64,000 bases of DNA from an uncultured bacterium (GTDB lineage: Bacteria > Zhuqueibacterota > QNDG01 > DSAB01). The translations under genes were made by a program, and so were the position numbers. Below are positions 1 through 64,000 of this stretch, one piece after another. The notes under the pieces were generated by a model. It made no database searches, was not told the origin of the DNA, and saw only the letters and a program-made list of their open reading frames with translations. The DNA lies in the NCBI GenBank assembly GCA_964617625.1, contig CAZTZL010000004.1, positions 11,009 through 75,008 on the forward strand. The letters run 5' to 3'. How positions within the stretch are numbered: position 1 is the first letter of the stretch; every line of letters begins with the position of its first letter.

Positions 1-474
1 ACCGGTCGTATCCAGAAAAATAAAATATGAATCTCGCAGTTGAAAAGAGAAATAATACGAACCAAAATGGTGATAAAATCTTTCATCTCCCTCATCGGAT
101 TTTTCATTTTTCCCAAAACCTATAATAAAGTGTTTTGCTATTTTTTTCAGCTTTTTATTTAGACTACTGAACTTGAACTCGTTTCCGTTAATGACGGCAT
201 TCCCATTTGAAACGATAAAAGCAGCATTATCATTATTCAAGTTTGTGCTATTTGCATTATTAAAGATTAAAAGTGAATTTTTGATGTTCCCTAAAACGAT
301 AAAAGAGAAGCTGTTATTCTGAATGGTGTTTTTAATTTTATCGATATTTTTGGGATTCAGGGAATCAAATTTCGTTTCCTTCGATAAAATGAAAATCCTG
401 AGCAAAGATAAAATCAGGATGAAAACAAATAGATAAAGCAGAAGCTTTTTATGAGATTTATTTGTTTTTAACAT
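1..474 (-). CDS. Hypothetical membrane-anchored protein; partial, C-terminus lies beyond the window start
   Basis: The minus-strand frame is open from the ATG at 472-474 (MLKTNKSHKKLLLYLFVFILILSLL...) through to position 1 without a stop. There is an N-terminal hydrophobic signal-anchor. It overlaps the upstream gene by 17 nt in a different frame. It is absent from the ORF track because no stop codon falls inside the window. Confidence 0.4.
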   Translation of the reverse strand, partial: MLKTNKSHKKLLLYLFVFILILSLLRIFILSKETKFDSLNPKNIDKIKNTIQNNSFSFIVLGNIKNSLLIFNNANSTNLNNDNAAFIVSNGNAVINGNEFKFSSLNKKLKKIAKHFIIGFGKNEKSDEGDERFYHHFGSYYFSFQLRDSYFIFLDTTG

Positions 475-1555
475 GATCGAAATAAAATTCCAGATAGAAA
501 ACGACTAAACCGCTAATTATTCCTATATAGATAGTAAAAAATCTCCAGAAAAAGAGCAGTGGCACAATATCTGTTTTAGATACGAATTGAGAAAAAAGTA
601 ATGCGTAGCCACCTTCCGCCAAACCTGTAGCTCCGGGAGTGGGAGTGAAATACATGAAAAATGTGATGACGATCTGATAAAACATCACTGTGAAAAAGGA
701 AATCTGATAACCTAACCCGTGAAGCAGAATCAATGAAAATGAAAAAAGTGAAATCAGGAACAACAAAGTAAACAACACCGATAAAACCATATATAGTTTA
801 TTCCCATTTACAAAAACTTTGAAACTAATGGCAAAAGTATTTATTTCTTTGATAATTTTTCTGGTAATTTTACTGAATGTTTTTGGGGAAATAAGGCCGT
901 TTCGTTTGAGAAGATTAAACGTTTGGAAACCAACCCTTTTCAGGAAAGCATTTTTTTTGATAAGAATATAGTAAAATGAGAAATAAACTATAATCAGCAA
1001 AATAACATAGATATCGGTTTTGCCGGAAGAAAATCCCGGGATATTCCAAAATATTAAAATTAAGGGAGTTACAATGAAGAGAAACAAAGAGGCCAACGTC
1101 GTGCGAATCGTGGTTGCGGCAGTTGCCGTTCCGATAGAAATATTCTTCTTATTCAAAAAATAAATCTGTACAAACCCGCCTCCAGTAGCTAAAGGTGTGA
1201 TGTTTGAAAAGAGAATATTTATAAAAACCAGTTTCATGATCTCTTTAAAAATAATTGTTTGCTTCATCGATTTCAGCACAAAATAAAGCCGCAAGCCGTC
1301 AAATGAAAAGTATAAAATCAGCAGTAAAATGAGCAGGATAATTATGGGCAGAGAAAAGAAATCGAATTTTAACAAGTATGTTTTTCCTCCGAAATGATGA
1401 TAGACATATACAATTGAAAGCACCGAGATTATCAGAAATATTGTTCCGGAGATAATATAAGAAAAAATTCTCTTTCTTGTTAAACCTATCTTTTCGGAAG
1501 CGATACCGAGATTTTTCAAAATCAATGTCCTTTCTTGATGCCCAGGATCCGCCAT
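458..1555 (-). CDS. Polytopic membrane protein of the flippase-like / lysyl-phosphatidylglycerol-synthase transmembrane-domain family (UPF0104-like)
   Basis: 365 aa with about 8 predicted TM helices. The sequence pattern resembles the LPG_synthase_TM / flippase-like domain. Confidence 0.55.
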   Translation of the reverse strand: MADPGHQERTLILKNLGIASEKIGLTRKRIFSYIISGTIFLIISVLSIVYVYHHFGGKTYLLKFDFFSLPIIILLILLLILYFSFDGLRLYFVLKSMKQTIIFKEIMKLVFINILFSNITPLATGGGFVQIYFLNKKNISIGTATAATTIRTTLASLFLFIVTPLILIFWNIPGFSSGKTDIYVILLIIVYFSFYYILIKKNAFLKRVGFQTFNLLKRNGLISPKTFSKITRKIIKEINTFAISFKVFVNGNKLYMVLSVLFTLLFLISLFSFSLILLHGLGYQISFFTVMFYQIVITFFMYFTPTPGATGLAEGGYALLFSQFVSKTDIVPLLFFWRFFTIYIGIISGLVVFYLEFYFDHVKNK

Positions 1556-1598
1556 TTCTTTTTCAGAAAGATTAGATAAATGTACTGGACATGGCCCC

Positions 1599-2161
1599 TC
1601 AGTTCAATCTTGAATTGTCGTAACTGAGAAACCAACTATGCAATGTATTTCTGTTGAGCCTGCGAGTCGACAAGAATAAAGCGTAAAAACCCATATAGTA
1701 AAATTTGCCGTCTTCGTAGTTACAGAAACCACTTAGAAGTTCTGTAAATCCGCTTTTATTGGTCGCGCCAGTCTCCCTCATTTTACTGCCGACATCAAGA
1801 GCAAGGTAATTCAGCAATTCCAACCAATCATCATATGTGGGCACATGCCAGCCGGCAGGGGCAATACCATGGCTATTGTCAACTGCATTCCAGTTGTATA
1901 AATAGCCGTATATATCTGCATATTTTTTATAATTATTGTATGCGCAATAGGCACCCCTGAGTAGTCATCATTATAACCATTAGAGAGATATACTCATTCC
2001 GTGTCTCCGGTTACATTGGGTATTTTTTCTCCATTCAGGCAATAAATTACTTTTAGGTTTTCGACAATCCATACCTGGCTGCCAATTATTACAGAATGCC
2101 AAACATTTCCGTTAACATCTTTTATTTCGCCACTTAAGGAGGTATTCTTTATTATACAAAA
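1599..2161 (-). pseudogene. Decayed Fibrobacter succinogenes major paralogous (FISUMP) domain protein
   Basis: Two frame-separated minus-strand segments together reconstruct the FISUMP domain. Segment 1 (2161 down to 1997) reads ...KDVNGNVWHSVIIGSQVWIVENLKV...GDTE then TGA. Segment 2 (1925 down to 1599) reads ...YGYLYNWNAVDNSHGIAPAGWHVPTYDDWLELLNYL...GFTELLSGF...GFYALFLSTR. There is no start codon, signal peptide or lipobox, and the reading frame is broken between 1926 and 1996. Confidence 0.55.
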
Positions 2162-2283
2162 TTATTTCATCACTCACCTATCCGCAAAGCATAACTTGGA
2201 CCTTCAGCATAGCTGATGGTTTAAAAAGGGCAATTAAATTTTAAATAAGCAATATGAATTAAAAGTCAAGCATTTAAAAACTA

Positions 2284-2736
2284 TCAAGATCCATATTTAA
2301 TAATTTCGATCCGGACATTGATGACGCCGGATTGAAGACCATCCAGCATCTTCATGGCCTGATAAGATAAATCCAGAATGCGGTTTCGGACAAAAGGCCC
2401 CCGATCATTGATACGGACGATGACACTCTTTTTATTGGCACGGTTGGTGACTTTGCACATCGTTCCGAAAGGTAAACTCCTGTGAGCAGCAGTCAAAGCA
2501 TTTTGATCGAATATCTCTCCGTTGGCTGTTTTTCTGCCGTGAAATTTCGGGCCGTAATACGAGGCTTTTCCGTAAATGATATTTCGTCTGGAATAATGGG
2601 TTGTTGTTTCGGGGTAGGAACATCGAGACAGCCAAGCAAAAATAAAGACAAAAGCACAGATTGACAAATAATGTAGGACAGATGATTCAATACGATTATT
2701 GTATTGTGATCTTCTCATCTTTCTTTGATCAAACAA
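2284..2736 (-). CDS. rlpA: Septal-ring lytic transglycosylase RlpA-family protein (double-psi beta-barrel)
   Basis: GKASYYGPKFHGRKTANGEIFD...LTAAHRSLPFGTMCKVTN...IVRINDRGPF is the RlpA DPBB signature. Confidence 0.85.
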   Translation of the reverse strand: MFDQRKMRRSQYNNRIESSVLHYLSICAFVFIFAWLSRCSYPETTTHYSRRNIIYGKASYYGPKFHGRKTANGEIFDQNALTAAHRSLPFGTMCKVTNRANKKSVIVRINDRGPFVRNRILDLSYQAMKMLDGLQSGVINVRIEIIKYGS

Positions 2737-2881
2737 TATTGGCTAAAAAAACAATGGCTCACTGATAACAAGCTCTAAAAAATAATTAAACAGAATGTCT
2801 GGGCTGTATCAAAAGTTACTTTGTCAAGTCTTCGTCATGCTGAACTTGTTTTAGCTTCTTTTTATTAGGAAATACTTAGAG

Positions 2882-2901
2882 ATTCCGGCATTCGCCGGAA
2901 T
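2882..2901 (-). terminator. GC-rich hairpin downstream of the PPIase gene; a possible weak intrinsic terminator
   Basis: Perfect inverted repeat attccggc-attc-gccggaat (8 bp stem, 6 GC pairs) 89 bp after the PPIase stop. There is no clear U-tract, so confidence is low. Confidence 0.3.
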
Positions 2902-2989
2902 GACATAAACATTTGACTTTTAATACAACTCCCTCAGAATATGAGACCTTGAAACAAGTTCAGGGAAATAAGTTTTTTATTATTAAAAT

Positions 2990-3589
2990 TTATTTTTTAT
3001 CTTGTGCAACGACTTTTGCTGTTATAATAACAACCGGTTTCTGGGGAACATCCTGCATGCCGCCCTGGATACCTGTTTTCACCTTTTTGATTTTGTCCAC
3101 CACATCCATACCTTCAACCACTTTGCCGAATACAGCATACCCATATCCCTGTTGTGTTTCATCCCGATTATCCAAAAAATGGTTATCCACGACATTGATA
3201 AAAAACTGAGACGTAGCGCTGTTGATGATATTGGTTCGGGCATATGCGATTGTACCGCGGTAGTTCTTAAGCCCATTGGTGGCTTCATTGACAATCGGCT
3301 CACGCGTTTCTTTGCGATTTAAATCCTTGTCAAAACCTCCGCCCTGAATCATGAAATTGTCAATCACCCTGTGAAAAATGGTCCCGTCATAAAATCCGCT
3401 GTCCACATAGGTAATAAAATTCTCTACGGAGACAGGAGCTTTGTCGGGATACAATTCCACAACGATATTGCCCATGGTTGTCTCGAAAATAACTTTGGGA
3501 TTGGCATTCACTTTCCCGAATCCTGGAACGGTAAAAACGAACAATACGATGAACAGAATGATGAACCGACCGCATATCGAATACATCAT
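2990..3589 (-). CDS. Peptidyl-prolyl cis-trans isomerase, cyclophilin type, secreted
   Basis: Cyclophilin motifs are present: [45 protein letters not shown]. There is an N-terminal signal peptide. Confidence 0.9.
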
Positions 3590-3595
3590 ATCCTC

Positions 3596-4132
3596 CTATT
3601 TTTTTTCTTTCCGACTTAAATTTAAAAAGGTACAATTTAACTTTTTCCATGTTTCTTCCAATCCTTCTGACAGGACCTTAGTGTGCCCCACGACCGGCAT
3701 AAAATTGGTGTCTCCATCCCATCTTGGCACGATATGAAAATGAAGATGATCCGCAATCCCCGCTCCTGCGACCCGTTCCAGATTCATCCCGATGTTAAAT
3801 CCGTGAGGCTGCATAACTTCATGGAGTGCTTTCTTCGACAATATTAGCAGATCAAACAGTTCCAGTTTTTCATCGTTCGACAGGGAGATCAATTCATTCG
3901 TATGACGAAACGGAATGGCCATGAGATGGCCGTTATTGTACGGATAACGGTTCATCATGACGAAAGCCCATTTTCCCCGATACACGATCAGATTGATTTT
4001 GTCATTGGATTCCTTCGGTTTATCACAGAAAATGCATCCGGATGGGTTATCCGTAGTTTGTATATATTCCATGCGCCAGGGAGCCCAAAGAATGTTTTTC
4101 TTCCCGTGAATATTTTTATCGTGCTGATCCAC
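3596..4132 (-). CDS. HIT-family (histidine triad) hydrolase
   Basis: HLHFHIVPRW histidine-triad motif in a HIT fold. Confidence 0.8.
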   Translation of the reverse strand: MDQHDKNIHGKKNILWAPWRMEYIQTTDNPSGCIFCDKPKESNDKINLIVYRGKWAFVMMNRYPYNNGHLMAIPFRHTNELISLSNDEKLELFDLLILSKKALHEVMQPHGFNIGMNLERVAGAGIADHLHFHIVPRWDGDTNFMPVVGHTKVLSEGLEETWKKLNCTFLNLSRKEKK

Positions 4133-6228
4133 TATTTCTCTGCTTCCTTTTCCTTCTGGGCCTTGGCTTCCTCGACAATTCGTGCTTCCAATTCTTTGGG
4201 AACCGGTTCGTAGTGCGAAAATTTACGTGAATGAATACCTCTTCCCGAAGTGATCGATCTTAATGTGGTCGCATAACGGTCCAGTTCGGCAAGCGGAACT
4301 TTTGCCTTGATAATCTGAAAATTCCCCTTGGCTTCCATTCCCATGATTTTGCCTCGTTTTCCGGAGAGGTCTCCCATGACATCGCCCATACACTCTTCAG
4401 GGATTTTCACTTCGATATCATAGATCGGTTCGAGAAGTATCGGCTTGGCGTTGAGTACACATTGCTTGAATACTTCTCTTCCGGCAACCTGGAAAGCAAT
4501 GTCTTTGGAATCCACCGGATGCTCTTTTCCGTCATACACAGTCGCTTTCACATCGACAACCTGACAACCGGCTACAGGTCCTTTCTCCAAGACCTGTTTG
4601 ACGCCTTTTTCGACGGAAGCAATATAAACAGATGAAATGTGACCGCCGACCACTGCATTCGCAAATTCAAATCCTCCGCCTCTGGGCATCGGTTCCACAC
4701 GCAGCCATACTTCGGCGAACTGGCCTGCGCCTCCGGTTTGTTTTTTATGACGGTATTTTTCATCCGCCTTGCCCGTAATTGTTTCCCGATAGGGTATTTT
4801 CGGCCTTTCTTCCTCGACTTCCACACCAAATTTATCTTTCAGCCTCTTGATAATGACCTTCAAATGAAGTTCACCCTGGCCTGAAATAATGGTTTGATGA
4901 AGTTCCGGATCGATAAACACGTTAAAGCTTGGATCTTCATCGTGAAGAAAATGCAGGCCGCTTGAAATTTTCTCTTCATCCCCCCGGCTCTTCGGTTCGA
5001 CTGCTACGCTGACCACAGGTTCGGGAAATTGAATTGGGTTCAAAATAATTGGATTTTTCTTGTCACATAATGTATTGCCTGTGCGCGTTTCCTTTAATTT
5101 GACCAATGCGCCTATATCACCTGCTGAAAGATGGCCGATTTCCTTCCTCGTCTTTCCGTTCAATAAATAGATTTGGCCGATCTTCTCTCCTTTTTTATTC
5201 GTGCTGTTGAGTATTTCCATTCCGGAATCGAGTACTCCGGAATAAATACGTATCAGGGAAAGCTCTCCGACGTGGGCTTCCGAAATCGTTTTAAATACAA
5301 GTCCGCACATCGATTCGCTGTCATCGATCTTTCTCTCTATTTCTTTCCCGCCATCGGTCTCTTTTCCTTTAATACTGATAAAATCCTTTGGAGAGGGTCC
5401 ATAACGCGCGATAATATCGAGAAGAGGGTGTGTACCAATATTTTTGCCCGCAGAACCACAGAGAACCGGTATTAAAGTCTTTTGTAAAATACCCTTTCTG
5501 AGACCGATTTGAAACTGCTCTTCGGTAAGCATGCCGGCATCAAAATAGGATTCAAGCAATGCGTCATCACTTTCCGCTGCGGATTCCATAATTTTTTCTC
5601 TCAGCTCTTCGGCCTTTTTCTTATATTCTTCGGGAATTTCGGAAAGTGTGCATTTTCCGCTGAGATTGGTTTCGAAGGTCATTAACTTCATAGATAAAAC
5701 ATCGACAATCCTGTTAAATCCTTCGCCCTGATTGAGCGGGAATTGAAAAGCAACTACTTTATTCCCATAACGTTTTTGCGCTGATAAAAGGGACTTATCA
5801 AAATTGGCATGCTCGTTATCCATCCGATTGATGAAGAACATTCTTGGAATATTATACTCATTAACGAATTCAAGCACCTGTTCTGTTCCAACTTCGATTC
5901 CTTCCACAGCACTGATTACCGTTACAGCAAGATCCGTAACCCGCAAGGCACTTTTGGATTCTCCGATAAAATCGGAATAACCGGGAGTATCGATTATGTT
6001 GATTTTCGAATCCTTCCATTCACCATGCAATGGAGAAATACTGATAGAGAATTTCCGCTCAATTTCATCCGGATGACAATCGGAAACAGTTGTTCCATCA
6101 TCAATTTTCCCGATCCGATTGGTCTCGCCCATCGAAAAAACCATCACTTCAGCCAGAGAAGTTTTTCCAACTCCACCATGGCCTATCAAAGCCAGATTTC
6201 TAATTTGATCTGAGGCATATTGCTTCAC
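4132..6228 (-). CDS. Elongation factor G family translational GTPase (EF-G paralogue, outside the str operon)
   Basis: G-domain motifs GHGGVGKT, DTPGYSDF and NRMD, followed by EF-G domains II to V across 698 aa. Confidence 0.85.
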   Translation of the reverse strand: MKQYASDQIRNLALIGHGGVGKTSLAEVMVFSMGETNRIGKIDDGTTVSDCHPDEIERKFSISISPLHGEWKDSKINIIDTPGYSDFIGESKSALRVTDLAVTVISAVEGIEVGTEQVLEFVNEYNIPRMFFINRMDNEHANFDKSLLSAQKRYGNKVVAFQFPLNQGEGFNRIVDVLSMKLMTFETNLSGKCTLSEIPEEYKKKAEELREKIMESAAESDDALLESYFDAGMLTEEQFQIGLRKGILQKTLIPVLCGSAGKNIGTHPLLDIIARYGPSPKDFISIKGKETDGGKEIERKIDDSESMCGLVFKTISEAHVGELSLIRIYSGVLDSGMEILNSTNKKGEKIGQIYLLNGKTRKEIGHLSAGDIGALVKLKETRTGNTLCDKKNPIILNPIQFPEPVVSVAVEPKSRGDEEKISSGLHFLHDEDPSFNVFIDPELHQTIISGQGELHLKVIIKRLKDKFGVEVEEERPKIPYRETITGKADEKYRHKKQTGGAGQFAEVWLRVEPMPRGGGFEFANAVVGGHISSVYIASVEKGVKQVLEKGPVAGCQVVDVKATVYDGKEHPVDSKDIAFQVAGREVFKQCVLNAKPILLEPIYDIEVKIPEECMGDVMGDLSGKRGKIMGMEAKGNFQIIKAKVPLAELDRYATTLRSITSGRGIHSRKFSHYEPVPKELEARIVEEAKAQKEKEAEK

Positions 6229-7793
6229 AAAGACCCTCCTTTATTTATCGATTTTGCCAATTCAGCTTTTTCATCTTTGTTTAGATATTGTCTTTTTATT
6301 TTATCTCTTTGTATGCGTCCAGCGATATCTCTTGGAAATGAGGAAACAAAATGGATTTCTTTCGGACATTTATAATTCGCCATTCGTTCTTTGATATATG
6401 TCAATATCTCTTCTTCCGTCGCCTGTTCATCTTTCTTCAAAACAACAAATGCATGTATTTCTTCACCGTGTACTCTATCCTCAATCCCAACAACCACTGC
6501 TTCCTCGATTTTTGGAAAACCGGTTAAAAACCGTTCGACCTCTTTCGGATAAATACTGAAACCTCCCTTCATGATTACATTTTTCTTCCTCGCTTCGATA
6601 AAAGCGAATCCACTCTCATCTACGCGTGCGAGATCACCTGTTCGTAGCCAGCCATCCCTGATGACCTCTTTAGTCGCTTCGGGCCGATTGAGATACCCTT
6701 TCATCACATTCGGGCCGCGAACCAGAATTTCTCCCACCTCTCCTGTTCGAACTTCCCTGTCATTTTCATCCACAATCCTGATTTCAACTCCGGGAAGCGG
6801 TAATCCAATCGATCCTGCATGCCGGTTCTGAGTCGAATCATTGAACGAAACCATCGGGGAAGCCTCGGTCAATCCATATCCCTCAATTATTGTCGTTTTA
6901 AATTTTGATTCAAACCTTTCGATGATCTCCTGTTTCAATGAATCTCCGTTGGACAAACAATATTTAAGAGAACTCGTGTCTATTTCATCCATGGATTCAA
7001 CTTCCAATAAGGCTCTTATCATTGAAGGAACACAGATTATATAAGTCGGTTTATTGGCATGAATACAATGGAGAATGTGGCCGGCCTCATAATTTAATTC
7101 GAGAATGATTTTCGCTCCCACATACATGAATGTCGAAAGAGAAAGTGTAAAACCGAGAGGATGATACAGAGGAATCGAGCTTAACACACTGTCGTGAGAA
7201 TCGAGTTTGAGCAACTGTGAACAGGCTGTGATATTGGAACTGATGTTCTGATGGGTCAATTCGGCCCCTTTTGGCCTTCCCGTCGTACCGGCTGTATATA
7301 CAATGAGTGCCGTATCGTCCTGGGATAAATCTGCCGATTCCAAAAGAGGCTCGTTGTTTTCGATTAAATAATTGAGCCTGACTTCACCGGGTTGTGCTTT
7401 ATCGCCCAAGACAATGAGATTTCTGCAATGTTCCAGATTCTGAACAGCCTGCGCGACGTTTGAGCGGAATCCCTCCCAATATATGATTCCCTTAACTTCA
7501 GAATCCTCGAGCTGATGATGTATTTCCTCGGTTTTATAGAGTGTTGACACCGGGATCATAGAAATCCCCAGTTTGAGGAGTGCAAAATAACTGATCGGGA
7601 AATGAGGTACATTGGGCAGCATCACAGCAACACGGTCACCGGCTTTCAATCCCAGATTCTTGATTCCTGAAGCCAGTCTATCCGCCGCATTTTTTAATTT
7701 TTGATAAGATATTTGATGTGACTGAAAAACCAACGCAATATCATCGGGATAATGATTAGCAGCATCTTCTAAAATTTGATATAATAAACTCAC
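6225..7793 (-). CDS. AMP-dependent synthetase / long-chain fatty-acid--CoA ligase
   Basis: AMP-binding motif YTAGTTGRPKGAELTH and an adenylate-forming domain architecture. Confidence 0.85.
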   Translation of the reverse strand: MSLLYQILEDAANHYPDDIALVFQSHQISYQKLKNAADRLASGIKNLGLKAGDRVAVMLPNVPHFPISYFALLKLGISMIPVSTLYKTEEIHHQLEDSEVKGIIYWEGFRSNVAQAVQNLEHCRNLIVLGDKAQPGEVRLNYLIENNEPLLESADLSQDDTALIVYTAGTTGRPKGAELTHQNISSNITACSQLLKLDSHDSVLSSIPLYHPLGFTLSLSTFMYVGAKIILELNYEAGHILHCIHANKPTYIICVPSMIRALLEVESMDEIDTSSLKYCLSNGDSLKQEIIERFESKFKTTIIEGYGLTEASPMVSFNDSTQNRHAGSIGLPLPGVEIRIVDENDREVRTGEVGEILVRGPNVMKGYLNRPEATKEVIRDGWLRTGDLARVDESGFAFIEARKKNVIMKGGFSIYPKEVERFLTGFPKIEEAVVVGIEDRVHGEEIHAFVVLKKDEQATEEEILTYIKERMANYKCPKEIHFVSSFPRDIAGRIQRDKIKRQYLNKDEKAELAKSINKGGSL

Positions 7794-8692
7794 CGGAGCG
7801 CTCCTTTACATTTCGCCGCCATATCCTCTGCATGATACGAACTTCGCACCCTTGGTCCCGATTGAACCTGCTGAAATCCCATACGAATCGCTACTTCACG
7901 ATATGATTCAAATACTTCAGGATGAATGTATTCCTGAACGGGAGGGCTTGTTCTGCTCGGAGCAAGATATTGACCAATCGTCAGCGCATCACAATCAGCT
8001 TCCCTTAATTTCTCAAAAACACATAATACTTCATCCCAGGTTTCACCCAGACCCACCATCAGTCCTGATTTGGTTATGATTTGCGGTTTAATCGATTTAG
8101 CAATTTTCAACACCGATAGAGAGCGATTAAATTCTGCTTGAGGACGTATGAATGAATAGAGGCTGGGAACCGTTTCCACATTATGATTCAGCACATAGAC
8201 ACCGGATGCGATAACCGTTCTTAAACTCTCTTCGTTTCCCTGAAAATCCGGTACAAGTGTTTCGACGGTAGCTTTTGGAATTTTGCTTTTAATCTGCCGA
8301 ACTGTTTTCGCAAATTGATCGGCACCCCCATCTTTCAGATCATCCCTTGTAACCGAAGTGATAACAATGTGAATCAAATCAAGCACTTTTACAATTTCTC
8401 CGATTCTCCTGGGTTCATCCGTATCAACAGGAAGAGGAACTCCCTGCGAAACATTGCAGAACCTGCAGCCTCGCGTACAAACATCACCTAAAATCATTAA
8501 AGTGGCAGTCTGTTTTTTAAAACATTCCGTTATATTCGGACAGGATGCGGATTGACATACGGTATGAAGGCGATATGTCTGTAATATTTTTTTAAACTGA
8601 AGAATAGATTCATCCTCTCGTTTTTGAGTTCGCAGCCATTCCGGCAAGCGAAGTCTTTGATTTGAGGATCTTTCTGTTTTAAATTCGACCAT
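7790..8692 (-). CDS. lipA: Lipoyl synthase
   Basis: CPNITEC plus the CTRGCRFCNV radical-SAM cysteine motifs, over a LipA-length protein. Confidence 0.9.
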   Translation of the reverse strand: MVEFKTERSSNQRLRLPEWLRTQKREDESILQFKKILQTYRLHTVCQSASCPNITECFKKQTATLMILGDVCTRGCRFCNVSQGVPLPVDTDEPRRIGEIVKVLDLIHIVITSVTRDDLKDGGADQFAKTVRQIKSKIPKATVETLVPDFQGNEESLRTVIASGVYVLNHNVETVPSLYSFIRPQAEFNRSLSVLKIAKSIKPQIITKSGLMVGLGETWDEVLCVFEKLREADCDALTIGQYLAPSRTSPPVQEYIHPEVFESYREVAIRMGFQQVQSGPRVRSSYHAEDMAAKCKGALR

Positions 8693-8784
8693 AAGCTAAT
8701 TATTTTAACAAAACTTTTTTATATAATCAAGCGCTTTTTAGTTAAATATTTTATCAGTTTTCATAACAAGGGATTGAAATTAAG

Positions 8785-8807
8785 AAAGCCCCCGATACGG
8801 GGGCTTT
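8785..8807 (-). terminator. Intrinsic terminator hairpin after the ferritin-like gene
   Basis: aaagcccccg-ata-cgggggcttt forms a 10 bp GC-rich stem, followed on the minus strand by a T-rich tract. It lies 53 bp after the stop at 8860. Confidence 0.55.
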
Positions 8808-8859
8808 CAACCAGCAGGAATAACAAATGATTTCTTTAATTTCCAATGGACCGCTTTAT

Positions 8860-9366
8860 TCAGGGACCGACATGAATCATATCATACTGAAAGTCATCCC
8901 GGTCATAATACATTTCATCTCTTTGGCACAACTCCAATTCTCCCTTTAAAAGAAAGTAATGCCCATGTTCCATGCTCGCCAGATATTGTAAGATTTCCTG
9001 GACACCGCGATCTTCGATCTCTTCAGAAAGGGTGTCATAAAACTCTTCTGACACTTTTTCCAATTCAACTGCCATTTCAAGCAGATCAGGAACCAATGTT
9101 TCCTCAGACAAAGCCAAATCCAGTCTCGGAACAAGGGATTTTTCTGCCGGAGATATTTCTTTCCCGTTAAACATTTTCTTATACATTGCTTCCAGCAATT
9201 TTTGATGTTTCTTTTCTTCATTAATTAAAAATTGAAGTTTGTCCTTTAATACAAAATTTTTCACCTGCTTTTTTAATTTCTTATAAGTCTCTTCTGCTTC
9301 AATCTCTGACTTATATGCAACAGATAAAGCTTTTTCGTTCGTCAAAGAAGAAACATCTACTGACAT
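8860..9366 (-). CDS. Ferritin-like / erythrin-type diiron four-helix-bundle protein (rubrerythrin-family, no rubredoxin domain)
   Basis: Two E...ExxH half-sites (EIEAEE...EEKKHQK, and ELEKVSEE...MEHGH). 168 aa and predicted helical. Confidence 0.55.
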   Translation of the reverse strand: MSVDVSSLTNEKALSVAYKSEIEAEETYKKLKKQVKNFVLKDKLQFLINEEKKHQKLLEAMYKKMFNGKEISPAEKSLVPRLDLALSEETLVPDLLEMAVELEKVSEEFYDTLSEEIEDRGVQEILQYLASMEHGHYFLLKGELELCQRDEMYYDRDDFQYDMIHVGP

Positions 9367-9685
9367 TTTTTTATCCTCCTATCTTAGTTTCTATCATTTT
9401 GTGAATTTCAATTTGTATCACAAAAACACAAAATCCAAATTGCACATAAATGTCGAATCATAAAATTCAAATTAAATGTTGTGATGATAGCTGTCAGTGT
9501 ATACAAATATTCTCTTTTCCTTAAATATCTATTCATAGTTAAGATAACGCATCAAATAGAATATCATCTAAACTACGCCAATGGATAGTTTTGATATTTG
9601 GCATTTGTGCTTTATTTGGATTTTGGTTTTTATTATATGAAATTTCAAAAAAACGTTACCTATTTCAATCTTTACAAAACTGTTA

Positions 9686-10177
9686 TTAGATATTCATTTC
9701 AGATTTTAGTCGGTTGATTCTCCGGATATGGTCGCGTTCCTCTTCGATAATCTGCTCAATAACACCATGGTCTTTCTTTTGAGTTACGTGAATCATTTCA
9801 TGGTAAAACAGGATGGAATCTTTTTCCATACTCATTGCGATTCGGACAGCAACGGAAGGATCGCTTAATTCAGTCTTCATATGTTTTCCTTCATGCCTGG
9901 ATGGAAATATTTTTTGTCCGATGAGTGATCGGAAATAACGTGTGACTTCGCTGTCATCAAAAGGAGTCCCCTCGCCAACCGATTCGATTTCCTGAAGCAT
10001 TTTCCGAAATGTCTTTTCGTGTTTCACTTCTTCATCTGATAAAAATTGAAAGACAGATTTTGTTTTTCCATCTTTGACGGCCTGGACAACCTCGTCATAA
10101 AACGCTTTTCCAGTTTTTTCAATTTCAATCGCCATTTTTAAAATTTCTCCTCCGGCGTATTTTAGTTCCATAAACAT
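9686..10177 (-). CDS. Rubrerythrin-family diiron protein (erythrin domain only)
   Basis: Diiron ligand motifs EIEKTGKAFYDE...EEVKHEK and MEKDSILFYHEM...EEERDH. Confidence 0.6.
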   Translation of the reverse strand: MFMELKYAGGEILKMAIEIEKTGKAFYDEVVQAVKDGKTKSVFQFLSDEEVKHEKTFRKMLQEIESVGEGTPFDDSEVTRYFRSLIGQKIFPSRHEGKHMKTELSDPSVAVRIAMSMEKDSILFYHEMIHVTQKKDHGVIEQIIEEERDHIRRINRLKSEMNI

Positions 10178-10185
10178 CTCCTTTT

Positions 10186-11034
10186 TTATTTCCCGTTTTT
10201 CAGTGAATGCAATAAATTCAAATTATTTTTATAAGATTCCATATCGCCGGGTGTTTCGAGAACCATTGGATGGTTTTCGAACCGGATATCGTTAATCAGC
10301 AGATGAAAAGCTTCAAGACCGAGGAATCCCTTTCCGATATGCTCATGCCGGTCAAGACGGCTGCTCAGGCTGCTTTTCGAATCGTTTAAATGAAATACTT
10401 TCAGTTTCTCCAAACCGATTGTTTTATCAAATTGTTTAAAAGTCGCTTGATAGCTTTTTAAATCCCTGAAATCGTATCCCGATGCAAATACATGGGCCGT
10501 ATCAAAACAGACGCCCAATTGGTCCTTTTTTTCTACTTGCGAAATAATCGTTCCCAATTGTTCAAACTGATAACCGATGTGACTGCCCTGTCCTGATGTG
10601 GTTTCCAATAACAATTGGACCTGTTTACCTGTTACTTTTTCAAGAATCCGGTTCAGACTTTCTGAGATTCTCAGAATACCTTCCCGCTCCCCTGTTCCCT
10701 TGTGTGATCCGGGATGAAATACGAGATAAGGAACGCCTAAAAGCTCTGAGCGATTTATTTCATCTATAAACGCTTCCCTGGACTTTTTCAATCCTTCCCG
10801 ATCCGGGCTGGCCAGATTAATCAGGTAAGAATCGTGAATGATAACCTGCCGTACTGAAGATTGCCTGTATCTTTGCTGAAAAATTCGGCATTTTTCTTTC
10901 GAAATAGGAGCGCTTTTCCACTGTTTTTGATTTCTGCTGAATATCTGAACTGCTTCGCATTGCAGCTCTTCTCCTCTTTGAAAACACGTTTCCAGTCCGC
11001 CGCCAATGGAAATGTGTGCGCCCAGCAGTCCCAT
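10186..11034 (-). CDS. nfo: Deoxyribonuclease IV (endonuclease IV, AP endonuclease)
   Basis: Xylose-isomerase-like TIM barrel with the Nfo motifs GAHISIGGG, HDSYLINLASPD, LVFHPGSH, CFDTAHVFASGYD and HLNDSK. Confidence 0.9.
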   Translation of the reverse strand: MGLLGAHISIGGGLETCFQRGEELQCEAVQIFSRNQKQWKSAPISKEKCRIFQQRYRQSSVRQVIIHDSYLINLASPDREGLKKSREAFIDEINRSELLGVPYLVFHPGSHKGTGEREGILRISESLNRILEKVTGKQVQLLLETTSGQGSHIGYQFEQLGTIISQVEKKDQLGVCFDTAHVFASGYDFRDLKSYQATFKQFDKTIGLEKLKVFHLNDSKSSLSSRLDRHEHIGKGFLGLEAFHLLINDIRFENHPMVLETPGDMESYKNNLNLLHSLKNGK

Positions 11035-11057
11035 TCCAGTCCCGCTTTTGTCAGTAT

Positions 11058-11453
11058 TTAGATGACTTTTATTACTTTTTCAGACTGCCACAGACCATGA
11101 ATATTACATAAAGAAAGCGCCTGCAACGTGCCAGATTTTCCCAATTTTACTGACGCCGCAATTTCATGATGGGTATACACAGATCCTTTATTGGGACCTT
11201 CGACGGACTCTCCATGTGATGTAAACTCAAAATGACCAACCTGAAATGGAAATTTGTCTCCGTCCGCATGGAAATATAATGAAATCCAACGGATGTGATG
11301 TTCTGTCGTATTGGGATGTGCAATTTCTTTTCCAATACCTACTTTGACCTGAAATAATTCTCCATTTTTGACTTGATCCGGGCATTCAATAACAGGAACA
11401 TGTTTTTCTTCTTTCCAATTTGCCTCATGAACAAGTTCTGTAATCTTGGACAT
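11058..11453 (-). CDS. Superoxide reductase (desulfoferrodoxin / neelaredoxin family)
   Basis: EKHVPVIE, HPNTTEHHIRWI, and a C-terminal CNIHGLW iron-site motif. Confidence 0.85.
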   Translation of the reverse strand: MSKITELVHEANWKEEKHVPVIECPDQVKNGELFQVKVGIGKEIAHPNTTEHHIRWISLYFHADGDKFPFQVGHFEFTSHGESVEGPNKGSVYTHHEIAASVKLGKSGTLQALSLCNIHGLWQSEKVIKVI

Positions 11454-11471
11454 GATATATCCTCCTCTTTT

Positions 11472-13004
11472 CTATGCATTTTCATTGGGCAATGTAAAAT
11501 AAAATGTGGACCCCTTGCCCAATTCTGACTCGGTCCATATATTTCCATCGTGAAATTCCACAATTTTTTTGCACATGGCAAGACCTATACCCGTTCCCGG
11601 ATATTGTTCCCAGTTGTGCAGTCGTTTAAAAATCATAAAGATACGGTCTGCATATTTATTGTCAAAACCAATACCATTATCTTTTATTGAAAAAAGCCAT
11701 TCTCCATCTTTTTGTTGTACCTGTATATCGATTACCAAATCTTCTTCGCCTCTGAACTTGATTGCATTATCGATTAAATTACCGAACAAGCGCATTAATT
11801 GCTGTGCGTCTCCAGTGACTTTCGGAATCGTATTACAGCAATGAATCCTGGCTTTACTCGCGGAAATCTCTTCTTTCAAATTGCCGAGAACCACATTTAG
11901 AATATATTGACAGTCCACTTCTTCAAAAATTTTATTATGACTGCCCAGTCTTGAATATACCAGCAGATCATTGAGTAATCGTTTCATCCGTTTTGCAGCG
12001 CTGACAGCATAATGAATAAACTCATTGGCATCTGCATCCAGTTTTCCCTGATATCGTTTTTCCAGCATCTGAACATAACTCGCCACGATGCGAAGCGGTT
12101 CCTGTAAATCATGAAAGGCAACATAGGCAAACTGTTCCTGTTCAGCGTTGGTATGTTTTAGCTGGTTTGCAGTCTCTTCCAGTTCTTTTGCCGTTTTTTC
12201 CAGTCGTTCCTGAGCTAGTTTTTCTTCCGTGATATCTCTTGAAACACCAATAATACCCATGACCTGATTGTTCTGGTCCCTCATAGGGACCTTGGTGGCC
12301 GTAACCCATCGTATTCGGCCGTCCGCCCTTTCTATTTGTTCTAATTTCGATATAAGAGGCTGATCCGTTTTGATCAAATTTTGTTCATCATCAAATGCTT
12401 TCTGGGCCTGTTCTTTCGGGAAATAATCAAAATCGGTTTTCCCAATAGCCTCATCAGGATTGGCAATGCCCAATACTTCTGCCTGGGCCATATTGATGCG
12501 AATGAAACGGGATTGTTTGTCCTTGAAATAGATCGTATCCGGAATGTTTTTCATCAGGGCATTGATGAGATCCCGTTCATGTTGAGATATATCTACAATT
12601 TGCTTCCGTTCAATCGCATACCGGATGGATCGCAAGAGCAGATATCCGCTGACTTCCCCTTTGAACAGGTAATCCTGAGCGCCTTCCCGAACCGCCTGAA
12701 CGGCAACACCCTCATCCCTGAGACCGCTTAATACAATGATCGGAATATGAGGTGCCGCCTGATAGGCCTTATAAAACGTATCCAATCCTGTACTATCGGG
12801 TAAAGAGAGATCGAGTAATAGAATATCAATACTCTTTTCCCGCAGTTTTTCCAAACCTGTGGATAATTGCTCAGCCCAGATCAGTTCAATTCTTTTTACC
12901 GAAGAATCATTGGAGGCCCCTTCTTTCAACAATTCCTCCAATAATCGTGCGTCTCCGGGATTATCTTCGATGAGAAGAATATTCAGAATTTCATCCTGAT
13001 TCAT
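11472..13004 (-). CDS. Receiver-PAS-histidine kinase (N-terminal REC domain fused to a sensor kinase)
   Basis: REC domain (LLIEDNPGDARLL...LLDLSLPD), a PAS domain, an H-box AFHDLQEPLR, and a HATPase_c domain (NLIDNAIKF, DNGIGF, GTGIGLAM). Confidence 0.85.
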   Translation of the reverse strand: MNQDEILNILLIEDNPGDARLLEELLKEGASNDSSVKRIELIWAEQLSTGLEKLREKSIDILLLDLSLPDSTGLDTFYKAYQAAPHIPIIVLSGLRDEGVAVQAVREGAQDYLFKGEVSGYLLLRSIRYAIERKQIVDISQHERDLINALMKNIPDTIYFKDKQSRFIRINMAQAEVLGIANPDEAIGKTDFDYFPKEQAQKAFDDEQNLIKTDQPLISKLEQIERADGRIRWVTATKVPMRDQNNQVMGIIGVSRDITEEKLAQERLEKTAKELEETANQLKHTNAEQEQFAYVAFHDLQEPLRIVASYVQMLEKRYQGKLDADANEFIHYAVSAAKRMKRLLNDLLVYSRLGSHNKIFEEVDCQYILNVVLGNLKEEISASKARIHCCNTIPKVTGDAQQLMRLFGNLIDNAIKFRGEEDLVIDIQVQQKDGEWLFSIKDNGIGFDNKYADRIFMIFKRLHNWEQYPGTGIGLAMCKKIVEFHDGNIWTESELGKGSTFYFTLPNENA

Positions 13005-13045
13005 GACCCGCTCTGACTCCTCTTGATATATGTCTTTCAGAAAAA

Positions 13046-13062
13046 TTATCTTTAAAAGATAA
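13046..13062. promoter_or_regulatory. Perfect 17 bp palindrome TTATCTTT-a-AAAGATAA; candidate Fur/PerR-type operator
   Basis: 8-1-8 inverted repeat with GATAA / TTATC terminal hexamers. It sits about 42 bp upstream of the REC-HK start (13004) and about 135 bp after the bcp stop. Confidence 0.3.
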
Positions 13063-13197
13063 CAAAGACAGTAGGTCCAATAATATTTTTAATTTCAGAC
13101 CGCATTTTCGCACTACAACCACTCAGGTTTCAAAACATGTGATCAAACTTGTGAGTAAAATCGAAAGCCTGATTGTTCTGATATTCGTTTCAACTAT

Positions 13198-13680
13198 TTA
13201 CAGTCGATTGTTTTGTATTGCCTTGATTTTCTCCAGCACGATATCAATATGTCCGGGAACATTAACTTTTCTCCAAACAGACACAATCTTTCCACTCGGA
13301 TCAATCAAAAATGTACTTCTTTCAACACCAAAGTATTCCTTGCCATACATTTTCTTTTTGATCCAAACAGCGTATTTATCCATTACTTCGTGGTTTTCAT
13401 CGCTGAGAAGCTTCACTTTAAGATTGTGCCTATCCCGAAAATTACAATGGCTCTTCGGTGAGTCAGGGCTGACACCGATAACAACTGCTTTCAATTTTAT
13501 AAAAGCATCAATTGATTTCGAAAAATCAATGGCTTCGAGTGTACATCCGCTGGTATTGTCTTTCGGATAGAAATAGAGGACGACCCATTGGCCTTTAAAA
13601 TCTTTTAGGCAAACCCGCTTTTCGTTGGCATCCGGCAGACAAAAGGAGAAAGCGGCTTCTCCTTTTTTTGGCAGAGTCAT
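13198..13680 (-). CDS. bcp: Thiol peroxidase / peroxiredoxin of the Bcp type
   Basis: FYPKDNTSGCTLEA peroxidatic-cysteine motif in a thioredoxin fold. Confidence 0.85.
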   Translation of the reverse strand: MTLPKKGEAAFSFCLPDANEKRVCLKDFKGQWVVLYFYPKDNTSGCTLEAIDFSKSIDAFIKLKAVVIGVSPDSPKSHCNFRDRHNLKVKLLSDENHEVMDKYAVWIKKKMYGKEYFGVERSTFLIDPSGKIVSVWRKVNVPGHIDIVLEKIKAIQNNRL

Positions 13681-13691
13681 AACGACACCTC

Positions 13692-14207
13692 TTATTCTTC
13701 ACCTTTTAATTCGGAATGAAATGCTCTTTTCCCAAGTTCCCTGTCCAGCATAAACAATCCGCCTCCTGATTCGCCGACCATCTTGAGCTTGTCCAAAATT
13801 TCATGATCGTTGGCTTCTTCTTCAACCTGTTCGGTCACAAACCACTGAAGAAATATTTGCGTGGCATGATCGTTTTCTTTTAAAGATAGATCAACAAGAT
13901 CATTGATGCTCTTGGTGACAAATTGTTCATGAGCAAGGGTTTTCTCGAACATATCAACAGGCGATTTGTAATCGGTTTGCGGCTTTTCGATTGCCTGAAG
14001 TTTCACTTGCGCACCCTGTCCATGCAAATATTTGTAAATCCGCATGGCGTGTTCATTCTCTTCCTGATATTGGACCATAAACCAGTTGGCAAATCCACTC
14101 AGACCTGTATGTTCGCTATAGGCAGCCATCGAAAGATAAATATAAGCAGAATACATTTCTTTATTAATTTGAACATTTAAGGCTTCTGCAATTTTTTTAC
14201 TCAGCAT
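13692..14207 (-). CDS. ftnA: Non-haem ferritin
   Basis: Ferritin ferroxidase-centre residues (E..Y, EENEHA, QWFVTEQVEEE) in a 171 aa protein. Confidence 0.85.
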   Translation of the reverse strand: MLSKKIAEALNVQINKEMYSAYIYLSMAAYSEHTGLSGFANWFMVQYQEENEHAMRIYKYLHGQGAQVKLQAIEKPQTDYKSPVDMFEKTLAHEQFVTKSINDLVDLSLKENDHATQIFLQWFVTEQVEEEANDHEILDKLKMVGESGGGLFMLDRELGKRAFHSELKGEE

Positions 14208-14271
14208 ATATTATTCTCCTTTTCTAATTTGTTTTAACACAAAAAAGATGTCCCATCCTTAACTTTTTGAT

Positions 14272-14430
14272 TTACTGCTTTTCAAATTCATCCTTGCCAG
14301 CACCGCATTCCGGGCATACCCAGTCATCGGGAATTTTTTCAAACGGTGTCCCCGGAGCCACATCGTTATCGGGATCGCCCACAGCAGGATCATACACATA
14401 ACCGCATATTTTACAAACCCACTTTTCCAT
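14272..14430 (-). CDS. Rubredoxin (52 aa); below the ORF-track size cutoff
   Basis: Reverse-complement translation gives [52 protein letters not shown], which is canonical rubredoxin with two CxxCG knuckles. A GGAGGTG ribosome-binding site lies upstream. Confidence 0.8.
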
Positions 14431-14509
14431 AGTACGCACCTCCTTCTGTTAGTTGTAAATTAATTGTATTTTTAAATCAACTGTTTATGAAGAATCGATC
14501 GTCCACCCT

Positions 14510-15727
14510 TTATGGATTTAATTTTTCCGGTGTATATCCGACATTTCTAATTGCTTTTTCAACAGATTCGGCAGACACATTTCCGTTTACACCAACTATT
14601 TTTTTACCAAGATCCACGACCACTTTTTCTACTCCTGGAATAGATTCAACAGCATTTTTTACAGTCATTTGGCAATGCTTACAGGTCATATCTTTTACGG
14701 ACAATTCCAGTTTCATATCCGCCACTTCCTTTCTTGTATGAATCAAACCGCGAAGAATGAGAACCAACAGAACCGCTCCTGAAGTAATCGTCACAACAGG
14801 TGGAATCATTTTCGAATGATGATGAACAAACGCAATATCTCCGCCCAGACGGAACCACAACAGATTAAACAGCCACCCAACAACAAGGGAGACAATTATG
14901 ATTGAGCTTAAATAAAAATAAAATGCTTTTTTCCCAAGTTTGGACCATACAAACGATAATGTGACTGTGTTTGTGGCCGGTCCTGCAATGAGGAAGACCA
15001 GAGCGGCTCCTGGAGCAAATCCTTTCTGGATGAGTGCGGCCGCAATAGGAATCGAACCCGTCGCACAGACATAGAGCGGAATAGCAATAACGAGCATGAT
15101 AATAAAATGAATCCAGGGATTTGAAAAATGGCTCAGAATCAAATCCTCGGGGATAACCGCTGTCAAAATTCCACCGATGACCACACCGAAGAGAAGCCAT
15201 TTACCAATATCACCTGCCAGTTCAATGAAACCATACTGAAAGACTTCCCTGAATCTGAACTTTGTCGATAATTTTTCATGGGTATGCGTATGATGTATAA
15301 CTGTTTTTTCCGGATTGAAAACAGCATCAAGGAATCCGATCAGAAGACCGGATAAAAACGCTGCAATGGGCCTGAAAACAGCAAACAAAGGACCCATTAA
15401 TGAATAGGTAGCAGCAATGGAGTCCACACCCGTGGTCGGTGTTGAAATGAGGAATGCGAGCGTAGCACTTCGGTTTGCTCCTTCCCTTCGTAATGAAGCC
15501 GCAACCGGAATCACGCCGCAGGAGCACAGCGGCAACGGAATGCCAAGAATGGTGGCTTTCAGGATTGATGAAAATCTCCCTCCACCGAGATGATGCGCTA
15601 TAAAATCCGATCCTAAAAAAGCATGCAATATCCCGGCGACAAATAACCCGAGCAATAGATAGGGTGCCACTGCAAGCCAGAGATCGACGGAAGCTTTCAG
15701 GATATTGTACAATAAATCGATTATCAT
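14510..15727 (-). CDS. Metal permease of the PF03773 / ArsP-like family with a C-terminal heavy-metal-associated (HMA) domain; resembles SO_0444-type Cu/Zn transporters
   Basis: Polytopic membrane protein with a conserved PLCSCG motif, a His-rich loop (HHTHTH) and a C-terminal MTCKHCQMTVKNAVESIPGV HMA fold. Confidence 0.7.
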   Translation of the reverse strand: MIIDLLYNILKASVDLWLAVAPYLLLGLFVAGILHAFLGSDFIAHHLGGGRFSSILKATILGIPLPLCSCGVIPVAASLRREGANRSATLAFLISTPTTGVDSIAATYSLMGPLFAVFRPIAAFLSGLLIGFLDAVFNPEKTVIHHTHTHEKLSTKFRFREVFQYGFIELAGDIGKWLLFGVVIGGILTAVIPEDLILSHFSNPWIHFIIMLVIAIPLYVCATGSIPIAAALIQKGFAPGAALVFLIAGPATNTVTLSFVWSKLGKKAFYFYLSSIIIVSLVVGWLFNLLWFRLGGDIAFVHHHSKMIPPVVTITSGAVLLVLILRGLIHTRKEVADMKLELSVKDMTCKHCQMTVKNAVESIPGVEKVVVDLGKKIVGVNGNVSAESVEKAIRNVGYTPEKLNP

Positions 15728-15736
15728 TGAAAACCT

Positions 15737-16240
15737 TTAGAATTTTACAAATTTATCTTTTGAAACACCGCAAACCGGACAATTATCGGGAACATCGCCT
15801 GATACCGTATATCCACAGACAGGACAAATATAAATATCGTTCATTTCGATATCTTTCCCCTGTTTTACGAATTCTCTGGCTTCCGAATACATGGCCGAAT
15901 GAATTTTCTCCGCTTCGATGGCGTAGTGAATCGAACGGATGGCCTCTTTTTCTGTCTGAAGTTTCGCCACGGCATCATAGGCCGGGTACATCTCTTCCAC
16001 CTCAAAATTCTCTCCGTCTATGGCGGATTGAAGGTTTTCGCTTGTATCTCCCAGATCTCCGAGTGCTTTCAAATGATTGGTTGCATGCACCTGTTCGGCA
16101 AATGATATGGCTTTGAACAACCGGGCAATATTGGATTTACCCTCACTTTCCGCTTTTTTGGAAAAAGCAAAATATTTCATATGAGCTTGACTTTCGCCTG
16201 CGAATGCGTCTTTTAAGTTCTTTTCTGTCATTTTCTTCAT
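15737..16240 (-). CDS. rbr: Rubrerythrin (erythrin domain plus C-terminal rubredoxin-like domain)
   Basis: Diiron motifs (ESQAHMKY, EQVHA, EAEKIHSAMY) and a C-terminal CPVCG...CPVCG domain. Confidence 0.9.
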   Translation of the reverse strand: MKKMTEKNLKDAFAGESQAHMKYFAFSKKAESEGKSNIARLFKAISFAEQVHATNHLKALGDLGDTSENLQSAIDGENFEVEEMYPAYDAVAKLQTEKEAIRSIHYAIEAEKIHSAMYSEAREFVKQGKDIEMNDIYICPVCGYTVSGDVPDNCPVCGVSKDKFVKF

Positions 16241-16275
16241 TCTTTATACCTCCTGAATTGATTTCGTATAAAAAA

Positions 16276-17040
16276 TCAAAATTCAAAAAACCGGTGTATT
16301 GTAAACCCAAAATGTAAATCATTCGAATCTGCACCCTGCATTAATATCCGATTGCCGAGTCCATAACTATTACTCAGAAGAAAATGAAACTGATGGCCAT
16401 ACGTCAGCATTTTGAGTCCAAATGCAAAAATATTATTGCGATCTTTTAGATCCGAATTGAGTATAGGATAGTATTCACCTATAAAATGCAGGTTTTTAGT
16501 TAACTGAATATCCCCTCCAAGACCCAATCCAAGATTTTCATTATAACCATCATAACCCAAATTAATTACAGGCGTTAAGCGGTTGAACAAAGGTTCTATA
16601 CGGGATACCATTTGGAAAAACATATGATACTTCCGACAATTGATCGCCTGCTCGAAAGAAAAATACTCGGCTTCGACTTGAAACTGGAAAATCCGAATAG
16701 GAAATGGAATTTTATACTGAATGCCCAGAGAATACGCCTTCAATGGAGAATTAAAAACGTAGGATCCCGAAATACCGATTCCGCTTCCCACGAAAACTCG
16801 CAGCCCAAGTCCCGGATTAGCGCCTCCCTGCATTCCGAAAAATGTTTCGAGTGGCTTTTCAGTTGCTACACCATAAAAACGATGTACAATGGTAAATTGC
16901 ATCTGACGTGCCTCAAGATCCGAAGGCACACTCAGATTCAGCATGGCGTATTTTTCATAAGCAAAAATGAAACCAGGCAAAGCTGTTAATACAATTAAAA
17001 GAAAATTACTTTTTTTCCGTATCATCCCAAACTCCCACAA
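16276..17040 (-). CDS. Outer-membrane beta-barrel protein, DUF5777-like
   Basis: N-terminal signal peptide, alternating amphipathic beta-strand pattern, and a C-terminal aromatic residue (...HRFFEF). The family assignment is from memory. Confidence 0.45.
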   Translation of the reverse strand: MWEFGMIRKKSNFLLIVLTALPGFIFAYEKYAMLNLSVPSDLEARQMQFTIVHRFYGVATEKPLETFFGMQGGANPGLGLRVFVGSGIGISGSYVFNSPLKAYSLGIQYKIPFPIRIFQFQVEAEYFSFEQAINCRKYHMFFQMVSRIEPLFNRLTPVINLGYDGYNENLGLGLGGDIQLTKNLHFIGEYYPILNSDLKDRNNIFAFGLKMLTYGHQFHFLLSNSYGLGNRILMQGADSNDLHFGFTIHRFFEF

Positions 17041-17048
17041 TTAGTGGA

Positions 17049-17471
17049 TTACTCCGACTGAACTGTGATTTTGACTTTTTTCTTTCCATATATACTGCAT
17101 TGCGCAGTCACAGTAATCTCGTCCCCCGTCTTTGCGCCAGGAATTAAATAGGTAGCTTTCTGCTCATCCGGATTCAATTGGATTGCAAACGTCTGCTGAA
17201 TGATCTCATTGCCATTGAGCTGAACGACAATCTTACCAATCCGATGCTTCACCACATCTTTTGTGTTATGTACAGCTACAACAGTCAAAATATGATCCTG
17301 CAGATTAAAATTGAGATCGACTTTACTTGGTGGATGAGCAAAAGCAATTTGGACAAACAAGAATGAAAAAAGCATAACGGATAAAATTGATTTTATTTTC
17401 AACGGAAGGGCCCTCCATTTGTTAGATGCATAAAATATTAACGAAATTAAAATAAAAAGTTTCCAATTCAT
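17049..17471 (-). CDS. Small secreted protein whose predicted mature N-terminus is a histidine (AFA|HPPSK); possible CopC-like metal-binding beta-sandwich
   Basis: Long N-terminal hydrophobic leader with an AXA cleavage site, leaving a mature chain of about 105 aa that starts HPPSKVDLNF. Its start overlaps the Rieske gene stop by 4 nt (ATGA coupling). Confidence 0.4.
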   Translation of the reverse strand: MNWKLFILISLIFYASNKWRALPLKIKSILSVMLFSFLFVQIAFAHPPSKVDLNFNLQDHILTVVAVHNTKDVVKHRIGKIVVQLNGNEIIQQTFAIQLNPDEQKATYLIPGAKTGDEITVTAQCSIYGKKKVKITVQSE

Positions 17472-17932
17472 GAATCGAGATGGAGTATAATCTGATTACT
17501 TTCTAAAGTCGCCAGGATTTCTTCCAGCGGAAAAGGAGCCGGACCGCTTACATTATCACCAGATAGATTGTATCGAGAGCCATGCCCGCAGGGACCGGAA
17601 CAGACCATGATGCCATTCACAGGCAGATCGATTTCACAGCCGGCATGCGTACAGCGGCTCGAAAAAGCAACCGTTTCTGTTTCGGAAATTCGAATAACGA
17701 TAACAGGCAGTGCATATCCCGGCACGTCATCAAATTTTAAAGCACCATTTACCGAATTTAATACTTGATTGTCCGATTGATTCAGATCGATAACATAATT
17801 GTTTTCATTTTGATTTGATTGCATGGGACATGTTTTATCTTTACTGCAGGACGATATCAACTGCCCTATCCCGGTTATACCGATGGCCACCGAGCACGAT
17901 TGTTTTAAAAATCTTCTTCTTTCCATAATCAT
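17468..17932 (-). CDS. Tat-exported Rieske [2Fe-2S] lipoprotein
   Basis: Twin-arginine motif RRRFLK, lipobox LISSC, Rieske box I CTHAGC and box II CSGPCGHGS. Confidence 0.75.
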   Translation of the reverse strand: MIMERRRFLKQSCSVAIGITGIGQLISSCSKDKTCPMQSNQNENNYVIDLNQSDNQVLNSVNGALKFDDVPGYALPVIVIRISETETVAFSSRCTHAGCEIDLPVNGIMVCSGPCGHGSRYNLSGDNVSGPAPFPLEEILATLESNQIILHLDS

Positions 17933-17960
17933 TCCTTAAAAAAGGATAATGACGAATATG

Positions 17961-18365
17961 TTATTTGGAGTGATCGCATTCCGAACAAATGCCCTGAAAT
18001 TCAAGAAAATGATTATGAATGCGATATCCTGTTAATTTCTCGATTTCATCGATCGATACACGCGGTGAAATATGAGGCACATCTTCTACTTTTCCACAGA
18101 CCGTGCAGCGCACATGATAATGATCCCGCAGATCGCCGTCGTAACATCTTAATCCCTTGCCAATGTTCAATTCCTGAATCTTGCCTTCATCCCGTAATAA
18201 ACTCAGATTCCGGTAAACGGTACCGAGACTGATATTGGCCATTTGCTTTCGGGCCATTTCGAAAATACGATCAGCCGTAGGGTGGCAGTGTGTCGACCGA
18301 ATGACACGAAGCACAAGATTACGCTGGCGGCTTGATTTCAATTTTCTCTCTTGTTTGATCGACAT
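17961..18365 (-). CDS. Fur-family transcriptional regulator (PerR-like by genomic context)
   Basis: Fur fold with a winged HTH, metal-site HHH-type residues (DHYHVRCTVCG) and a C-terminal CSEC. It sits at the head of the oxidative-stress cluster. Confidence 0.85.
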   Translation of the reverse strand: MSIKQERKLKSSRQRNLVLRVIRSTHCHPTADRIFEMARKQMANISLGTVYRNLSLLRDEGKIQELNIGKGLRCYDGDLRDHYHVRCTVCGKVEDVPHISPRVSIDEIEKLTGYRIHNHFLEFQGICSECDHSK

Positions 18366-18385
18366 TTATAAGCCATAATAATAAT

Positions 18386-18400
18386 AGGAACTATTCCTAA
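18386..18400. promoter_or_regulatory. Inverted repeat TAGGAA-cta-TTCCTA immediately upstream of the fur-family gene; candidate autoregulatory operator (or a weak terminator for the symporter)
   Basis: Perfect 6-3-6 inverted repeat, 21 to 35 bp upstream of the start at 18365, inside an 80 bp AT-rich intergenic region. Confidence 0.3.
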
Positions 18401-18445
18401 TATAAATGATTTATTGTGAATGTCAAGTGTTTTCCATTTAGCCGG

Positions 18446-19924
18446 CTATTTATTATTTGTTTTAAAAATCTTTTCCAGGCTCTCCTTGCTCTGTTTTTTG
18501 GTCAGCAGACTGACAACGATAAGCATAAATACAGAAACAATTAATGCAGGATAAATACTTGGAATTCCCCATGGGTCCCCTCCTTTTAACACGCCTGGCC
18601 ACAAAGCTGGTATTAATATTTCTAAAATTAATGCCAGTAATGCTCCTGATAAAATGGAAGCCAGGCCTCCCGCTTTTGTTGCTCTCTTCCAGGCAAGCGC
18701 TGCAATGAGTGCCGGCGTAATCGAAACACCGTACATTGTATAGGCAAAATAACTGTATCTTAATACGGATATTGGTTTTTTTAATATTGTTGGTATAAAT
18801 ATCATTAAAAAAGCACATATCCCCAAAAGAATCACAACAACTTTCTGAATGATAACTAATTGTTTATCTTTTATTTCCTTCTTCCGGAATGCCTGGATAA
18901 TATCTCTGACCACATTCGTACTCGGAGACAATAAATAATTCATTCCTGTTGAAATAACGACGGCACAGGCAGCTGCCAATAAAAGAATTCCGACTGGCGC
19001 AGGAACCATATACCTTGCTGCAACAAGCACCATAGAGGCTGGATCATATCCCTGATTCCAGAATTTCGATGCGGCAAACACGGCAATCACCACAACGACA
19101 GTTTCTACAAAAATTGTTCCGACAATCCACAAAGCAACTGCCTGTTTTGCATCTTTGGGCGTCTTGGCGCTGTAAAACTTCTGATACATCGATTGAACAC
19201 CCATGAGAAGCATCATGGTTGCCAGAAAATATCCGAAAGCTTTTAATGCAGGATGCGCACCGAAATCTTCACTGAATACCTGGAAATGCCCGGCAGGCAG
19301 TGCCTTAACGGCCTGCGACAATCCACCCGCATTGATGATTACAAACGGCGTTGCCAGAATACATGCTGCTACTATTATGATGCCGTTCGGTAGATCCGTA
19401 TAAGCTACCGCCATCATTCCCGCAAGCGCAGTGAAAGTAATTACAAAAAACGCGCTGAGCGCCTGTCCCAATTCGACTGATATTCTCCCATCCGTAATCA
19501 CATTAAGAATATAACCGCCAGCTCTGAACTGATAACTGACAATAGTTACAAATGCAATAATCAATGCGATCGCCCCAAAAACTCTCGCAAATTTTCCGTA
19601 TCGTACTTCTAAAATATCTCCAATAGTGTACTGACCGAATGTTCTTATTTTCCCGGCAAGAAAATATATAATGATGATTCCAACCCATGCTCCTGCAGGC
19701 ATCCAAATCGAACTGAATCCTGCTTTGTAAGCGTATTCCGCACCGGCAATGAATGTTCCGGAACCGATCCATGTGCATATCAAAGTAAAAACCATGACAC
19801 GGATCGATAACGATCGTCCCGCCACCATAAAGTCGTCGTGGCTTTTGACCCGCCTGGATCGAATAATATTGAATGCCATCAGGACAAGGACATAGGCTAA
19901 AATGATATAAAGATACCAGTGCAT
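18446..19924 (-). CDS. Sodium:solute symporter family transporter
   Basis: About 13 TM helices and an SSF signature region (GRSLSIRVMVFTLICTWIGSGTFIAGAEYAY). Confidence 0.85.
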   Translation of the reverse strand: MHWYLYIILAYVLVLMAFNIIRSRRVKSHDDFMVAGRSLSIRVMVFTLICTWIGSGTFIAGAEYAYKAGFSSIWMPAGAWVGIIIIYFLAGKIRTFGQYTIGDILEVRYGKFARVFGAIALIIAFVTIVSYQFRAGGYILNVITDGRISVELGQALSAFFVITFTALAGMMAVAYTDLPNGIIIVAACILATPFVIINAGGLSQAVKALPAGHFQVFSEDFGAHPALKAFGYFLATMMLLMGVQSMYQKFYSAKTPKDAKQAVALWIVGTIFVETVVVVIAVFAASKFWNQGYDPASMVLVAARYMVPAPVGILLLAAACAVVISTGMNYLLSPSTNVVRDIIQAFRKKEIKDKQLVIIQKVVVILLGICAFLMIFIPTILKKPISVLRYSYFAYTMYGVSITPALIAALAWKRATKAGGLASILSGALLALILEILIPALWPGVLKGGDPWGIPSIYPALIVSVFMLIVVSLLTKKQSKESLEKIFKTNNK

Positions 19925-19959
19925 CTTTCCTCCTCTTCTTGCATTATTTTTTTAGATGA

Positions 19960-21144
19960 TCAGTCAATTAAAATGAGTTCTTCCTGTTCTTTCCCCGCAA
20001 CAATGATCTTTTTGTCTAATGTGATAAAGACATCGATCTCCGTCCGGACAGCCATCTCCCCTTCTAAATAAATTCCCGGCTCTATGGAAAAACAAATTCC
20101 GGGAATGAGCTGCCGTTCCTCTTTTGTTTCCAAATTGTCGATGTGAACGCCGTTGCCGTGCACCTCCTCCCCGATGGAATGTCCGGTGCGGTGGATAAAA
20201 TAATTTCCGTACCCTGCATTCTTGATGACATCCCGGCAGGCTTTGTCCACTTCCCATCCATAGCACACTTCATTTTTTTCAAATCGATTTTTGACGAATT
20301 CCAGGGCCGCTTTCCGCGCATCTCTGGCAATTTCGAATATCTTCACATATTTTTCAGGAGGGGAATCGCCTACAAAACCGCACCAGGTAATGTCCGAAAA
20401 AATGGCCCCTGGTTGATTCAGCTTGGCCCAGAGATCAATTAAAACCATATCCTCTTTTTTAATGACATAGGCATTCTCCTTCGTCGGTTCGAAATGGGGA
20501 TTGGCGGGATGACCATTCACGCCTACAATCGGCCACTCATTCATACAGGTCAATTTTTGCTCTTCGAATCGTCTGACAATAAACTGCTGAATATCGTATT
20601 CTGTGATTTTTCGATTCTCTCGTATTGCTTTTCCGATTTCCTGAAATGCTTCATCTTTAATTTGATAGATTTTCTTACTTGCTTCAATATGGGACTGATA
20701 TCCCGCTTCATCGATGACTGCTTCGAATATCTGCACCAGATCCGCTGACGAGACAATCTCATATCCAAATTTTTTAATAAGCTCTATCGTACCGCCATCA
20801 ACCATGGAAACATAAGGAATGTTGTTCAACGGGGAATACTGCATGGCAATCTTTTTGGGTACGGGACCGAGTATCTGCTTCAATGACGAATGAAGTTCTT
20901 CCCAGGCCAGATAGAACTGTTTCCTTCCGGGAAGTGCATCCAATTTCGTAGGCTCTACTTTATGAATTAGACGAACGGGCTCCCCTTCAGCCGGTATATA
21001 ATAGAACCACCTCCGGCTGGTGAATTTACCGAAATCCATGCCCAGAATCCGATATGCAATCGGATCCCGGTTGTGAAAATCGTAAAAAAGCCATCCGTCG
21101 AACCCGGATGCTCTGATCGCTTCTTGAATTTTATGAAGTTTCAT
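19960..21144 (-). CDS. M24-family metallopeptidase (Xaa-Pro aminopeptidase / prolidase-like)
   Basis: Creatinase-like N-terminal domain plus a pita-bread catalytic domain carrying HRTGHSIG and E..E metal ligands. Confidence 0.85.
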   Translation of the reverse strand: MKLHKIQEAIRASGFDGWLFYDFHNRDPIAYRILGMDFGKFTSRRWFYYIPAEGEPVRLIHKVEPTKLDALPGRKQFYLAWEELHSSLKQILGPVPKKIAMQYSPLNNIPYVSMVDGGTIELIKKFGYEIVSSADLVQIFEAVIDEAGYQSHIEASKKIYQIKDEAFQEIGKAIRENRKITEYDIQQFIVRRFEEQKLTCMNEWPIVGVNGHPANPHFEPTKENAYVIKKEDMVLIDLWAKLNQPGAIFSDITWCGFVGDSPPEKYVKIFEIARDARKAALEFVKNRFEKNEVCYGWEVDKACRDVIKNAGYGNYFIHRTGHSIGEEVHGNGVHIDNLETKEERQLIPGICFSIEPGIYLEGEMAVRTEIDVFITLDKKIIVAGKEQEELILID

Positions 21145-21173
21145 TATCGTTCTCCCGTTTATTTTGTGAAAAT

Positions 21174-23210
21174 TTATTCTCGAAATAATTCAAAAATCCA
21201 TTCCGGAGGAATGAGTTGTTTCAGACTTATCTTGTACGCATCCGGAAGCAAATCGAGCCCGACCTGATACGAAGCATTCATCCATCCGAATCCTTCTCTG
21301 GCGATATAATCGAACTCGCTTCCCACATTGCCGTATTCGGCAAATACTTCGTGGGAACGCTTCACCACATCGAACTTTTCCGGAATCATGCCGTTATAAT
21401 CCGCTGCATTTCTCAGGATCGTATAGAGCCACTTGTAAATCAAACGCTTGTCAATTGAATCAAATCCGTAATTGATCAGCCCCTGCCAGATCAACATCTG
21501 ATGGGGCGCCCATCCGTACGGATAATCCCACTGCCTCTGCGGCCGATCTTTGGATAATTTCCCCCGCGATGCTTCGGCAGAAGCGGCCACACCACCCGCC
21601 ATTTCCAGTGATTTCAATGCGATGGAAACTAATTTTTCAGCCTGATATTTTGTTAATATCCGTGTTGTTGAATTATCGGGATCACAGGCCCAGAGCGGAT
21701 AGAGGGCCGTTGCACTAATGTACGGATGCTGCCTTTTATGGATAAAATCGTAATCGAAAAACAAATGTTTGTCTTCATTCCACAAATAGCGCAGCATTCT
21801 CTTTTTTCTCTTTTCAGCCCGTTCAAACCATTCATAACTGATTTCGACTGTGCCGTTATCTTGAACAAACCGGTCTTGAAAAACATCACGGATCGTTGAG
21901 CCAATATCGATTTCGATTTTGTAAAGAAGTGCATTCAGATCCACGGTCACAAAATCCGCGCACCAGTTGCCGTTGAGATCCCATCGGTAGGTCGTATCGT
22001 GACCCGATTCCCGGACGCTTCGGTCATTCACAAAAAATATGTCCAGTTCGGGAACTTTAATCAAACCGTTCCGAAATTGCCGTTCGAATTCACGGATATC
22101 AAGTCCCATCCGATTCGCAAAAGAACGGTAAATCACATCAAAATGTCCCTGTTCCACTTCAACGGGTGGACCAATCCCGCTGCCAAAATAACGGCTCAAT
22201 CCGGTCCAGGTCAATCGATCCGGCCCCATCCACACGTACCAGTATTCCTGGATGGCTGCCTGAATCACTTTTTTTAACCATTTATTTGTTTCCACATTTT
22301 TGGACAATCTATCGTAAACGGCCAATGCCATCGAAGTCAAAAACGGTGGCTGGGATCGCGTCAGATAGTAAGTTCGATTCGCATTGAGGATTTTTCCGTA
22401 ATGCTGAATTTCATACACGAAATGATCCACCATGTCCCTGGCCAGTTTGATGCGGTTATCCTGAATCAATCCCAAAACGATGAAATAACTGTCCCATCCG
22501 TACATCTCATTGAATCGGCCTCCGGGGACCACATAGGGCAATGGCACGGGTTCTCCATTCGCATTGACATCGAGAGCAAGGGACAACAATCCATGCTTGC
22601 CTTCCAGTCCATTCACATATTCCGGTGTAATCTCTTTAGGTAGTCGAACCACTGTGAATGGTTTCTCTGGATGATTTTTTGCCATATCCGAATAATAATG
22701 CAACGCCAGTGAATCTGAATGGGGCACATACAAATAAAAAACCGAATCCGATTTTACTTTCTCATCAGCCAAAACCTGATCGATATGTTCGCTATCAATC
22801 CGTCTTGTCAATCCGTCCCAGTAATAATCCCGGATCATTCGAGATGTACGATACATCGGATTTTCAAATATTTTATCGGAATGAATAAAAGCAGTATCCA
22901 GACCAGTCTGTTTGTCGAGCCACAATTCCTGAAGCAGATTGGAAAGAAAATAAGTGCCGACGATTTCAAATTGTCTGTGATCGATCGATTCGAGAAAAAA
23001 AAGTCCGTCTCCGTTCGGTGTTTTTTTTCCGCAAAGATCCTTCACCGTGATTGTAGTGTCCCCGTCCGTATCTTCTTCCTGCAGCAAATTTTCCATATTT
23101 TTTCGAACATCGGCCTTGACAGAAATCTCCCGCCCGGATATGGAACGGCCATATCCAAAAATCACAAACAGAATCATGATGAGGAAAAAATGGTTAAATC
23201 GGTAATTCAT
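21174..23210 (-). CDS. treA: Alpha,alpha-trehalase (GH37) with an N-terminal calcium-binding domain, secreted
   Basis: Trehalase signature 1 PGGRFNEMYGWDSYF and signature 2 QWDYPYGWAP. The N-terminal EEDTDGDTTITVKD segment resembles an EF-hand-like trehalase calcium-binding motif. A signal peptide is present. Confidence 0.9.
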   Translation of the reverse strand: MNYRFNHFFLIMILFVIFGYGRSISGREISVKADVRKNMENLLQEEDTDGDTTITVKDLCGKKTPNGDGLFFLESIDHRQFEIVGTYFLSNLLQELWLDKQTGLDTAFIHSDKIFENPMYRTSRMIRDYYWDGLTRRIDSEHIDQVLADEKVKSDSVFYLYVPHSDSLALHYYSDMAKNHPEKPFTVVRLPKEITPEYVNGLEGKHGLLSLALDVNANGEPVPLPYVVPGGRFNEMYGWDSYFIVLGLIQDNRIKLARDMVDHFVYEIQHYGKILNANRTYYLTRSQPPFLTSMALAVYDRLSKNVETNKWLKKVIQAAIQEYWYVWMGPDRLTWTGLSRYFGSGIGPPVEVEQGHFDVIYRSFANRMGLDIREFERQFRNGLIKVPELDIFFVNDRSVRESGHDTTYRWDLNGNWCADFVTVDLNALLYKIEIDIGSTIRDVFQDRFVQDNGTVEISYEWFERAEKRKKRMLRYLWNEDKHLFFDYDFIHKRQHPYISATALYPLWACDPDNSTTRILTKYQAEKLVSIALKSLEMAGGVAASAEASRGKLSKDRPQRQWDYPYGWAPHQMLIWQGLINYGFDSIDKRLIYKWLYTILRNAADYNGMIPEKFDVVKRSHEVFAEYGNVGSEFDYIAREGFGWMNASYQVGLDLLPDAYKISLKQLIPPEWIFELFRE

Positions 23211-23256
23211 TGTTTATCAAAGAATATTTGGTTTACAATTCAACAATAAAAGAAGA

Positions 23257-24714
23257 CTACTTCACACTTAACAATTTCTTTTTTAATAATGTTTTCTCTT
23301 CTACAGTTAAAAAACGGAACATCCACAGCAACGGAAAATAACCTATGGTTAGAATAATTCGGATTGTCAAATGACTATCAAGGTGGAACCACTGGTTACT
23401 AAAAAATACAAGAGTGGAAACAAAAATAATTTTAAGTATTCTTGTTAATTCATAACGAATCGGATAAAGATGCTGATTCACAATATAAAGAACAGCCGCC
23501 ATCACAAAATAAGCTAAAAATGTGGCCCAGGCTGCTCCCATAATATCAAAACGGGGTACCAGAAGAAAATTCATCAGAACACAGACCACAGCGCCGGCCC
23601 CTGTAGCAATCGGAAGATAGAACGTTTTCTTTTTTAAATAAATTCCGACAATGAAATGAATGTACAGACCATAAAAAATATACGCAAGTAAAACAATAGG
23701 AACAATCGACAGACCGACGGTAAATCCTTCCCCGAACAGTCTTATTCCAAACAGCTGAATATGAGCGATTTCACTGATAAAAAGTGAAATAACAATGAAA
23801 ACCCAACCTGTCACCACAAGAAAGTAAGTGAGCACACGGGCAAAAATCTGCTGTGCATTTTTTTCCTTGGATGTGGCCAGGAAAAAGGGATGCCAGGCAA
23901 AACGAAACGCCGCCACGATCAGCGCCATGAACATGCCTAGTTTGTAACTGGCACTGAAAAGTCCTGTCGCCTCCTTGCCGATCATCCGGTCTAAGAAAAA
24001 CCGGCCGATTTGATCCATTACCAGAAGCGCAAGGCCTGCCGGAATATAAGGCAGACCGAATTGCAGGGATTCAATGAGTCTAAATTTTTTAAATTGAAAA
24101 CGCAGCCACCTCAAAATAACCGGCAGAAGAATAATTAAAGTAGCGACGGAGGCATATAAATTCGCCCAAAAAATCCCATATACTCCACGGCGCAAATGAA
24201 TAACGAACAGAATATTCAGTCCAAGATTAAGGCCGATATTGAGAAATTTAAAAACGACAAATTGAACCGACTTTTCTTCGCACCGAAGTACAAGAAAGGG
24301 AATCAGTGCCAGGGCATCGGCCAACAGAATTCCACCGGCCAGACGGATCAACTGAACATAATGAACGGAGCGGAAGATGATATCCGAAAAAGTCTCCGGG
24401 AATAAAAACAGAACGGCCGAAAAACAGAAACCGGCTGCCAATACGGTCCAAAAAATAGTGCTGAATATGTTTTTTTTTCCATTCCTGTCTTCTTCAAGGA
24501 TAAAAAATCGAAGAAAAGACACATCCATGCCGAAAGTAAAAATAATATTCAAAATCGCAAGAGAAGAAAACAAAAGCGCTGCGGTTCCGTATTCTTCCGG
24601 AGAAAGATAATTGGTATGAATCGGCAGGAGAAGAAACCCGATAAATCGGCTGAGAATATGGCCGATGCCGTAAACAATGGAATGTTTGGTCAGCCTTTTA
24701 ATATTGTGCAGCAT
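23257..24714 (-). CDS. Polysaccharide biosynthesis / oligosaccharide flippase (Wzx/MOP superfamily)
   Basis: 485 aa with about 14 TM helices and a polysacc_synt-like topology. Confidence 0.65.
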   Translation of the reverse strand: MLHNIKRLTKHSIVYGIGHILSRFIGFLLLPIHTNYLSPEEYGTAALLFSSLAILNIIFTFGMDVSFLRFFILEEDRNGKKNIFSTIFWTVLAAGFCFSAVLFLFPETFSDIIFRSVHYVQLIRLAGGILLADALALIPFLVLRCEEKSVQFVVFKFLNIGLNLGLNILFVIHLRRGVYGIFWANLYASVATLIILLPVILRWLRFQFKKFRLIESLQFGLPYIPAGLALLVMDQIGRFFLDRMIGKEATGLFSASYKLGMFMALIVAAFRFAWHPFFLATSKEKNAQQIFARVLTYFLVVTGWVFIVISLFISEIAHIQLFGIRLFGEGFTVGLSIVPIVLLAYIFYGLYIHFIVGIYLKKKTFYLPIATGAGAVVCVLMNFLLVPRFDIMGAAWATFLAYFVMAAVLYIVNQHLYPIRYELTRILKIIFVSTLVFFSNQWFHLDSHLTIRIILTIGYFPLLWMFRFLTVEEKTLLKKKLLSVK

Positions 24715-24776
24715 AGAGATTTCACTTGTTCTTTATTATCATCAAACGTAAATAAAAAAGTTATAAATCGTTTGAT

Positions 24777-25388
24777 CTATCGCATTTTATTCTTCACTAC
24801 AGATTTATAGGTAAAATGAATTCGTTTATCGGATAAATCCCACATGGATGTTTCCTTTTCGACAAGTTCAGGATGTCTTTTAGAAATATCCCGTAATGAA
24901 TTACCTACCGATTTTCTAAGATAGTCACTCTCATTTGCCTTGTGCTGGCTAATCAATTGAATTGCAATTTCCGGATTGATCTTGAAATATGGCCGGCTTG
25001 TCCAAATTCGCAATCCCTCTGTGACTGCCCGGCAAACATTCGGATTGCTGTCTTTTAACCAATCGATGATTACCGGCAATGAATTTTCATAGCCGTTGTC
25101 TTTGCAAAATTGATCGAAGGATTTGGCCAATATCTCCTGAACCTGCCAGCTTGGGTCTGCAGCGATTGTTGTCCTCAAAATTTTCAAAACACTCAAATCC
25201 GCAAAAGCACAGAATCCCAGTAAAAAAACAGCCAGACAACGAACCTGGTATACCTCATTCTCCAATAACTCAGTCGCCAATCTTATATTATCCTTGATCG
25301 AATGTGAATCAAACCACTTTTTTGCTTCGAACTCAATCGGCTTGAAACCATTCTCAATTTTTGATATTTTGTCGATTATCTCTTGCAT
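24777..25388 (-). CDS. DNA alkylation repair protein (AlkD-like HEAT-repeat glycosylase family)
   Basis: All-helical HEAT-like repeats. The N-terminal IDKISKIENGFKPIE and W...Q residues resemble the AlkC/AlkD family. Confidence 0.6.
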   Translation of the reverse strand: MQEIIDKISKIENGFKPIEFEAKKWFDSHSIKDNIRLATELLENEVYQVRCLAVFLLGFCAFADLSVLKILRTTIAADPSWQVQEILAKSFDQFCKDNGYENSLPVIIDWLKDSNPNVCRAVTEGLRIWTSRPYFKINPEIAIQLISQHKANESDYLRKSVGNSLRDISKRHPELVEKETSMWDLSDKRIHFTYKSVVKNKMR

Positions 25389-25502
25389 TTTTATTGCTTT
25401 TACACTTGCAGTCAGCAGATGAACAAAATCAGAATCTATCTTAATCCGTTGTGCATAATATAAATATCATTGATTGTGATTCTTTGTAAATAAAAGAAAA
25501 AC

Positions 25503-25584
25503 TGTCATTTCGACCGGAGGGAAAAATCTAATAGCTATGTATTAAAGGATTTCTCATCCCGAAGTATCGGGATTCGAAATGACA
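25503..25584 (-). other. Nested inverted-repeat structured element (an 11 bp outer stem enclosing a 7 bp inner hairpin); a compound terminator or a structured RNA
   Basis: tgtcatttcga (25503-25513) pairs perfectly with tcgaaatgaca (25574-25584). The inner hairpin is atcccga-agta-tcgggat (25556-25573). On the minus strand the element is followed by GTTTTTCTTTTATTT. It lies between the S8 peptidase stop and the AlkD-like gene start. Confidence 0.35.
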
Positions 25585-25645
25585 TGTTCACAGACATTTA
25601 CAAATATTTTCATTAATGCCTTCAGTTTTAATTATACACAACGGG

Positions 25646-27958
25646 TCATCTTAATAAAATCATTTTACGGCTGTATGAACCAGGTCCGATTTCTAATCGA
25701 TAGATATAAATACCAGAGGAACAAATACGGCTGTTTGAATCCTGACCTGACCATTCCACCCTGTACTGCCCCGGAGCTTGCACTTCCTTTTCAATTTTTT
25801 GAACCACACGTCCCTGGATGTCATAGATTTGAATGACTGCTTTTCTGTTTAAACGTCCTGTTTTTTCAGGGACATTGAATCGAATAACCGTTGTTTGATT
25901 GAATGGATTGGGATAATTTTGCCACAGATCAAACGATTCCGGGATAAATTCACTCGCTTCTTCTTCTTCAACATCAGTTTTTAAAACCGCACGGTAGATA
26001 TCGAGTTTGCCGTATCCCCACTGATCATCCCAGTAATATTGCTCGCCGGCGTGCCCGGTATTCGCATCTCTTTTTGCGGATGAGATAATCCAGTTTTTAA
26101 CGATTGAAATCGATGTATCCGGAAAAGACTCAAAAAGAAGCGCCACTGCACCAGTCACATGAGGCGCAGCCATGCTCGTTCCATGCAATGCCCAGTGGAC
26201 GCTGTCCGTGGCAATATATTGATTACCAGGCCATGATGTCTGATCCGACAAAGAAGATAGAATGTATTCTCCCGGTGCGGTAATTTCCGGTTTACTGGGA
26301 GGATTCGATTGGGTGGAATTAGGACGTGTCGGACCCTGGCTGGAAAATGAAGAACGCTGTCCTGCAGTAAGCCCGCCGGGACCCCATGGATTTTGAGACA
26401 GACTCGGCCAATTGATGCGCGAGACATAGGATCCAACTGTAAGAACGCGATTCGCATTTCCGGGCTCTGCGATGAGTGTCGAATAATCCACGCCCTGTGT
26501 GATTCTGGCCGTAACGGATCTATCATACATCCATCCGTCAAAACGTCCCCACTTGCCTACAAAGATCAGCTTCCAGATACCTGTCTCGAAATTCTGGATC
26601 GCACCGCCGTTCTGGGTATCGGATAAATGGATATAAATTTCTTTATCACCATTGGAATGCTCGGTATCTTCATCATCGTTTTGCACATGAATCATGGGCA
26701 TTCCGGCCTGCGGCCAAAAAAGAATCTCCCCTGCATCGACCGTATCGAGACGCGTGTGACTTGGCGTTTCAACAATCAATTTCAAACCCAGTGCGGAAGT
26801 GTACCAGATATCGAAATAGAGATCGTTCCTTGTTTCCGATTCATTGGTTTCGACTTCGAATTCAATGACAACCGAATCCCATACCGTCGAATACATTTCT
26901 CCTTTAAAATGGATCGGATCATCCCCTTCGTTGCCGGCCGCCGTGACAATGGCCCGTCCATCTTCATTCAAGAAATTGGTTAAGCTTCTTTCGTACAAAC
27001 TCGTCCCGTCGTGAGACCCGTGATGCGTTCCTCCGACGCTCAGATTGATTGCCACCGGACGAGATGGATCAAATGCTTCCGCTTTTTGAAAAATATAGTT
27101 GATGCCGTCAACAATACGATCATTGTCATAAACACCATCCCCACCCTTAACGATAATCAGATCCGCTCTGGGAGCTACGCCGACATAAACCTCAGAAGGT
27201 TTGTCATTGCCTGCCCCCCTGCCGTTCCCCGCAGCAATTCCGGCAACGTGTGTGCCGTGTCCCGTCCTGTCCCTGCCCTGGACCAATCCTGCGGGCGTAC
27301 CGTCGATTTCGTTATTGATCTGTTCCTGCGTGTATTCAGTGCCGTATCCAAAAGATGTCGTTCCGGTGTCTGTATTATCAGTCTGGTCCCAAAGAAAGAG
27401 AATTCTCGAATCATTCGAGTTATCGATAAAATCGGGATGGGTCCAGTCGATCCCCGAATCATAAATCCCAATAATGACGCCTTCTCCCTGCCGGGGAACA
27501 CCCAAATAGCCGGCCCAAACAGAATCCGCGCCAATTTCGTGAATACTGACATCCAGAGCAGCCTTGCACCTTGAGACCGATTCGATCCGAATCACAGAAG
27601 GCAACGCCGCAACTGTCCACAATTGAACCGGTGTTAATGTTGCTGTGACCACATCTCCAATTTCAGAATGAGTCCGGACACCGGCTGATTTCAGTTCTGC
27701 AATATCGGTCGTCTGAATAAACACATCAATATAAATCCGGTTCCCCTCTTCTTTAAGATCCGGATTATAAAACTGTTCAGGATATTTTTCGGACAATGTG
27801 ACCAGTTCGCTTAAAACAGGATCAAGTTTTTGAAACAAATACCGCTCTTGGCCATATCCATCATTCAAACTGAAAATGAAAACAGCGAATAATAAAAACC
27901 GGTATTGTTTTTTTCTCACCTGCTTCATAATCCTCTCAATCGATTCTGCTCTGTTCAC
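25646..27958 (-). CDS. S8-family subtilisin-like serine peptidase with a T9SS C-terminal sorting domain
   Basis: Catalytic triad motifs D(YDSGID), HGTHVAG and GTSMAAPHV. The C-terminal LWQNYPNPFN...IYDIQGR...GIYIYR is the Por secretion tail. The likely true start is the Met at 27928 (MKQVRKK... signal peptide), which removes the apparent overlap with xerD. Confidence 0.85.
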   Translation of the reverse strand: MNRAESIERIMKQVRKKQYRFLLFAVFIFSLNDGYGQERYLFQKLDPVLSELVTLSEKYPEQFYNPDLKEEGNRIYIDVFIQTTDIAELKSAGVRTHSEIGDVVTATLTPVQLWTVAALPSVIRIESVSRCKAALDVSIHEIGADSVWAGYLGVPRQGEGVIIGIYDSGIDWTHPDFIDNSNDSRILFLWDQTDNTDTGTTSFGYGTEYTQEQINNEIDGTPAGLVQGRDRTGHGTHVAGIAAGNGRGAGNDKPSEVYVGVAPRADLIIVKGGDGVYDNDRIVDGINYIFQKAEAFDPSRPVAINLSVGGTHHGSHDGTSLYERSLTNFLNEDGRAIVTAAGNEGDDPIHFKGEMYSTVWDSVVIEFEVETNESETRNDLYFDIWYTSALGLKLIVETPSHTRLDTVDAGEILFWPQAGMPMIHVQNDDEDTEHSNGDKEIYIHLSDTQNGGAIQNFETGIWKLIFVGKWGRFDGWMYDRSVTARITQGVDYSTLIAEPGNANRVLTVGSYVSRINWPSLSQNPWGPGGLTAGQRSSFSSQGPTRPNSTQSNPPSKPEITAPGEYILSSLSDQTSWPGNQYIATDSVHWALHGTSMAAPHVTGAVALLFESFPDTSISIVKNWIISSAKRDANTGHAGEQYYWDDQWGYGKLDIYRAVLKTDVEEEEASEFIPESFDLWQNYPNPFNQTTVIRFNVPEKTGRLNRKAVIQIYDIQGRVVQKIEKEVQAPGQYRVEWSGQDSNSRICSSGIYIYRLEIGPGSYSRKMILLR

Positions 27959-28970
27959 GAGGATGAAATGTCTGTATCACTTCCTTGAGATATTCCCGGT
28001 CCAGATGGGTGTATATCTGAGTTGTCGAGATATCAGCATGGCCGAGCATTTCCTGGACAGAACGCAGATCGGCTCCTCCTTCCAAGAGATGTGTGGCAAA
28101 AGAATGCCGCAGCGTGTGCGGGCTGACCCGTTTTTCGATGCCTGCCTGTGCGACATAAAATTTCAGAATTTGCCACACGGCAGCCCTCGTTAACGGCCTG
28201 CCATGCATGCTGAGAAAAAGAATGTCATTTCGGCGTATCTCTTTCAGCAAATCAGGTCTCACTGAATCCTGATATTTCCGGATCCATTCCAATGCAATTG
28301 ACCCGATCGGCACCAGACGTTCCTTGGATCCTTTTCCAAAAACACGAATAAACCCTTCTTCTTCGATGATACTGGATCGGGTGATCCCGGTCAATTCGGA
28401 AACTCGTACTCCTGTTGCATATAATGTTTCCAGAATGGCTCTGTCGCGAATTCCCTTGGGCAGCTGAACATCCGGCTGAGAGAGCAGCAAATCCACTTCA
28501 GGAATTTCCAGAAATGTCGGAAGTTTTCTCCCGATTTTCGGTACTTCCAGATCATCAGTTGGATCGCAAGAGAGAATATTCTCATTCATCAAAAACCGGT
28601 GAAACATACGAATGGCTGTAATATTTCTGGCCATGCTCGAACTGGCCATTCCAAGATTTGAAAGAAGAATAATCAGACTTCTAATATGCTGAGGCGTAAT
28701 TCTCCCTATTTTCCGGACACCCTGTTCTTCAAGAAACTCCAGATACCTGTTGATATCGTTCCGGTATGCCAGACGCGTGTTGTTTGAAAGTCCCTTTTCG
28801 AGTACCAAATAATTGATAAATCGATCGAGCAGGGATTTAAACGCTGGATCGATCCTGGGAAACGAATGGATTCTTACTCCTCTCTCTTCCGATTGTGGTC
28901 TCCGGGCCGTGTCCGGGATAAACAATGAAATCATCGTCCAATATATACAATTTTTTTTGAATGGATTCAA
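27936..28970 (-). CDS. xerD: Tyrosine site-specific recombinase XerD/XerC
   Basis: RHSFATHLLEGGADLRSVQEMLGHADISTTQIYTHL includes the catalytic tyrosine, and the N-terminal core-binding domain is present (LDRFINYLVLEKGLSNNT). The 5' end is uncertain. XerD homology starts near residue 41, so the start is probably internal (Met at 28934); either choice overlaps the 3' end of the MBL gene. Confidence 0.8.
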   Translation of the reverse strand: MNPFKKNCIYWTMISLFIPDTARRPQSEERGVRIHSFPRIDPAFKSLLDRFINYLVLEKGLSNNTRLAYRNDINRYLEFLEEQGVRKIGRITPQHIRSLIILLSNLGMASSSMARNITAIRMFHRFLMNENILSCDPTDDLEVPKIGRKLPTFLEIPEVDLLLSQPDVQLPKGIRDRAILETLYATGVRVSELTGITRSSIIEEEGFIRVFGKGSKERLVPIGSIALEWIRKYQDSVRPDLLKEIRRNDILFLSMHGRPLTRAAVWQILKFYVAQAGIEKRVSPHTLRHSFATHLLEGGADLRSVQEMLGHADISTTQIYTHLDREYLKEVIQTFHPREQSRID

Positions 28971-29487
28971 TCAATTGCGTTCCGGAAGAATAAGGAAAAT
29001 CCGAACGCCCCACACTGTTCCGAAAAAGTGTATCACCAACAAACACAAAATGATCCCCGATGAAACTGACCCCGCCCGGAGTATGTCCGGGAGTGTGAAT
29101 CACTTTCAATTGACCGGATCCATATTCGATAGACTGGCCTTCTTCAAGAAATCCGTCCGCCCGGTGCGATAATCCGCCGCCTTCCATAAGAAAAGACAGA
29201 TTTTGGCCGGGGTTTTCCAACATCGGCGCATCTTTTTCATGAATCCAGATTTCCGCTCCCAATTCATTTTTTATCGTTCCGATTCCCCCGACATGATCAA
29301 AATGCCCATGCGTCAGCAGAATCTGATGAACCTCCAAGTGATGATTCCGGATAAATTGAACAATATAATCCCCATCATCCGCCGGATCGATCACAACCCC
29401 TTTTTTGGCTCGATCATCGACAGCAATATAACAGTTGGTTTGCAGAAGCCCCAGTGTTAATGTATATATTTTAAGTGTATCGGACAT
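28837..29487 (-). CDS. MBL-fold metallo-hydrolase (glyoxalase II-like)
   Basis: HxHxDH motif LTHGHFDHVGG, followed by downstream His and Asp ligands. Confidence 0.8.
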   Translation of the reverse strand: MSDTLKIYTLTLGLLQTNCYIAVDDRAKKGVVIDPADDGDYIVQFIRNHHLEVHQILLTHGHFDHVGGIGTIKNELGAEIWIHEKDAPMLENPGQNLSFLMEGGGLSHRADGFLEEGQSIEYGSGQLKVIHTPGHTPGGVSFIGDHFVFVGDTLFRNSVGRSDFPYSSGTQLIESIQKKLYILDDDFIVYPGHGPETTIGRERSKNPFVSQDRSSV

Positions 29488-29490
29488 GAT

Positions 29491-30171
29491 TTAACTGTTC
29501 TGTTTGCCGAAGCAGGCCTTGACACAAATACCGCAAATATGCATGCCGATACCCTTCAGCTTTGAGAATTGCGTGAGAAAATTGTAGCATTTATCCAAAT
29601 CATATTCTCTGGGGTCATCTCCAAGCGCACCAGCCGGGCACAAATTCACGCACCGGTGACAGCTCCCGCAATTTTGCCCGACCGGTTTGTTCAAAGCAAG
29701 CGGCAGATTGGTCAATACGGTGACGAGACGAATTTGTGAACCGTATTTTTCATTGACCAGCAAATTGTTTCGTCCCCTCCACCCCAATCCGGCCGCCTCC
29801 CCCACAAGACGGTGCGATACATGCCCCTTGTGTTTTTCCTGGTCGATCACCTGCGAAGCCGGAATAGGAATCGCCAGAAATCCTTTCTCAACAATCTGAA
29901 TTGTCAATCCGTACGCGATTTTATCCAACAGATTATTGGCCTGGCGGTAATGCCATTTATAAAGGAGCGTCGGCCTGTCCTGAATCCCGTCGAGAACAGA
30001 TTTGGATAAAATAACCCCTATTGAAATTCCGAATTTCATCCCCCTGAGCTCTTCGGGAGATAACAAAAACCGATCTTTGATCGGTTCAAGATCGGCTACT
30101 CCAAAAAGCGAACATCCCTGCGTCTGAATATACTCCCCAACCCAATCGTTATGATGCTCTGTATTTTTCAT
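29491..30171 (-). CDS. Short QueG-like 4Fe-4S double-cluster protein (epoxyqueuosine-reductase homologue lacking the N- and C-terminal extensions)
   Basis: GWRGRNNLLVNEKYGSQIRLVTVLTNLPL and CGSCHRCVNLCPAGAL plus CGICVKAC align to the QueG catalytic core, but at only 226 aa. Confidence 0.55.
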   Translation of the reverse strand: MKNTEHHNDWVGEYIQTQGCSLFGVADLEPIKDRFLLSPEELRGMKFGISIGVILSKSVLDGIQDRPTLLYKWHYRQANNLLDKIAYGLTIQIVEKGFLAIPIPASQVIDQEKHKGHVSHRLVGEAAGLGWRGRNNLLVNEKYGSQIRLVTVLTNLPLALNKPVGQNCGSCHRCVNLCPAGALGDDPREYDLDKCYNFLTQFSKLKGIGMHICGICVKACFGKQNS

Positions 30172-30172
30172 T

Positions 30173-30619
30173 TTATTCCGAAGATTTATCTGGTAAAATA
30201 TGTTCCGCCAGAGAAAGTGCGATTCCCGAAAGCATCACTTCAGGCCCAAGTTTTGTAAAATCACCGGACAAAAGATGTGTATCAACGTTTGAAAACAGCG
30301 AACACGCCGCATCCTTTTCAATAATCAAACCCGAAAGTTTGCCGCCGTGTTCTCCAATAAAAGTCACTTCTCCAAGCATCTCACTGACCACATACCCGGA
30401 ACAGAAATGAAGCTGAAGATGAGCAGACGGCGTATAAACAGAAATCAGATTTCCTCTCTTTTTGCCGATGGGGATATCGGCATAAATTTCGAGAGAGAGC
30501 CGTCGTCCTTCCTCTTCATTTATTAAAACCAGACGGTAGCAACTGTCGGATTGCTGAAACTGTTCGGACAGCACTTTCGCAATTTTATTAAAATCCTTTT
30601 TTTGAAATTTAAAATCCAT
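30173..30619 (-). CDS. Hypothetical protein
   Basis: 148 aa ORF tightly packed between its neighbours (1 bp gap). No recognisable motif. Confidence 0.35.
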   Translation of the reverse strand: MDFKFQKKDFNKIAKVLSEQFQQSDSCYRLVLINEEEGRRLSLEIYADIPIGKKRGNLISVYTPSAHLQLHFCSGYVVSEMLGEVTFIGEHGGKLSGLIIEKDAACSLFSNVDTHLLSGDFTKLGPEVMLSGIALSLAEHILPDKSSE

Positions 30620-30744
30620 AAGTTATCTTTTCTCCAAATCAACAATGATTCTACGATCCGACACCTTTTGTATATTCTACGTATAAAACCGATGCGTGTT
30701 CATGTAATCGTTGAATATTCTGAACGGATACGATTTTATTCCGA

Positions 30745-31923
30745 TTATATACTGTCTACCATTCTTTTAAGAACATTCGGCCACCAGTTCCGAATTCCTT
30801 TTCTTGTTCCAAGTCGTATGATGATACAATGCTTTCTTGGACTAATATACAAAAATTGTCCAAAAATACCCAATGCAAAATAATCGGATACATTCTGTTC
30901 AACACAGTGACCCCACCAGTGGTATTGATAATATCCTCTGCCGGTTTGAAACCAGTGAGCCAGCGGTGGCTTGATAAAATCGGAACAATATCGTTCACGA
31001 GTGTCATTCGGATCTTTTTTAGTCGATTCTGCTACCCAAGCCGGTGAAAGAATCTTCTGACCGTTCCATTTTCCGGAGTTTAAGAACAACCGTCCGAATT
31101 TAGCCAGATCGATTGGACGGATACTCAAACCGCTTTCAAATTTTGGAAGGCCGTGTTTTATGCTGTCACAATATAAGTATGCAGGATACTCCATCCCGAG
31201 AGGCTGCCACAGTTTTTCCTCAAAATAAGGGATAACGGATTGCCCGATTGCTCTTTCTATAATCTGTATCAGAATCAGAGAATGATAATCGTTATAATGA
31301 AAATATTTGCCTGCCGGATTCTTGATCCGGATTCGTGAAATCAATTTGCGGCAATCTATACTAAAATAGGTTTTGATTTGATCCTTCCATGGGGCATAGC
31401 CCTGAGTGAATTCAATTCCCGAATCCATTCGAAGCAGATTGGCAATTGTGAGTTTCTTGAAATATCCGGATTTCAGCACAGGCATATATTTTGAGACGGG
31501 TTCATGAACACTTTGAATGGCACCTTCTCTCAACGCAACACCCAGAAGAGCAGACAGAAATGATTTTGAAATGGAATAGACCCGGAACAATGAATCTCGT
31601 GAAAAACCGTTAAAATAGTTTTCATAAAGAAGTGAATCCTCCTTTATGACGATAAAGGCAGTGGTTCCCGAAAATTCCAGAGACTGCTCGAAAGAAATGT
31701 TTTGATTCCGATTTTCACTATTTATAATGAAGTTTTGGAATAAATCCGGTCGATCCCATTTCTTGAAATTAAAAATGGACTCACTGTTTCTGATCAGAAC
31801 ATGAGGCAGAAATAACTGCTCCTCAAATTTCTTCTTGAATCCGTTTTGGATAACATAGGACACATATCGCAAAAAGCCACTGCTATCAGGAAGAATCCCA
31901 TTTTTAATCTCTATCTTTTGCAT
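30745..31923 (-). CDS. Serine hydrolase of the beta-lactamase / transpeptidase superfamily (class C-like esterase)
   Basis: SxxK motif (YSISKSF) within a beta-lactamase-related fold of 392 aa. Confidence 0.75.
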   Translation of the reverse strand: MQKIEIKNGILPDSSGFLRYVSYVIQNGFKKKFEEQLFLPHVLIRNSESIFNFKKWDRPDLFQNFIINSENRNQNISFEQSLEFSGTTAFIVIKEDSLLYENYFNGFSRDSLFRVYSISKSFLSALLGVALREGAIQSVHEPVSKYMPVLKSGYFKKLTIANLLRMDSGIEFTQGYAPWKDQIKTYFSIDCRKLISRIRIKNPAGKYFHYNDYHSLILIQIIERAIGQSVIPYFEEKLWQPLGMEYPAYLYCDSIKHGLPKFESGLSIRPIDLAKFGRLFLNSGKWNGQKILSPAWVAESTKKDPNDTRERYCSDFIKPPLAHWFQTGRGYYQYHWWGHCVEQNVSDYFALGIFGQFLYISPRKHCIIIRLGTRKGIRNWWPNVLKRMVDSI

Positions 31924-31984
31924 TGTGAAGGATTTCTTAATTTAATCAAATGATGTGCATTTATTATTTTGGTCAGCAACAGAT

Positions 31985-32566
31985 TTATCCGAACAGCCAT
32001 ACGAGGCCCTGCATAACGATTCCCGCGCTTAAAGGAATTGTTAAATTGTCATTGATGTCATGAATAAAAATATCAACTGCACAGGCAGTAACAACGCCGG
32101 CCATGCCGATCAGAAAATGACTGTCAGGCACGATTAAAACATTCAAAAATGCAGAAATCAAAAACATGGCACAGCCTTCTATGCTTCTGTCTTTCCATAT
32201 TTTGTGTCTTCCCCATTTTCTTCCAACAATGGCAGCAAGCGCATCCGATACGATCAAGAATAAAAGGGAAACCATTGCGATCCATTTTATAAATAAGAAA
32301 ACTGTTAAAAAACATCCGATAAGAAGATAGGTCGATCCGGTCAATTGGGTGGTCTCGTGATCTCGCAGCAGTTTGCCAAGCAGACCATTAAATAATTCAC
32401 GAAATACATGAGAGTGAAAACGCAGCACCTCGACACAAACAGCCACAAAAACACCCAGACCGATCATGGCAAGTATGATTTTTCGGTCCAAAAAATGATA
32501 ACTGAAAGGAACAATGAGCGCAAGAATATGAATGGATTTACGTATGAATTCGCTTTTCAAGTTCAT
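31985..32566 (-). CDS. Integral membrane CTP-dependent polyprenol / diacylglycerol kinase-like protein (CdsA/dolichol-kinase superfamily)
   Basis: 6 TM helices and a conserved SDALAAIVGRKWGRHK cytidylyltransferase-family motif. Confidence 0.5.
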   Translation of the reverse strand: MNLKSEFIRKSIHILALIVPFSYHFLDRKIILAMIGLGVFVAVCVEVLRFHSHVFRELFNGLLGKLLRDHETTQLTGSTYLLIGCFLTVFLFIKWIAMVSLLFLIVSDALAAIVGRKWGRHKIWKDRSIEGCAMFLISAFLNVLIVPDSHFLIGMAGVVTACAVDIFIHDINDNLTIPLSAGIVMQGLVWLFG

Positions 32567-32586
32567 GGTGAGTGCCTCGAATGAGC

Positions 32587-33279
32587 TCAGCGAAGTCTCA
32601 AACGCGCCTGGAATACTTTGTCTGCCAACTTTCGAATTTCCTGAAGCATATGCCCCGGGTCCGGAGCATGATAAATAGAAGACCCGATTGTTAAAATATC
32701 TGCTCCGGCTTGGACCACTGAGGAAACTGTATTCAGATTGATTCCGCCGTCCACTTCAATGGAAATATCGAACCCGGATTGATCGATAAACTGCCGGATA
32801 TACCGTATTTTATCAAGCTGCCCTGTAATGAATTTCTGTCCTCCAAAACCCGGATGAACCGTCATCACAAGAATTCGTTTAATATGTTTTAAATAAGGTT
32901 GAAGCGTTTTAAAATCCGTTTCGGGATTAATGACAGCGCCGGCCTGTATCCCAAGTGCGTGTATTAAATCAAGAAGAGAGTCAAAAGAGGCCTTCACTTC
33001 CTGATGCACATAAATACCGTCTGATCCCGCATCACCGAACGCCTTAATGAATTTTTCCGGCTCTTCGATCATCAGATGCGACCAGAAGGGCAGTTTTGTT
33101 ACTTTTCGAAGTGATTCTACGACCATCGGGCCGAATGTCAGGTTGGGAACGAAATGTCCGTCCATAATATCCAGATGAATTCCGTCGGCTCCGCTCTCTT
33201 CAACAATCCTGATCTCACCGGCAAGTTTTGAAAAATCTGCAGAAAGCAGGGATGGACAAATCATAATCTTATTTTTCAA
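32587..33279 (-). CDS. rpe: Ribulose-phosphate 3-epimerase
   Basis: SLLSADF, HLDIMDGHFVPN and VMTVHPGFGGQ motifs. Confidence 0.9.
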   Translation of the reverse strand: MKNKIMICPSLLSADFSKLAGEIRIVEESGADGIHLDIMDGHFVPNLTFGPMVVESLRKVTKLPFWSHLMIEEPEKFIKAFGDAGSDGIYVHQEVKASFDSLLDLIHALGIQAGAVINPETDFKTLQPYLKHIKRILVMTVHPGFGGQKFITGQLDKIRYIRQFIDQSGFDISIEVDGGINLNTVSSVVQAGADILTIGSSIYHAPDPGHMLQEIRKLADKVFQARLRLR

Positions 33280-34049
33280 GATTTCTCCTCCATAATGCTC
33301 ACTACCAAATCGATGGATTTCCCCTGTTTGACTTTACTGCCTGGTTCAACTGCCTGGGAAATAACCGTAAACGGAATTAATTTTTCATGCAACTGATAGG
33401 TTACCGAACCTACCTTAAGCCCCGATTTCCACAACAATGTTTTTGCGGTATCAAAACTTTTGCCGACCACATTGGGCACGATAAATTCCGAAGGAATTCT
33501 TCCAAGGCTGACCGAAATATCCACAATCGATTTGTTGGTGGTGTCGATCCCAGCCGAAATCGATTGTTTGGAAACGGTTCCCTCCGGATAGTAGTTGGAA
33601 TATTCGTAGTAGGTGTTTCCGATTGTTAACCCGGCTCCTCGAAGCGTAAATATCGCATCCCTTTCGGATGTTCCGATAACATGAGGAACTTTCACAATTC
33701 GCTCTCCGCCGCTCAGTGTCACATAGATACGTCTTCCCCTTTTGACTTTTGTATAAGGCAGAGGATTTTGGGCAATAACCGTACTCTCCGGATAGGTCGC
33801 ATTGAATGTTGTCGTATCATGAACCATTTTGAAGCCTTGTGATTTTAACATTTTTTCAGCTTGATCATAGGGCATCTCGGTGACATCGACAAGATCCACT
33901 TCGGCACCCTGTTTTGTATAGAGAGGCATGACCGCATAATTCAGTATAACAATCAAAACCAGGAAAAGAACGATAGTGGAAGTTACTCCCAGCAAAACTG
34001 TATTATTTCTCTCAAACCATAATTTCAGATTATTCATTTCTTCAACCAC
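33276..34049 (-). CDS. PASTA domain-containing membrane-anchored protein
   Basis: N-terminal TM anchor followed by three PASTA-like repeats (about 65 aa each). Confidence 0.65.
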   Translation of the reverse strand: MVEEMNNLKLWFERNNTVLLGVTSTIVLFLVLIVILNYAVMPLYTKQGAEVDLVDVTEMPYDQAEKMLKSQGFKMVHDTTTFNATYPESTVIAQNPLPYTKVKRGRRIYVTLSGGERIVKVPHVIGTSERDAIFTLRGAGLTIGNTYYEYSNYYPEGTVSKQSISAGIDTTNKSIVDISVSLGRIPSEFIVPNVVGKSFDTAKTLLWKSGLKVGSVTYQLHEKLIPFTVISQAVEPGSKVKQGKSIDLVVSIMEEKS

Positions 34050-35400
34050 CTTTTTTTAACCGCACTGCGAAGGAACCATCTGTTTGATGAACATCGGGCC
34101 AAGTTTTAATCCACCCAGGCTCATCCACCACATTCTTTTTGACAAATTGGCTGGCGTGATCAATTTTATATTCCGGATGATTTTGAAGAAAAACTGTAAC
34201 AATATCATCATTTTCTTCCTGCAGAATGGAACATGTGCTGTAAATTAAAATGCCCCCTTTCCGAACATGTCGATGCGCAGCTCCCAGAAGTTCTTTTTGA
34301 ATCATCGTCAATTGTACTATTTGTTGAGGAGTTCGCTGCCATCGTATTTCAGGATGTTTCCTCATCACACCGGAACCCGAACAGGGCGCGTCCAACAGTA
34401 CTTTATCGAACAGGCCGAACGGCATTTCAAGTCCGTCCGCTGCGACAGGATAAATGGATTTCAACCCAAGCCTTTTTTGATTTTGCACCAATTTACGCAG
34501 CCGCATGGGATTAATATCGACTGCAAATAATTTTGCATGGTCTTTAGAAATTTCGGCCATGTGCGTGGTCTTGCCTCCGGGGGCCGCGGCCAGTTCCAAA
34601 ATCCGTTCCTCTGACTGCGGATCAATCAGATGCGAAACCAGACCGGCGCTGACATCCTGAACAGAAAAAAATCCATGTTCAAACGCCTCCGAACGCAACA
34701 AATCTCCCAATCGATTCACAATTAAAAACTCGTCAAGCAGATCCGAGTCTTTTGCTTCAATTCGTTCATAACTTAGTACTTTTCGAACCTGATCTTTATC
34801 GGTTTTAAGCCGATTGATGCGAATGGACAACCGGGGACGTTCATTGTTGGCCCGGCAGATTGAAACCGTTTTTTCAATTCCCCGGGTATCCAGCATCTTT
34901 TGCACGAACCATAGTGGATGCGACCATTCAACAGAAATGGATTCGCCCGGATTTTCCTCAATTGATGGAAAGAAATAACTGTGCTGCTGCCGGATGCATT
35001 CTCTCAGCACGCCATTGACCCTTCTTCCCCATATCTCGCCCCCAGCTTCCTTGGCCATATCAACAGCCTCATTCACTGCCGCATACACTGGAATTCTGTC
35101 CGTATATAAAATCTGATAAAGCGCGATTTCAAGATTCCTTTGAATGACCATAGGAATCCGCTCCCATTCTCCAGAATATGTCTGCTTCAATATCCAATCC
35201 AGACGGCCTGCCCACCGTAATGTGCCCATGACAAGTTCGGTTGTCAATGAACGGTCCTGAACAGAACAAGAATGCCGGCGGAATACATGATCCAGTATAA
35301 TTTCTGCATAACCATTCGTCTTGAAAATCCGTTCCAGAATGCGAATGGCAAGCAAACGCGGTTTCACGGATTCATTTGTTAATTGTCTTCCCATAACCAC
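34042..35400 (-). CDS. rsmB: 16S rRNA (cytosine967-C5)-methyltransferase RsmB (NusB-like plus MTase domains)
   Basis: N-terminal NusB-like domain, SAM motif LDLAAAPGGKT, and catalytic LLDAPCSGSG ... YSTCS. Confidence 0.85.
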   Translation of the reverse strand: MVMGRQLTNESVKPRLLAIRILERIFKTNGYAEIILDHVFRRHSCSVQDRSLTTELVMGTLRWAGRLDWILKQTYSGEWERIPMVIQRNLEIALYQILYTDRIPVYAAVNEAVDMAKEAGGEIWGRRVNGVLRECIRQQHSYFFPSIEENPGESISVEWSHPLWFVQKMLDTRGIEKTVSICRANNERPRLSIRINRLKTDKDQVRKVLSYERIEAKDSDLLDEFLIVNRLGDLLRSEAFEHGFFSVQDVSAGLVSHLIDPQSEERILELAAAPGGKTTHMAEISKDHAKLFAVDINPMRLRKLVQNQKRLGLKSIYPVAADGLEMPFGLFDKVLLDAPCSGSGVMRKHPEIRWQRTPQQIVQLTMIQKELLGAAHRHVRKGGILIYSTCSILQEENDDIVTVFLQNHPEYKIDHASQFVKKNVVDEPGWIKTWPDVHQTDGSFAVRLKKGG

Positions 35401-35405
35401 AATAA

Positions 35406-36335
35406 TTAATTCAACACGGTTCCTTCCGTGATGGAATATCCCCTGAGAAAAGCACTGACTTCCAGGCGCCGCTTGCCTTCAAGCTGTACTTCCGTAACTA
35501 AAACCTGACCGTTTTTAGCGGATACAACAAATCCATTTTTTTGAATCTCGCTTATCTCACCGGGAAGACCAAAGCTCTTTGAGTTCTCATTTATAACTTT
35601 TGCCTTAAATATTTTTAGCCGTTTATCCGCCAGCTGTGTAAATGCCCCCGGAAAAGGAGAAAGCCCCCGGATTAAATTGACGATTTGATCCGGGGATCGA
35701 TCCCACTGAATCCTGCAGTGTTCCGGCAATATTTTTGGAGCAGGTGACGGTTCCCCTTTTTGGGGCAACCGTCTGACATTTCCCTTTTCAATAAGGTCCA
35801 TTGCTTTGAGAACGGCATGGGCTCCGATTTTGGAGAGTTTCTCGTGCAGATCTCCTGCATCTTCATCCTTTTCAATCGGGATTTTTTTCTGGAGTATCAA
35901 TTCACCTGTATCTACATCTTTTTCGATGAAAAACACACTGACGCCCGTTTCCCTTTCGCCCTGAATCAACGCCCACTGGATAGGTGCAGCACCTCTGTAT
36001 TTTGGAAGCAGAGAGGAATGCAGATTGACTGTTCCTCTTGGCGGAAGCGTGAATACTTCAGGGGGCAAAATTCGAAATCCCACAACGACAAAACAATCGG
36101 CATGACACTCTTTTAATGCCTGTATGAATTTCGGTTCTTTAAGCCCCTCGGGCTGAAGAACCGGAAGGGCCATCTTCAATGCTTCCTCTTTCACCACGGA
36201 CCCTGCCGGCCTCTGACCCCGCCCTTTCGGACGGTCGGGCCGTGTAACAACACAGACAATTTCATGCTTGCTGTTGTATAATGTACGCAATGTGGGAAGA
36301 GCGAATTCAGGCGTTCCCATGAAAACAAGACGCAT
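35406..36335 (-). CDS. fmt: Methionyl-tRNA formyltransferase
   Basis: MRLVFMGTPEFA, HSSLLPKYRGAAPIQWAL and a C-terminal domain. Confidence 0.9.
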   Translation of the reverse strand: MRLVFMGTPEFALPTLRTLYNSKHEIVCVVTRPDRPKGRGQRPAGSVVKEEALKMALPVLQPEGLKEPKFIQALKECHADCFVVVGFRILPPEVFTLPPRGTVNLHSSLLPKYRGAAPIQWALIQGERETGVSVFFIEKDVDTGELILQKKIPIEKDEDAGDLHEKLSKIGAHAVLKAMDLIEKGNVRRLPQKGEPSPAPKILPEHCRIQWDRSPDQIVNLIRGLSPFPGAFTQLADKRLKIFKAKVINENSKSFGLPGEISEIQKNGFVVSAKNGQVLVTEVQLEGKRRLEVSAFLRGYSITEGTVLN

Positions 36336-36344
36336 GCTTCAAAA

Positions 36345-36677
36345 TTACTCCGGTTTTTTATTGAGAAGCTGCGTCACAGATTGCCGGGCCAGTTCGACTT
36401 TCACATTGTCGGCTATTTTAACAATTAAAAGCCCTTCTTTTTCCTTGATGCCCGCAACGGTTCCGATAATGCCGCCGCTCGTTAATATCTTATCTCCTTT
36501 TTGCAGATTCTTGATCATTTCCTGCTGTTGTTTTTGGCGCTTCGCCTGGGGACGAAGGAGCAGGAAATACATCACGAATATAATGAGAAGAAGGGGTAAA
36601 AAACTTAAAAACGGATTTCCGCCTTTGGCTGCTCCGCCTCCAGCGGTTGCTCCTGCAAGTAAAAGTACATTGTACAC
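36345..36677 (-). CDS. yajC: Preprotein translocase subunit YajC
   Basis: Single TM segment plus QQEMIKNLQKGDKILTSGGIIGTV. Conserved tgt-yajC adjacency. Confidence 0.85.
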   Translation of the reverse strand: MYNVLLLAGATAGGGAAKGGNPFLSFLPLLLIIFVMYFLLLRPQAKRQKQQQEMIKNLQKGDKILTSGGIIGTVAGIKEKEGLLIVKIADNVKVELARQSVTQLLNKKPE

Positions 36678-36692
36678 TGAATCCTCCTTTTG

Positions 36693-37829
36693 TTATGAAT
36701 GATTATTTTCAATATGATATTGATGGTAAAATGTTTTTCTCCATGTATCAAATGATTCGTTTAAAATAGCTTGTCTGGCCTTTCGAATTAGCTCAATGTA
36801 AAAATAAAGATTATGAATGGATGCCAGACGGAGGCCTAAAATTTCTTCTGCATGAAATAAATGTCTGAGATAGGCTCTTGAAAAATGCCGACAGGTATAA
36901 CATGAACAACCCTCACTGATAGGAGAAAAATCCCGTTCATACTGGCGGTTCTTCACGACAAGCCGTCCCTGCCATGTAAAAACGGTTCCGTTCCTGCCGT
37001 TCCGGGTTGGAATCACACAATCAAACATGTCCACGCCTAAAGAAACAGCCTCAACAATATCTTCCGGTTTGCCTACACCCATAAGATAACGCGGTTTATC
37101 CACCGGAAGCAAATCCGTGCAAAGCGCAGTCATTTCCGACATGACCGATTTCGGTTCACCGACAGCCAAGCCTCCGATGGCATATCCGTCGAGTTCCAGT
37201 TCGATCAGCCTTTCTGCACTAACCCTCCGAAGCGGTTCATACGTACTGCCCTGCACAATACCAAAAAGAGCCTGATTTTTCCCATGCGGCGGTTCCGTTT
37301 CCCGATACCGGATCAGTGAACGTTCCGCCCAGTGAAGTGTCCGATTATTGGCTTTCAATGCATCCTCATACGAACAGGGATAGGAGGCGCATTCATCCAA
37401 AACCATCATGATATCTGTGCCCAGATTTCTTTGAATATCTACCACAATTTCAGGAGTAAACAGATGATACGATCCATCCAGATGAGATTGGAATTTAACT
37501 CCCTCATTGGTGATTTTCCGGAGCTCTGCGAGACTGAAAACCTGGAACCCTCCGCTGTCTGTCAATATGGGCAGAGACCAGCCTGTAAAACGATGCAGTC
37601 CGCCTGCTTCCCGGATAATGCCATCTCCAGGGCGAAGATAAAGATGATAGGTGTTCGCAAGGATAATCTGAGTTCCTATTGCCAACAAATCTTCCGGTGA
37701 CAATGTCTTTACGGTTCCCTGGGTTCCCACCGGCATAAAGAAGGGTGTTTGAATCTTTCCATGCGGTGTGGATAAAACACCGGCTCTCGCTTTTGTCAAA
37801 GAACATGTTTTCTCAAGCTTAAATTGCAT
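36693..37829 (-). CDS. tgt: Queuine tRNA-ribosyltransferase (tRNA-guanine transglycosylase)
   Basis: LPILTDSGGFQVFSL, with zinc-site CxCxxC...H (CSCYTCRHFSRAYLRHL). Confidence 0.9.
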   Translation of the reverse strand: MQFKLEKTCSLTKARAGVLSTPHGKIQTPFFMPVGTQGTVKTLSPEDLLAIGTQIILANTYHLYLRPGDGIIREAGGLHRFTGWSLPILTDSGGFQVFSLAELRKITNEGVKFQSHLDGSYHLFTPEIVVDIQRNLGTDIMMVLDECASYPCSYEDALKANNRTLHWAERSLIRYRETEPPHGKNQALFGIVQGSTYEPLRRVSAERLIELELDGYAIGGLAVGEPKSVMSEMTALCTDLLPVDKPRYLMGVGKPEDIVEAVSLGVDMFDCVIPTRNGRNGTVFTWQGRLVVKNRQYERDFSPISEGCSCYTCRHFSRAYLRHLFHAEEILGLRLASIHNLYFYIELIRKARQAILNESFDTWRKTFYHQYHIENNHS

Positions 37830-37833
37830 CGAT

Positions 37834-39192
37834 TCAAATCAGTTTCTGAACGGCTTCCCGGACCGTATGGACACCGACCAGTTCAAGTCTTGTCTTGTTT
37901 CGCAACGCTTTCAAACCGATATCGGGCAGAACAAGTCTATTGAATCCAAGCCGTTCTACTTCTGCAATTCTTCTTTCGATTTGAGAAACACCGCGGACTT
38001 CGCCGGACAGGCCGACTTCTCCAACCATCGCAGTCTGCGGGTCGATTGGCCGGTCTTTGAGACTGGATGCAACGGCGACAGTGACCGCCAGATCCACAGC
38101 AGGTTCTGTGAGACGCAGCCCTCCGGCAGCATTGATAAATACATCCTGAGTCCCGAATTTCAGTCCGACACGTTTTTCGAGAACGGCCAAAAGCAGGGCG
38201 AGTCTCCGATGCTCGATCCCTGTGGATGTCCGCTGAGGCATACCGTAACTCGTGGGAGAAACCAGAGCCTGCACTTCAACCAAAAGCGGCCTCGTCCCTT
38301 CCAGACTGACCGTCACAACGGTTCCCGAAGCCTCTCCATGTCTTTGTGAAAGAAGATATTCCGAAGGCTGGGTAACTTCGATAATGCCTTTATCCGTCAT
38401 CTCAAAAAGCCCGACTTCATTCGTCGATCCGAAGCGGTTCTTTACAGCACGAAGAAGGCGATACGCATGCTGCTCATCCCCTTCCAAAATCAGTAAGCCA
38501 TCCACAAGGTGCTCAAGTACTCGCGGACCGGCAATACTGCCTTCTTTTGTGACGTGACCGACCAGAAAAACAGGAATTTGTTCTTCCTTGGCGACCACGC
38601 TCAATGTGTATCCGCAAATGCGCACCTGGCTTACATTGCCGGGCAGGCTTTCCATTTGAGATGCATATACCGTCTGGATTGAATCGACGACACAAAAATC
38701 CGGTTTCTCCTGTCTGAAAACGGATGCGATGGATTCGAGATCCGTCTCCGCCAAAAGACGCAATCTGTCGGAATGAATGGACAGTCTATCCGACCGTATT
38801 TTAATCTGTTGAAGCGATTCCTCGCCTGAAATGTAGAGTACATTTTTCCCCTGACTGGCGATGAGAGAACAAACCTGCAGTAAAAGAGTGGACTTTCCGA
38901 TACCCGGCGCCCCGCCAACCAGAATGACAGAACCGACAACGATTCCGCCGCCGAGCACCCGGTCAAATTCTTCTGTCCCTGTTTTGATCCGGGCAAACTT
39001 CGGATCCTGAATTTCATCCAGCAAAACAGATTTCGGAACGACCTGTGATGTTCCTGCGCGTTGCCTGGAGACAGGCTGGATTTTTTCCTCAATGAATGCA
39101 TTCCAGGCGCCGCATTCAGAACATTTTCCCATCCATTTCGGGGACGTGTATCCGCAGGACTGGCATACATATTTGGTTCGTTCTTTTTTCAT
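37834..39192 (-). CDS. radA: DNA repair protein RadA/Sms
   Basis: N-terminal zinc finger CQSCGYTSPKWMGKCSECGAWN, Walker A GAPGIGKST, KNRFG motif and a Lon-like C-terminal domain. Confidence 0.9.
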   Translation of the reverse strand: MKKERTKYVCQSCGYTSPKWMGKCSECGAWNAFIEEKIQPVSRQRAGTSQVVPKSVLLDEIQDPKFARIKTGTEEFDRVLGGGIVVGSVILVGGAPGIGKSTLLLQVCSLIASQGKNVLYISGEESLQQIKIRSDRLSIHSDRLRLLAETDLESIASVFRQEKPDFCVVDSIQTVYASQMESLPGNVSQVRICGYTLSVVAKEEQIPVFLVGHVTKEGSIAGPRVLEHLVDGLLILEGDEQHAYRLLRAVKNRFGSTNEVGLFEMTDKGIIEVTQPSEYLLSQRHGEASGTVVTVSLEGTRPLLVEVQALVSPTSYGMPQRTSTGIEHRRLALLLAVLEKRVGLKFGTQDVFINAAGGLRLTEPAVDLAVTVAVASSLKDRPIDPQTAMVGEVGLSGEVRGVSQIERRIAEVERLGFNRLVLPDIGLKALRNKTRLELVGVHTVREAVQKLI

Positions 39193-39283
39193 TTTAAATA
39201 AATCACAAAATCCTATGGAAAATTCAAATATTCAATCCTAAAGGCTCAATGCCAAATACTCAATAACTTTTTTATCAACCTAA

Positions 39284-39470
39284 ACTATTTCATCGAGCAT
39301 TGAAAATTCAACATTTAGCATAGAACAAGTTAAAACATAATCCGACAATTTACTAATTGTTGCTTTATAATATAAAATGTTCAGTGTTCATTGCTCGATG
39401 CTCAATGTTCAACGGTTTTTTCGGTTGAAATATTTCATTGAGCATTGAAGATTTAACATTTAATATGCAT
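39284..39470. repeat. Cluster of short repeated motifs (core CATYGAGCATTGAA) in direct and inverted orientation, lying between the mlaF stop and the radA start
   Basis: 39286-39322 atttcatcgagcattgaaaattcaacatttagcatag and 39431-39470 atttcattgagcattgaagatttaacatttaatatgcata are about 88 percent identical direct repeats. An inverted composite copy lies at 39385-39412 (gttcattgctcgatgctcaatgttcaac). Confidence 0.4.
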
Positions 39471-39473
39471 AAT

Positions 39474-40199
39474 TTATATATAACTCTTCATAAATGCTTT
39501 CACCATCGGGTGGTTACTCTTTCTCATTTTTGCTGGTGTATCCTCGAAAACGATCTGGCCTGAATGCAGCATCACAATCCTGTCTCCAACCTTCAACGCA
39601 CTGTACATATCGTGTGTCACAACAATCGAAGTAATGCCCAGCTCTTTGCTGGTTTTAATAATCAAATCATTGATTGTATCGGCAACGATCGGATCGAGTC
39701 CCGTTGTGGGCTCATCGAACAGAACAAATTCTGGGTCCATGATGATTGCCCGAGCAAGACCGACCCGTTTTTTCATCCCTCCGGAAAGCTCGGACGGCAT
39801 CTTGTCATTGATTCCGGAAAGGCCAACCACGGCCAGTTTTTTCTCTACACGTTTTTGAATTTCTTCAGCGGATAATTTGGTGTGCTCTTTTAGCGCCAAT
39901 CCAATGTTCTCTTCAACGGTCATGGAATCGAAAAGCGCTGAATTCTGGAACAGCATTCCAAATTTTTCTCTGTAATGGAAAAGTTTTTTTCTGTTTAATG
40001 TGGTGATTTCCACATCGTCTACAAAGATATGGCCTCCATCGGGTTGAATTAAACCGATAATCGATTTAAGCAATACGGTTTTCCCGCAACCGCTCTGCCC
40101 GATGATGACCAGGGTTTCTCCCTTGTTTATACTCAAGTTGACATTCTTTAGTACAACTTTGTCATCAAAGTATTTTTTTAATTTTTCGATTCGAATCAT
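39474..40199 (-). CDS. mlaF: ABC transporter ATP-binding protein, MlaF-like
   Basis: Walker A GQSGCGKT, the LSGGMKKRV signature, Walker B and an H-loop. Adjacent to the MlaE permease. Confidence 0.8.
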   Translation of the reverse strand: MIRIEKLKKYFDDKVVLKNVNLSINKGETLVIIGQSGCGKTVLLKSIIGLIQPDGGHIFVDDVEITTLNRKKLFHYREKFGMLFQNSALFDSMTVEENIGLALKEHTKLSAEEIQKRVEKKLAVVGLSGINDKMPSELSGGMKKRVGLARAIIMDPEFVLFDEPTTGLDPIVADTINDLIIKTSKELGITSIVVTHDMYSALKVGDRIVMLHSGQIVFEDTPAKMRKSNHPMVKAFMKSYI

Positions 40200-40201
40200 A
40201 A

Positions 40202-40990
40202 TTAAAAAAGAATCACTGCTAAAATGTAATCACTGATAAGAATAAACGCCGATGAAAAAACAAAAGCTTTAATTGTTGCATGCCCAACACCTTCCGCTCC
40301 ACCTTCGGTTCGGAATCCGATTGAACATCCAACAAGGGCAGTTCCACCTCCAAAAAACAAAGCTTTTACGATACCGGAAAAAACATTATACACTAAAAAA
40401 TAACGTTGAACACTGCTAAAAAAAGTCGTTGAGGAAACTCCCAGCAAAAGGAGCGCCACTACCCCTGCACCAATATGTGCAATCAGGTAAGAATAGATTA
40501 CCAGAATAGGAAGCATGACCCACCCTGCAGTAAAACGCGGTGCAGCGAGATAATTGATCGGATCGATTGCCAGTGTCTCAAGGGCATCAATCTGTTCAGT
40601 CACACGCATCGTTCCCAGTTCCGCAGCAATAGATGCTCCGACACGGCCTGCAATGACCAGCCCTGTCAATACCGGAGACAATTCAATGAAAATCGCATAA
40701 CTGACTGCTGCACCCAGAAAATCGTACGTAGACATTCCCGGTGCAAAACCTTCAAACTGATAGGCGGCCTGCCAGGAAGCAACTGCTCCCGTAAATATGC
40801 TGACTACGGAGACTAGCGGAAGAGAATTTACACCGATTTTCAGCATTTGCTTGAGCACCAGATGGCGATGCTGAAAAATATAAACTGTGCCGCGCAATAT
40901 CCTGAAAAGCATAATCGCCATATAGCCCATTTCTCTGAAGAAAGAGATAATTCGATCTCCAATCCAGAAAAATGGAGCGTTAATCGTCAC
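40202..40990 (-). CDS. mlaE: ABC transporter permease, MlaE family
   Basis: 5 to 6 TM helices in a MlaE/Ttg2B-like pattern, 3 bp from the ATPase gene. Confidence 0.8.
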   Translation of the reverse strand: MTINAPFFWIGDRIISFFREMGYMAIMLFRILRGTVYIFQHRHLVLKQMLKIGVNSLPLVSVVSIFTGAVASWQAAYQFEGFAPGMSTYDFLGAAVSYAIFIELSPVLTGLVIAGRVGASIAAELGTMRVTEQIDALETLAIDPINYLAAPRFTAGWVMLPILVIYSYLIAHIGAGVVALLLLGVSSTTFFSSVQRYFLVYNVFSGIVKALFFGGGTALVGCSIGFRTEGGAEGVGHATIKAFVFSSAFILISDYILAVILF

Positions 40991-41571
40991 AGATACATCC
41001 CCCTGTCATGAATAAAAGCTTCAACTTTCCGAGGCACCCAGTATCGAATTGATTTTTGTCTATATACACGTTTCCGGATTTCTGTTGAAGAAATTTCCAT
41101 TTTCGGGACAGAAACCCACTTCACCTTTTCCGAATATTTTTCTTTACTTCTTCCCTTTTCAAAACCCGGCCGTTCAATCACCAGTACTTCAATACTCGAC
41201 AATATTTCTGCGGGATTTCTCCAATTCCTGATATCGTAAAGACTGTCGGAACCCATAATCAAAAAGAAAGATCCTCCTTTCCATGTTGCCGATTCCTGAA
41301 ACCATTGAATTGTCTCAACAGTGTACGAGATCCCGCCACGCCGAATTTCAGTATCTGAAACATCAAAACGCGAGTTATTTTCAATCGCCAGTTTAATCAT
41401 TTCAAGCCGCCTGTCAGGCGGGGAAATACGGTTACTGTCTTTATGCGGCGGTACTGCAGCAGGAATAAAAAAAATACGATCTAAATGAAAATCACTGGAA
41501 ACGGTTTCGGCAATAATCAAATGGCCAACATGAATGGGATCAAATGTTCCTCCAAATAATCCGATCTTCAT
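40987..41571 (-). CDS. nadD: Nicotinate-nucleotide adenylyltransferase
   Basis: GGTFDPIHVGH motif (HxGH) plus ISSTEIR. Confidence 0.85.
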   Translation of the reverse strand: MKIGLFGGTFDPIHVGHLIIAETVSSDFHLDRIFFIPAAVPPHKDSNRISPPDRRLEMIKLAIENNSRFDVSDTEIRRGGISYTVETIQWFQESATWKGGSFFLIMGSDSLYDIRNWRNPAEILSSIEVLVIERPGFEKGRSKEKYSEKVKWVSVPKMEISSTEIRKRVYRQKSIRYWVPRKVEAFIHDRGMYL

Positions 41572-42381
41572 CTATTGATTCAATCCCTGATAATTAGCAT
41601 TCTTTTTATTTAAACTGTCTTTTATACTGTTCAACTTCAATTTCGCTTTAAATACATACGGGCTTTGTGGATGTTTTGTCAGGAGAGCATTAAATGCTTC
41701 TTTTGCCTGTTCCCACTCCCCCATCCGTCTGTACGATTCCCCTTTCCAGTACAGCGCATCATCACTAAAGGGCGTGTCATAATATTTTTCAAGAACCGAA
41801 TCAAAAGAAATGATTGCTGCGCGATAGTACCCCATTTTCCGATAGAGGTCTCCGGCTTTATATTCTTTTTTTGCCAATTTATCTCTGCATTCGGACAACA
41901 TTTTCTCAACCTGTTCTCTTAATTTGGAGTCCGGATACTCTTCAAGAAACAACTGAAATTGTGTAATTGCTTTTTGCGTATAGTCCTGATCCAGTCCATA
42001 GACAGGTGCGAGCTTGTAATAACACATTCCGATTTTGAAAAATGCATCATCCACATATTCACTGCTTGGCAGACTTTTAATTAATTTTTGATATTCACCT
42101 ACAGCCAAGATGTAATCTTTTAAATAATAATATGATTCACCCAAATAATATTGTGCTTTTCCTGTAATCCGGTGTCCCGGATTATTAAGAACGACGATTG
42201 AAAATTGCATCTTTGCATTGTAATAATCCCTGTGGTCAAAAAATTTCATGGCATAGTCAAACTGTTCTTCGGGAGTTAATCCCGACATACTGAATTTTTT
42301 CCCATAGCATCCGAATAAAGAAAAAATTAGCAACATGGATAAAATGAACGTCAAACCTGTTCCAAGACGATTGAATTTCAT
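41572..42381 (-). CDS. bamD: TPR-repeat outer-membrane lipoprotein, BamD-like
   Basis: Signal peptide with lipobox (SLFGC) and multiple TPR repeats. Size (269 aa) and architecture match BamD/YfiO. Confidence 0.55.
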   Translation of the reverse strand: MKFNRLGTGLTFILSMLLIFSLFGCYGKKFSMSGLTPEEQFDYAMKFFDHRDYYNAKMQFSIVVLNNPGHRITGKAQYYLGESYYYLKDYILAVGEYQKLIKSLPSSEYVDDAFFKIGMCYYKLAPVYGLDQDYTQKAITQFQLFLEEYPDSKLREQVEKMLSECRDKLAKKEYKAGDLYRKMGYYRAAIISFDSVLEKYYDTPFSDDALYWKGESYRRMGEWEQAKEAFNALLTKHPQSPYVFKAKLKLNSIKDSLNKKNANYQGLNQ

Positions 42382-42398
42382 GGTGACTCCTAAATGCG

Positions 42399-43055
42399 TT
42401 ACGAACTTCTGATTAAATAAAAAAGACAGGTCACAGCACCCATCACACCAAGCACAACTATCGGTTCAAACCAGCGGCGTAGTTTCTCTTCATCCGGAAG
42501 ACTGGGTTTTCCAATCACAATGCTTCCCTCTTCAACATCGCCAAGATGAACGACCGGTACCTGATCTTCAATATGATCAGTCAAATCGCCCATATAAACA
42601 AATTGCCCCGTAGAGGAATGGAGTGCTCTTAAAGATAGTTTCAATTCAGCCATCCTCTGCACCTTCCCCTGTTTAAACAAAGTCCTCCCAACATATTTGT
42701 GGTACTTCACACCGACATCCCAAACATGCAGAGAAAGACCGAGTCCGTTCCTGGACGTATCACAGGAATAAAATATTTGAACCCCGGATTCCAAAAGAAT
42801 CCGATAAAACCGATCTAAAACAAACCGTTCGACTTTACTATCTTCTTCATCATGGCCGATACAGACCGTATCTCCCTCACTTAATTCCAAACACTTTACT
42901 GCCTCTCGGGCAACACGATCAACGAGCGATGATAACAACTCTATATTCCGCGGGTAAAACTTTCCTTTCTGATCACAAAAAGAACACTGAAATAATGCGA
43001 GATTTAAAAAAACAATACATTGAATGATGATCAGCTTTTTCTTTGATACTTTCAT
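42399..43055 (-). CDS. Hypothetical protein with an N-terminal signal/anchor and a C-terminal TM helix
   Basis: The ORF runs 42399..43142, but the likely start is the internal Met at 43055 (MKVSKKKLIIIQCIVFLNLALF), which avoids a 64 nt overlap with the upstream gene. No recognisable domain. Confidence 0.3.
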   Translation of the reverse strand: MKVSKKKLIIIQCIVFLNLALFQCSFCDQKGKFYPRNIELLSSLVDRVAREAVKCLELSEGDTVCIGHDEEDSKVERFVLDRFYRILLESGVQIFYSCDTSRNGLGLSLHVWDVGVKYHKYVGRTLFKQGKVQRMAELKLSLRALHSSTGQFVYMGDLTDHIEDQVPVVHLGDVEEGSIVIGKPSLPDEEKLRRWFEPIVVLGVMGAVTCLFYLIRSS

Positions 43056-43078
43056 ATTGGTAAAGAGTTCCCTGCTTG

Positions 43079-44074
43079 TTATATCCTTATAATACAGGAC
43101 AGTAAAAACCATCTCCCTGTCAATTGATCGTTTTGCTGCCACACCATTGCTGCATTCAATCCGAAAGTTGGATGAAAAAAGGAGCGTTCACCTGGTAAAA
43201 TCGAATTCCAGTTCAAAATACCCATCCCGAATGAATAGGTATTCTCATTGTTCTCCCTGTCACGAAAATACCCACCTCTTAAAGCAATATGATTAAAAGG
43301 AATTATTTCAATACCCATATGGGGTTCACGCGTGATCCCTTTCCCTTCATCGCTCACATTCCGAACATCCAGCATCAAAGTCAACGGTTTCCAGGGTGAA
43401 TATGAAATTCCGATATTCAGCGTTTCATCAGCGATTCTTTCCAGAACCATACGGTCATTTGCATATTCATTGGGCAAATCAAAATAGCACAGTCCGAAAC
43501 TCATATTGGATCTTGGATGAAGAATGATACCATATCGATAGCCGAATTTAACCTCCTTCTTCTCGATATTTCTGAAAAATAATTCACCGGCCATTCCAAT
43601 AGAAACACGTGGGGCTAATGCCAATGAAAATCCGAAACTTGCATTGGTCTGCCATTCATAAAACGACGCGTCCAATATGTCGCTCCGTGCCAGACTTTTT
43701 TCATTGTTCAATGTTTCCTCGCCCCAGAGAAATCCAACGTTGAGTTTTCCAAAAGAAATACCTCCACCCCGGACAATCCATCCGACTGGCGTTATCCAAT
43801 CCGAATAGTTGCCCTGATTTTTGATAATTAAAAGCGAACCCAAAGGATTTAAAAACAAAGAGACCTGAGTTCTCTCCGAAATGGGAGCGATTGAGAAACC
43901 AGCTGGATTAAAATCAAGAGAAGCGAGGTCATCCTGTATTGATACAAAAGCGCCCCCCACACTCAAGGATCTCGCTCTAACGGTACTTAGTGTGACCATA
44001 TGATTATTGCCACCCAATAGATAATGGGGAAACATAAAAACAACAATAGAAAATGTGATGTACATCCTTTTCAT
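43079..44074 (-). CDS. Outer-membrane beta-barrel protein, PorV/PorQ-like (FadL-like) family
   Basis: Signal peptide, then an LSVGGAFVSIQDDLASLDFNPAG motif shared with the 53982..55052 paralogue. Beta-strand periodicity throughout. Confidence 0.4.
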   Translation of the reverse strand: MKRMYITFSIVVFMFPHYLLGGNNHMVTLSTVRARSLSVGGAFVSIQDDLASLDFNPAGFSIAPISERTQVSLFLNPLGSLLIIKNQGNYSDWITPVGWIVRGGGISFGKLNVGFLWGEETLNNEKSLARSDILDASFYEWQTNASFGFSLALAPRVSIGMAGELFFRNIEKKEVKFGYRYGIILHPRSNMSFGLCYFDLPNEYANDRMVLERIADETLNIGISYSPWKPLTLMLDVRNVSDEGKGITREPHMGIEIIPFNHIALRGGYFRDRENNENTYSFGMGILNWNSILPGERSFFHPTFGLNAAMVWQQNDQLTGRWFLLSCIIRI

Positions 44075-44116
44075 ATTGCAGCCCATAAGGTGGTTACCAA
44101 AAAAAATCGAACCTGC

Positions 44117-45640
44117 TTAATGCCGGTGAAAATATCTGTTATAAACAGTTAAAAACAATAACAAACTGCTTACAATACCAATAAACCAGGGGAATAGAAA
44201 ACCATATTTAGTGAAAAAGGTATCCTGTTTTTTTAACGAAATAAAAGAATTCACCACGGCCTCTTTATAGATATTCGATGCTTTGTGCATCCTCCCATAA
44301 GGATCGATGAAACACGAAATCCCCGTATTTGCACATCGCACAATCCAGACACGGTTTTCAATGGCACGAAAAATAGCAATGCGGGCGTGTTGAAACGGCC
44401 CGGATGTTTTTCCGAACCATCCATCATTGGTGATAATAATAAGAAATTGAGCCCCCTTCCTGATAAATTTTCTCACCAGATAGGGGAATACGGATTCATA
44501 ACAAATCACGACAGAAAAACGAACCAACTTCTTTAATGATTTCGGCATAAATTGAAATACGACGATCGAATCACCAACAGCATAATTCCCGACACTTAAA
44601 TCCAGAACCTTGTCAAGAAAATTGTACCAAACGGGTATTTGATCTGCCAGAGGCACCCGTTCGCTGAAAGGAACGGGGTGAATCTTATGATATCTATCGA
44701 CATTCCAATAATTTGGACGGATCAAAAATGCCGAATTGTATCTATTGAGTTTGTCTTTGTTTATCCACTCGAAATCCTGCGTGCCGGTCACCAGCGGCAC
44801 ATTCATTGAATCCACCTGTGATTTGATTTTTTGAAAATAAGCGATTCTGTATCGGATATAACAGGCAGTGGCCGTTTCGGGCCACACAATTAATTCCGGA
44901 TTAGATTTAAACGCCTGCCGGGTTAATCTGTCATAAACAGAAAAATTGGAATCAAGAAAACCGGCATCCCATTTCTGATAAGGATCAATATTCCCCTGAA
45001 TCAGAGAAACATTTATTTTGGGATCATTGTCCAACGGCCTGGTCAGCTTGAACTGCCCATACCCCAGAGGAACAATGACGCAAACGATAAGTAACAAAAT
45101 CCATCTTTTAACAAGTTGCCTTTCTTTCAAATTAATGATAATAAAATAGAAAATAACATTCATGGATACAACCCAGAATGAAACCGCATAAGCGCCAAAC
45201 AAATCTGCGAATTGAATCATTGTGAGATAATCGCTCTGCGTATATGCCATTAAATTCCACGGGAAACCCATTGATCCAACAGAGGAAATGATCTCAACCC
45301 CCGTCCAAACAAAAGGAGCCGCCCACAATGATTTTTCTCCCCAGTTTTGGAATAACCAGAATTGAACCAATGCAAAGAGACAAAAATAGGATGCAAAAAT
45401 AATCAAGGCACCGAATAAACCACCTATGGTTGCCCAGCCGATCCAGTATAACGTGCCGCTTCCCCATATCAATCCAATTACATACCCTCCTGCAATTACA
45501 GTTGAGATCTTCTTTCCCTGTAAAAAAAAGAAAAAAGGGATTAGCACGATCAATGCGACAAATCCAAATGGAAGAGGAGGAAAAGCTAAAATTAAACCGA
45601 TGCCCGTAATGAACATCAAAAAAATATCTTTCCGGCTCAA
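44117..45640 (-). CDS. lnt: Apolipoprotein N-acyltransferase
   Basis: N-terminal polytopic domain plus a C-terminal CN-hydrolase domain (catalytic E...K...C, ICYES). Confidence 0.85.
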   Translation of the reverse strand: MSRKDIFLMFITGIGLILAFPPLPFGFVALIVLIPFFFFLQGKKISTVIAGGYVIGLIWGSGTLYWIGWATIGGLFGALIIFASYFCLFALVQFWLFQNWGEKSLWAAPFVWTGVEIISSVGSMGFPWNLMAYTQSDYLTMIQFADLFGAYAVSFWVVSMNVIFYFIIINLKERQLVKRWILLLIVCVIVPLGYGQFKLTRPLDNDPKINVSLIQGNIDPYQKWDAGFLDSNFSVYDRLTRQAFKSNPELIVWPETATACYIRYRIAYFQKIKSQVDSMNVPLVTGTQDFEWINKDKLNRYNSAFLIRPNYWNVDRYHKIHPVPFSERVPLADQIPVWYNFLDKVLDLSVGNYAVGDSIVVFQFMPKSLKKLVRFSVVICYESVFPYLVRKFIRKGAQFLIIITNDGWFGKTSGPFQHARIAIFRAIENRVWIVRCANTGISCFIDPYGRMHKASNIYKEAVVNSFISLKKQDTFFTKYGFLFPWFIGIVSSLLLFLTVYNRYFHRH

Positions 45641-46083
45641 ATTGTTTTGTCCATAGTATTATTCATGGGCCCTTTCTGAAATTCCAGATAATTCTGTAGA
45701 AGAAGAACTGATGCAATCAAATCCACTTTTCTTTTCCTGCGGCTTGGTTTTTCCTCAGCCTGACGTAGAATCCGTTTCGCCTGCATCGATGTGAATCTTT
45801 CGTCCCATAAAATCACAGGGATTGTGATACAGCGTTTCAATTCCGTTGCGAAATGTTCGACCCTTTTGACCGATTGCCCCTTTTCGCCTTTTAATGTCAG
45901 AGGCAAACCAATAATAATTTTTTCAATTTCAATCTGGTGAACCAGCGAGCCAATCTTTTCAACAACCTGACCAAACTCCAAACCTTCCCAGGTATCAAAA
46001 GGTTGTGCTGTTACGCCCAAGGGATCGCTGACAGCGACTCCAATGCGGCGCTGTCCATAATCCAGCGATAAAATACGTCCCAC
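45637..46083 (-). CDS. ruvX: Holliday junction resolvase-like protein RuvX/YqgF
   Basis: ILSLDYGQRRIGVAVSD motif of the RNase H-like YqgF fold. Confidence 0.85.
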   Translation of the reverse strand: MGRILSLDYGQRRIGVAVSDPLGVTAQPFDTWEGLEFGQVVEKIGSLVHQIEIEKIIIGLPLTLKGEKGQSVKRVEHFATELKRCITIPVILWDERFTSMQAKRILRQAEEKPSRRKRKVDLIASVLLLQNYLEFQKGPMNNTMDKTI

Positions 46084-46094
46084 AGGATTTGTAC

Positions 46095-46409
46095 TTATTC
46101 GAGGGGCTTTTTCAACACTTCTTTTAAAAGTTTGCCTGCCTTAAAATGAGTTTTTCGACGTGCGGGTACATAAATAATTTCTCCGGTTTTGGGATTTCTC
46201 GCTTTTGGTTTGGGTTTGGTTTTCTTAACTTCAAAAACACCAAAATCTCGGATTTCGATACGCACTTCATGACTTGCCTCGGCCATAAACTGCCTCAGAG
46301 CGGTAAAAACACCGTCCACGATTTTCTCGGTGATGTATATTCTTTCACCGACCAACTTTGCAGTCCTTTTTGCAACATCTTTCTTCGTGATGGTTTCCAT
46401 TTTGCTCAT
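46095..46409 (-). CDS. hup: HU/IHF-family nucleoid-associated DNA-binding protein
   Basis: DFGVFEVKKTKPKPKARNPKTGEIIYVPARRKTHFKAGK is the HU arm and beta-ribbon signature. Confidence 0.85.
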   Translation of the reverse strand: MSKMETITKKDVAKRTAKLVGERIYITEKIVDGVFTALRQFMAEASHEVRIEIRDFGVFEVKKTKPKPKARNPKTGEIIYVPARRKTHFKAGKLLKEVLKKPLE

Positions 46410-46439
46410 CGATAACTCCTTTGGTTTGTGTTTTCCCTT

Positions 46440-48716
46440 TCATCCATGCAATTGTTCAATCGTTTTATCAATACCGCTTTCTCTCCCCACAGATAGCACT
46501 CCTCGAATACGATATAACATTTTAAGAATTCTCGTCAAATGCGAAAGATCCCTGACCTCCAAAATCATAAAAGCTGTAATGAGTGTGTTTTCCGTCCGCA
46601 TGTCGATCGTCAGAATATTTGTTTCCATAGAAGACAGCAGTTCGCTCACATCTTTCAGGAAATCCTTCCGGCCTTCTGCTAAAATCCGGATTTGGACCAT
46701 AAATGCCTTTTCACCATCGACATCCCAGGAAACATCAATTGTTTTTTCAGGCGTTTCCATTAATTTCAGAATATTCGTACAATCTCGCCTGTGTACAACA
46801 ATACCGCGTCCCTTCGTGATAAAGCCGACAATTGGATCTCCCGGTACGGGATGACAGCACTGTGCAAAACGAATCAATAAATTATCCATCCCCTGTACAC
46901 GAATGCCTCTGACAGCACCCCTGGCACGGGAAATGAATTTTTCAAATATCTTTTCTTTATTCTTAGGACCTGTCGAACCAACTTTTTCAGGAGCCAGTAT
47001 CTCAATCACTTTTTGTACTGGCAGATCTCCCTGTCCCAGTTCAGCATAGACTTGCTCCATTTTAGATTTCTGCATCTGATCGACAAGCTGCCTGAGCTGC
47101 TCTTTGGTGGTCCGGATACGGTACCGTTTGAGGCTCTTTGTAAATATTTCTTCCCCCAACTTCACTGCTTCCTGATATCTGGCCTCTTTCAGCCAGCGTT
47201 TGATCCTTGCTTTTGCTTTGGATGTCTTGACAAAGGTGATCCAGTCCTTATTCGGCCGTTGATTGGATGAAGTAATGACCTCGACAGAATCTCCGCTTTT
47301 CAGTTTCGTATTCAAGGGAACGATACGTCCGTTCACTTTGGCACCGATACATTGCAGACCGATATCGGTATGCACTGAAAACGCAAAATCAACCGGCGTG
47401 GAACCGGCGGGCAATTTGAATAAATCCCCTTTAGGTGTAAAAATAAAAACCTCGGACTGAAACAGATCGGTTTTCAAGACTTCCAGATATTCTTCGGGAT
47501 CGAGCGTATCCTTCTGCCAGTCAATCATTTCGCGGAGCCACGCGCTGTATTGATCCAACTCGTCGTCGGATTGACCACCCTCCTTATATTTCCAATGGGC
47601 TGCGATACCGATTTCTGCGATACGATGCATTTCCTCTGTCCGAAATTGGATTTCAATCATCTTGCCATCCGGGCCGATGACAGTGGTGTGCAATGATTGA
47701 TACATATTCAACTTGGGAGTGGCAATGTAATCTTTGAAGCGATCCTGAACCGGAGTAAATATGGTATGAACCACACCGAGAGCAAAATAACATTCATCGA
47801 CTTTTTCCACAACAATCCGGATGGCCAGCAAATCATAGATCTCTTCTAGAGGTCTGTTTCTCTCACTCATTTTTCTGTAAATGGAATACAGAGATTTAGC
47901 CCTTCCAGCAACCTTCGCGCGAATTCCGTTTTTTAAAAGTTCTTTTTGTATCGGTTCGGTCACTCGGTTGATATAGTGTTCCCGCGCTTCCCGTCTGTCG
48001 GATATTTGTTGAACAAGATCATAGTAGGCTTTTGGTTCAAGAAATTTAAGTGATAAGTCCTCGAGTTCCCATTTGATGCGTGCAATTCCAAAACGGTGTG
48101 CAAGAGGCGCATATACTTCCCGTGTTTCAATGGCAATGCGTTTCGCCTTTTGCGGCGGCAGGAATTCGAGAGTGCGCATATTGTGAAGACGATCCGCGAA
48201 CTTGATCATAATCACCCTTAGATCCTGAGCCATGGAAAAAATCATTTTTCTGAAATTCTCAGCCTGTTTTTCCGCCTGACTGCGAAATTTCAATTCACTG
48301 ATTTTCGTCACACCATCGACAAGCTGGGCGACTTCACCGCCGAATCGTTCACGAACTTTATCGACCGTGATTCCGGTATCTTCAACTACATCATGAATCA
48401 ATCCCGATACTATCGTAACCACATCCATACGAAGATCCGTGAGTATCTTCGCCGTTTCCAGACAATGTTCGATGTAAGGCGCACCGGATTTGCGCAATTG
48501 ATGTTTGTGTACATTATACGCAAACTGATACGCATCTTTGAGAAGTGTCAAATCCGGATTTTTGATATAGATTTGAATTTCCTTTAGAATCCGGTCAAAA
48601 ACGCGTCTGTACTGGCTCCGAACTTTCGGCTGAAGTACGTACTCTTCCTGTTTTTGAGCAGTCCGCTTTTCACGAACAGATTTTTTGGGTTCTTCTTTTA
48701 TAATAATATCTGTCAT
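46440..48716 (-). CDS. relA: Bifunctional (p)ppGpp synthetase / hydrolase RelA/SpoT
   Basis: HD hydrolase domain (HDVVEDT), synthetase domain (RAKSLYSIYRKM, DLLAIRIVV), plus TGS and ACT domains across 758 aa. Confidence 0.9.
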   Translation of the reverse strand: MTDIIIKEEPKKSVREKRTAQKQEEYVLQPKVRSQYRRVFDRILKEIQIYIKNPDLTLLKDAYQFAYNVHKHQLRKSGAPYIEHCLETAKILTDLRMDVVTIVSGLIHDVVEDTGITVDKVRERFGGEVAQLVDGVTKISELKFRSQAEKQAENFRKMIFSMAQDLRVIMIKFADRLHNMRTLEFLPPQKAKRIAIETREVYAPLAHRFGIARIKWELEDLSLKFLEPKAYYDLVQQISDRREAREHYINRVTEPIQKELLKNGIRAKVAGRAKSLYSIYRKMSERNRPLEEIYDLLAIRIVVEKVDECYFALGVVHTIFTPVQDRFKDYIATPKLNMYQSLHTTVIGPDGKMIEIQFRTEEMHRIAEIGIAAHWKYKEGGQSDDELDQYSAWLREMIDWQKDTLDPEEYLEVLKTDLFQSEVFIFTPKGDLFKLPAGSTPVDFAFSVHTDIGLQCIGAKVNGRIVPLNTKLKSGDSVEVITSSNQRPNKDWITFVKTSKAKARIKRWLKEARYQEAVKLGEEIFTKSLKRYRIRTTKEQLRQLVDQMQKSKMEQVYAELGQGDLPVQKVIEILAPEKVGSTGPKNKEKIFEKFISRARGAVRGIRVQGMDNLLIRFAQCCHPVPGDPIVGFITKGRGIVVHRRDCTNILKLMETPEKTIDVSWDVDGEKAFMVQIRILAEGRKDFLKDVSELLSSMETNILTIDMRTENTLITAFMILEVRDLSHLTRILKMLYRIRGVLSVGRESGIDKTIEQLHG

Positions 48717-48722
48717 AATGAT

Positions 48723-50138
48723 CTAAAATGGCACACCGGCGGGTTCTTGCTCAAAGGCCGGATTTTCAAAACGGGCCCATTTTTTTACAAAATTGAGGTG
48801 AATCGTACCCACCGGACCGTTTCTCTGTTTGCCGATAATCACTTCCGCTTTTCCCTCCATCGAATCTCCCTGATCACTCCTCTTGATTCCATAAAACTCA
48901 GGGCGATATATAAACAGAACGACATCGGCATCCTGTTCGATTGCTCCTGATTCTCTTAAATCTGAAAGCATCGGTCTTTTTTCACCGCCTCGGGCTTCAA
49001 CGGCGCGGGACAACTGGGAAAGAGCAACCACGGGAATATCGAGTTCTTTTGCCAGCCCTTTCAAAGACCGGGAAATCATCGAGATTTCATGCTGTCTGCT
49101 TTCGGCCTTTCTAGGCCCTTCCATGAGCTGCATATAGTCAATGATGATGAGGCCAACATCCTTTTCTTTCTTCAAACGCCGGGCTTTGGCTCGCAACTCC
49201 AGAACTCCCATGCCAGGCGTATCATCGATATAGATAGGCGCCTCTGTCAGGACACCCACACACATGCTGAGTTTCTGCCATTCATCATCAGCCAATCGAC
49301 CGGTTCGAACACCATGGGCATCGACGCGGGCTTCGGCGCATAGTAACCGAAGCGCCAATTGCCGTTTCGACATTTCAAGACTAAATATACCAACGGGTTT
49401 CTTTTCATCGACAGCCATGTTCCGTGCAATATTGAGACTGAAAGCTGTTTTTCCCATTGAAGGCCGGCCGGCTACGATGATTAATTCTCCATCCTGAAAT
49501 CCGGATGTATATTCATCCAGTTTCGAATAGCCGGTAGGAACTCCGGTTACTGTGCCTTTTCGCTCGTGAAATTTCTCGATAGTTTCAAACGCTTCATGCA
49601 TCACAGGCGAAATATGCTGGAATGTTCTGCGCAGCCTTTTTTCCGAAAGACCGAAAATGCGCTGCTCTGACCGGTCGATAATGTGAAATACATCTTCCTG
49701 GGCATCGTAACAGTCCTTGGCTATTCCAGCGGCTTCTTCAATCAGTTTTCGTAATAAATATTTTTCCTGAACAATCCTCGCGTGATGTTCGACATTTGCA
49801 GATGAAGCAACTGTTTCGGCCAGTGTTGTGAGATAATAGGTGCCGCCTAACTCTTCAAGAAGATTCTGCCGTTTGAGTTCCTCGGACAATGTAATCAGAT
49901 CCACCGGATCGTTTTTCTCGAACAAGAGAGTCGCCGCGGAAAATATTTTCTGATGGGCAGTGCGGTAAAAACTTGAGGAGGTCAATATTTCGACGATCTT
50001 CCCGATACATTCATTATCGATCAGCATCGATCCCAGAACTGCCATCTCCGCATCCAGCGCCTGCGGCGGAACAAGATCAAAGATGGCTTTCTCCGGAGTA
50101 GAAGACTTCCCGTTTATTTTCCTTTTTGAGGATTCCAT
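48723..50138 (-). CDS. dnaB: Replicative DNA helicase DnaB
   Basis: N-terminal DnaB domain and a RecA-like domain with Walker A GRPSMGKT, H-loop and arginine finger. No intein. Confidence 0.9.
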   Translation of the reverse strand: MESSKRKINGKSSTPEKAIFDLVPPQALDAEMAVLGSMLIDNECIGKIVEILTSSSFYRTAHQKIFSAATLLFEKNDPVDLITLSEELKRQNLLEELGGTYYLTTLAETVASSANVEHHARIVQEKYLLRKLIEEAAGIAKDCYDAQEDVFHIIDRSEQRIFGLSEKRLRRTFQHISPVMHEAFETIEKFHERKGTVTGVPTGYSKLDEYTSGFQDGELIIVAGRPSMGKTAFSLNIARNMAVDEKKPVGIFSLEMSKRQLALRLLCAEARVDAHGVRTGRLADDEWQKLSMCVGVLTEAPIYIDDTPGMGVLELRAKARRLKKEKDVGLIIIDYMQLMEGPRKAESRQHEISMISRSLKGLAKELDIPVVALSQLSRAVEARGGEKRPMLSDLRESGAIEQDADVVLFIYRPEFYGIKRSDQGDSMEGKAEVIIGKQRNGPVGTIHLNFVKKWARFENPAFEQEPAGVPF

Positions 50139-50833
50139 AGCGGTTTATCCCCTACTTCCTTATCATATAATTTTCTTAACATTTGAACATCTTCCCAAAC
50201 CGGTTTTTTCCAGTGCGGATTTCGAAGAAGCGCCGCCGGATGAAATGTAACAATGAGAGAAATACCCTCAAAATCATGAACCTTGCCCCGAAGCTGGCTC
50301 AACGAGGTTGAGGTCCTCAATAAATGATGCGCTGCTATCCGTCCCAGGGCTAAAATAATTTTTGGCTGAATCATTCCAATCTGCTGGAAAAGATAGGGCA
50401 TGCAGAGTGCGACTTCTTCCGGCAAGGGATCGCGGTTCTGAGGCGGTCTGCATTTCAGAATATTGGCGATAAAAACTTCCGACCTTTTGAATTCAATCGC
50501 AGCAAGAATTTTATCCAAGAGCTGTCCTGCCCTTCCCACAAAAGGTTCACCTTTTAAATCTTCATCCCGGCCGGGCGCTTCTCCAATCAGCATAAAATTT
50601 GCGTTTGGATTGCCCGCACCAAATACAAAATTCGTCCGTGTTTTTGCCAGCACACATTTTTCACAACCCTTGATGCTTTGATAAAATGTATCCAGCGAAT
50701 CGTCACCTTTATTTTGAGATTGAAAAGTCAGTACGTCTTTCCTGGGGAGATACAATTCGTTTCCAAAAAGATCGCGCTGCTGCCGCAAATACTTTTTCGT
50801 TTCATCAAATATATTTGATGTTTCCGGGGACAT
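50114..50833 (-). CDS. Uracil-DNA glycosylase family 4 (SPO1 polymerase-associated type)
   Basis: [23 protein letters not shown] motif, with [4Fe-4S] cysteines in CEKC...C. Confidence 0.8.
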
Positions 50834-50842
50834 GATTACTAA

Positions 50843-52045
50843 CTACTCGTTAATTAATTTTTCAATCTTGTCCAAAATCTTTTGCGCTGTCTCCCGTTTG
50901 GACAAAAGTGGCAGCTCTTCTTTTTGTTCGTTTTTATCGATCAAAGTCACTTTATTGTTTCCTTGCCCAAATCCCGCTCCCTCTTCAAGGACATTTAAAC
51001 AAATCAGATCCAGCTGCTTGTTTTTCAGCTTCTGTATGGCATTGTTGAGCCCGTTTTCTGTTTCAAGTGCGAAACCGACACGCAATCCCTGTTTCTTTTT
51101 TGAAGCAAGTGAGATTAAAATATCCTCTGTCTTTTCCAGATTAAGCTGCCAGCGGGAGTCCTGTTTTTTAATTTTTTTCGAAGAGGTCTTAGCCGGCCTG
51201 TAGTCGGAAACCGCAGCAGCCATAATAAGAACCTGGTGTTCCGGCCATTCCTGATGAACCGCTTCCGCCATTTCCTGTGCCGTATTCACACGGATCAGGC
51301 GAATACCCGAAAAAACTTCCAAGCTTGAGGGGCCGCTGATCAAAGTCACTTCCGCGCCCCGGAGCGCTGCAGTCTCAGCAAGTACATATCCCATAGTTCC
51401 GGTAGAAGGATTGGTTATATAACGGACAGGATCAATCCATTCTCGTGTTGGCCCGGCAGTAACAAGTATCTTTTTCCCGTATAAACACCCTTCAGTGTTT
51501 CGGCAGGACAAAACCGCATCAATGATCTTTTTCATCCCGGCCAAACGTCCTGGCCCTTCGAGACCGCTGGCAAGCTGGCCTGTTTCCGGTTCAATAAAGC
51601 GATACCCCAGTTTTTTTAATTTTTCCACATTTGAAATATAAATCGGATTTTGAACCATTTGCCTGTCCATTGCAGGAGCAAAAAGCACAGGCGACCGGGA
51701 AGCCATCACCACAGTACTGAGAAAATCATCCGCAATTCCCGATGCAATTTTCCCGATGATATTCGCAGTAGCCGGACAAACAAGTATCTTCTCCGCCCAC
51801 TCGGCGAGAGTAATATGTTCGGTCTTTAATGAACGATGCGCCGGAAACAGATCGCTGATCACTTCACAGTTTGTAAGCGTCTCAAACGTCAGCGGACAGA
51901 CGAATCTCTTTGCCGATTCAGTCATCACAACCCTGATCTCGGCACCTTCTCTTTGAAGCATCCGAAGCAATTCACAAGCTTTATAAGCTGCAATGCTTCC
52001 CGTCACTCCTAACAATATTTTTCGTCCATCCAACCTTTTATCCAC
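50843..52045 (-). CDS. coaBC: Bifunctional phosphopantothenoylcysteine decarboxylase / phosphopantothenate--cysteine ligase
   Basis: N-terminal flavoprotein domain (ILLGVTGSIAAYK) and a C-terminal DFP/CoaB domain. Confidence 0.9.
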   Translation of the reverse strand: MDKRLDGRKILLGVTGSIAAYKACELLRMLQREGAEIRVVMTESAKRFVCPLTFETLTNCEVISDLFPAHRSLKTEHITLAEWAEKILVCPATANIIGKIASGIADDFLSTVVMASRSPVLFAPAMDRQMVQNPIYISNVEKLKKLGYRFIEPETGQLASGLEGPGRLAGMKKIIDAVLSCRNTEGCLYGKKILVTAGPTREWIDPVRYITNPSTGTMGYVLAETAALRGAEVTLISGPSSLEVFSGIRLIRVNTAQEMAEAVHQEWPEHQVLIMAAAVSDYRPAKTSSKKIKKQDSRWQLNLEKTEDILISLASKKKQGLRVGFALETENGLNNAIQKLKNKQLDLICLNVLEEGAGFGQGNNKVTLIDKNEQKEELPLLSKRETAQKILDKIEKLINE

Positions 52046-52099
52046 AATGGGTTACCCGCACGACCTGATTTATTGTGTTTCTATACCATTTCGGGAACT

Positions 52100-52402
52100 T
52101 TACTTGTTCTCCTCCATTTCCTTGTAACTGAAATGAATCTCTTTTTGAGCCATTTCCTGAATGGCCACTCTTGAGGGTTTTGGAAACTTTTTATGCTCCC
52201 GCAATAAGGCCTCCCGATCTATTTCAACATCATCAAAATCTTCATTTTCTTTGTTATCCAAAACAGTGGGCGTATCCATATCCATGTCGATTTCAAGCTT
52301 CTGCTCATTGTTTACCTGCCGCGCACGCTTGGCCATAATCACTACTGATTCATAGATATTATTTGTTTCTTCCAAAAGATCTTCGATTGATATTTTTTCC
52401 AT
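52100..52402 (-). CDS. rpoZ: DNA-directed RNA polymerase subunit omega
   Basis: IEDLLEETNNIYESVVIMAKRARQVN matches the RpoZ core. Conserved gmk-rpoZ adjacency, with relA/spoT nearby. Confidence 0.75.
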   Translation of the reverse strand: MEKISIEDLLEETNNIYESVVIMAKRARQVNNEQKLEIDMDMDTPTVLDNKENEDFDDVEIDREALLREHKKFPKPSRVAIQEMAQKEIHFSYKEMEENK

Positions 52403-52429
52403 CGAGCAAATTCCTCCGATACTTCGTTT

Positions 52430-52990
52430 TTAGGTCTGACGGACAATAACTTCAATATCTTCTATCGTTTTTTCAAAACAATCATTAACTACCTGGAAAT
52501 CGTATTGCTGCGCAAACTCCAGTTCATGCTGCGCATTTTTTAATCGTTTATCAATCTCGGTCTTGCTCTCAGTTTGACGATTTCTCAACCTCCTTTCAAG
52601 CTCTTTTACAGAAGGGGGCAAAATAAAAATAAGTACTGCATCTTTTTTCTTTTTTTTGATTTGTATCCCGCCTTGTACATCGATGTCAAAAAGAACCTTT
52701 TTTCCATGACTTATTTGCTTTTCGACCTGTTCCCAGAGAGTTCCGTATAAATATCCGTACACTTCAGCCCACTCAATAAAGGCGCCCTCTTTAATTTTTT
52801 TTTTAAAATCGGATTCATCAACAAAGAAATAATCTTCCCCATGCTTTTCATTTTTGCGTTTTGGCCTTGTTGTGACGGAAACCGAATAACCAAAATCCGG
52901 ATTTCTTCTTCTCAACTCTTGTATCACAGTGCTTTTCCCGCCCCCCGACGGAGACGAGAGAACATACAGCCTGCCGCTTGATAAATCCAT
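52430..52990 (-). CDS. gmk: Guanylate kinase
   Basis: P-loop SSPSGGGKST, with the GMP-binding motifs YSVSVTTRPKR...E. Confidence 0.9.
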   Translation of the reverse strand: MDLSSGRLYVLSSPSGGGKSTVIQELRRRNPDFGYSVSVTTRPKRKNEKHGEDYFFVDESDFKKKIKEGAFIEWAEVYGYLYGTLWEQVEKQISHGKKVLFDIDVQGGIQIKKKKKDAVLIFILPPSVKELERRLRNRQTESKTEIDKRLKNAQHELEFAQQYDFQVVNDCFEKTIEDIEVIVRQT

Positions 52991-52993
52991 TTC

Positions 52994-53872
52994 CTATTCC
53001 AAATTTTGGACCTGCTCACGTATTTTTTCGATTTCTTCTTTCATCTCAACCACAGTATGGCTGATCTCAACATGGATCGCCTTGGAACTGATTGTATTCG
53101 CCTCACGATTCATCTCCTGAAGAAGAAAATTCAATTTCTTTCCGACAACTTCGTTTTTTTCCAACGTATTTAAAAAAATCTGATTATGGCTTCGCAACCG
53201 AACACACTCTTCCGTAATATCCATTTTATCGGCTAAAAGTGCAATTTCAGCATGTAGTCTGTCCTGATCGATATTGTGATCCTGAGTAAGCCGTTCAATC
53301 CTTTCTGTAAGTTTTTTATATTCTTCAGAAACATTATCACGTGCAATGCTTTCAATCGTGTCCAAATGTTTTTCCAAACTTTGAATACGTTCAGCAATGT
53401 CTTTCAGAAGGATTTCTCCTTCTTTCCACCGCATTTCCTTTAAAGCGTCCAATGCGTCCTGCAATGCTTTTTTCACGTGGCTCCAAGTCAAATCTGCATT
53501 TTCCGGTTCTGAATAGGATTCAAAAATTTCCGAAAACCGCATGTAATGATCCAATCTCAACTTTTCACGAATCCCGGCAACATTGCGAAGTCGATTCAAC
53601 AAATCATGAATGGAGCCGACTATTTTTTCGTTAATTCGTATGCCCGATATACCGCCGGGATCCCCTTTCACCGTAATTGTTGTATATATTTTCCCGCGCT
53701 CAACACCATTCCGGATAATATCACGCACCTGCTGTTCGTAATAGGATAAAAATGATGGCAACCGGCACGATACCTCAAGATATCGATTGTTAACGGATTT
53801 TAATTCCACTGTAATTGTCGTGCTGTTAAATTGTGCTTCTCCGATTCCCAGCCCTGTCATGCTTGAAGCCAT
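52994..53872 (-). CDS. yicC: YicC/YloC-family stress-induced protein
   Basis: N-terminal MTGLG...SVNNRYLE YicC-like domain plus a C-terminal DUF1732-like region. Confidence 0.8.
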   Translation of the reverse strand: MASSMTGLGIGEAQFNSTTITVELKSVNNRYLEVSCRLPSFLSYYEQQVRDIIRNGVERGKIYTTITVKGDPGGISGIRINEKIVGSIHDLLNRLRNVAGIREKLRLDHYMRFSEIFESYSEPENADLTWSHVKKALQDALDALKEMRWKEGEILLKDIAERIQSLEKHLDTIESIARDNVSEEYKKLTERIERLTQDHNIDQDRLHAEIALLADKMDITEECVRLRSHNQIFLNTLEKNEVVGKKLNFLLQEMNREANTISSKAIHVEISHTVVEMKEEIEKIREQVQNLE

Positions 53873-53981
53873 TGATCGTCCTATCTTATGTAATAGAAAA
53901 CTCTCTTAATAAGAATATGTATTTTACAAAAATAATTGTTGATAGTCAATATCTATTTTATAATTATGACACTTACGTATA

Positions 53982-55052
53982 TCAAAATTTCAATGGAATG
54001 GGTTTATTTAGAAGGATTGTCAGGGAAATGCGATGGGTATGTCCAAGATCAAAATGATTTAAAAATCCATAATCCACTTGAAAATATTTAAACCAAAAAC
54101 CTCCTCCAACTGTAAAGTTCCCCCTGTCCGTGCCAGCCCGTAAAAAAAGTCGGTCTTTGTAGGAGATTTCTCCTCCGGCGTGCAGATCGAAACCCAAAGC
54201 TCCCAGAGACATTTGGGCTACTTCGCCTCTCGATTCAAAATCCACATCAATTTCACAGACAGGAAGTACTTTGATAGAATGAAATTGAACCGGATAAACG
54301 GCTCCCAATCTCAAATGCGGCAGCAACAATTCCGTTCTCCCTGTATTCCATGCAATGAGAGTTGAAGTGCCGTCCGCAAGAACAGCTCCAATTTTCAGTT
54401 GATGAACCGGATTCCATAATACTCCGAAATCAAATCCGATTCCCCACGCACCCCATTGATCCATGCTCTTTCGAATCGTTTTAATACTTCCACCATATGA
54501 GAAAGAACGGCTCTGTCTTTTTCCAAAGGAAAACATGAAAACCATTTCACTGTCGTTGATATATTTTTCAACCTGTGGAAGATTTTCGGCTCCCAAAGGT
54601 TTCGAAGGATCGGTCAGCCGGGTCAACGGAATGTCATCCACGCCTAATCGGTATACTCCAAAACCCAAAGTCAAGCTGTCCTTTACAGAATATCCGAGTC
54701 CAAGAAAATCCCAATTGACAATGCCGCTGAATCGTTCTGCATGCATTCCGTGTATTTGAAAAGACTGCAGAAAAGCCAGTCCTGCAGGATTCCAGTAGAT
54801 TGCCGTAACATCTTCCGAAGCCGCAACATAGGCGCCTCCCATCGCTAGTGCCCGTGCACCGACACCCACTGCCAAAAACTCTCCCGCATATTTTGAAGTT
54901 GTTACCTCTCCATAAACGAGGGACAATTTGGAGATAAAGAAAAAGATGATTGCGTAAATTATTTTCAATTTCAATTGTTTTTCCTTTTTAACCTTTCCCA
55001 AGTCCCTAAAACATACATAAATAGCTACACAAAAGCAAGGTAAAATTTTCAA
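53982..55052 (-). CDS. Outer-membrane beta-barrel protein, PorV/PorQ-like (FadL-like) family; paralogue of 43079..44074
   Basis: GVGARALAMGGAYVAASEDVTAIYWNPAGLA N-terminal motif. Beta-strand periodicity ending in an aromatic C-terminus (...IPLKF). Confidence 0.4.
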   Translation of the reverse strand: MKILPCFCVAIYVCFRDLGKVKKEKQLKLKIIYAIIFFFISKLSLVYGEVTTSKYAGEFLAVGVGARALAMGGAYVAASEDVTAIYWNPAGLAFLQSFQIHGMHAERFSGIVNWDFLGLGYSVKDSLTLGFGVYRLGVDDIPLTRLTDPSKPLGAENLPQVEKYINDSEMVFMFSFGKRQSRSFSYGGSIKTIRKSMDQWGAWGIGFDFGVLWNPVHQLKIGAVLADGTSTLIAWNTGRTELLLPHLRLGAVYPVQFHSIKVLPVCEIDVDFESRGEVAQMSLGALGFDLHAGGEISYKDRLFLRAGTDRGNFTVGGGFWFKYFQVDYGFLNHFDLGHTHRISLTILLNKPIPLKF

Positions 55053-55095
55053 TAAAATATTTTAATTGATAAAACAAACTGGGATTATATATAAA

Positions 55096-55124
55096 AACCC
55101 TATTGAAATGAATTCAATAGGGTT
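55096..55124 (-). terminator. Rho-independent terminator of the REC-PAS-HisKA gene
   Basis: aaccctattgaa-atgaa-ttcaatagggtt forms a perfect 12 bp stem, followed on the minus strand by TTTTTATATAT. It lies 31 bp after the stop at 55155. Confidence 0.6.
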
Positions 55125-55154
55125 ATTATTATAATTTCTATTATGATATTGTCT

Positions 55155-56213
55155 TTATGTCGAACCGTCTATATCAAGCATCCTTGTTCCTTTTAAATAT
55201 TCTTTTGTGACGGGATGTGTAATATTGGCAAGTTTTTGAGTAATATCCCGAATGCGGAGTGCGTTTTTTATTATAGCCTTTAACCGTTTTCTGCAATCCT
55301 CATCTTCAATTTTCCCTTCATGAAGAAGATACTGGGCATTCCCTAAAATTGGAACCAGGGGATTGTTCACTTCATGATTGACTGCCACTGCTGTTTCGAC
55401 GACTGCGACCAAACGGTCCGAAGCATACGAGTCGTATTCAGAAAAATTCTTTCCTTCAATTTCTTTACTGATTCCAATGGCTCCGATCACCTTGCCACTG
55501 CCATCCTGCATTGTAGAAATGGAAAGATTTATGGGGATTCTTTTTCCTTTCTTATCAATGACAATGGTCTTATAATTTGGCAATTTTTTTCTTTTTCTAA
55601 GCAAAGCGCTAATATTTAATAATTCGGAAGGACCGTCAGCTAAAAACCGGCTGACCCGTTTTTCCACCAATTCCTCAAAACTGTATCCCAACATCTCTTC
55701 GCTGGCATGATTGCAATAGGTAATAATGCCTTTTCTGTCTGTGGTGATGATAGAATCAATTGAACTTTCGACAACCCTTTCCAGAAAATCTTTTGCTTCA
55801 TGAATGGTCGTCCAGAACTGAGTTTCCTCCATCTTGATTTGATGGGACACAAATACGTCTTCAACAAATTCAATCAGCTCTTTCACACTATAAGGTTTTC
55901 CCAAACAGGCACTAAAACCCAATCCATAATATTTAGAACGATTTAATTTCCCGTTATTGGTAAGCAAAATAAAAGGAATATGTTTGAAGGATTGATATTT
56001 AAAATCTGTCAAAAAGTGAGTATAAAATTCTTCTGCAGAAAAATCGGGTAAAGAGTAGTTAACAATGACCAGATTCGGATTCTCTTTTAATATTCCTTCA
56101 AGACCTTCTTTCCCGTTATCATAAAACAAACAACGATAACCATTATCGACAAGTACTCCATCAATTTTTTTCCTATATCTTTTGTCATTATCGATATAAA
56201 CTATTTTTTTCAT
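55155..56213 (-). CDS. Pseudo-receiver + PAS + HisKA-only signalling protein (no ATPase domain)
   Basis: REC-like fold in which the phospho-acceptor position reads N (LVIVNYSLPD) while the conserved K is kept (GKPYSVKEL). A PAS domain follows (IITTDRKGIITYCNHASEEMLGY), then an H-box NHEVNNPL. The protein ends about 60 aa later with no G1/G2 boxes. Confidence 0.6.
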   Translation of the reverse strand: MKKIVYIDNDKRYRKKIDGVLVDNGYRCLFYDNGKEGLEGILKENPNLVIVNYSLPDFSAEEFYTHFLTDFKYQSFKHIPFILLTNNGKLNRSKYYGLGFSACLGKPYSVKELIEFVEDVFVSHQIKMEETQFWTTIHEAKDFLERVVESSIDSIITTDRKGIITYCNHASEEMLGYSFEELVEKRVSRFLADGPSELLNISALLRKRKKLPNYKTIVIDKKGKRIPINLSISTMQDGSGKVIGAIGISKEIEGKNFSEYDSYASDRLVAVVETAVAVNHEVNNPLVPILGNAQYLLHEGKIEDEDCRKRLKAIIKNALRIRDITQKLANITHPVTKEYLKGTRMLDIDGST

Positions 56214-56289
56214 TTTTTTATCTGCATATGCTATATTTTATTAAAGTCCTTTTGTCGTGTACAGGAAACAAGTGTTATACAAAAGTAAA

Positions 56290-56661
56290 TTAATTTCCCA
56301 ACCGATCACTCACAAGTTGTTTCAAAATCAACAAATCCCATGGCTTTGAAAGGTAAAGCGTCCCATCCTTTTTATTTTCAGCAATACGTCCGAATTTAAG
56401 ATCAAGATATCCGGAAGTTAATACTCTCACCGAGTGTGGATTCTTTTCACGAATTTGATTGAGCAGATCCGAGCCTGAAGCATCTGGTAATTTTAAATCG
56501 GACAAGACAAAATCAATCCCATGATGTTCTACAATTTCCAATGCATCCGATGCCCGTTTCGCTGTATGCAACTGATATCCGTCATCCGAAAAAAGATCCA
56601 CCAGAATATCGAGTATTTCTTCTTCGTCATCAACAAAAAGAAGGCTTTTATCGCCGTTCAT
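56290..56661 (-). CDS. Single-domain CheY-like response regulator
   Basis: Canonical REC residues: DD (LLFVDDEEE), D (VLSDLKLPD), T (VLTSGY), K (SKPW). The start is set at ATG 56659-56661 (MNGDKS), which is preceded by a GGAGG and lies downstream of a sigma-54 promoter. The longer ORF-track start at 56733 would contain that promoter. Confidence 0.8.
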   Translation of the reverse strand: MNGDKSLLFVDDEEEILDILVDLFSDDGYQLHTAKRASDALEIVEHHGIDFVLSDLKLPDASGSDLLNQIREKNPHSVRVLTSGYLDLKFGRIAENKKDGTLYLSKPWDLLILKQLVSDRLGN

Positions 56662-56725
56662 AGAACCTCCAAATTCCCTTACATCAAAAACACTCAAATC
56701 ATTACTATATCTGTACTTACAAACA

Positions 56726-56741
56726 GGCAACATTCATGCCA
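56726..56741 (-). promoter_or_regulatory. Sigma-54 (-24/-12) promoter candidate upstream of the CheY-like regulator gene
   Basis: Minus-strand sequence TGGCAT-G-AATG-TTGCC matches TGGCAC-N5-TTGCW with correct GG-N10-GC spacing, about 65 nt upstream of the ATG at 56661. Confidence 0.5.
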
Positions 56742-56862
56742 TGTGGAATGAACATTGTTTAGTATTTAATTAATAGAATGTTATGAATAGTATTAAGGTA
56801 TGCGATAAACAGAGGATAGAAGGCAAGCTTTTCCTTTGTCAGGATCAATTTACCCATTGTTA

Positions 56863-58236
56863 TTAAACAACAATTCCTTCTTTTCTATATTCATTTAGTT
56901 TATTTCGAAGTGTACGAACACTGATTCCCAACAGGTCTGCAGTTTTGGTTCGATTATCTTCATTTTCGCGGAGTGTTCTTAGAATCAGGGTCTTTTCTAT
57001 TTCTCTCAGGGATTTCGGTTTCGATCCATCGTAAAGAGGTTCTTCTTTTGAAATATGATCACTCAGAGAAAAATGGTTCACATCCAGCATGGTCACATCA
57101 GGGCCTGACATGACAATCGCACGTTCGATACAATTCTCAATCTCCCGAACATTTCCCGGCCATTCTTTTTGCATAAGCATTTTCATTGCTTTTTCCGATA
57201 CGCCTTTTATCTTCTTTCCATTTTCGCTGTTATATCCATTAATAAAATATTGTATAAGAAGCGGTATATCCTCTCTTCGTTCAGATATCGGAGGCAAATG
57301 AATAGGAACGACATTAAAGCGATAATAAAGATCTTCCCGGAAACGCCCCTCTTCAACTTCTTTCTTAAGGTCACGGTTGGTCGTAGCGATAATGCGCACA
57401 TCCACAGGGATTGGCTTTCCCCCACCTACCCTTTCAATTTCCCTTTCCTGAAGAACCCGCAACAATTTTGCCTGAAGCCCTAAAGTAATCTCACTGACTT
57501 CATCCAAAAGCAGAGTACTTCCGTGAGCCATTTCAAACCGGCCCTTTGTGGTTTTATAAGCTCCCGTAAAAGCACCTTTTTCATGACCGAACAATTCACT
57601 TTCAACAAGGCCTTCCGGCAACGCTGCACAATTGGTTGTAATAAACGGCATTTGACGCCGATCGCTGTTATAGTGAATTGCCCTTGCTACAAGTTCTTTG
57701 CCCGTACCGCTTGGGCCTTGTATCAGTACTGTGGCCTTGCTTCGAGCGACCATCTGAATCGATTCGAAAACACGGTTCATGGGATCACTCTTTCCAACGA
57801 TGTTTTCAAAACTGAATTTCTTATCGAGCTCAGATCTCAAATAGCGATTTTCGTCGACCAAATTTTGATATTCAAAATATTTATCGACAACCAGTTCCAT
57901 TTCTTCCAAACTAAAGGGTTTTGTAATATAATCAAACGCACCCTGTTTCATCGCTTTAACCGCACTCTTGATCGAACCATAAGCAGTAATCATAATAATG
58001 CCAATACCAGGATATTTCGTTTTTACTCGAGAGAGAATTTTCATTCCACTGATATCAGGTAATCTGATATCGGTAATCAGAAGATCGTAGGGATTTTCCT
58101 CAAGCCTGGCAAGTGTTTCTTTTCCATTGGCTGTCACATCAACAGAAAAACCTTTTCTCTGAAAAGTTTCGTTCAATAGTTCGCGGATCATTTCCTCATC
58201 GTCAAGAACCAGAATACGTTTTTGTTCATCATTCAT
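56863..58236 (-). CDS. Sigma-54-dependent transcriptional activator, NtrC family (REC + AAA+ + Fis-type HTH)
   Basis: REC domain (ILVLDDEEM...LLITDIRLPD), Walker A GPSGTGKE, ESELFGHEKGAFTGA (GAFTGA), an arginine finger, and a C-terminal HTH. Confidence 0.9.
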   Translation of the reverse strand: MNDEQKRILVLDDEEMIRELLNETFQRKGFSVDVTANGKETLARLEENPYDLLITDIRLPDISGMKILSRVKTKYPGIGIIMITAYGSIKSAVKAMKQGAFDYITKPFSLEEMELVVDKYFEYQNLVDENRYLRSELDKKFSFENIVGKSDPMNRVFESIQMVARSKATVLIQGPSGTGKELVARAIHYNSDRRQMPFITTNCAALPEGLVESELFGHEKGAFTGAYKTTKGRFEMAHGSTLLLDEVSEITLGLQAKLLRVLQEREIERVGGGKPIPVDVRIIATTNRDLKKEVEEGRFREDLYYRFNVVPIHLPPISERREDIPLLIQYFINGYNSENGKKIKGVSEKAMKMLMQKEWPGNVREIENCIERAIVMSGPDVTMLDVNHFSLSDHISKEEPLYDGSKPKSLREIEKTLILRTLRENEDNRTKTADLLGISVRTLRNKLNEYRKEGIVV

Positions 58237-58239
58237 GTA

Positions 58240-58944
58240 TCAATTTCCTTCATCTAATTGAATCAACAAGGTATGGCGATCTTTTGAATTCGTCTCAAGT
58301 GAAATTCGGGCATTGTGCAAATCCGCAATCTTGTATACGACAGCAAGAGAAAGTCGTGCTTCAATGGGTTCACATTCCTCAATAAAATGAACAATGTTTT
58401 CCAATAGATCAGAGGGAATCATTCCATCATGAAAGTGAATTTCTATATCAATCTTTGAATTTTCAGGTGGGTTGAGTTTAACGGACTCAATTTGTCCGCC
58501 AACCAATTGAGTAAAACGAAATGCATGATAAAAAAGCTCACGCATTAAATACGGATCCCCTGATAATTCCATTTTTTCTTCCGGGAAGTCAGTATGAATG
58601 ACGTCTACTTGTTCTTTATCTTTATCCTCTTTTGTAAAATTATAGCAGATTTCCTTGATCAAAGACTTTATGGCGATTTTTTCAAAACTGGGTTCTGCTT
58701 TTTGCACCAATGTCATTAAATGAATGACAAATTCATTCAACCGATGGACGCCGTCGATAATTCTTTGCAGAAGTTTCTTTCTCGGATCATTTCGATCGAG
58801 ATCTCTTTCCAGAAGAGAAGCAAACCCGCCTATACCACCCAGGTTATTTTTTATTTTGTGTACAACATCGGATAAAAATTTGTCATCCCTGCTGTGTCCG
58901 ACCTGGAAATGGATAAAATTCTGGTCCTTCTCATTCAAATCCAA
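58240..58944 (-). CDS. Cytoplasmic histidine-kinase-like protein with a degenerate ATP-lid (possible pseudokinase or phosphatase), translationally coupled to the sigma-54 activator
   Basis: H-box VVHKIKNNLGGIGGFASLLERDL. The C-terminal domain aligns to HATPase_c but the G2 box is replaced (ARLSLAVVYKIADLHNARISL in place of GLGLAIV..HGG). No TM or sensor domain. TTG start. 3 bp gap to the downstream NtrC-like gene. Confidence 0.65.
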   Translation of the reverse strand: MDLNEKDQNFIHFQVGHSRDDKFLSDVVHKIKNNLGGIGGFASLLERDLDRNDPRKKLLQRIIDGVHRLNEFVIHLMTLVQKAEPSFEKIAIKSLIKEICYNFTKEDKDKEQVDVIHTDFPEEKMELSGDPYLMRELFYHAFRFTQLVGGQIESVKLNPPENSKIDIEIHFHDGMIPSDLLENIVHFIEECEPIEARLSLAVVYKIADLHNARISLETNSKDRHTLLIQLDEGN

Positions 58945-59004
58945 ATTAGTCAGTTAAACCTCCTCGGGCTTTCTGGGTTTTTGTGAAACCACCAACTATT
59001 GTTT

Positions 59005-59020
59005 TGCTTAAACCATGCCA
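59005..59020 (-). promoter_or_regulatory. Weaker sigma-54-like promoter candidate upstream of the HK-like / NtrC-like operon
   Basis: Minus-strand TGGCAT-G-GTTT-AAGCA has correct GG-N10-GC spacing but an imperfect -12 element, about 65 nt upstream of the TTG start at 58944. Confidence 0.25.
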
Positions 59021-59227
59021 AAAATATGTCATTTTCGTCTTTTTCAAGTAAAAAATGAAAAATAAATCTGTATATAAAATTCCCCTGTTTCCAAATCATT
59101 TTCTTATATCTTGATTATATAGTATAATATATTGAATACTTTATAATTAATTACATATCGATAATGGTAATTTTACAGGATATAATTTTACAATCATTTT
59201 CAATCTCAATTTCTCCATACATAAAAA

Positions 59228-59251
59228 AACCAGTATCATTAAATACTGGTT
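59228..59251 (-). terminator. Rho-independent terminator of hybrid histidine kinase 59327..61774
   Basis: aaccagtat-cattaa-atactggtt forms a 9 bp stem followed on the minus strand by TTTTTTT. It lies 76 bp after the stop. Confidence 0.6.
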
Positions 59252-59326
59252 TACAAAAAGAAAGGAACTTTACAAATTGGAACTACCAAATGATCCTCCA
59301 GATACTTCGGATAGTTGGAAAATCAA

Positions 59327-61774
59327 TCAGCCATTTAATACTGTTCGCACCTGTTGCAGTAAAGACCTCACTTGATAAGGTTTATGAATAATTCCGGAAA
59401 TATGGGATGTGATTGATTTCCCATAGGCTTCTTTTTCTCCCAAACCAGCTGCGGCAATAATTTTAATTCTTGGATTCATTTTTTTCAGCCAGACTAAAAT
59501 TTTGGAAATTTCCATTCCGCTCATAATAAGATCCAAAATAACCAGATCCACTCGATTCTTGTATTTTTTATAAATCGCAATCGCTTCAGGCCCGTTCTCC
59601 GCACAAATCACTTTATAACCGTATCGCGTAAGCATCTTTCGGGCTGTTTCTTTTAATGCCTTTTCATTATCGACCAGCAGAATGGTTTCCTTTCCCAATA
59701 TTGGTTTCGCATTGATTGCAGATTTTTTTTGCTGGGAACGGTTTTGCTTTTCACAAACAGGCAAGTGAATCTTGAATACGGTTCCCTTATCCTTTTCGCT
59801 GAACACAGAAATAAAACCACCATGTTTTTCAATGATTTCCTGAACGATCGATAATCCCAAACCTCTTCCGGTATCATTTGGCTTGGTAGTAAAATACGGT
59901 TCAAAAATTTGCTCTTTAATCTCACTGCTCATTCCAATGCCGGAATCACTGATCGTCAATTGTACATATTGGCCTGGTTTCGCCCCTGAATGTAACTGCA
60001 CATTACTCTCATCCAGCTGGATATTACTCGTTCGAAAAACAATTTTCCCTTCATTCGATATCGCATCACGGGCGTTTAAAGCAACTTCAAGAATCGCATG
60101 CTGTATTTGTCCCGTATCACCCATAATAGAGGCCAATTCAGAATTTAATTCGGCACGAATCGTAATCGTCTTACTTAATGTTCGTGATAAAATGCCGGCA
60201 ACCTCTTTTACCAGTTGATTCATATCCAAACAAATAACGCTTTCTCCTCCTGCCTGAGCATACGCTAAAAGCCTTGAAGTCAATTCCGTAGCTTTCTCCG
60301 AAGTCCTCATAATTTGGATGATATCATTATAATAGGGGCTGTTCTTGGGGACGTCTTCATGTAACAGCGAACTATATCCCAAAATCGAAGCCAGCATATT
60401 ATTGAACTCGTGTACAATCCCACCAGCCAAAATACCAAGAGATTCCATCTTTCTTGCCTGAATCAATTGTTCATGAAGCCTCTCCCGTTCCTCTTTACTG
60501 ATCCAACACCAAATAGTCATTTTATCATCATCAAAACTGATTGGATTAATTTCTATCCATCGCCGTCTTCCATCTTTGATTACTGCAATCACTTCATATT
60601 TTCGATTTTGATCCCCGTTTGACACATCCGTGTTATCCTTATTAATCATTTCATGAAAATCCGAGGCAATAAAATCTGTAACAGGCCTTCCATTGATAAG
60701 GTCACTGGAAAGCTCCAGAAAATTTTCAACCCATTTATTGACGTATTGGACAATCCCGTCTTTAATAAATAAAACCCCAAAAATGGAGATTTTCAATAAC
60801 AGATTCAAAGGATCCGTATTTGTGATGGAAACAGGCGCCGGGTTTTCTTTTTTCATGAAAACAAATGGCAAAATAGATTCTAAGAATTCAATATTATCCA
60901 GACTCCACTGATTCGAAAGAACATGCGTAATCACCAAACAGCCGTGTTTAAATCGATTTGTTTTTAACGTAACAATTCCGAGCGATTCATAATCCGTCAA
61001 AGATACCAAATAATCCTTTTCATCCTCACCGGATGATTCGAACATTAAATTTGAGAGTGATTCAATTAATACACTGCCGGAGGCGGTACCAGGACACAGT
61101 GTTTGTCGAGAACATTTATTGGCGATTTGCAGCCACCGCTCTGCCGGCCATTTTCTGAAATCATCCGGGTCATTTTCGGGGATAGTGACTAATTTGTTCC
61201 ATTTACCGAGGGTAAATTTTGTTCCGCTTTTATCTTCGAAAAATAATCCAATCCCGTCGGTTCTCATACTCTTCTGTATTTCAATTAAAACATTTTCCAA
61301 TAATTTTTCAAATATATAATTTCCGTTTAGCAATTCTAAAAAACGGATGGACAATTTTTGTTTGTTTTGTAATTGAACAACATCAGAAATATTTTTTATA
61401 TAGAGTCTAACCTCGGTTATCTTGTCGGATTCGTCTGCAACTGACAAACCATTTATCATGACAGGAATACAATATCCGTCCTGCTTTTTTAAATATGCTC
61501 TTGCATCCTTTATATAACCTTTGCTTTTACATTTTTTAACGGCTTTCTCAATTTCGTCTTGATATGGATCATCAACCAGGTCCAGGAATTTTTTTCCGGT
61601 TATTTCCTTCTTTTCATAGTCCAAAATATCCAGAACAGTCGTATTACATGAGACAATAGCTCCCTCATTATTAATAAGAAAATATAAAATATCCGCTTTT
61701 GAGTACAATTCCTCGTATATCTTTTCAGGGACACTCAAGTTGTAACTTCTTGTTTTATCAACAGTTTTATTCAT
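59327..61774 (-). CDS. Cytoplasmic hybrid sensor histidine kinase (multiple PAS/GAF domains, HisKA, HATPase_c, C-terminal REC)
   Basis: H-box GGIVHEFNNMLASILGY, N/G boxes (LNARDAI, DSGIGM, GRGLGLSIV), and a C-terminal REC (LVILDLIMSGM, HKPY). No TM segments. Confidence 0.85.
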   Translation of the reverse strand: MNKTVDKTRSYNLSVPEKIYEELYSKADILYFLINNEGAIVSCNTTVLDILDYEKKEITGKKFLDLVDDPYQDEIEKAVKKCKSKGYIKDARAYLKKQDGYCIPVMINGLSVADESDKITEVRLYIKNISDVVQLQNKQKLSIRFLELLNGNYIFEKLLENVLIEIQKSMRTDGIGLFFEDKSGTKFTLGKWNKLVTIPENDPDDFRKWPAERWLQIANKCSRQTLCPGTASGSVLIESLSNLMFESSGEDEKDYLVSLTDYESLGIVTLKTNRFKHGCLVITHVLSNQWSLDNIEFLESILPFVFMKKENPAPVSITNTDPLNLLLKISIFGVLFIKDGIVQYVNKWVENFLELSSDLINGRPVTDFIASDFHEMINKDNTDVSNGDQNRKYEVIAVIKDGRRRWIEINPISFDDDKMTIWCWISKEERERLHEQLIQARKMESLGILAGGIVHEFNNMLASILGYSSLLHEDVPKNSPYYNDIIQIMRTSEKATELTSRLLAYAQAGGESVICLDMNQLVKEVAGILSRTLSKTITIRAELNSELASIMGDTGQIQHAILEVALNARDAISNEGKIVFRTSNIQLDESNVQLHSGAKPGQYVQLTISDSGIGMSSEIKEQIFEPYFTTKPNDTGRGLGLSIVQEIIEKHGGFISVFSEKDKGTVFKIHLPVCEKQNRSQQKKSAINAKPILGKETILLVDNEKALKETARKMLTRYGYKVICAENGPEAIAIYKKYKNRVDLVILDLIMSGMEISKILVWLKKMNPRIKIIAAAGLGEKEAYGKSITSHISGIIHKPYQVRSLLQQVRTVLNG

Positions 61775-61877
61775 GAGTTCTATAAAAAGAAATTATTTTT
61801 CTCCGAATCGATGCAAGCCACTTTTTAAACCTGTATATTATGATCTTTTTCAAAAGAAATATTTTCAGATAATAATT

Positions 61878-61893
61878 TGCAAACCTTGTTCCA
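61878..61893 (-). promoter_or_regulatory. Sigma-54 (-24/-12) promoter candidate upstream of hybrid histidine kinase 59327..61774
   Basis: Minus-strand TGGAAC-AAGGT-TTGCA matches TGGCAC-N5-TTGCA with one mismatch. It lies about 105 nt upstream of the start at 61774. Confidence 0.45.
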
Positions 61894-61917
61894 AATGATG
61901 ATTTTTTTAAAAAATAT

Positions 61918-64000
61918 CTATACTATTTTTCGGACAGCTTGTAAGAGGACTTCTGTCTGGAAGGGCTTTTGTATAAATACAACATCTCCGAATTGTTCCA
62001 AATCATGATGATTGTAAGGACCATATCCGGAAGTAAATATTACCTTGATATTTGGATTCGTTTCACGAAGCTTCTTAAACGCTTCCTTACCACCCATCTC
62101 CGGCATAATCAGATCTAAAACCACAAGGCTGATATTTTCCCTGTTTTTATTATAAATCTCAAGCGCTTCTTTGCCATTGCTTGCCAATAAAACTTCATAT
62201 CCTCCTTTTTCCAGCATTCGCTTGCCAACCTGTCGAATCACCTGCTCGTCATCAACAAGGAGGACTATGTTTTTCTCAGAAGATTCTGAAACAGACACTG
62301 GATGAATTTCCTCATTGACCTCCTGAAACCTGGGCAACAATATGGACACCTTTGTCCCTTTGCCAAGTTCACTATCCACAAGAATTGCGCCTTCGTGATT
62401 TTTAATAATACCATATACCATTGCCAATCCTAAACCGGTTCCTTCTCCGGCAGGCTTTGTCGTAAAAAAAGGTTCAAAAATTCTATTTTTGGTTTTTTCG
62501 TCCATTCCGACACCCGTATCGGATATCGCAATACGAATATAATCTCCCGGCTGAACACCCAGCTGAGTTTGGGAAAATGTTTCATCCAAAATAACATTGG
62601 CAGTTCCAATTGTCAGCTTTCCTCCGCCCGACATGGCTTCAACTGAGTTGAGACAAATATTCATAATGGCCTGATATATTTGCTTTGAATCGCCTTTCAC
62701 CCACCAGAGATTTTTACCCAGCGATGTTTCGATAATAATCGATTTATCGATTGTACGATATAATGCAGTTATAATTTCTTCTATATTTTGATTTAAATCA
62801 ATAGATCGCACATGATATTTCCCGCCGCGAGCGAAAGCCAGAAGACGGTTCGTCAAATCGGCGGCCCTCTTAGCCGTCTCGGCAATGGTATGAATGTCAT
62901 TGTAATAAATATGATTGCTGGGCATATCACTCAATAACAATGAGGCATATCCCAAAATTCCGCCTAAAAGATTGTTAAAATCGTGCGCTATACCGCCGGC
63001 CAATGTGCCTATGGATTCCATTTTCTGACTTTCAAAAAGCTGTATTTCCAGTTTCTTTCTTTTTGTAATATCCACAACATTGCCGAGAACCGCCACCTCT
63101 CCTCCCATTTCTACCTGGCACGATCTGAGTTCCCCATAAAGCTTTTCATCCCCCTTTTTAATAAACCGAACTTCATAGTGATCGACAACCTCCTCGCCTT
63201 TCTCTCTTTGATTTTCACGGCTGACTACCATGCTTCGATCCTCGGGAGCAATAAATTCAAAAAAGTCTTTCTCGATAAGTTCATCTCTGTTATAACCAAG
63301 AAAATCGGCAAATTTACTATTGACAAATTGAATTTTACCTTGCCTAATAATGAATACACCGATCAGAGAGGATTCAACCAGCAAACGGTATTTTTCTTTC
63401 GATTCCCTTAAACTCTCCTCCAGAGCTTTCCTCACTTCAACATCACGAATAAAACTCTGAAATACCTCTTTTCCCTGAAACCAGACTTTTCTGCTGCTTA
63501 ATTCTGCTTCAAATACTGTATTGTCTTTTCTTTTTAGTATTGTCTCCAATGGTTTTGTCTTTTGACCATGAAATACAACTTTTAAATAATTCTCTTGTTC
63601 GGAAAAAGCTTTGTCAATTGTAATATCTTTCCAGGTCAGTTGTAATAATTCTTTTCGTTCATATCCCAATAATTGACAGGCAACACGATTAATTTCGATT
63701 AATTGCCCCGTGCTGTCATGTATGATAATACCATCATTCGTTCCTTCGAACAACACATGATATTGAAATTCTTTCTCAAGCAGGTTCTTGGTCCCTTCTT
63801 CGATACGCTCTTCAACATGTTTTACCCAGTTATTCAGTTCCGTTCTTTTCTTTTTCAGTTCGCGAAAAAGCCTTGTGTTTTGAATTGAAAGAGCCAAAAC
63901 AGACGATACGAAGGATATAAAATCCAACACCCTAGTTTCTTCTCTTAACGAAGAATAGTCGATCAGTAAGATAGCATCGATATAATTGGTGTGAATGTTT
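61918..64000 (-). CDS. Hybrid sensor histidine kinase (GAF end, 2x PAS, HisKA, HATPase_c, C-terminal REC); N-terminus extends beyond the window end
   Basis: H-box GGIAHDFNNLLGGILGY, DTGVGM / GTGLGLAMV, and REC (VLLVDDEQ...VVLDLIMPEMGG...QKPF). The minus-strand frame remains open upstream of the annotated GTG at 63930, through to base 64000 (...HTNYIDAILLIDYSSLREETRVLDFISF looks like the end of a GAF domain). Confidence 0.85.
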   Translation of the reverse strand, partial: NIHTNYIDAILLIDYSSLREETRVLDFISFVSSVLALSIQNTRLFRELKKKRTELNNWVKHVEERIEEGTKNLLEKEFQYHVLFEGTNDGIIIHDSTGQLIEINRVACQLLGYERKELLQLTWKDITIDKAFSEQENYLKVVFHGQKTKPLETILKRKDNTVFEAELSSRKVWFQGKEVFQSFIRDVEVRKALEESLRESKEKYRLLVESSLIGVFIIRQGKIQFVNSKFADFLGYNRDELIEKDFFEFIAPEDRSMVVSRENQREKGEEVVDHYEVRFIKKGDEKLYGELRSCQVEMGGEVAVLGNVVDITKRKKLEIQLFESQKMESIGTLAGGIAHDFNNLLGGILGYASLLLSDMPSNHIYYNDIHTIAETAKRAADLTNRLLAFARGGKYHVRSIDLNQNIEEIITALYRTIDKSIIIETSLGKNLWWVKGDSKQIYQAIMNICLNSVEAMSGGGKLTIGTANVILDETFSQTQLGVQPGDYIRIAISDTGVGMDEKTKNRIFEPFFTTKPAGEGTGLGLAMVYGIIKNHEGAILVDSELGKGTKVSILLPRFQEVNEEIHPVSVSESSEKNIVLLVDDEQVIRQVGKRMLEKGGYEVLLASNGKEALEIYNKNRENISLVVLDLIMPEMGGKEAFKKLRETNPNIKVIFTSGYGPYNHHDLEQFGDVVFIQKPFQTEVLLQAVRKIV

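Follow-up and report, generated by a model that had tools for sequence, protein, structure and literature searches.

Strict anaerobes are thought to handle oxygen radicals in the cytoplasm, by means of superoxide reductase (SOR), rubrerythrin and rubredoxin, and the PerR regulons of anaerobes such as Clostridium and Desulfovibrio comprise rubrerythrin, rubredoxin, SOR and Bcp. Superoxide does not cross the inner membrane, and quinol autoxidation produces superoxide there; to our knowledge, how the periplasm of strict anaerobes is protected is a largely open question. Of relevance here are also the histidine-brace copper proteins (CopC, YcnI/DUF1775, LPMO, PmoB), in which signal cleavage leaves a histidine as residue 1, whose amine and imidazole chelate one metal; every histidine brace we know of binds copper.

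Extracytoplasmic SORs have been predicted before, as the TAT-SOR class of SORGOdb (PMC3116461) and as the 'periplasmic SOR' of Sulfurimonas pluma (PMC10066037). The small secreted protein described here is likewise predicted to be an extracytoplasmic, superoxide-reducing protein of anaerobes or microaerophiles. However, TAT-SORs are full-length and canonical, with all ligands and folded Tat export, whereas members of the present family bear a Sec signal and depart from the canonical site; the family is also far larger, unannotated, and linked to the DUF5777 outer-membrane barrel. A further parallel is given by MtrCAB and the CYBDOM/DOMON-cytochrome b561 chains, where an outer-membrane barrel, periplasmic or surface redox proteins and a membrane cytochrome b are clustered, as they are with DUF5777 (DUF4405/NOX-like). 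The MtrB barrel has ~650 residues against ~230 of DUF5777, and the DUF5777 systems, without multiheme cytochromes, involve Rieske, DOMON and SOR-like centres in a context of oxidative stress in fermentative anaerobes. With the PerR regulons of anaerobes the locus has in common an autoregulated Fur-family repressor, a 7-1-7 AT-rich box and cytoplasmic detoxification genes; we know of no described PerR regulon with an exported Rieske lipoprotein, a secreted SOR-like protein and an outer-membrane barrel. The original prediction stated that no described system of this composition was known to its author, and no description of the module was found in the literature searched (DUF5777, secreted/periplasmic SOR, PerR with Rieske lipoprotein).

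Gene order and regulation of the cluster

The locus lies on the minus strand of the window, i.e., the whole 64-kb stretch of DNA that was analysed. A Fur-family gene with PerR-like ligands is followed by the genes of three predicted exported proteins (a Rieske lipoprotein, a small secreted protein and a DUF5777 barrel) and then by the cytoplasmic set acting on reactive oxygen species (ROS) (Table 1). All four packed, co-directional genes originally predicted are present, the 28-bp gap between fur and the Rieske gene is correct, and the cluster was seen to run on into rubrerythrin, an ArsP_1 permease with an HMA domain, rubredoxin, ferritin, Bcp, a REC-histidine kinase, SOR and Nfo. The family names Fur/PerR-like, Rieske lipoprotein and DUF5777 were upheld by profile searches (Pfam, NCBIfam). 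Two start sites had to be moved. The 4-nt ATGA overlap claimed between the Rieske and small-protein genes arises solely with the longest ORF (140 aa, ATG 17471), whereas homologues and public gene calls are all of ~117 aa, with the start at TTG 17402, preceded by a GGAGGG Shine-Dalgarno sequence 8 nt 5' of it; with this start there is no ATGA overlap and a 65-bp gap lies behind the Rieske stop. Similarly, the 8-bp gap between small protein and barrel had been counted to TTG 17040, whereas homologues begin at the equivalent of ATG 17025 (MIRKK, 249 aa), leaving a gap of 23 bp after the small-protein gene. The gene order of the operon was found again in unrelated contigs at 38–45% protein identity, a recurrence that is more than chance.

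Table 1. Features of the cluster in window coordinates. Loci carrying homologues are denoted by L and a number; L001 is a syntenic locus.
Feature	Position	Strand	Evidence or remark
Sigma-70-type promoter TTGACA-16-TATATT, upstream of fur	18399..18426	-	score 11/12
Fur-type 7-1-7 palindrome TAGGAAtAGTTCCTA	18385..18399	.	overlaps 3' edge of -10 hexamer, extends downstream
Fur-family regulator, PerR-like, 134 aa	17961..18365	-	PF01475, 86.7 bits
Tat-signal Rieske [2Fe-2S] lipoprotein, 152-154 aa	17468..17932	-	PF00355, 26.4 bits vs cut-off 20.3
Sec-secreted protein with predicted SOR fold, 117 aa	17049..17402	-	predicted mature N-terminus is the invariant His
DUF5777 outer-membrane beta-barrel, 249 aa	16276..17025	-	PF19089, 63.7 bits vs cut-off 23.1
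Rubrerythrin	15737..16240	-	PF02915 + PF21349; behind barrel in 10 loci
ArsP_1 permease, C-terminal HMA	14510..15727	-	PF03773 + PF00403
Rubredoxin	14272..14439	-	PF00301, 89.5 bits
Ferritin	13692..14207	-	PF00210, 149 bits
Bcp-type peroxiredoxin	13198..13680	-	PF00578, 128 bits
REC-PAS-histidine kinase inside cluster	11472..13004	-	ORF; syntenic 510-aa L001 gene (Response_reg, PAS, HisKA, HATPase_c)
Canonical cytoplasmic 1Fe superoxide reductase	11058..11453	-	PF01880, 118.6 bits
Endonuclease IV (Nfo)-like	10186..11034	-	ORF; syntenic L001 gene with PF01261
Two more rubrerythrin/ferritin-like genes	9686..10177, 8860..9366	-	ORFs; syntenic L001 genes with PF02915
Intrinsic-terminator-like strong hairpin, cluster end	8784..8808	-	11-bp stem, 8 G-C pairs, T-rich tail

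The best NCBIfam models of the regulator are those of PerR, which outrank the Fur and Zur models, both scores being below cut-off (110.6 bits vs 180 and 85.7 vs 200). When compared with Bacillus subtilis PerR, the regulator is 35% identical; H37, D85, H91, H93 and D104 of this reference correspond to H28, D76, H82, H84 and D95, and its Cys4 zinc site aligns with C87/C90/C127/C130. The promoter ahead of fur is the best promoter-like site within 8600..18600, and a TTGAC(A/T) element is found at the matching relative position in L001, L003, L057 and L059. The box upstream of fur is conserved in five other lineages, where the operator consensus TAGTAATnATTACTA occupies the equivalent place (L001, L003/L053, L052, L057, L059). 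With up to two mismatches allowed, L041 and L060 each added a single operator match, that of L060 lying ~2.2 kb ahead of the small-protein gene; neither locus yielded a fur gene, and a search of the window for further operator copies gave none better than chance. Promoter and conserved Fur-type 7-1-7 box support, at the sequence level, the Fur/PerR control that had been proposed.

Likeness of the small secreted protein to superoxide reductase

The small protein of the window matched no Pfam or NCBIfam family. Nevertheless, it is not an orphan: its family, for which a superoxide-reductase-like fold is predicted, is very large (~1,200 clusters at 50% identity) and entirely unannotated ('hypothetical protein'). 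Signal cleavage is predicted at AFA/HPP (family pattern AxA/HP, with the slash marking the cleavage site), and exactly five residues are invariant in the family, namely H23 (+1 of the mature chain), H45, H53, Q75 and C102, which according to the predicted strand order fall at the N-terminus and in the BC, C'E and FG loops, i.e., at one pole of the sandwich. The structure was predicted with high confidence (pLDDT 94.7), and the top Foldseek match of the model in the PDB was the Giardia 1Fe-SOR (E 8e-4, TM 0.69). The modelled protein has the Ig-like fold of SOR type, a seven-stranded sandwich as in 1Fe SOR/neelaredoxin (PF01880, Desulfoferrodoxin; PDB 4d7p, 6gq8), and shares with it the places of ligand-type residues: one His precedes strand 1, the loop between strands 2 and 3 has two more, and a Cys lies in the last hairpin. 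Both families occur in oxidative-stress operons of anaerobes, beside rubredoxin and rubrerythrin. Unlike 1Fe SOR, the small protein is Sec-exported and paired with an outer-membrane barrel, and its His-His spacing is x7 instead of x5.

At the sequence level, PF01880 was matched by 16 of 53 diverse family members at E≤0.01, with scores in the relatives sampled of 16–21 bits against a cut-off of 22.2 and over profile positions 28–93 of 98; no family member attains the Pfam cut-off, and the window protein itself gave no PF01880 match at E≤0.1. The cytoplasmic SOR of the cluster was taken as reference for comparing the small protein, and hhalign, whose reference was a shallow four-sequence SOR alignment, paired H53 with the SOR ligand H52 and C102 with C116 at a probability of ~1%, which is not significant and was treated as suggestive only. 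Position 105, where SOR has its fifth ligand (His at Cys+3), is variable (Y/F/H/A/S/...), and the Glu-Lys of the SOR EKH motif is absent, because the mature chain starts at the first His. Searching the family profile against PDB sequences returned only noise (ribosomal uS8, BAG6). The small protein was also compared with SoxZ of the SoxYZ sulfur carrier (PF08770; PDB 2ox5), which is without conserved metal-type ligands and works with SoxY; sox genes were not found near the small-protein gene. The earlier statement that all classical ROS enzymes of the operon are cytoplasmic is probably untrue, given the SOR-like fold of the small protein.

Judging from fold, near-threshold profile matches and ligand positions, the 117-aa protein would be a divergent, Sec-exported relative of the SOR iron domain. 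Signal-peptidase cleavage would turn the first metal-ligand His into the N-terminal residue, and His1 (through imidazole and free amine), His45, His53 and Cys102 may form a mononuclear N4S-type site resembling the His4Cys centre of SOR. The metal could be Fe(II), as in SOR, or Cu, as in the histidine-brace proteins, and a Sec-exported apo-protein might bind Cu or Zn instead of Fe. Such a centre is presumed to reduce superoxide or other ROS in the periplasm.

The same features could be read as periplasmic metal handling, with the small protein as a metallochaperone or buffer for Cu (or Fe/Mn) with a histidine brace at its N-terminus and further His and Cys, the barrel as a metal channel, inwards or outwards, working with the Cu/Zn efflux permease, and the Rieske protein altering the redox state of the metal. 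The first mature residue is invariantly His, as it is at Cu sites of the CopC, YcnI and LPMO type, the Sec-type signal would imply that the metal is loaded in the periplasm, the permease two genes downstream carries an HMA domain and belongs to the SO_0444 family of Cu/Zn efflux transporters (NF033936, 368.8 bits vs cut-off 300), a ZIP transporter and ferritin are found in related operons, and the regulator is of the Fur family. However, outside the window's own clade (window, L001, L048) and the L003 lineage, the pair of small protein and barrel occurs without the permease, the other partners of the pair are electron carriers and not transporters, and ferritin and rubrerythrin under one repressor suit PerR rather than an iron-starvation Fur logic. 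CopC (PF04234) and YcnI (PF07987) were matched neither by the window protein (E≤0.1) nor by 53 relatives (E≤0.01), and PCuAC and CusF were unmatched by the small protein in Pfam/NCBIfam at E≤0.1. Histidine-brace proteins are, like the small protein, small periplasmic beta-sandwiches with His as residue 1, but profile searches detected no sequence relationship, and the small protein differs in its invariant Cys, in two further His and in having redox neighbours and not cop genes. We consider metal handling unlikely. Of the two roles first offered, electron transfer or metal handling, electron transfer in oxidative stress is favoured, the copper/metal option resting mainly on the adjacent Cu/Zn permease.

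The conserved pair and its proposed electron-transfer partners

The Rieske lipoprotein, the small protein and the barrel had been proposed as one unit. Their genes do co-occur elsewhere, but what is conserved is the small protein together with the barrel: of the 25 entries that carry this pair, 6 also have the Rieske gene. The barrel gene follows the small-protein gene directly in 25 of ~50 non-identical loci, and a barrel adjoins the small protein in 12 of the 14 loci retrieved via the small protein alone, showing that the core is a two-gene module made of the 117-aa protein and the DUF5777 barrel. This order is kept with gaps of ~4 to 50 bp in Cloacimonadota, WOR-3 and unclassified lineages at 30–45% identity, and the pair is found in two settings. 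In the first, a PerR-box operon also encodes rubrerythrin, rubredoxin, ferritin and Bcp, the Rieske gene being present or absent; 10 loci, belonging to several lineages, have these four genes downstream of the pair. In the second, in Cloacimonadota and WOR-3, it is flanked by DUF4405 cytochrome b and DOMON proteins, with DUF4405 upstream in four Cloacimonadota loci. An electron donor is absent from many pair-bearing operons (L007, L013, L057-59). The Rieske gene is dispensable in many operons, and distant homologues of the small protein are stand-alone genes, as if the three genes were functionally unrelated passengers in a stress operon; this is highly improbable, since pair order and short gaps are kept at such identities across phyla and in two operon backgrounds.

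The Rieske protein carries a twin-arginine motif (ERRRFLK), a lipobox (LISS/C) and box I (CTHAGC), and the pattern of twin arginine plus lipobox returns in its homologues of L001, L003 and L050. Box II is atypical in the window and in L001 (CSGPCGHGS, with a 3-residue insertion) and canonical in the homologues of L050 (CPCHDS), L054 (CACHNS) and L003 (CPEH, as CPEHKS). An identity as PetA/PetC/QcrA was ruled out, with 18–36 bits vs cut-offs of 97–275 in the NCBIfam equivalogs (PetC 35.8 vs 250, Rieske_proteo 28.8 vs 97.4, QcrA 18 vs 275), and the arsenite-oxidase small-subunit model was not among the NCBIfam matches at E≤0.1. The gene, found upstream of the pair in some loci only, is accessory to the pair and codes for a predicted exported electron carrier. 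Partner swapping suggests that the Tat-exported lipoprotein would be the dedicated one-electron carrier in the window lineage, its position being taken in other phyla by DUF4405 cytochrome b and DOMON heme proteins.

The signal peptide of the barrel ends at IFA/YEK and its C-terminus reads ...HRFFEF, with a final F. Beta-type alternation is pervasive in a crude amphipathicity scan in which strands are not countable, and invariant polar residues include H48, R49, E184, Y185, H211 and R245; its profile found nothing among PDB sequences. Where the small protein is missing, barrels adjoin DOMON, cytochrome c, cytochrome P460 or NOX-like genes. The DOMON proteins have 1–5 repeats, some with T9SS tails, and other neighbours are a Ferric_reduct+FAD+NAD protein and DUF4405, shown experimentally to be a heme-b membrane cytochrome (PMC11334425). 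Small extracytoplasmic redox proteins, namely DOMON, cytochrome c, cytochrome P460, Rieske and SOR-like, recurrently have the barrel as their partner in the outer membrane.

These neighbours also bear on a trans-outer-membrane conduit, loosely like MtrCAB, in which DUF5777 would relay electrons between periplasmic carriers (SOR-like, Rieske, cytochrome c) and surface DOMON proteins, reducing an extracellular acceptor (O2, Fe(III), radicals) or taking electrons up. Some DOMON partners (L023, L033, L009) have C-terminal T9SS sorting domains and would be surface-exposed, L039/L040 show the order DOMON-DOMON-barrel followed by the NOX-like Ferric_reduct/FAD/NAD protein, the Cloacimonadota loci have their upstream DUF4405 cytochrome b, and the barrel keeps invariant His, Arg, Glu and Tyr. 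On the other side, a barrel of ~230 residues is too small for enclosing a protein and is without known cofactor-binding motif, multiheme cytochromes are absent, and no DOMON or DUF4405 gene occurs in the 64 kb of the window. The conduit appears to us even less probable than metal handling.

The conserved pair and the exported Fe-S lipoprotein point to a so far undescribed means of countering oxygen radicals beyond the cytoplasm. The explanation we prefer, while giving it slightly less than an even chance, is that these genes make up the envelope branch of an oxidative-stress operon of PerR type, an extracytoplasmic electron-transfer module reducing ROS. The barrel would act in it as outer-membrane docking, relay or substrate-access partner of the small redox proteins, which is the weakest step of the proposed mechanism. 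A broader reading is more doubtful, yet conceivable: DUF5777 and the N-terminal-His SOR-fold family may constitute an unrecognised trans-envelope redox pathway, widespread in uncultured anaerobes, in which electrons of the inner membrane (from DUF4405/NOX-like cytochromes or the Rieske lipoprotein) would reach a new His-brace/Cys centre detoxifying superoxide or O2, whether in the periplasm or on the cell surface, the barrel being an active relay or docking site and not a passive pore.

The locus is a concrete and testable candidate for the protection of the periplasm in anaerobes. It brings forward a family of secreted proteins with a predicted SOR fold and an unusual predicted metal site beginning at the N-terminal His, and it gives a first functional context to DUF5777, which is mentioned in no paper of the literature searched. 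If the proposed chemistry is true, the site would represent a new class of metal centre and the PerR regulon would gain an envelope branch in major uncultured lineages (Cloacimonadota, WOR-3).

Gene content and control of the stress cluster

The genes concerned all lie on the minus strand of the window, and profile searches bore out the original prediction of a four-gene series with Fur, Rieske and DUF5777 families, as gene coordinates did the 28-bp gap between fur and the Rieske gene. The 4-nt ATGA overlap with a 140-aa small protein, and the 8-bp gap ahead of the barrel, proved to be longest-ORF artefacts. Since homologues of the small protein are all about 117 aa long and GGAGGG precedes TTG 17402, its gene was set at 17402..17049, thus leaving 65 bp after the Rieske gene; the barrel (249 aa, MIRKK...) starts as in its homologue P0001. 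All three proteins carry export signals; in the Rieske protein, a textbook twin-arginine motif, ERRRFLK, is accompanied by the lipobox LISS|C. Scanned against Pfam and NCBIfam, the small protein of the window could be assigned to no family.

Features of the cluster in the window
Feature	Position	Strand	Remarks
Sigma-70-like promoter, TTGACA-16-TATATT	18426..18399	-	11/12 matches, best in the 10-kb cluster
7-1-7 palindrome TAGGAAtAGTTCCTA	18385..18399		Overlaps promoter 3' edge, extends downstream
Fur-family gene	18365..17961	-	PF01475, 86.7 bits
Rieske gene	17932..17468	-	PF00355, 26.4 bits (cut-off 20.3)
Small secreted protein gene	17402..17049	-	About 117 aa, start TTG 17402
DUF5777 barrel gene	Start ATG 17025	-	PF19089, 63.7 bits (cut-off 23.1)
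Rubrerythrin, then ArsP_1+HMA permease	Downstream of barrel	-	Permease passes NCBIfam SO_0444 Cu/Zn efflux cut-off
Rubredoxin, ferritin, Bcp, REC-PAS-kinase, canonical 1Fe-SOR	After permease, in that order	-	
Nfo and two more rubrerythrin-like genes	End of gene set, ahead of terminator	-	
Strong terminator	8808..8784	-	After last rubrerythrin-like gene

The promoter and palindrome arrangement was also found upstream of the fur homologue in the loci L001, L003/L053, L052, L057 and L059, across which the palindrome consensus is TAGTAATnATTACTA. A scan allowing up to two mismatches found four of these boxes again, plus single stray matches in L041 and L060. The core of this operator consensus, GTAATnATTAC (window 18385-18399; L001, L003, L052, L057, L059), is also that of the B. 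subtilis Zur box, so that the box sequence alone cannot separate PerR, Fur and Zur. Among NCBIfam models, those of PerR outrank those of Fur and Zur for the regulator, yet its scores fall under the PerR cut-offs; H37, D85, H91, H93, D104 and the Cys4 site are retained, as aligned to B. subtilis PerR. Because of the promoter, the conserved palindrome, the PerR ranking and the retained residues, we treat the cluster, as read from its sequence, as an autoregulated PerR-type operon, which would be induced by peroxide. The anticipated Fur/PerR control is supported.

Other features of the window were also recorded. In the Rieske box II (17572-17598, minus strand), the sequence CSGPCGHGS, shared with L001, represents a three-residue insertion in the second cluster-binding motif of the window's clade, and the usual C-x-x-H spacing is therefore lost; relatives have CPCH(D/N)S or CPEH, more distant homologues being canonical. 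The REC-PAS-HisKA-HATPase hybrid kinase (11472-13004), embedded within the stress cluster, has no cognate DNA-binding response regulator nearby. Its 3' end contains another good promoter-like sequence, TTGACA-16-TATCTT at 11665..11638, upstream of the superoxide reductase (SOR) gene. A 770-aa subtilisin-like protease (25646-27958) has a T9SS-type C-terminal tail (…NYPNPFN…), which fits an FCB-group or related host having type IX secretion.

Recurrence of the pair and its redox neighbours

Barrel homologues were traced to contigs and one genome per species was then scanned with the barrel alignment (38 loci), and metagenomes were scanned using the small protein alone (14 loci); ORFs were called in every locus and labelled with HMMs built for this analysis. 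The small protein is directly followed by the barrel in 25 of about 50 non-identical loci, and the barrel adjoins it in 12 of the 14 retrieved with the small protein alone; fur lies upstream of this pair in nine loci and rubrerythrin downstream in ten. A Rieske gene stands ahead of the pair in six entries, or five once the near-duplicates L003 and L004 are merged. On these counts, what is conserved as a unit is the small protein plus barrel, with Rieske as an accessory gene, rather than the trio first proposed. With adjacency so conserved, it is very improbable that the genes are unrelated passengers. Very distant homologues of the small protein (P0183, P0125, L060, L061) are stand-alone genes.

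Type A operons, such as that of the window, comprise a PerR-like regulator, an optional Rieske gene, small protein, barrel, rubrerythrin, rubredoxin, ferritin and Bcp, and occur in several unclassified lineages (38-45% identity). Type B operons, hosted by Cloacimonadota, WOR-3 and unclassified MAGs, are ordered as an optional DUF4405 protein, small protein, barrel and a DOMON protein with one to three repeats, two of these DOMON proteins bearing T9SS sorting tails. DUF4405 is an experimentally demonstrated heme-b membrane cytochrome, proposed to carry electrons across the inner membrane (PMC11334425). Single loci vary. On one metagenome contig (L052:4848-4994) a barrel remnant of about 48 codons, which may reflect gene decay or an assembly problem, has an intact small-protein gene on one side and rubrerythrin on the other. 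Two genes of related operons are absent from the window: one for a ZIP metal transporter, placed after Bcp and before the kinase (L001:10305-11069), and one of low-molecular-weight phosphatase/ArsC-like type that follows the permease (L003:10626-11048).

Barrels without the small protein are adjoined by DOMON proteins in 12 loci and by a small cytochrome c in L006. In Aegiribacteria-like MAGs (L039:1798-5041; L040:3992-7233), two DOMON lipoproteins and the barrel are followed by a NOX-like 447-aa Ferric_reduct/FAD/NAD membrane protein; between them, these genes would provide an entire route for electrons from NAD(P)H to the envelope. In Campylobacterota, Sulfurimonas among them (L041, L043, L044, L045; ~4800-7300 in each), the barrel is flanked by a Lipoprotein_15-cytochrome c on one side and a cytochrome P460 homologue on the other, with a two-component system adjoining. 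A Poribacteria MAG encodes, upstream of the barrel, a secreted protein of 131 aa that contains the motif CGTCH (L019:5453-5848), matching Pfam Temptin_C and no cytochrome family. Barrel-adjacent DOMON proteins at L023:6779-7591, L033:6721-7554 and L009:4492-5313 carry T9SS C-terminal sorting domains, and their display on the cell surface is therefore predicted.

Small extracytoplasmic electron-transfer proteins are the common denominator of DUF5777 neighbourhoods, and in that scheme the window's Rieske lipoprotein holds the place taken elsewhere by DOMON and DUF4405. In the literature search, neither DUF5777 nor the small protein/barrel/Rieske module was mentioned in any paper found. A conduit carrying electrons through the outer membrane to DOMON proteins on the surface draws support from the T9SS tails and from the NOX-like and DUF4405 genes, but the barrel is small and DOMON is absent from the window, and we consider it unlikely. 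A role in metal handling has the N-terminal His of the small protein and the nearby Cu/Zn exporter in its favour, yet is doubtful: outside the window's own clade and the L003 lineage the pair occurs without this exporter, and its other partners are electron carriers.

Fold of the small protein and a putative mechanism

An exhaustive profile search retrieved 1,210 clusters (50% identity representatives) of the small-protein family at E<=1e-3, of which 490 reach E<=1e-10; the best 150 of the 1,210 are mostly 105-135 aa (range 99-181), each matching as one stretch. Across 53 diverse members only H23, H45, H53, Q75, C102 and G106 (precursor numbering) are invariant, H23 being always the first residue past an AxA-type signal-peptidase site. 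Scanned singly against Pfam, 16 of the 53 matched PF01880 (Desulfoferrodoxin/SOR) at E<=0.01, with sampled scores of 16-21 bits, below the cut-off of 22.2, over profile positions 28-93, and seven matched SoxZ. AlphaFold2 with a deep alignment gave a confident seven-strand sandwich (pLDDT 94.7), whose top Foldseek match in the PDB was the Giardia 1Fe-SOR (4d7p, E 8e-4), Archaeoglobus and Ignicoccus SORs also being matched. By the strand order of the model, H23 is N-terminal, the B-C loop contains H45 and H53, the C'-E loop contains Q75, and C102 is at the F-G hairpin; all are at one pole, in the topological positions of the SOR ligands. A non-significant hhalign alignment set H53 opposite a SOR ligand His and C102 opposite the ligand Cys.

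SOR family membership was rejected. The fifth SOR ligand, a His at Cys+3, corresponds to a variable position; the Glu-Lys preceding the first His of SOR is missing because the mature chain begins at that His; the His-His spacing is x7 instead of x5; and the export signal is of Sec type, unlike that of the bioinformatically defined TAT-SOR class (PMC3116461). Due to these differences, the small protein is, judging from alignments and model, probably a SOR-fold relative with a remodelled site.

We suggest that a single metal is bound by His1 (amine and imidazole), H45, H53 and C102, in an N4S site like that of SOR. The metal might be Fe, by analogy with SOR, or Cu, by analogy with histidine-brace proteins. 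This site would take single electrons from the Rieske lipoprotein, elsewhere from DOMON and DUF4405, and would act in the periplasm by reducing superoxide or a similar oxidant; the barrel may dock, relay or give access. As a whole, this periplasmic SOR-like electron-transfer reading is tentative, its chance being slightly short of even. The periplasmic electron-transfer or metal-handling module of the original prediction pointed in the right direction, and the underlying observation was essentially right once gene starts were corrected, the unit now being a pair whose electron carriers are interchangeable and whose small protein is a putative SOR-fold relative. The locus draws on known kinds, the SOR superfamily and the PerR regulon, and there is a realistic chance that it represents a new envelope redox pathway.

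Follow-up and report, generated by a model that had tools for sequence, protein, structure and literature searches.

Superoxide reductases (SORs; PF01880; PDB 4d7p, 1do6, 4bff) are built on a seven-stranded Ig-like beta-sandwich and bind iron through a [Fe(His)4(Cys)] ligand set that follows the pattern H…H-x5-H…C-x2-H. The first His stands in the motif E-K-H-V-P, in which Lys guides superoxide and Glu serves as sixth ligand when the iron is ferric. Classical SORs are cytoplasmic and receive electrons from rubredoxin. Superoxide is unable to cross membranes and, to our knowledge, anaerobes that depend on SOR are usually described as protecting the cytoplasm alone. Metal binding by a processed N-terminal His is known from proteins of other kinds. 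In Ni superoxide dismutase (the Ni-hook) the amine and imidazole of such a residue bind the metal together with Cys thiolate. In CopC/PcoC and other histidine-brace proteins (LPMO, YcnI) cleavage exposes a conserved His1 on a small periplasmic beta-sandwich, and the Cu(II) site of CopC (PF04234) has as its second half a D-x-H motif located towards the C-terminus of the barrel. The histidine-brace comparison set also includes the DUF4198, DUF6702 and Ang families (PMC12537917). Only a handful of SORs, the TAT-SOR class of SORGOdb, are predicted to be exported; they retain active site II, and their signal is of the twin-arginine type (PMC3116461). Such a signal implies that they fold and are loaded with metal in the cytoplasm.

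The protein studied here is encoded on the minus strand of a window of 64,000 nt, that is, the whole stretch of DNA that was analysed, in which no rRNA, tRNA or Rfam matches were found. A small secreted protein had been proposed in an earlier note for the ORF at 17049–17471. This ORF is present on the minus strand of the ORF list with the sequence given there, and its N-terminal region has the pattern of a Sec-type signal peptide. Translation almost certainly begins with the in-frame TTG at 17402–17400 and not with the ATG at 17471, because a Shine-Dalgarno motif GGAGG (17412–17416, minus strand) lies 9 nt 5' of the TTG while nothing of this kind precedes the ATG, and because all eight close homologues are proteins of 117–118 aa beginning MK… at the TTG position. 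At two syntenic loci (L001 and L045) the gene begins 66 nt and 25 nt, respectively, past the upstream Rieske gene. The ATG, which overlaps the stop codon of the Rieske gene in the window, was rejected as the start on the evidence of the Shine-Dalgarno motif, the homologue starts and the syntenic loci. From the ORF, the homologue lengths and the codon map, the gene was assigned to 17049–17402 (minus strand; TAA stop at 17051–17049), and its precursor has 117 aa. It should be added that the Pfam matches of the ATG-extended ORF to DUF4131 and Glyoxalase_5 were discarded: they score far under the cut-offs and owe their similarity to the hydrophobic N-terminus.

The start does lie inside the ORF, but it is not the internal Met that the earlier note had named as adverse to its proposal and that would truncate the protein; the frame read from TTG retains the complete signal peptide, MKIKSILSVMLFSFLFVQIAFA (residues 1–22; 17337–17402, minus strand), with a K-rich n-region, a hydrophobic core and an A-F-A end, and this peptide forms a separate helix (residues 2–21) in the AF2 model. 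Column counts over 156 cluster representatives of the family revealed a small residue (A/S/G/C/T) at position -1 in all 156, Ala in 133 of them. The mature chain opens with His in 145 representatives, the remaining 11 having T, D, N or S there; the two positions that follow are Pro in 131 and 128, respectively, and the peptide preceding the cleavage site is 17–27 residues long in 145. By the A-x-A rule and the family pattern, cleavage is predicted after Ala22 (AFA|H), and the mature chain would have 95 aa (10.5 kDa) instead of the approximately 105 aa estimated earlier. The mature N-terminus is thus predicted to be His, as had been proposed: the chain would begin with His23-Pro24-Pro25 (17328–17336, minus strand), His23 being the putative first metal ligand. 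In secreted bacterial proteins His occupies the +1 position in about 2.6% of cases (PMC12537917). Against this background its 93% conservation in so large a family is far beyond chance, and the conserved N-terminal His is very probably part of a metal site.

The family was collected by an exhaustive HMMER search. At a threshold of E ≤ 1e-3 it comprises 1,210 cluster representatives of about 115 aa, and 490 of these remain when the threshold is set to E ≤ 1e-10. Its only name in public databases is 'hypothetical protein', and a literature search for SOR-like exported proteins, DUF5777 or SOR together with SoxZ returned nothing relevant. The members come from MAGs assigned to WOR-3, Latescibacterota, Omnitrophota, Elusimicrobia, Cloacimonadota, Aminicenantes, Bacteroidales and Syntrophaceae and to one Methanomicrobiales archaeon. 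Five residues are invariant in 156 of the 156 representatives: His45 and His53, which delimit a His-x7-His loop between strands 2 and 3 (17244–17270, minus strand); Gln75, in the loop between strands 4 and 5 (17178–17180, minus strand); and Cys102 and Gly106 of the segment Cys102-Ser-Ile-Tyr105-Gly106 (17085–17099, minus strand). In the predicted structure the loops that carry all five appear to gather at one pole; the strand order of the model would bring Gln75 to the pole occupied by the His and Cys residues, and its topology suggests that His23 clusters with them. The mature chain contains exactly one Cys in 142 of the 156 members, which speaks against a disulfide role for this residue and for its being a ligand.

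This family belongs to the SOR (desulfoferrodoxin centre II, PF01880) beta-sandwich superfamily, of which it forms a large, unnamed, divergent and exported branch. The relationship is remote and visible to profiles only. When 150 members were scanned against Pfam, 90 matched PF01880 (Desulfoferrodoxin) weakly, the best E-value being 5.6e-6. Among nine members scanned singly, only P0129 exceeded the curated cut-off (24.4 bits; cut-off 22.2), and the protein encoded in the window itself gave no PF01880 match at E ≤ 1. Single-sequence comparisons (the family alignment with the SOR of the window; phmmer searches of the PDB with the mature protein and with P0129) detected no relationship. A search of PDB sequences with the family profile (E ≤ 10) found SOR 1do6. 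Compared by hhalign with a narrow set of aligned class-II SORs, the family gave a marginal E-value of 0.0054; after addition of three Dfx sequences the comparison reached E = 4e-5 over 84 columns. Against the window's own SOR, hhalign paired H45 with H46, H53 with H52, C102 with C116, Y105 with H119 and G106 with G120, and H46, H52 and C116 are iron ligands in SOR. His23 was not paired with the first His of SOR by hhalign; we infer their equivalence from the motif (H-P-P compared with H-V-P of EKHVP) and from strand topology.

The predicted structure agrees with the profiles. The AF2 model (pLDDT 94.9) has seven strands in an Ig-like beta-sandwich of SOR type, and its best PDB match in Foldseek was 4d7p, the 1Fe-SOR of Giardia (TM 0.59/0.71, the value of 0.71 being on the target). 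SoxZ chains ranked second and third, followed by the SORs of A. fulgidus and Ignicoccus within the top 50; the E-values of these Foldseek matches, at 1e-3, are weak, and similar scores are reached by generic Ig/FN3 domains. With SORs the family shares an H-x-P start and a Cys-[NS]-x-x-Gly loop ahead of the last strand, the segment at Cys102 being the counterpart of the SOR C-N-x-H-G loop; with 1Fe-SOR, neelaredoxin and Dfx centre II it shares a His-(x6-8)-His loop past strand 2. Weak matches to the eukaryotic ribosomal protein uS8/S22 (E = 0.002–0.03) were rejected as chance similarity around one motif (HR-GKIVVQLNG), because they vanish with the 150-sequence profile and because fold and export signal do not fit.

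Besides these similarities we revealed clear differences from known SORs. His45, His53 and Cys102 are kept and the SOR ligand set is incomplete, since the third position after the Cys is Tyr105. The last His ligand of SOR is replaced by Tyr, Phe, Ser or other residues in 96% of the family, and only six of the 156 members have C-[NS]-[IV]-H-G as in SOR. The Glu-Lys pair before the first His is absent as well: the residues preceding His23 are those of the signal peptide (…A-F-A), and with the first His at the processed N-terminus the Glu and Lys of SOR are therefore lost. As one ligand and the catalytic Glu-Lys are missing, SOR chemistry may not have been retained. Furthermore, the invariant Gln75 has no counterpart in SOR, and the chain, of only about 95 residues, is without the long class-II insertion. 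Its Sec signal peptide would make the family periplasmic, in contrast to the classical cytoplasmic SORs. Predicted periplasmic export of an SOR domain is a feature common to the family and the TAT-SORs, but the family differs from the latter in its Sec-type peptide without RR, in its changed ligand set and in exposing His as residue 1. Ni superoxide dismutase differs in its unrelated helical fold, in the two Cys of its 9-residue hook and in its maturation by cytoplasmic proteolysis instead of by signal peptidase.

The second group of structural matches raises another possibility, namely that the protein is a metal-free SoxZ-like adaptor or a generic Ig-like periplasmic domain in which the conserved His and Cys are structural. 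SoxZ (PF08770; PDB 2oxg, 2ox5) has a related sandwich fold, and 57 of the 150 members match it weakly (best E = 5.1e-5), in addition to its high rank in Foldseek. However, four members scanned singly scored 13.0–17.2 bits, under the gathering score of 25; neither SoxY nor other sox genes were found in the cluster of the window or near about 30 family loci; SoxZ is without the His-x7-His…Cys-x3-Gly pattern that hhalign lays on the SOR ligands; and the invariant residues appear to gather in loops of one pole. We regard this possibility as highly improbable.

In the earlier note the site was compared to that of CopC/PcoC, partly because the segment KVDLNF resembles KIQLNFSENL of these proteins. 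This resemblance was not supported by any CopC match in profile or fold searches. No CopC, YcnI (DUF1775) or cupredoxin match was obtained for the protein of the window in Pfam/NCBIfam at E ≤ 1, none of these families was among those matched by at least two of the 150 members, no CopC, PcoC or YcnI chains were found in the PDB with the family profile at E ≤ 10, and none ranked among the 50 best structures that Foldseek matched to either model, where the SOR/SoxZ beta-sandwich was found instead. Nor is a CopC-type D-x-H present, the mature protein containing no His past His53. Like the histidine-brace proteins, the family has a conserved His1 exposed by cleavage on a small periplasmic beta-sandwich; unlike them, it has two His, a Cys and a Gln conserved at SOR positions, with no detectable sequence or specific fold relationship to CopC/PcoC and the rest of that set, and it is outside the four families of the signal-strapping paper (PMC12537917). 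The ligand pattern is that of SOR rather than CopC, because the partners of the conserved His1 are two His, a Cys and a Gln. Thus, of the CopC-like metal site suggested initially, the exported protein with a conserved N-terminal His and a very probable metal site is upheld and the assignment to CopC is not. The fold found is that of a metalloenzyme family, and not of a family that binds no metal, the outcome that had been named as adverse to a metal site.

The gene is located in a putative oxidative-stress operon of an anaerobe, within a cluster of nine genes on the same strand. The first of them (17961–18365, minus strand) encodes a Fur-family regulator (PF01475, E = 1.7e-24) for which PerR models are the best, the match to NF052545 PerR (E = 5.8e-32) being under the curated cut-off of that model. 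It is followed by a Rieske [2Fe-2S] lipoprotein gene (17468–17932, minus strand; PF00355, 26.4 bits, and PetC-like NCBIfam matches) with a probable true start at 17926. The Rieske protein contains a twin-arginine motif ERRRFLK, a lipobox LISSC and the motifs CTHAGC…CSGPCGH. Downstream of the SOR-like gene there is a DUF5777 beta-barrel protein with its own signal peptide (16276–17025, minus strand; PF19089, E = 2.3e-17), whose ATG is at 17025 although the mechanical ORF extends to 17040; Pfam describes a membrane-bound beta-barrel, which is presumably in the outer membrane. The rest of the cluster (13198–16240, minus strand) encodes rubrerythrin (15737–16240), an SO_0444-type Cu/Zn efflux permease with a CopZ-like HMA domain (14510–15727), rubredoxin (14272–14439), ferritin (13692–14207) and a Bcp peroxiredoxin (13198–13680). 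The neighbours described previously (Rieske lipoprotein upstream, barrel downstream, ArsP_1 + HMA permease two genes off) were therefore identified correctly. Rubrerythrin, rubredoxin and peroxiredoxin are also the genomic company of SOR. Upstream of the cluster a promoter-like site TTGACA-16-TATATT (11 of 12) is directly followed by the palindrome TAGGAATAGTTCCTA (18385–18399; whole region 18385–18426, minus strand), a 7-1-7 Fur-box-like candidate operator, and the same arrangement, with TAGGAATGATTACTA, was found at L001. No terminator-like sites were detected on the minus strand within the cluster. From these signals, the SOR-like gene appears to be co-transcribed from a promoter under Fur/PerR-type control.

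The loci of relatives were sought with a degenerate nucleotide pattern that encodes G-D-x-[ILV]-x-[VI]-x-A-x-C-[NS]-x-x-G-K-K; of the 33 loci retrieved, 30 contain a family member. The gene order of the window cluster is conserved at L001, where the protein is 80% identical, and at L045, where it is 38% identical. In six further lineages O2/ROS genes are located close to family members: OsmC; Dfx and rubrerythrin; cytochrome bd; Bcp and a rubrerythrin-like protein; a flavodiiron protein; and an AhpC-rubrerythrin fusion. Of the roughly 35 family loci inspected, about two thirds have no oxidative-stress neighbour, and no universal partner gene was found. BLAST clustering of the neighbours gave DUF5777 as the only recurrent one: the barrel adjoins family members in five lineages (window/L001, L045, L017, L026 and L028). 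The Rieske partner was found in two lineages only, i.e., in the operon type of the window, L001 and L045, to which the Cu/Zn permease is also confined.

The Rieske gene, lying directly upstream in two lineages diverged to 38% identity, is a candidate electron donor for the SOR-like protein. The protein might then be a pure electron carrier between the Rieske lipoprotein and a periplasmic or outer-membrane acceptor, with no reaction with oxygen species; a site that has lost the Glu-Lys pair and one His might be closed and without catalytic activity. But most members have no Rieske or cytochrome neighbour and no acceptor is evident in the operon, and we find such a role improbable.

The recurrence of the barrel, the most frequent immediate neighbour, fits a different role, i.e., non-catalytic capture, in the periplasm, of Fe(II) or another divalent metal that enters by way of the DUF5777 barrel, followed by its hand-over or sequestration under oxidative stress. 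The ferritin, the Fur-family regulator and the metal permease of the cluster point in the same direction, and transport systems with an attached exported N-terminal-His protein are on record (PMC12537917). However, the barrel, or any transporter, is missing at most family loci, and an invariant Cys-plus-His site inherited from a redox enzyme, next to a Rieske protein, would be expected in electron transfer more than in labile metal hand-over. We consider this role improbable.

The permease, an SO_0444-type Cu/Zn exporter with HMA two genes off here and at L001 and L045, keeps copper in play. The SOR scaffold could have become that of a copper protein, in which the amine and imidazole of His23 together with His45, His53 and Cys102 bind Cu(I/II) in the periplasm. 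A protein exported by Sec must be metallated in the periplasm, a compartment in which Cu sites are frequent, and the His/Cys/Gln set recalls that of stellacyanin-type Cu sites. The conserved N-terminal His would suit such a site, N-terminal His residues being general Cu/Ni chelators (PMC12537917), and T, D, N or S in the 11 members without His could still chelate with the free amine. Against copper stand the absence of any sequence or fold tie to CopC, YcnI, PCuAC or cupredoxins, the fact that outside the permease-bearing operon type the recurring neighbours are O2/ROS genes and not copper genes, and the hosts, which, judging by MAG names, are mostly strict anaerobes with little known copper use. 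Copper binding on this scaffold is possible but unlikely. We are equally doubtful of the function that would follow from it, that is, Cu buffering, delivery or detoxification tied to the neighbouring permease, which would make the protein CopC-like in its working only.

Taken as a whole, the data are best explained by a periplasmic SOR-like metalloprotein for oxygen-stress defence, a reading to which we give an even chance of being correct. The precursor would be exported by Sec and cut after Ala22 to a periplasmic protein holding one redox-active metal ion at one pole of the sandwich, most likely Fe by homology and possibly Cu. Its ligands would be His45, His53, Cys102 and the N-terminal His, the last of these binding through the imidazole and perhaps also through the free amine, with Gln75 beside them; Tyr would stand in place of the fourth equatorial His of SOR, and the processed N-terminus in place of the Glu-Lys pair. 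Its partners, by apparent co-transcription, are the Tat-exported Rieske lipoprotein, the outer-membrane barrel and the cytoplasmic peroxide and iron defence genes. Electrons may pass from the Rieske protein to the metal site, at which superoxide, or an oxygen species related to it, would be reduced within the periplasm. It can be tentatively proposed, with less assurance than for the general reading, that the family is an unrecognised class of Sec-exported SOR relatives, metallated in the periplasm, in which a His/His/Cys framework, an N-terminal-His chelate and a Gln form a new type of mononuclear centre, in this operon type wired to the Rieske protein and the barrel and reducing oxygen species outside the cytoplasm.

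If this tentative proposal is true, strict anaerobes possess a dedicated system against superoxide or other oxygen species outside the cytoplasm. If the metal is bound as proposed, a widespread dark-matter family of more than 1,200 sequence clusters would gain an annotation, the SOR site a new coordination variant and N-terminal-His chemistry a new scaffold; the Rieske protein, the SOR-like protein and the outer-membrane barrel would form a periplasmic oxygen-defence module, giving a first functional lead for DUF5777. Should the protein instead serve copper or metal trafficking, it would still represent a new family of N-terminal-His metalloproteins with an unexpected fold.

The ORF at 17049–17471 (minus strand) is probably not translated over its first 23 codons. 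An in-frame TTG is located at 17402 with a GGAGG upstream of it at 17416–17412 (9-nt spacer), and inspection of the sequence revealed no GGAGG-like site ahead of the ATG at 17471. All eight close homologues are 117–118 aa long, and their starts (MK…) coincide with this TTG; in two syntenic operons from other genomes, L001 and L045, the gene starts 66 and 25 nt past the Rieske gene, respectively. The gene at 17049–17402 encodes a precursor of 117 aa, whose N-terminus, MKIKSILSVMLFSFLFVQIAFA followed by HPPSK, contains a basic n-region and a hydrophobic core followed by A-x-A. From the A-x-A rule and family conservation, cleavage is predicted directly before HPPSK, giving a mature chain of 95 aa (10.5 kDa).

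Only eight relatives were found by a word-indexed search; when 1.84 billion representatives were searched exhaustively with HMMER, 1,210 matched at E ≤ 1e-3, of which 490 also at E ≤ 1e-10. Almost all of them are 105–130 aa long. In the best 156 family members of the HMMER search (precursor numbering), His45, His53, Gln75, Cys102 and Gly106 are invariant, and residue 22 (position −1) is always A, S, G, C or T. Residue 23 is His in 145 members, and the other 11 have T, D, N or S; Pro follows it in 131 and a further Pro in 128, and the mature part contains a single Cys in 142. Among secreted proteins, about 2.6% carry His at +1 (PMC12537917). Pfam and NCBIfam contain no model covering the family, and its database names are "hypothetical" with the sole exception of a JGI label, "desulfoferrodoxin (superoxide reductase-like protein)". 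Literature text searches revealed nothing on an exported family resembling superoxide reductase (SOR) or on DUF5777. The four families of a signal-strapping study of N-terminal-His proteins are all other than this one (PMC12537917), and the few TAT-SORs in SORGOdb are described as retaining active site II (PMC3116461).

The family pattern, H-P-P … H-x7-H-[YF]-I … C-[NS]-x-x-G, resembles the SOR motifs K-H-V-P, H-P-x4-H-x-I and C-N-x-H-G. In Pfam, the desulfoferrodoxin model PF01880 was matched by 90 of 150 members (best E = 5.6e-6) and SoxZ by 57; one member, P0129, scored 24.4 bits against PF01880 (curated cut-off 22.2). With hhalign, the mature family alignment matched a narrow class-II SOR set at E = 0.0054, and the same set plus three desulfoferrodoxins at E = 4e-5 (probability 70%, 84 columns). 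The alignment pairs His45, His53, Cys102, Tyr105 and Gly106 with His46, His52, Cys116, His119 and Gly120 of the window's own canonical SOR. An AF2 model built from 150 sequences (pLDDT 94.9) has seven strands, and its best Foldseek match in the PDB is the Giardia 1Fe-SOR 4d7p (TM 0.59/0.71, rmsd 3.3 Å), already top by TM score with a shallower 8-sequence model; SoxZ chains and the A. fulgidus and Ignicoccus SORs come next. Given the modest E-values and the generic FN3/Ig domains that rank among these matches, the fold evidence is supportive but alone not decisive. The SoxZ matches could point to a metal-free, SoxZ-like adaptor, which we regard as very improbable. Taken with the profile matches and ligand superposition, the fold indicates that the family very probably belongs to the SOR superfamily, of which it is a member without three defining SOR features: (i) the full ligand set, (ii) the Glu-Lys pair and (iii) cytoplasmic location.

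Three SOR ligand positions (two His and the Cys) are invariant in the family. The C+3 position, His in SOR, is Phe in 56, Tyr in 30, Ser in 20 and Gly in 11 of the 156 members, with others in the rest; only six have His there, reading C-[NS]-[IV]-H-G as in SOR. His23 was not paired by hhalign with the first SOR ligand (E-K-H-V-P), but both are followed by x-Pro, with strand 1 downstream. By hairpin topology, both would lie at the pole bearing the His-His loop. The strand order of the AF2 model places the N-terminus and loops 45–53, 72–79 (with Gln75) and 102–106 there, and thus the invariant residues would all be in loops at one pole. Compared with the SOR site, a free N-terminus replaces the Glu-Lys pair and one His ligand is missing; coordination could be completed by the free amine of His23, by Gln75 or by both. 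The conserved His23 also leaves some room for a copper site of the histidine-brace type on the SOR-like scaffold, a possible but unlikely alternative.

The earlier note had suggested a possible CopC-like metal site. The window protein has no match to CopC, YcnI/DUF1775 or cupredoxins in Pfam and NCBIfam. These families were likewise absent from those matched by at least two of 150 members, from the matches of the family profile to all PDB sequences (E ≤ 10) and from the Foldseek top 50. The mature protein has no His C-terminal to His53, so that a CopC-like C-terminal D-x-H cannot exist, and the KVDLNF segment, previously likened to CopC, is simply an amphipathic first strand. The CopC identity is therefore abandoned; a metal site involving the N-terminal His is retained in a narrower sense, as a putative SOR-like site with a free N-terminus.

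The gene is the third of nine minus-strand genes (18365 to 13198), which are separated by 8–70 nt. They encode a Fur family regulator (PerR models score top), a Rieske lipoprotein with a Tat signal, the SOR-like protein, a DUF5777 barrel, a rubrerythrin, an SO_0444-type Cu/Zn efflux permease with a CopZ-like HMA domain, a rubredoxin, a ferritin and Bcp. No minus-strand terminator-like sites were found inside the cluster. Upstream of the Fur-family gene (18385–18426, minus strand), a near-consensus sigma-70-type promoter-like site, TTGACA-16-TATATT, is directly followed by the palindrome TAGGAATAGTTCCTA, with a 7-1-7 layout like that of Fur/PerR boxes; a scan of the window allowing up to 3 mismatches found no other copy of this palindrome. 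The arrangement of promoter and palindrome recurs in L001 (4945–4990), there with the palindrome TAGGAATGATTACTA.

The Rieske lipoprotein (17468–17932, minus strand) probably starts at MERRRFLK, at 17926. The usual second Rieske box is C-P-C-H; here it is C-S-G-P-C-G-H, with a loop three residues longer. This box is kept in L001, and the L045 orthologue has a plain C-P-E-H without the disulfide Cys pair.

Downstream of the cluster lies a second oxidative-stress block (8860–11453, minus strand), containing a canonical class-II 1Fe-SOR of 131 aa (11058–11453), an AP endonuclease 2/endonuclease IV-like gene (10186–11034) and two rubrerythrin-like ORFs (9686–10177 and 8860–9366). A response-regulator/PAS/histidine-kinase hybrid (11472–13004) separates it from the Fur-family cluster. 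Because the nine-gene cluster is accompanied by SOR, endonuclease IV and two rubrerythrin-like genes, the region can be read as an oxidative-stress island of an anaerobe. The whole 64 kb (GC content 41%) contains no tRNA genes or Rfam families at gathering score.

The same gene order was revealed in L001/L002, where the SOR-like protein is 80% identical, and in L045, where it is only 38% identical (Rieske 47%, DUF5777 38%, cytoplasmic genes 55–82%). In L001 a ZIP-family metal transporter gene (10305–11069) lies between Bcp and the response-regulator kinase; it is absent from the window genome at that place, since 13005–13197 is only a 194-nt gap. L045 has an extra low-molecular-weight phosphatase/ArsC-like gene (LMWPc, 8006–8428) after the ArsP_1+HMA permease.

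A degenerate DNA pattern search revealed 33 genome loci, 30 with a family member, in MAGs labeled WOR-3, Latescibacterota, Elusimicrobia, Omnitrophota, Aminicenantes, Cloacimonadota, Bacteroidales, Saprospiraceae, Syntrophaceae and others. About two thirds of the family loci examined have no informative neighbour of the family gene. DUF5777 adjoins it also in L017, L026 and L028; metal capture or hand-over together with this barrel is nevertheless improbable in our judgment. Six further lineages have O2/ROS genes no more than about 4 kb away from the family gene, a qualitative enrichment: OsmC (L004), Dfx and rubrerythrin (L007/L012), cytochrome bd (L021/L023), a rubrerythrin-like gene and two Bcp (L022), an adjacent flavodiiron protein and cytochrome bd (L033), and an adjacent AhpC-rubrerythrin fusion and Dfx (L037).

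Two tandem family paralogues occur in each of L021 (4486–5314, Deltaproteobacteria) and L023 (3795–4698, Syntrophaceae), about 0.8 kb from the cytochrome bd oxidase genes. They retain His45, His53 and Cys102, with predicted mature N-termini Asp-Ser-Pro and Thr-Pro-Pro versus His-Pro-Pro. In L004 (1310–2418), from an Omnitrophota MAG, the gene for a stand-alone NQR2/RnfD/RnfE-family membrane protein of 251 aa, which may be a different membrane-bound partner, shares its last 4 nt with the family gene, and OsmC follows.

The adjacent Rieske gene would also suit a pure electron carrier, which we hold to be decidedly improbable. The most likely function, to which we give about an even chance, is that of a periplasmic SOR-like iron protein: the Rieske lipoprotein would pass electrons to the SOR-like Fe site, which would in turn remove superoxide or related species.

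Follow-up and report, generated by a model that had tools for sequence, protein, structure and literature searches.

Degenerate histidine kinases that have come to work as phosphotransferases are known from several bacteria, the described cases being Spo0B, ChpT and PhyT (PMC5898713; PMC3433190). The receivers that partner the DHp-type transferase ChpT, CckA-Rec and CpdR, carry an FxSGY motif, also called 'FATGUY' (PMC9981736). A second point of reference is the general flagellar scheme of the FlgS/FlgR, FleS/FleR and FlrB/FlrC type (PMC7064773). The gene cluster analysed here touches both; it makes up a single conserved signalling module, cytoplasmic in nature, in an uncultured lineage of the FCB group.

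The cluster was recognised within a window of 64 kb, which is the whole stretch of DNA that was analysed. An earlier note on this DNA had described a signalling island of six genes, numbered (i) to (vi); all six lie on the minus strand and, apart from the GAF domains discussed below, have the domains described beforehand. The genes turned out to be co-conserved as a unit, their order recurring in 12 species-level genomes and also in a number of metagenome contigs. The full order (hybrid kinase, hybrid kinase, short kinase-like protein, NtrC, REC, REC-PAS-DHp) was found in the window and at L002, L003, L005, L008, L009, L016 and L017, and variant or truncated copies at L006, L007, L010-L013, L023 and L061. 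The genes flanking the cluster vary from locus to locus. Because the gene order is kept across so many genomes, the grouping goes far beyond chance. Orthologues of (iii) are 66-95% identical to the protein of the window and those of (iv) 28-87%. In the window, 3 nt separate the two genes; at other loci they overlap or adjoin each other.

The most unusual member is gene (iv) (58240..58944, minus strand), a kinase-derived pseudokinase of 234 aa in which a DHp hairpin carrying His29 (VHKIKNNL) is joined to a CA-fold domain. Pfam detected HisKA alone in it (E = 4e-8) and gave no match to HATPase_c. Alignment with ZraS and ThkA showed that the G2 box reads EARLSL and that the Glu at H+1 has become Lys. 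The degenerate G2 box and the position just upstream of (iii) had been noticed before; alignment with canonical relatives showed that the N-box Asn has been replaced, that the G1 box is lost as well and that about 14 residues of the ATP lid are deleted. Unlike these relatives, the protein also lacks a PAS sensor. The idea that (iv) is an active HisKA-type kinase was thus rejected: the His is in place in the DHp, but the N-box Asn, G1, ATP lid and G2 are all missing. Profile searches, by which the absence of an ATPase domain could have been contradicted, detected no intact one in either (i) or (iv). What (iv) does have is a DHp with a conserved His together with a CA fold devoid of ATP-binding motifs. 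Its AlphaFold model (pLDDT 78.7, pTM 0.76) retains the DHp hairpin and a CA-type alpha/beta domain, and the best PDB matches of the model were ZraS, other histidine kinases, RetS and DivL.

This architecture is shared by about 50 clusters of proteins that form a discrete family, all of 207-257 aa. An exhaustive profile search returned about 52 top representatives in this size range and then switched abruptly to PAS kinases of 400-440 aa. The G1/G2 motifs were absent from the top 52 representatives, save for one chance-looking match to the G1 regular expression. In the short forms, H+1 is Lys in 44/60 sequences and G1/G2 are essentially absent, whereas in the long forms H+1 is Glu in 52/62, with G1 present in 56/62 and G2 in 52/62. 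His29 is invariant in 23 of 23 (iv) sequences, and H29, K30, K32 and N33, like the motif LGGIGGFAxLLERD, show little or no variation. Mean column identity reaches 81% in DHp helix 1, compared with 44% in the CA-like part, and even the degenerate motifs are conserved, EARLSLA and HKIKN among them. Because the His and the DHp are invariant across the roughly 50 clusters, the degeneracy of (iv) is a selected state and not decay.

The nearest canonical relatives of the (iv)-(iii) pair are adjacent PAS-kinase/NtrC pairs located before flgB operons driven by sigma-54; they occur in KSB1, Latescibacterota, Zixibacteria, Ignavibacteriales and allied groups. Of 44 related loci, 23 have the long-form pair directly upstream of a sigma-54-dependent flgB-flgC-fliE-fliF-fliG operon. 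The flagellar enhancer-binding proteins of these pairs are 55-59% identical to (iii), with a near-identical HTH, and the flgB promoters of those with a (iii)-like HTH bear repeats similar to the one described below. The wider regulon of (iii) may be flagellar. The nearest relatives of (i) are also found within flagellar gene clusters. The flagellar origin of (iv)-(iii) and of (i) had been overlooked in the earlier note. No flagellar genes were detected in the window or within 10 kb of any cluster locus, so that (iv)-(iii) lacks the genomic setting of a flagellar FlgS/FlgR pair. Short and long forms of (iv) were found together in no genome. A hybrid kinase directly precedes the short form in 14 of the 14 loci that extend upstream (at about 500 bp in L061), compared with 0 of 44 loci for the canonical long form. 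This co-occurrence is one evolutionary event in one clade and does not represent independent replicates.

Upstream of the pseudokinase lie two hybrid histidine kinases. Gene (vi) (61918..64000, minus strand) has its N-terminus cut by the end of the window, no stop being found ahead of it, and its orthologues measure 817-851 aa; the visible part contains an N-terminal region without an assigned domain, two PAS domains, HisKA, HATPase_c and a REC domain with the CckA-type 'FTSGY' motif. Gene (v) (59327..61774, minus strand; 815 aa) comprises a PAS domain, an unassigned region spanning residues 130-320, a second PAS domain, HisKA, HATPase_c and REC. In both, the H, N, G1, F and G2 boxes are intact and the C-terminal receiver keeps its Asp and Lys; in the receiver of (v), the second acidic residue and the T/S position differ among orthologues. 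The earlier description of the pair as large soluble hybrids with multiple PAS domains and C-terminal receivers stands, and neither protein has a transmembrane segment, but the GAF domains that it included were not detected by Pfam, either in residues 130-320 of (v) or in the N-terminal 230 aa of one full-length (vi) orthologue. The top NCBIfam matches of (vi) were CckA-like and PRK13557, each under its cutoff; with 284 and 376 bits against a cutoff of 1000, (v) and (vi) were rejected as CckA orthologues. Their DHp is of the AHDFNNLL type, a subfamily different from that of the ancestral partner of (iii) and also from those of (iv) and (i). An intrinsic-terminator-like hairpin with an 11-bp stem and a T run (59227..59252, minus strand) follows (v) and divides the (vi)-(v) unit from (iv)-(iii). 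Similar hairpins come after (v) in L005-L009, and the two pairs form distinct transcription units at many loci.

Gene (iii) (56863..58236, minus strand; 457 aa) is, judged by its sequence, an NtrC-family sigma-54 enhancer-binding protein, as the earlier note had it. Pfam identified Response_reg (E = 6e-31), Sigma54_activat (E = 1.6e-71, covering the full profile 1-168), AAA_lid and the Fis-type HTH_8 (E = 1.6e-11), and the translation shows GAFTGA, GPSGTGKE and LLLDEV, corresponding to the GAFTGA loop and Walker A/B. The receiver residues D12, D13, D56, T84 and K106 are kept in all orthologues. No NCBIfam equivalog cutoff was reached by (iii), AtoC scoring 510 against a cutoff of 714. A sigma-54-type -24/-12 promoter, TGGCATGGTTTAAGCA (59005..59020, minus strand), is predicted about 60 nt upstream of the start codon of (iv), and the motif TGGCATGRTTTNRGCA is kept at the corresponding position in L003 and L005-L011.

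Downstream of the activator, gene (ii) (56290..56661, minus strand) encodes a single-domain receiver of 123 aa whose start corresponds to Met25 of a longer ORF. It was correctly taken for a stand-alone receiver: its phospho-site residues DD/D/T/K are all intact, and it bears an 'LTSGY' (FATGUY-like) motif and 'KPW'. Gene (i) (55155..56213, minus strand) encodes a REC-PAS-DHp protein of 352 aa (Pfam Response_reg, PAS and HisKA) with no Pfam match to HATPase_c. It ends about 70 aa past its His, and a CA domain would not fit in because a terminator follows and the next gene is only 100 bp away; that terminator-like hairpin, with a 12-bp stem (55096..55124, minus strand), closes the (ii)-(i) unit. 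Alignment to RR468 placed Asn52 at the phospho-Asp position, as had been read before, and Asn9 at the second position of the acidic pocket. The pseudo-receiver is not a design feature of the system: of 111 family members, 92 have D at this site, 8 have N, another 8 have E and the remaining 3 have S. The change from Asp to Asn is lineage-specific and not a family trait, 83% of the family keeping Asp. His280 is invariant in 111 of 111 members, H+1 is Ala in 90 of them and the CA domain is missing from all 111 or more.

The branched phosphorelay converging on the activator that the earlier note had suggested is supported in part. The transcription of (ii)-(i) speaks against these two proteins being simple inputs to it. 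A conserved sigma-54-type promoter, TGGCATGAATGTTGCC (56726..56741, minus strand), lies about 65 nt ahead of the true start of (ii), and 93 bp upstream of this promoter there is an enhancer (UAS)-like inverted repeat, GGAAA-AGC-TTGCC (56822..56834, minus strand). A repeat of this kind recurs between -91 and -104 at all distinct cluster loci with the (ii)-(i) promoter; its background rate is 0.021 per 200 nt. Because they stand behind a conserved promoter with an enhancer-like repeat, (ii) and (i) are probably products of the pathway that act back on it.

The reading that we favour, with a probability of about 0.5, is that the hybrids act through the His of (iv) on the activator (iii), with (ii)-(i) providing feedback. 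The analysis shows the domain and motif states, how the cluster is conserved, its promoters and repeat, and where the parts come from; we infer every phosphotransfer step in this scheme, that (iii) binds the repeat, and which sign the feedback has. The soluble PAS hybrids (vi) and (v), which are catalytically complete, would phosphorylate themselves and hand the phosphoryl group on to the receivers at their own C-termini. Gene (iv) descends from the PAS-kinase partner in a flagellar pair of the FlgS/FlgR (FleS/FleR) type and has lost its sensor and ATP-binding motifs. Having lost all of these motifs, it should be unable to autophosphorylate; it keeps the invariant His, its DHp docking helix has hardly changed, and it is therefore proposed to act as a dimeric histidine phosphotransferase. 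Phosphate would then move from the receiver of (vi) or (v) to His29 of (iv) and on to Asp56 of the translationally coupled (iii). Activated (iii) would bind GGMAA-N3-TTKCC and switch on the sigma-54 promoter of (ii)-(i), an activator-induced branch that would take up or drain phosphoryl groups. It might also drive the promoter of its own (iv)-(iii) operon; no GGMAA-N3-TTKCC was found upstream of that promoter, so autoregulation is unsupported. Both hybrids end at receivers, and no HPt domain (PF01627) was found in any of the six proteins (Pfam, E <= 0.01). The cluster thus lacks the HPt of a LuxU/LuxO-type phosphorelay, which makes a phosphotransfer role for (iv) the most economical reading. 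The genomic position of (iv) fits that of an intermediary, with the hybrids upstream and NtrC 3 nt downstream, although the cases share a single origin. Two hybrid inputs would not be obligatory, because L010 and L061 have a single one. The variable acidic pocket and T/S position in the receiver of (v) argue against this reading, as do the separate transcription units of (vi)-(v) and (iv)-(iii).

The sequence of (iv) is equally compatible with a phosphatase role, because the Asn at H+4, part of the HisKA phosphatase motif, is invariant, as is the entire DHp docking surface. Accordingly, (iv) might be a dedicated phosphatase or 'brake' that resets (iii)~P, having lost the kinase activity of a bifunctional HisKA protein and kept its phosphatase face, a possibility that we regard as rather unlikely. 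The hybrid DHp would then phosphorylate (iii), and perhaps (ii), directly, and the hybrid receivers would be internal sinks or regulators. That the (iv)-(iii) promoter is independent of the hybrids and that some loci have only one hybrid would suit such an arrangement. The HisKA phosphatase motif is commonly given as E/DxxT/N, whereas in (iv) the acidic H+1 has been swapped for a conserved Lys. Further, the His is kept invariant in (iv), although many kinases can dispense with it for phosphatase activity. Direct cognate transfer would require a new specificity, given the different DHp subfamily of the hybrids, and the strict linkage of the short form to a hybrid would be left unaccounted for. 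PhyT, formerly PhyP, offers a precedent in favour, because it was at first read as a phosphatase (PMC5898713).

We consider it improbable that (iv), (i) or both are phosphorylation-independent scaffolds like DivL, RocA or the CA-frameshifted ChrS, acting allosterically through a receiver or an intact kinase. The presence of DivL and RetS among the structural matches of (iv) points in this direction, as do the missing CA domain and the frequent Ala at H+1 in the family of (i). A ChrS variant lacking the CA domain works through heterodimers with HrrS (PMC9491836), but such heterodimers are unlikely here, where (iv) and (i) belong to other DHp subfamilies than (v) and (vi) do. A scaffold that is not phosphorylated would be free to lose its His, and the His is invariant in both families (23/23 and 111/111). 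DivL has indeed lost its phosphorylatable His. Finally, the 'broken' look of several components might suggest that signalling genes, including decaying pseudogenes, have come together here by chance. The conservation data already refute this, the order persisting despite different flanks, with intact reading frames, conserved degenerate motifs and conserved regulatory DNA.

Compared with known systems, (iv) resembles Spo0B of Bacillus, ChpT of Caulobacter and PhyT of Sphingomonas in having a DHp hairpin with a His and a CA fold past ATP binding. These proteins link an intermediary receiver to a terminal response regulator, a position to which (iv) is likened by gene arrangement alone. CckA, which acts upstream of ChpT, shares the FxSGY receiver motif with (vi) (PMC9981736). 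A PDB sequence search (E <= 1) with (iv) gave ThkA, ZraS, GacS, KinB and QseC and no homology to Spo0B or ChpT; the absence of a detectable sequence relationship points to an origin independent of Spo0B, ChpT and PhyT, and the analogy is a functional one only. In contrast to them, (iv) derives from a FlgS/FleS-like PAS kinase and has Lys at H+1, and the terminal regulator would be an NtrC-type sigma-54 activator instead of Spo0A, CtrA or PhyR. In the Vibrio LuxN/LuxQ/CqsS-LuxU-LuxO and RscS/HahK/SypF-SypG relays, several hybrid sensor kinases feed, by way of a phosphotransfer step, into one sigma-54 enhancer-binding protein. Those relays use an HPt four-helix bundle (LuxU and the HPt of SypF), whereas the present cluster has none and its kinases are cytoplasmic. 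DivL, RetS and RocA exemplify kinase-fold signalling that proceeds without autophosphorylation, and the first two match (iv) structurally; DivL, however, has no His, and (iv) keeps its own invariantly. The nearest relatives of (iv)-(iii) remain adjacent PAS-kinase/NtrC pairs, as in FlgS/FlgR, FleS/FleR and FlrB/FlrC, and relative to these (iv) has shed its PAS domain and ATP site, and the hybrids and (ii)-(i) have been added.

Six minus-strand genes, (i) to (vi), occupy the final 9 kb of the window, and the domain calls that an earlier note had made for them were borne out by Pfam and NCBIfam scans together with alignments to solved structures. Gene (i) (55155-56213, minus strand) encodes a receiver (REC), a PAS domain and a HisKA domain with no HATPase_c; alignment to RR468 places Asn52 at the phospho-Asp position, so that both peculiarities noticed earlier, the Asn and the missing ATPase domain, are real. 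Gene (ii) (56290-56661) encodes a single receiver, whose true start was set at Met25 (56661): the ATG further upstream is overlapped by a promoter, and public annotation calls the gene at 123 aa. Gene (iii) (56863-58236, minus strand) encodes an NtrC-type activator that is complete (GAFTGA, Walker A/B, HTH_8), and gene (iv) (58240-58944, minus strand) lies 3 nt before it, with HisKA as its sole Pfam match. Genes (v) (59327-61774) and (vi) (from 61918) encode PAS-HisKA-HATPase_c-REC hybrid kinases in which the H, N, G1, F and G2 boxes are all intact; (vi) has no stop up to base 64000, where the window cuts it, and its orthologues are 817-851 aa long. These two had been described as large soluble hybrids with multiple PAS/GAF domains and C-terminal receivers. 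The PAS domains, the receivers and the lack of any hydrophobic segment in (v) or (vi) held up; the GAF domains did not, since Pfam finds none in the unassigned parts of (v) or of a full-length (vi) orthologue. Pfam-blank stretches of about 190-230 aa in both kinases are putative sensor regions (window 60815-61387, minus strand; 4498-5190 in L005, one of the loci with relatives of the cluster genes in other genomes or metagenome contigs, numbered L002, L003 and so on). HPt domains are absent from all cluster proteins. Exact-protein look-up gave no record for (v), and returned (iii) and (iv) only on contigs of 2-4.5 kb.

Conservation of the gene order, a point raised in the earlier note, was examined in loci gathered by looking up gene contexts and by scanning species-representative genomes, and analysed by a custom ORF/domain script. 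The common order (hybrid kinase, hybrid kinase, short kinase-like protein, NtrC-type activator, REC, REC-PAS-DHp, where DHp is the His-bearing helical domain) recurs among loci with differing flanks. It is complete in the window, L002, L003, L005, L008, L009, L016 and L017, while L006, L012, L013 and L023 end at contig edges; as variants, there is one hybrid kinase in L010 and in L061, (ii) is missing from L011, and in L007 a different gene follows the NtrC-type one. The cluster-bearing MAGs (n=12) include CAZIAH01, JAFGDT01, CAZYVD01, CAZKMO01, JAWODZ01 and DSAB01. PorV-like, YicC, gmk and coaBC genes flank the cluster in the window, L002 and L061, and DUF4097 and LPG synthase genes do so instead in L003. 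Identity to the window proteins is 28-87% for (iv), 38-83% for (v), 66-95% for (iii) and 42-90% for (i). The cluster is not a chance grouping.

Other genes around the cluster were also recorded. Three diverged loci (L002 4064-4819, L003 2375-3220, L061 3175-3963) carry a PCMT-type (protein-L-isoaspartate) methyltransferase gene shortly before the hybrid kinases, and a PorV2/PorQ-like outer-membrane protein gene (window 53982-55052, minus strand) directly follows (i), as it follows the cluster in L002 and L061. Together with a subtilase bearing a type IX secretion sorting tail (Por_Secre_tail; 25646-27958, minus strand) and with relatives labelled KSB1, this last gene points to an organism of the FCB group. 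Among housekeeping genes the window also has one for a tyrosine recombinase (Xer/phage-integrase family; 27936-28970, minus strand). Rfam and tRNA scans of the window returned nothing.

For (iv), a search returned 43 homologues, all of 207-279 aa and annotated as HisKA at most. An alignment of 23 sequences shows little or no variation at H29, K30, K32, N33 and the stretch LGGIGGFAxLLERD, and EARLSLA is conserved where the G2 box used to be, which confirms the degenerate kinase-like protein suspected from the sequence; mean column identity is 81% in DHp helix 1 versus 44% in the part resembling the ATP-binding (CA) domain. The comparison set was provided by farther genome-scan matches, which are 370-450-aa PAS-HisKA-HATPase_c kinases always adjoining an NtrC-type gene (the long form). 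Compared with these, the PAS domain, the N-box Asn and G1 are gone from the short family, its ATP lid is deleted, HEIRNPL has become HKIKNxL and GTGLGLA has become EARLSLA. In an exhaustive profile search over 1.84 billion representatives, the top matches (about 52) are all 207-257 aa long and align from their N-termini, after which there is a sharp switch to 400-440-aa proteins aligned from about residue 200. The residue after the His (H+1) is Lys in 44/60 short forms, where G1 and G2 are essentially never present; the long forms have Glu in 52/62, G1 in 56 and G2 in 52. The AlphaFold model of (iv) (pLDDT 78.7, pTM 0.76) keeps the DHp hairpin and a CA-type alpha/beta domain, with ZraS, other kinases, RetS and DivL as best PDB matches. 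Because the His and the docking helix are conserved and the short forms are a discrete family without G1 and G2, (iv) is judged to be a stable, selected pseudokinase that retains both phospho-acceptor His and docking helix. Three long relatives (P0234, P0224 and P0215; 360-430 aa) have a non-acidic H+1 and lack a G1 and/or G2 match; they may be intermediates in which the PAS domain is kept and the CA domain is decaying.

The long forms place the ancestry of the pair among flagellar two-component systems. The kinase/activator pair is followed by flgB-flgC-fliE-fliF-fliG in 23/44 long-form loci (the flgB-bearing ones coming from KSB1, Latescibacterota, Zixibacteria, Ignavibacteriales, Glassbacteria, Gemmatimonadales and Calditrichota), and several of these have a sigma-54 promoter before flgB of the same type as the window's. 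L020, which belongs with the closest canonical relatives, has a gene for FapA (flagellar assembly protein A; 7833-9449) directly upstream of the PAS kinase. The long-form activators share 55-59% identity with (iii), and their recognition region (NRTKTAxxLGISVRTLRNKLNEY) is nearly the same. No genome in the scan of species representatives yielded both forms, which fits an origin of the short form by replacement rather than duplication, although the genomes compared include incomplete MAGs. Distant relatives of (i) (35-44% identity), also of about 355 aa and without a CA domain, sit in flagellar clusters directly before sigma-54-driven flgF-flgG-flgA-flgH-flgI, and one of these clusters encodes a REC-HD protein whose receiver shares 40% identity with that of (ii). 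Neither the window nor the 10 kb around each cluster locus revealed a flagellar gene. In Gemmatimonadales/Glassbacteria loci (L024 6699-7442, L028 12230-12979, L058 7764-8498) the flagellar activator is immediately followed by a conserved ORF of about 245 aa, whose NEMQFQDITTQQI may recall the CheZ active-site region.

The 111 full-length proteins of the (i) family all lack a CA domain and all keep the His, and H+1 is Ala in 90; the DHp and the C-terminal tail are most conserved (85% mean column identity). The receiver site is Asp in 92, Asn in 8, Glu in 8 and Ser in 3. Since Asp is kept in 92/111, the Asn in the window is a lineage-specific loss, and the idea that a pseudo-receiver in (i) belongs to the design of the relay is not upheld. 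The model of (i), folded as a monomer (pTM 0.47), is of low confidence in the DHp, and it was used solely for domain order and absence of the CA domain. A complete REC-PAS-HisKA-HATPase_c kinase of 510 aa (11472-13004, minus strand) has the domain order of (i) plus CA; derivation of (i) as a shortened copy of it was rejected (17% identity, E = 0.001). Intact receivers occur in (ii), (iii) and (vi), and that of (v) keeps Asp and Lys while other positions vary. The FTSGY of (vi) and LTSGY of (ii) correspond to the 'FATGUY' motif reported for the receivers CckA-Rec, CpdR, MrrA and SdrG, which exchange phosphate with DHp-type partners (PMC9981736).

Transcription signals suggest a link between the activator and the downstream genes. 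A sigma-54-type promoter, TGGCATGAATGTTGCC, is predicted upstream of (ii) (56726-56741), and the inverted repeat GG[AC]AA-N3-TT[GT]CC lies further upstream (56822-56834). In every cluster locus with (ii) or (i) the promoter motif is kept and the repeat stands 91-104 bp before it, against a background rate of 0.021 per 200 nt; flgB promoters have comparable repeats before them in L030, L024 and L028. This predicted arrangement is the classical layout of a target of a sigma-54 enhancer-binding protein (EBP), and therefore (ii) and (i) are probably controlled by (iii). A second promoter, TGGCATGGTTTAAGCA, is predicted upstream of (iv) (59005-59020); its motif TGGCATGRTTTNRGCA, with correctly spaced -24/-12 GG and GC, is kept in all nine distinct loci with a gap before (iv), and in loci without the gap (iv) abuts (v). 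A search upstream of this promoter for the GGMAA-N3-TTKCC repeat found none, which leaves autoregulation of (iv)-(iii) by (iii) only a guess. Further promoter or repeat copies in the window are chance-level matches only. Terminator-like hairpins follow (v) and (i). Another inverted repeat, TTTTCAAARTGAAA, absent from the window, lies exactly 4 nt past the (v) stop codon in six loci (L006 644-657, L007 5161-5174, L008 9650-9663, L009 7499-7512, L010 3844-3857, L011 9763-9776), 183-251 bp upstream of the (iv) sigma-54 promoter. The combination of TGGCAYRNATRTTGCY with GGMAA-N3-TTKCC about 100 bp upstream offers a regulon marker directly testable in uncultured lineages.

Genes (iv) and (i) encode the only nearby His carriers, and the hybrids end at their own receivers. 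In the most economical model, with a probability of about one half, a hybrid kinase would pass phosphate to its own receiver, from there to His29 of (iv) and on to Asp56 of (iii), which, once activated, would drive sigma-54 transcription of (ii)-(i) and thereby feedback. A route through (iv) is favoured because (iv) has kept the docking helix that the ancestral partner kinase of (iii) had, because translation of (iv) and (iii) is coupled, and because the cluster has no HPt and the hybrids end at receivers. The single evolutionary origin of the linkage between hybrids and short form is a weakness of this model. The H+4 Asn kept in (iv) is another, and fits a protein that acts as a phosphatase only, which we hold to be unlikely; a phosphate-free scaffold is more doubtful still. 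Chance grouping or gene decay can be dismissed, given an order conserved with different flanks and a stable, selected (iv). Of the branched phosphorelay originally proposed, the co-conserved cluster and the selected pseudokinase with its His stand, with a relay through (iv) as the most economical reading, while the Asn pseudo-receiver drops out of the design and (ii)/(i) look rather like targets of (iii).

To our knowledge, kinase-derived phosphotransferases are known from few model systems only, namely Spo0B, ChpT and PhyT. If the relay is true, (iv) would represent a fourth independent origin and the first such protein known to feed an NtrC-type EBP, and a further independent family would show that existing regulators repeatedly come under new sensors when the cognate kinase is made into a relay. 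The family can be traced clearly to its ancestor, the flagellar PAS kinase, shows candidate intermediates and is held in a fixed genomic partnership with the hybrid kinases and the NtrC-type protein, and it forms a natural series for asking which changes (loss of lid, N, G1 and G2; H+1 Glu to Lys) yield a pure transferase. Tentatively, and at somewhat less than even odds, an FlgS/FleS checkpoint kinase has become a new, independent phosphotransferase class (HKIKN, no PAS or ATP site) in one uncultured FCB-group lineage, which places an FlgR-like activator under two cytoplasmic PAS hybrid kinases, with the CA-less REC-PAS-DHp protein and the FATGUY receiver as an induced feedback branch.

Hybrid kinases also converge on a sigma-54 activator in LuxU-LuxO and SypF-SypG, where HPt domains serve as the link, whereas the window cluster has none. 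Spo0B, ChpT and PhyT are precedents of kinases turned transferases (PMC5898713, PMC3433190), and it is to these that (iv), here proposed from sequence as a kinase-derived phosphotransferase, is likened. The system could well be a multi-step phosphorelay with such a transferase, a variant of what is known, on which our opinion is evenly divided; what is notable about it is the clear descent from a flagellar two-component pair, the sigma-54 output and the conserved promoter-plus-enhancer feedback module.
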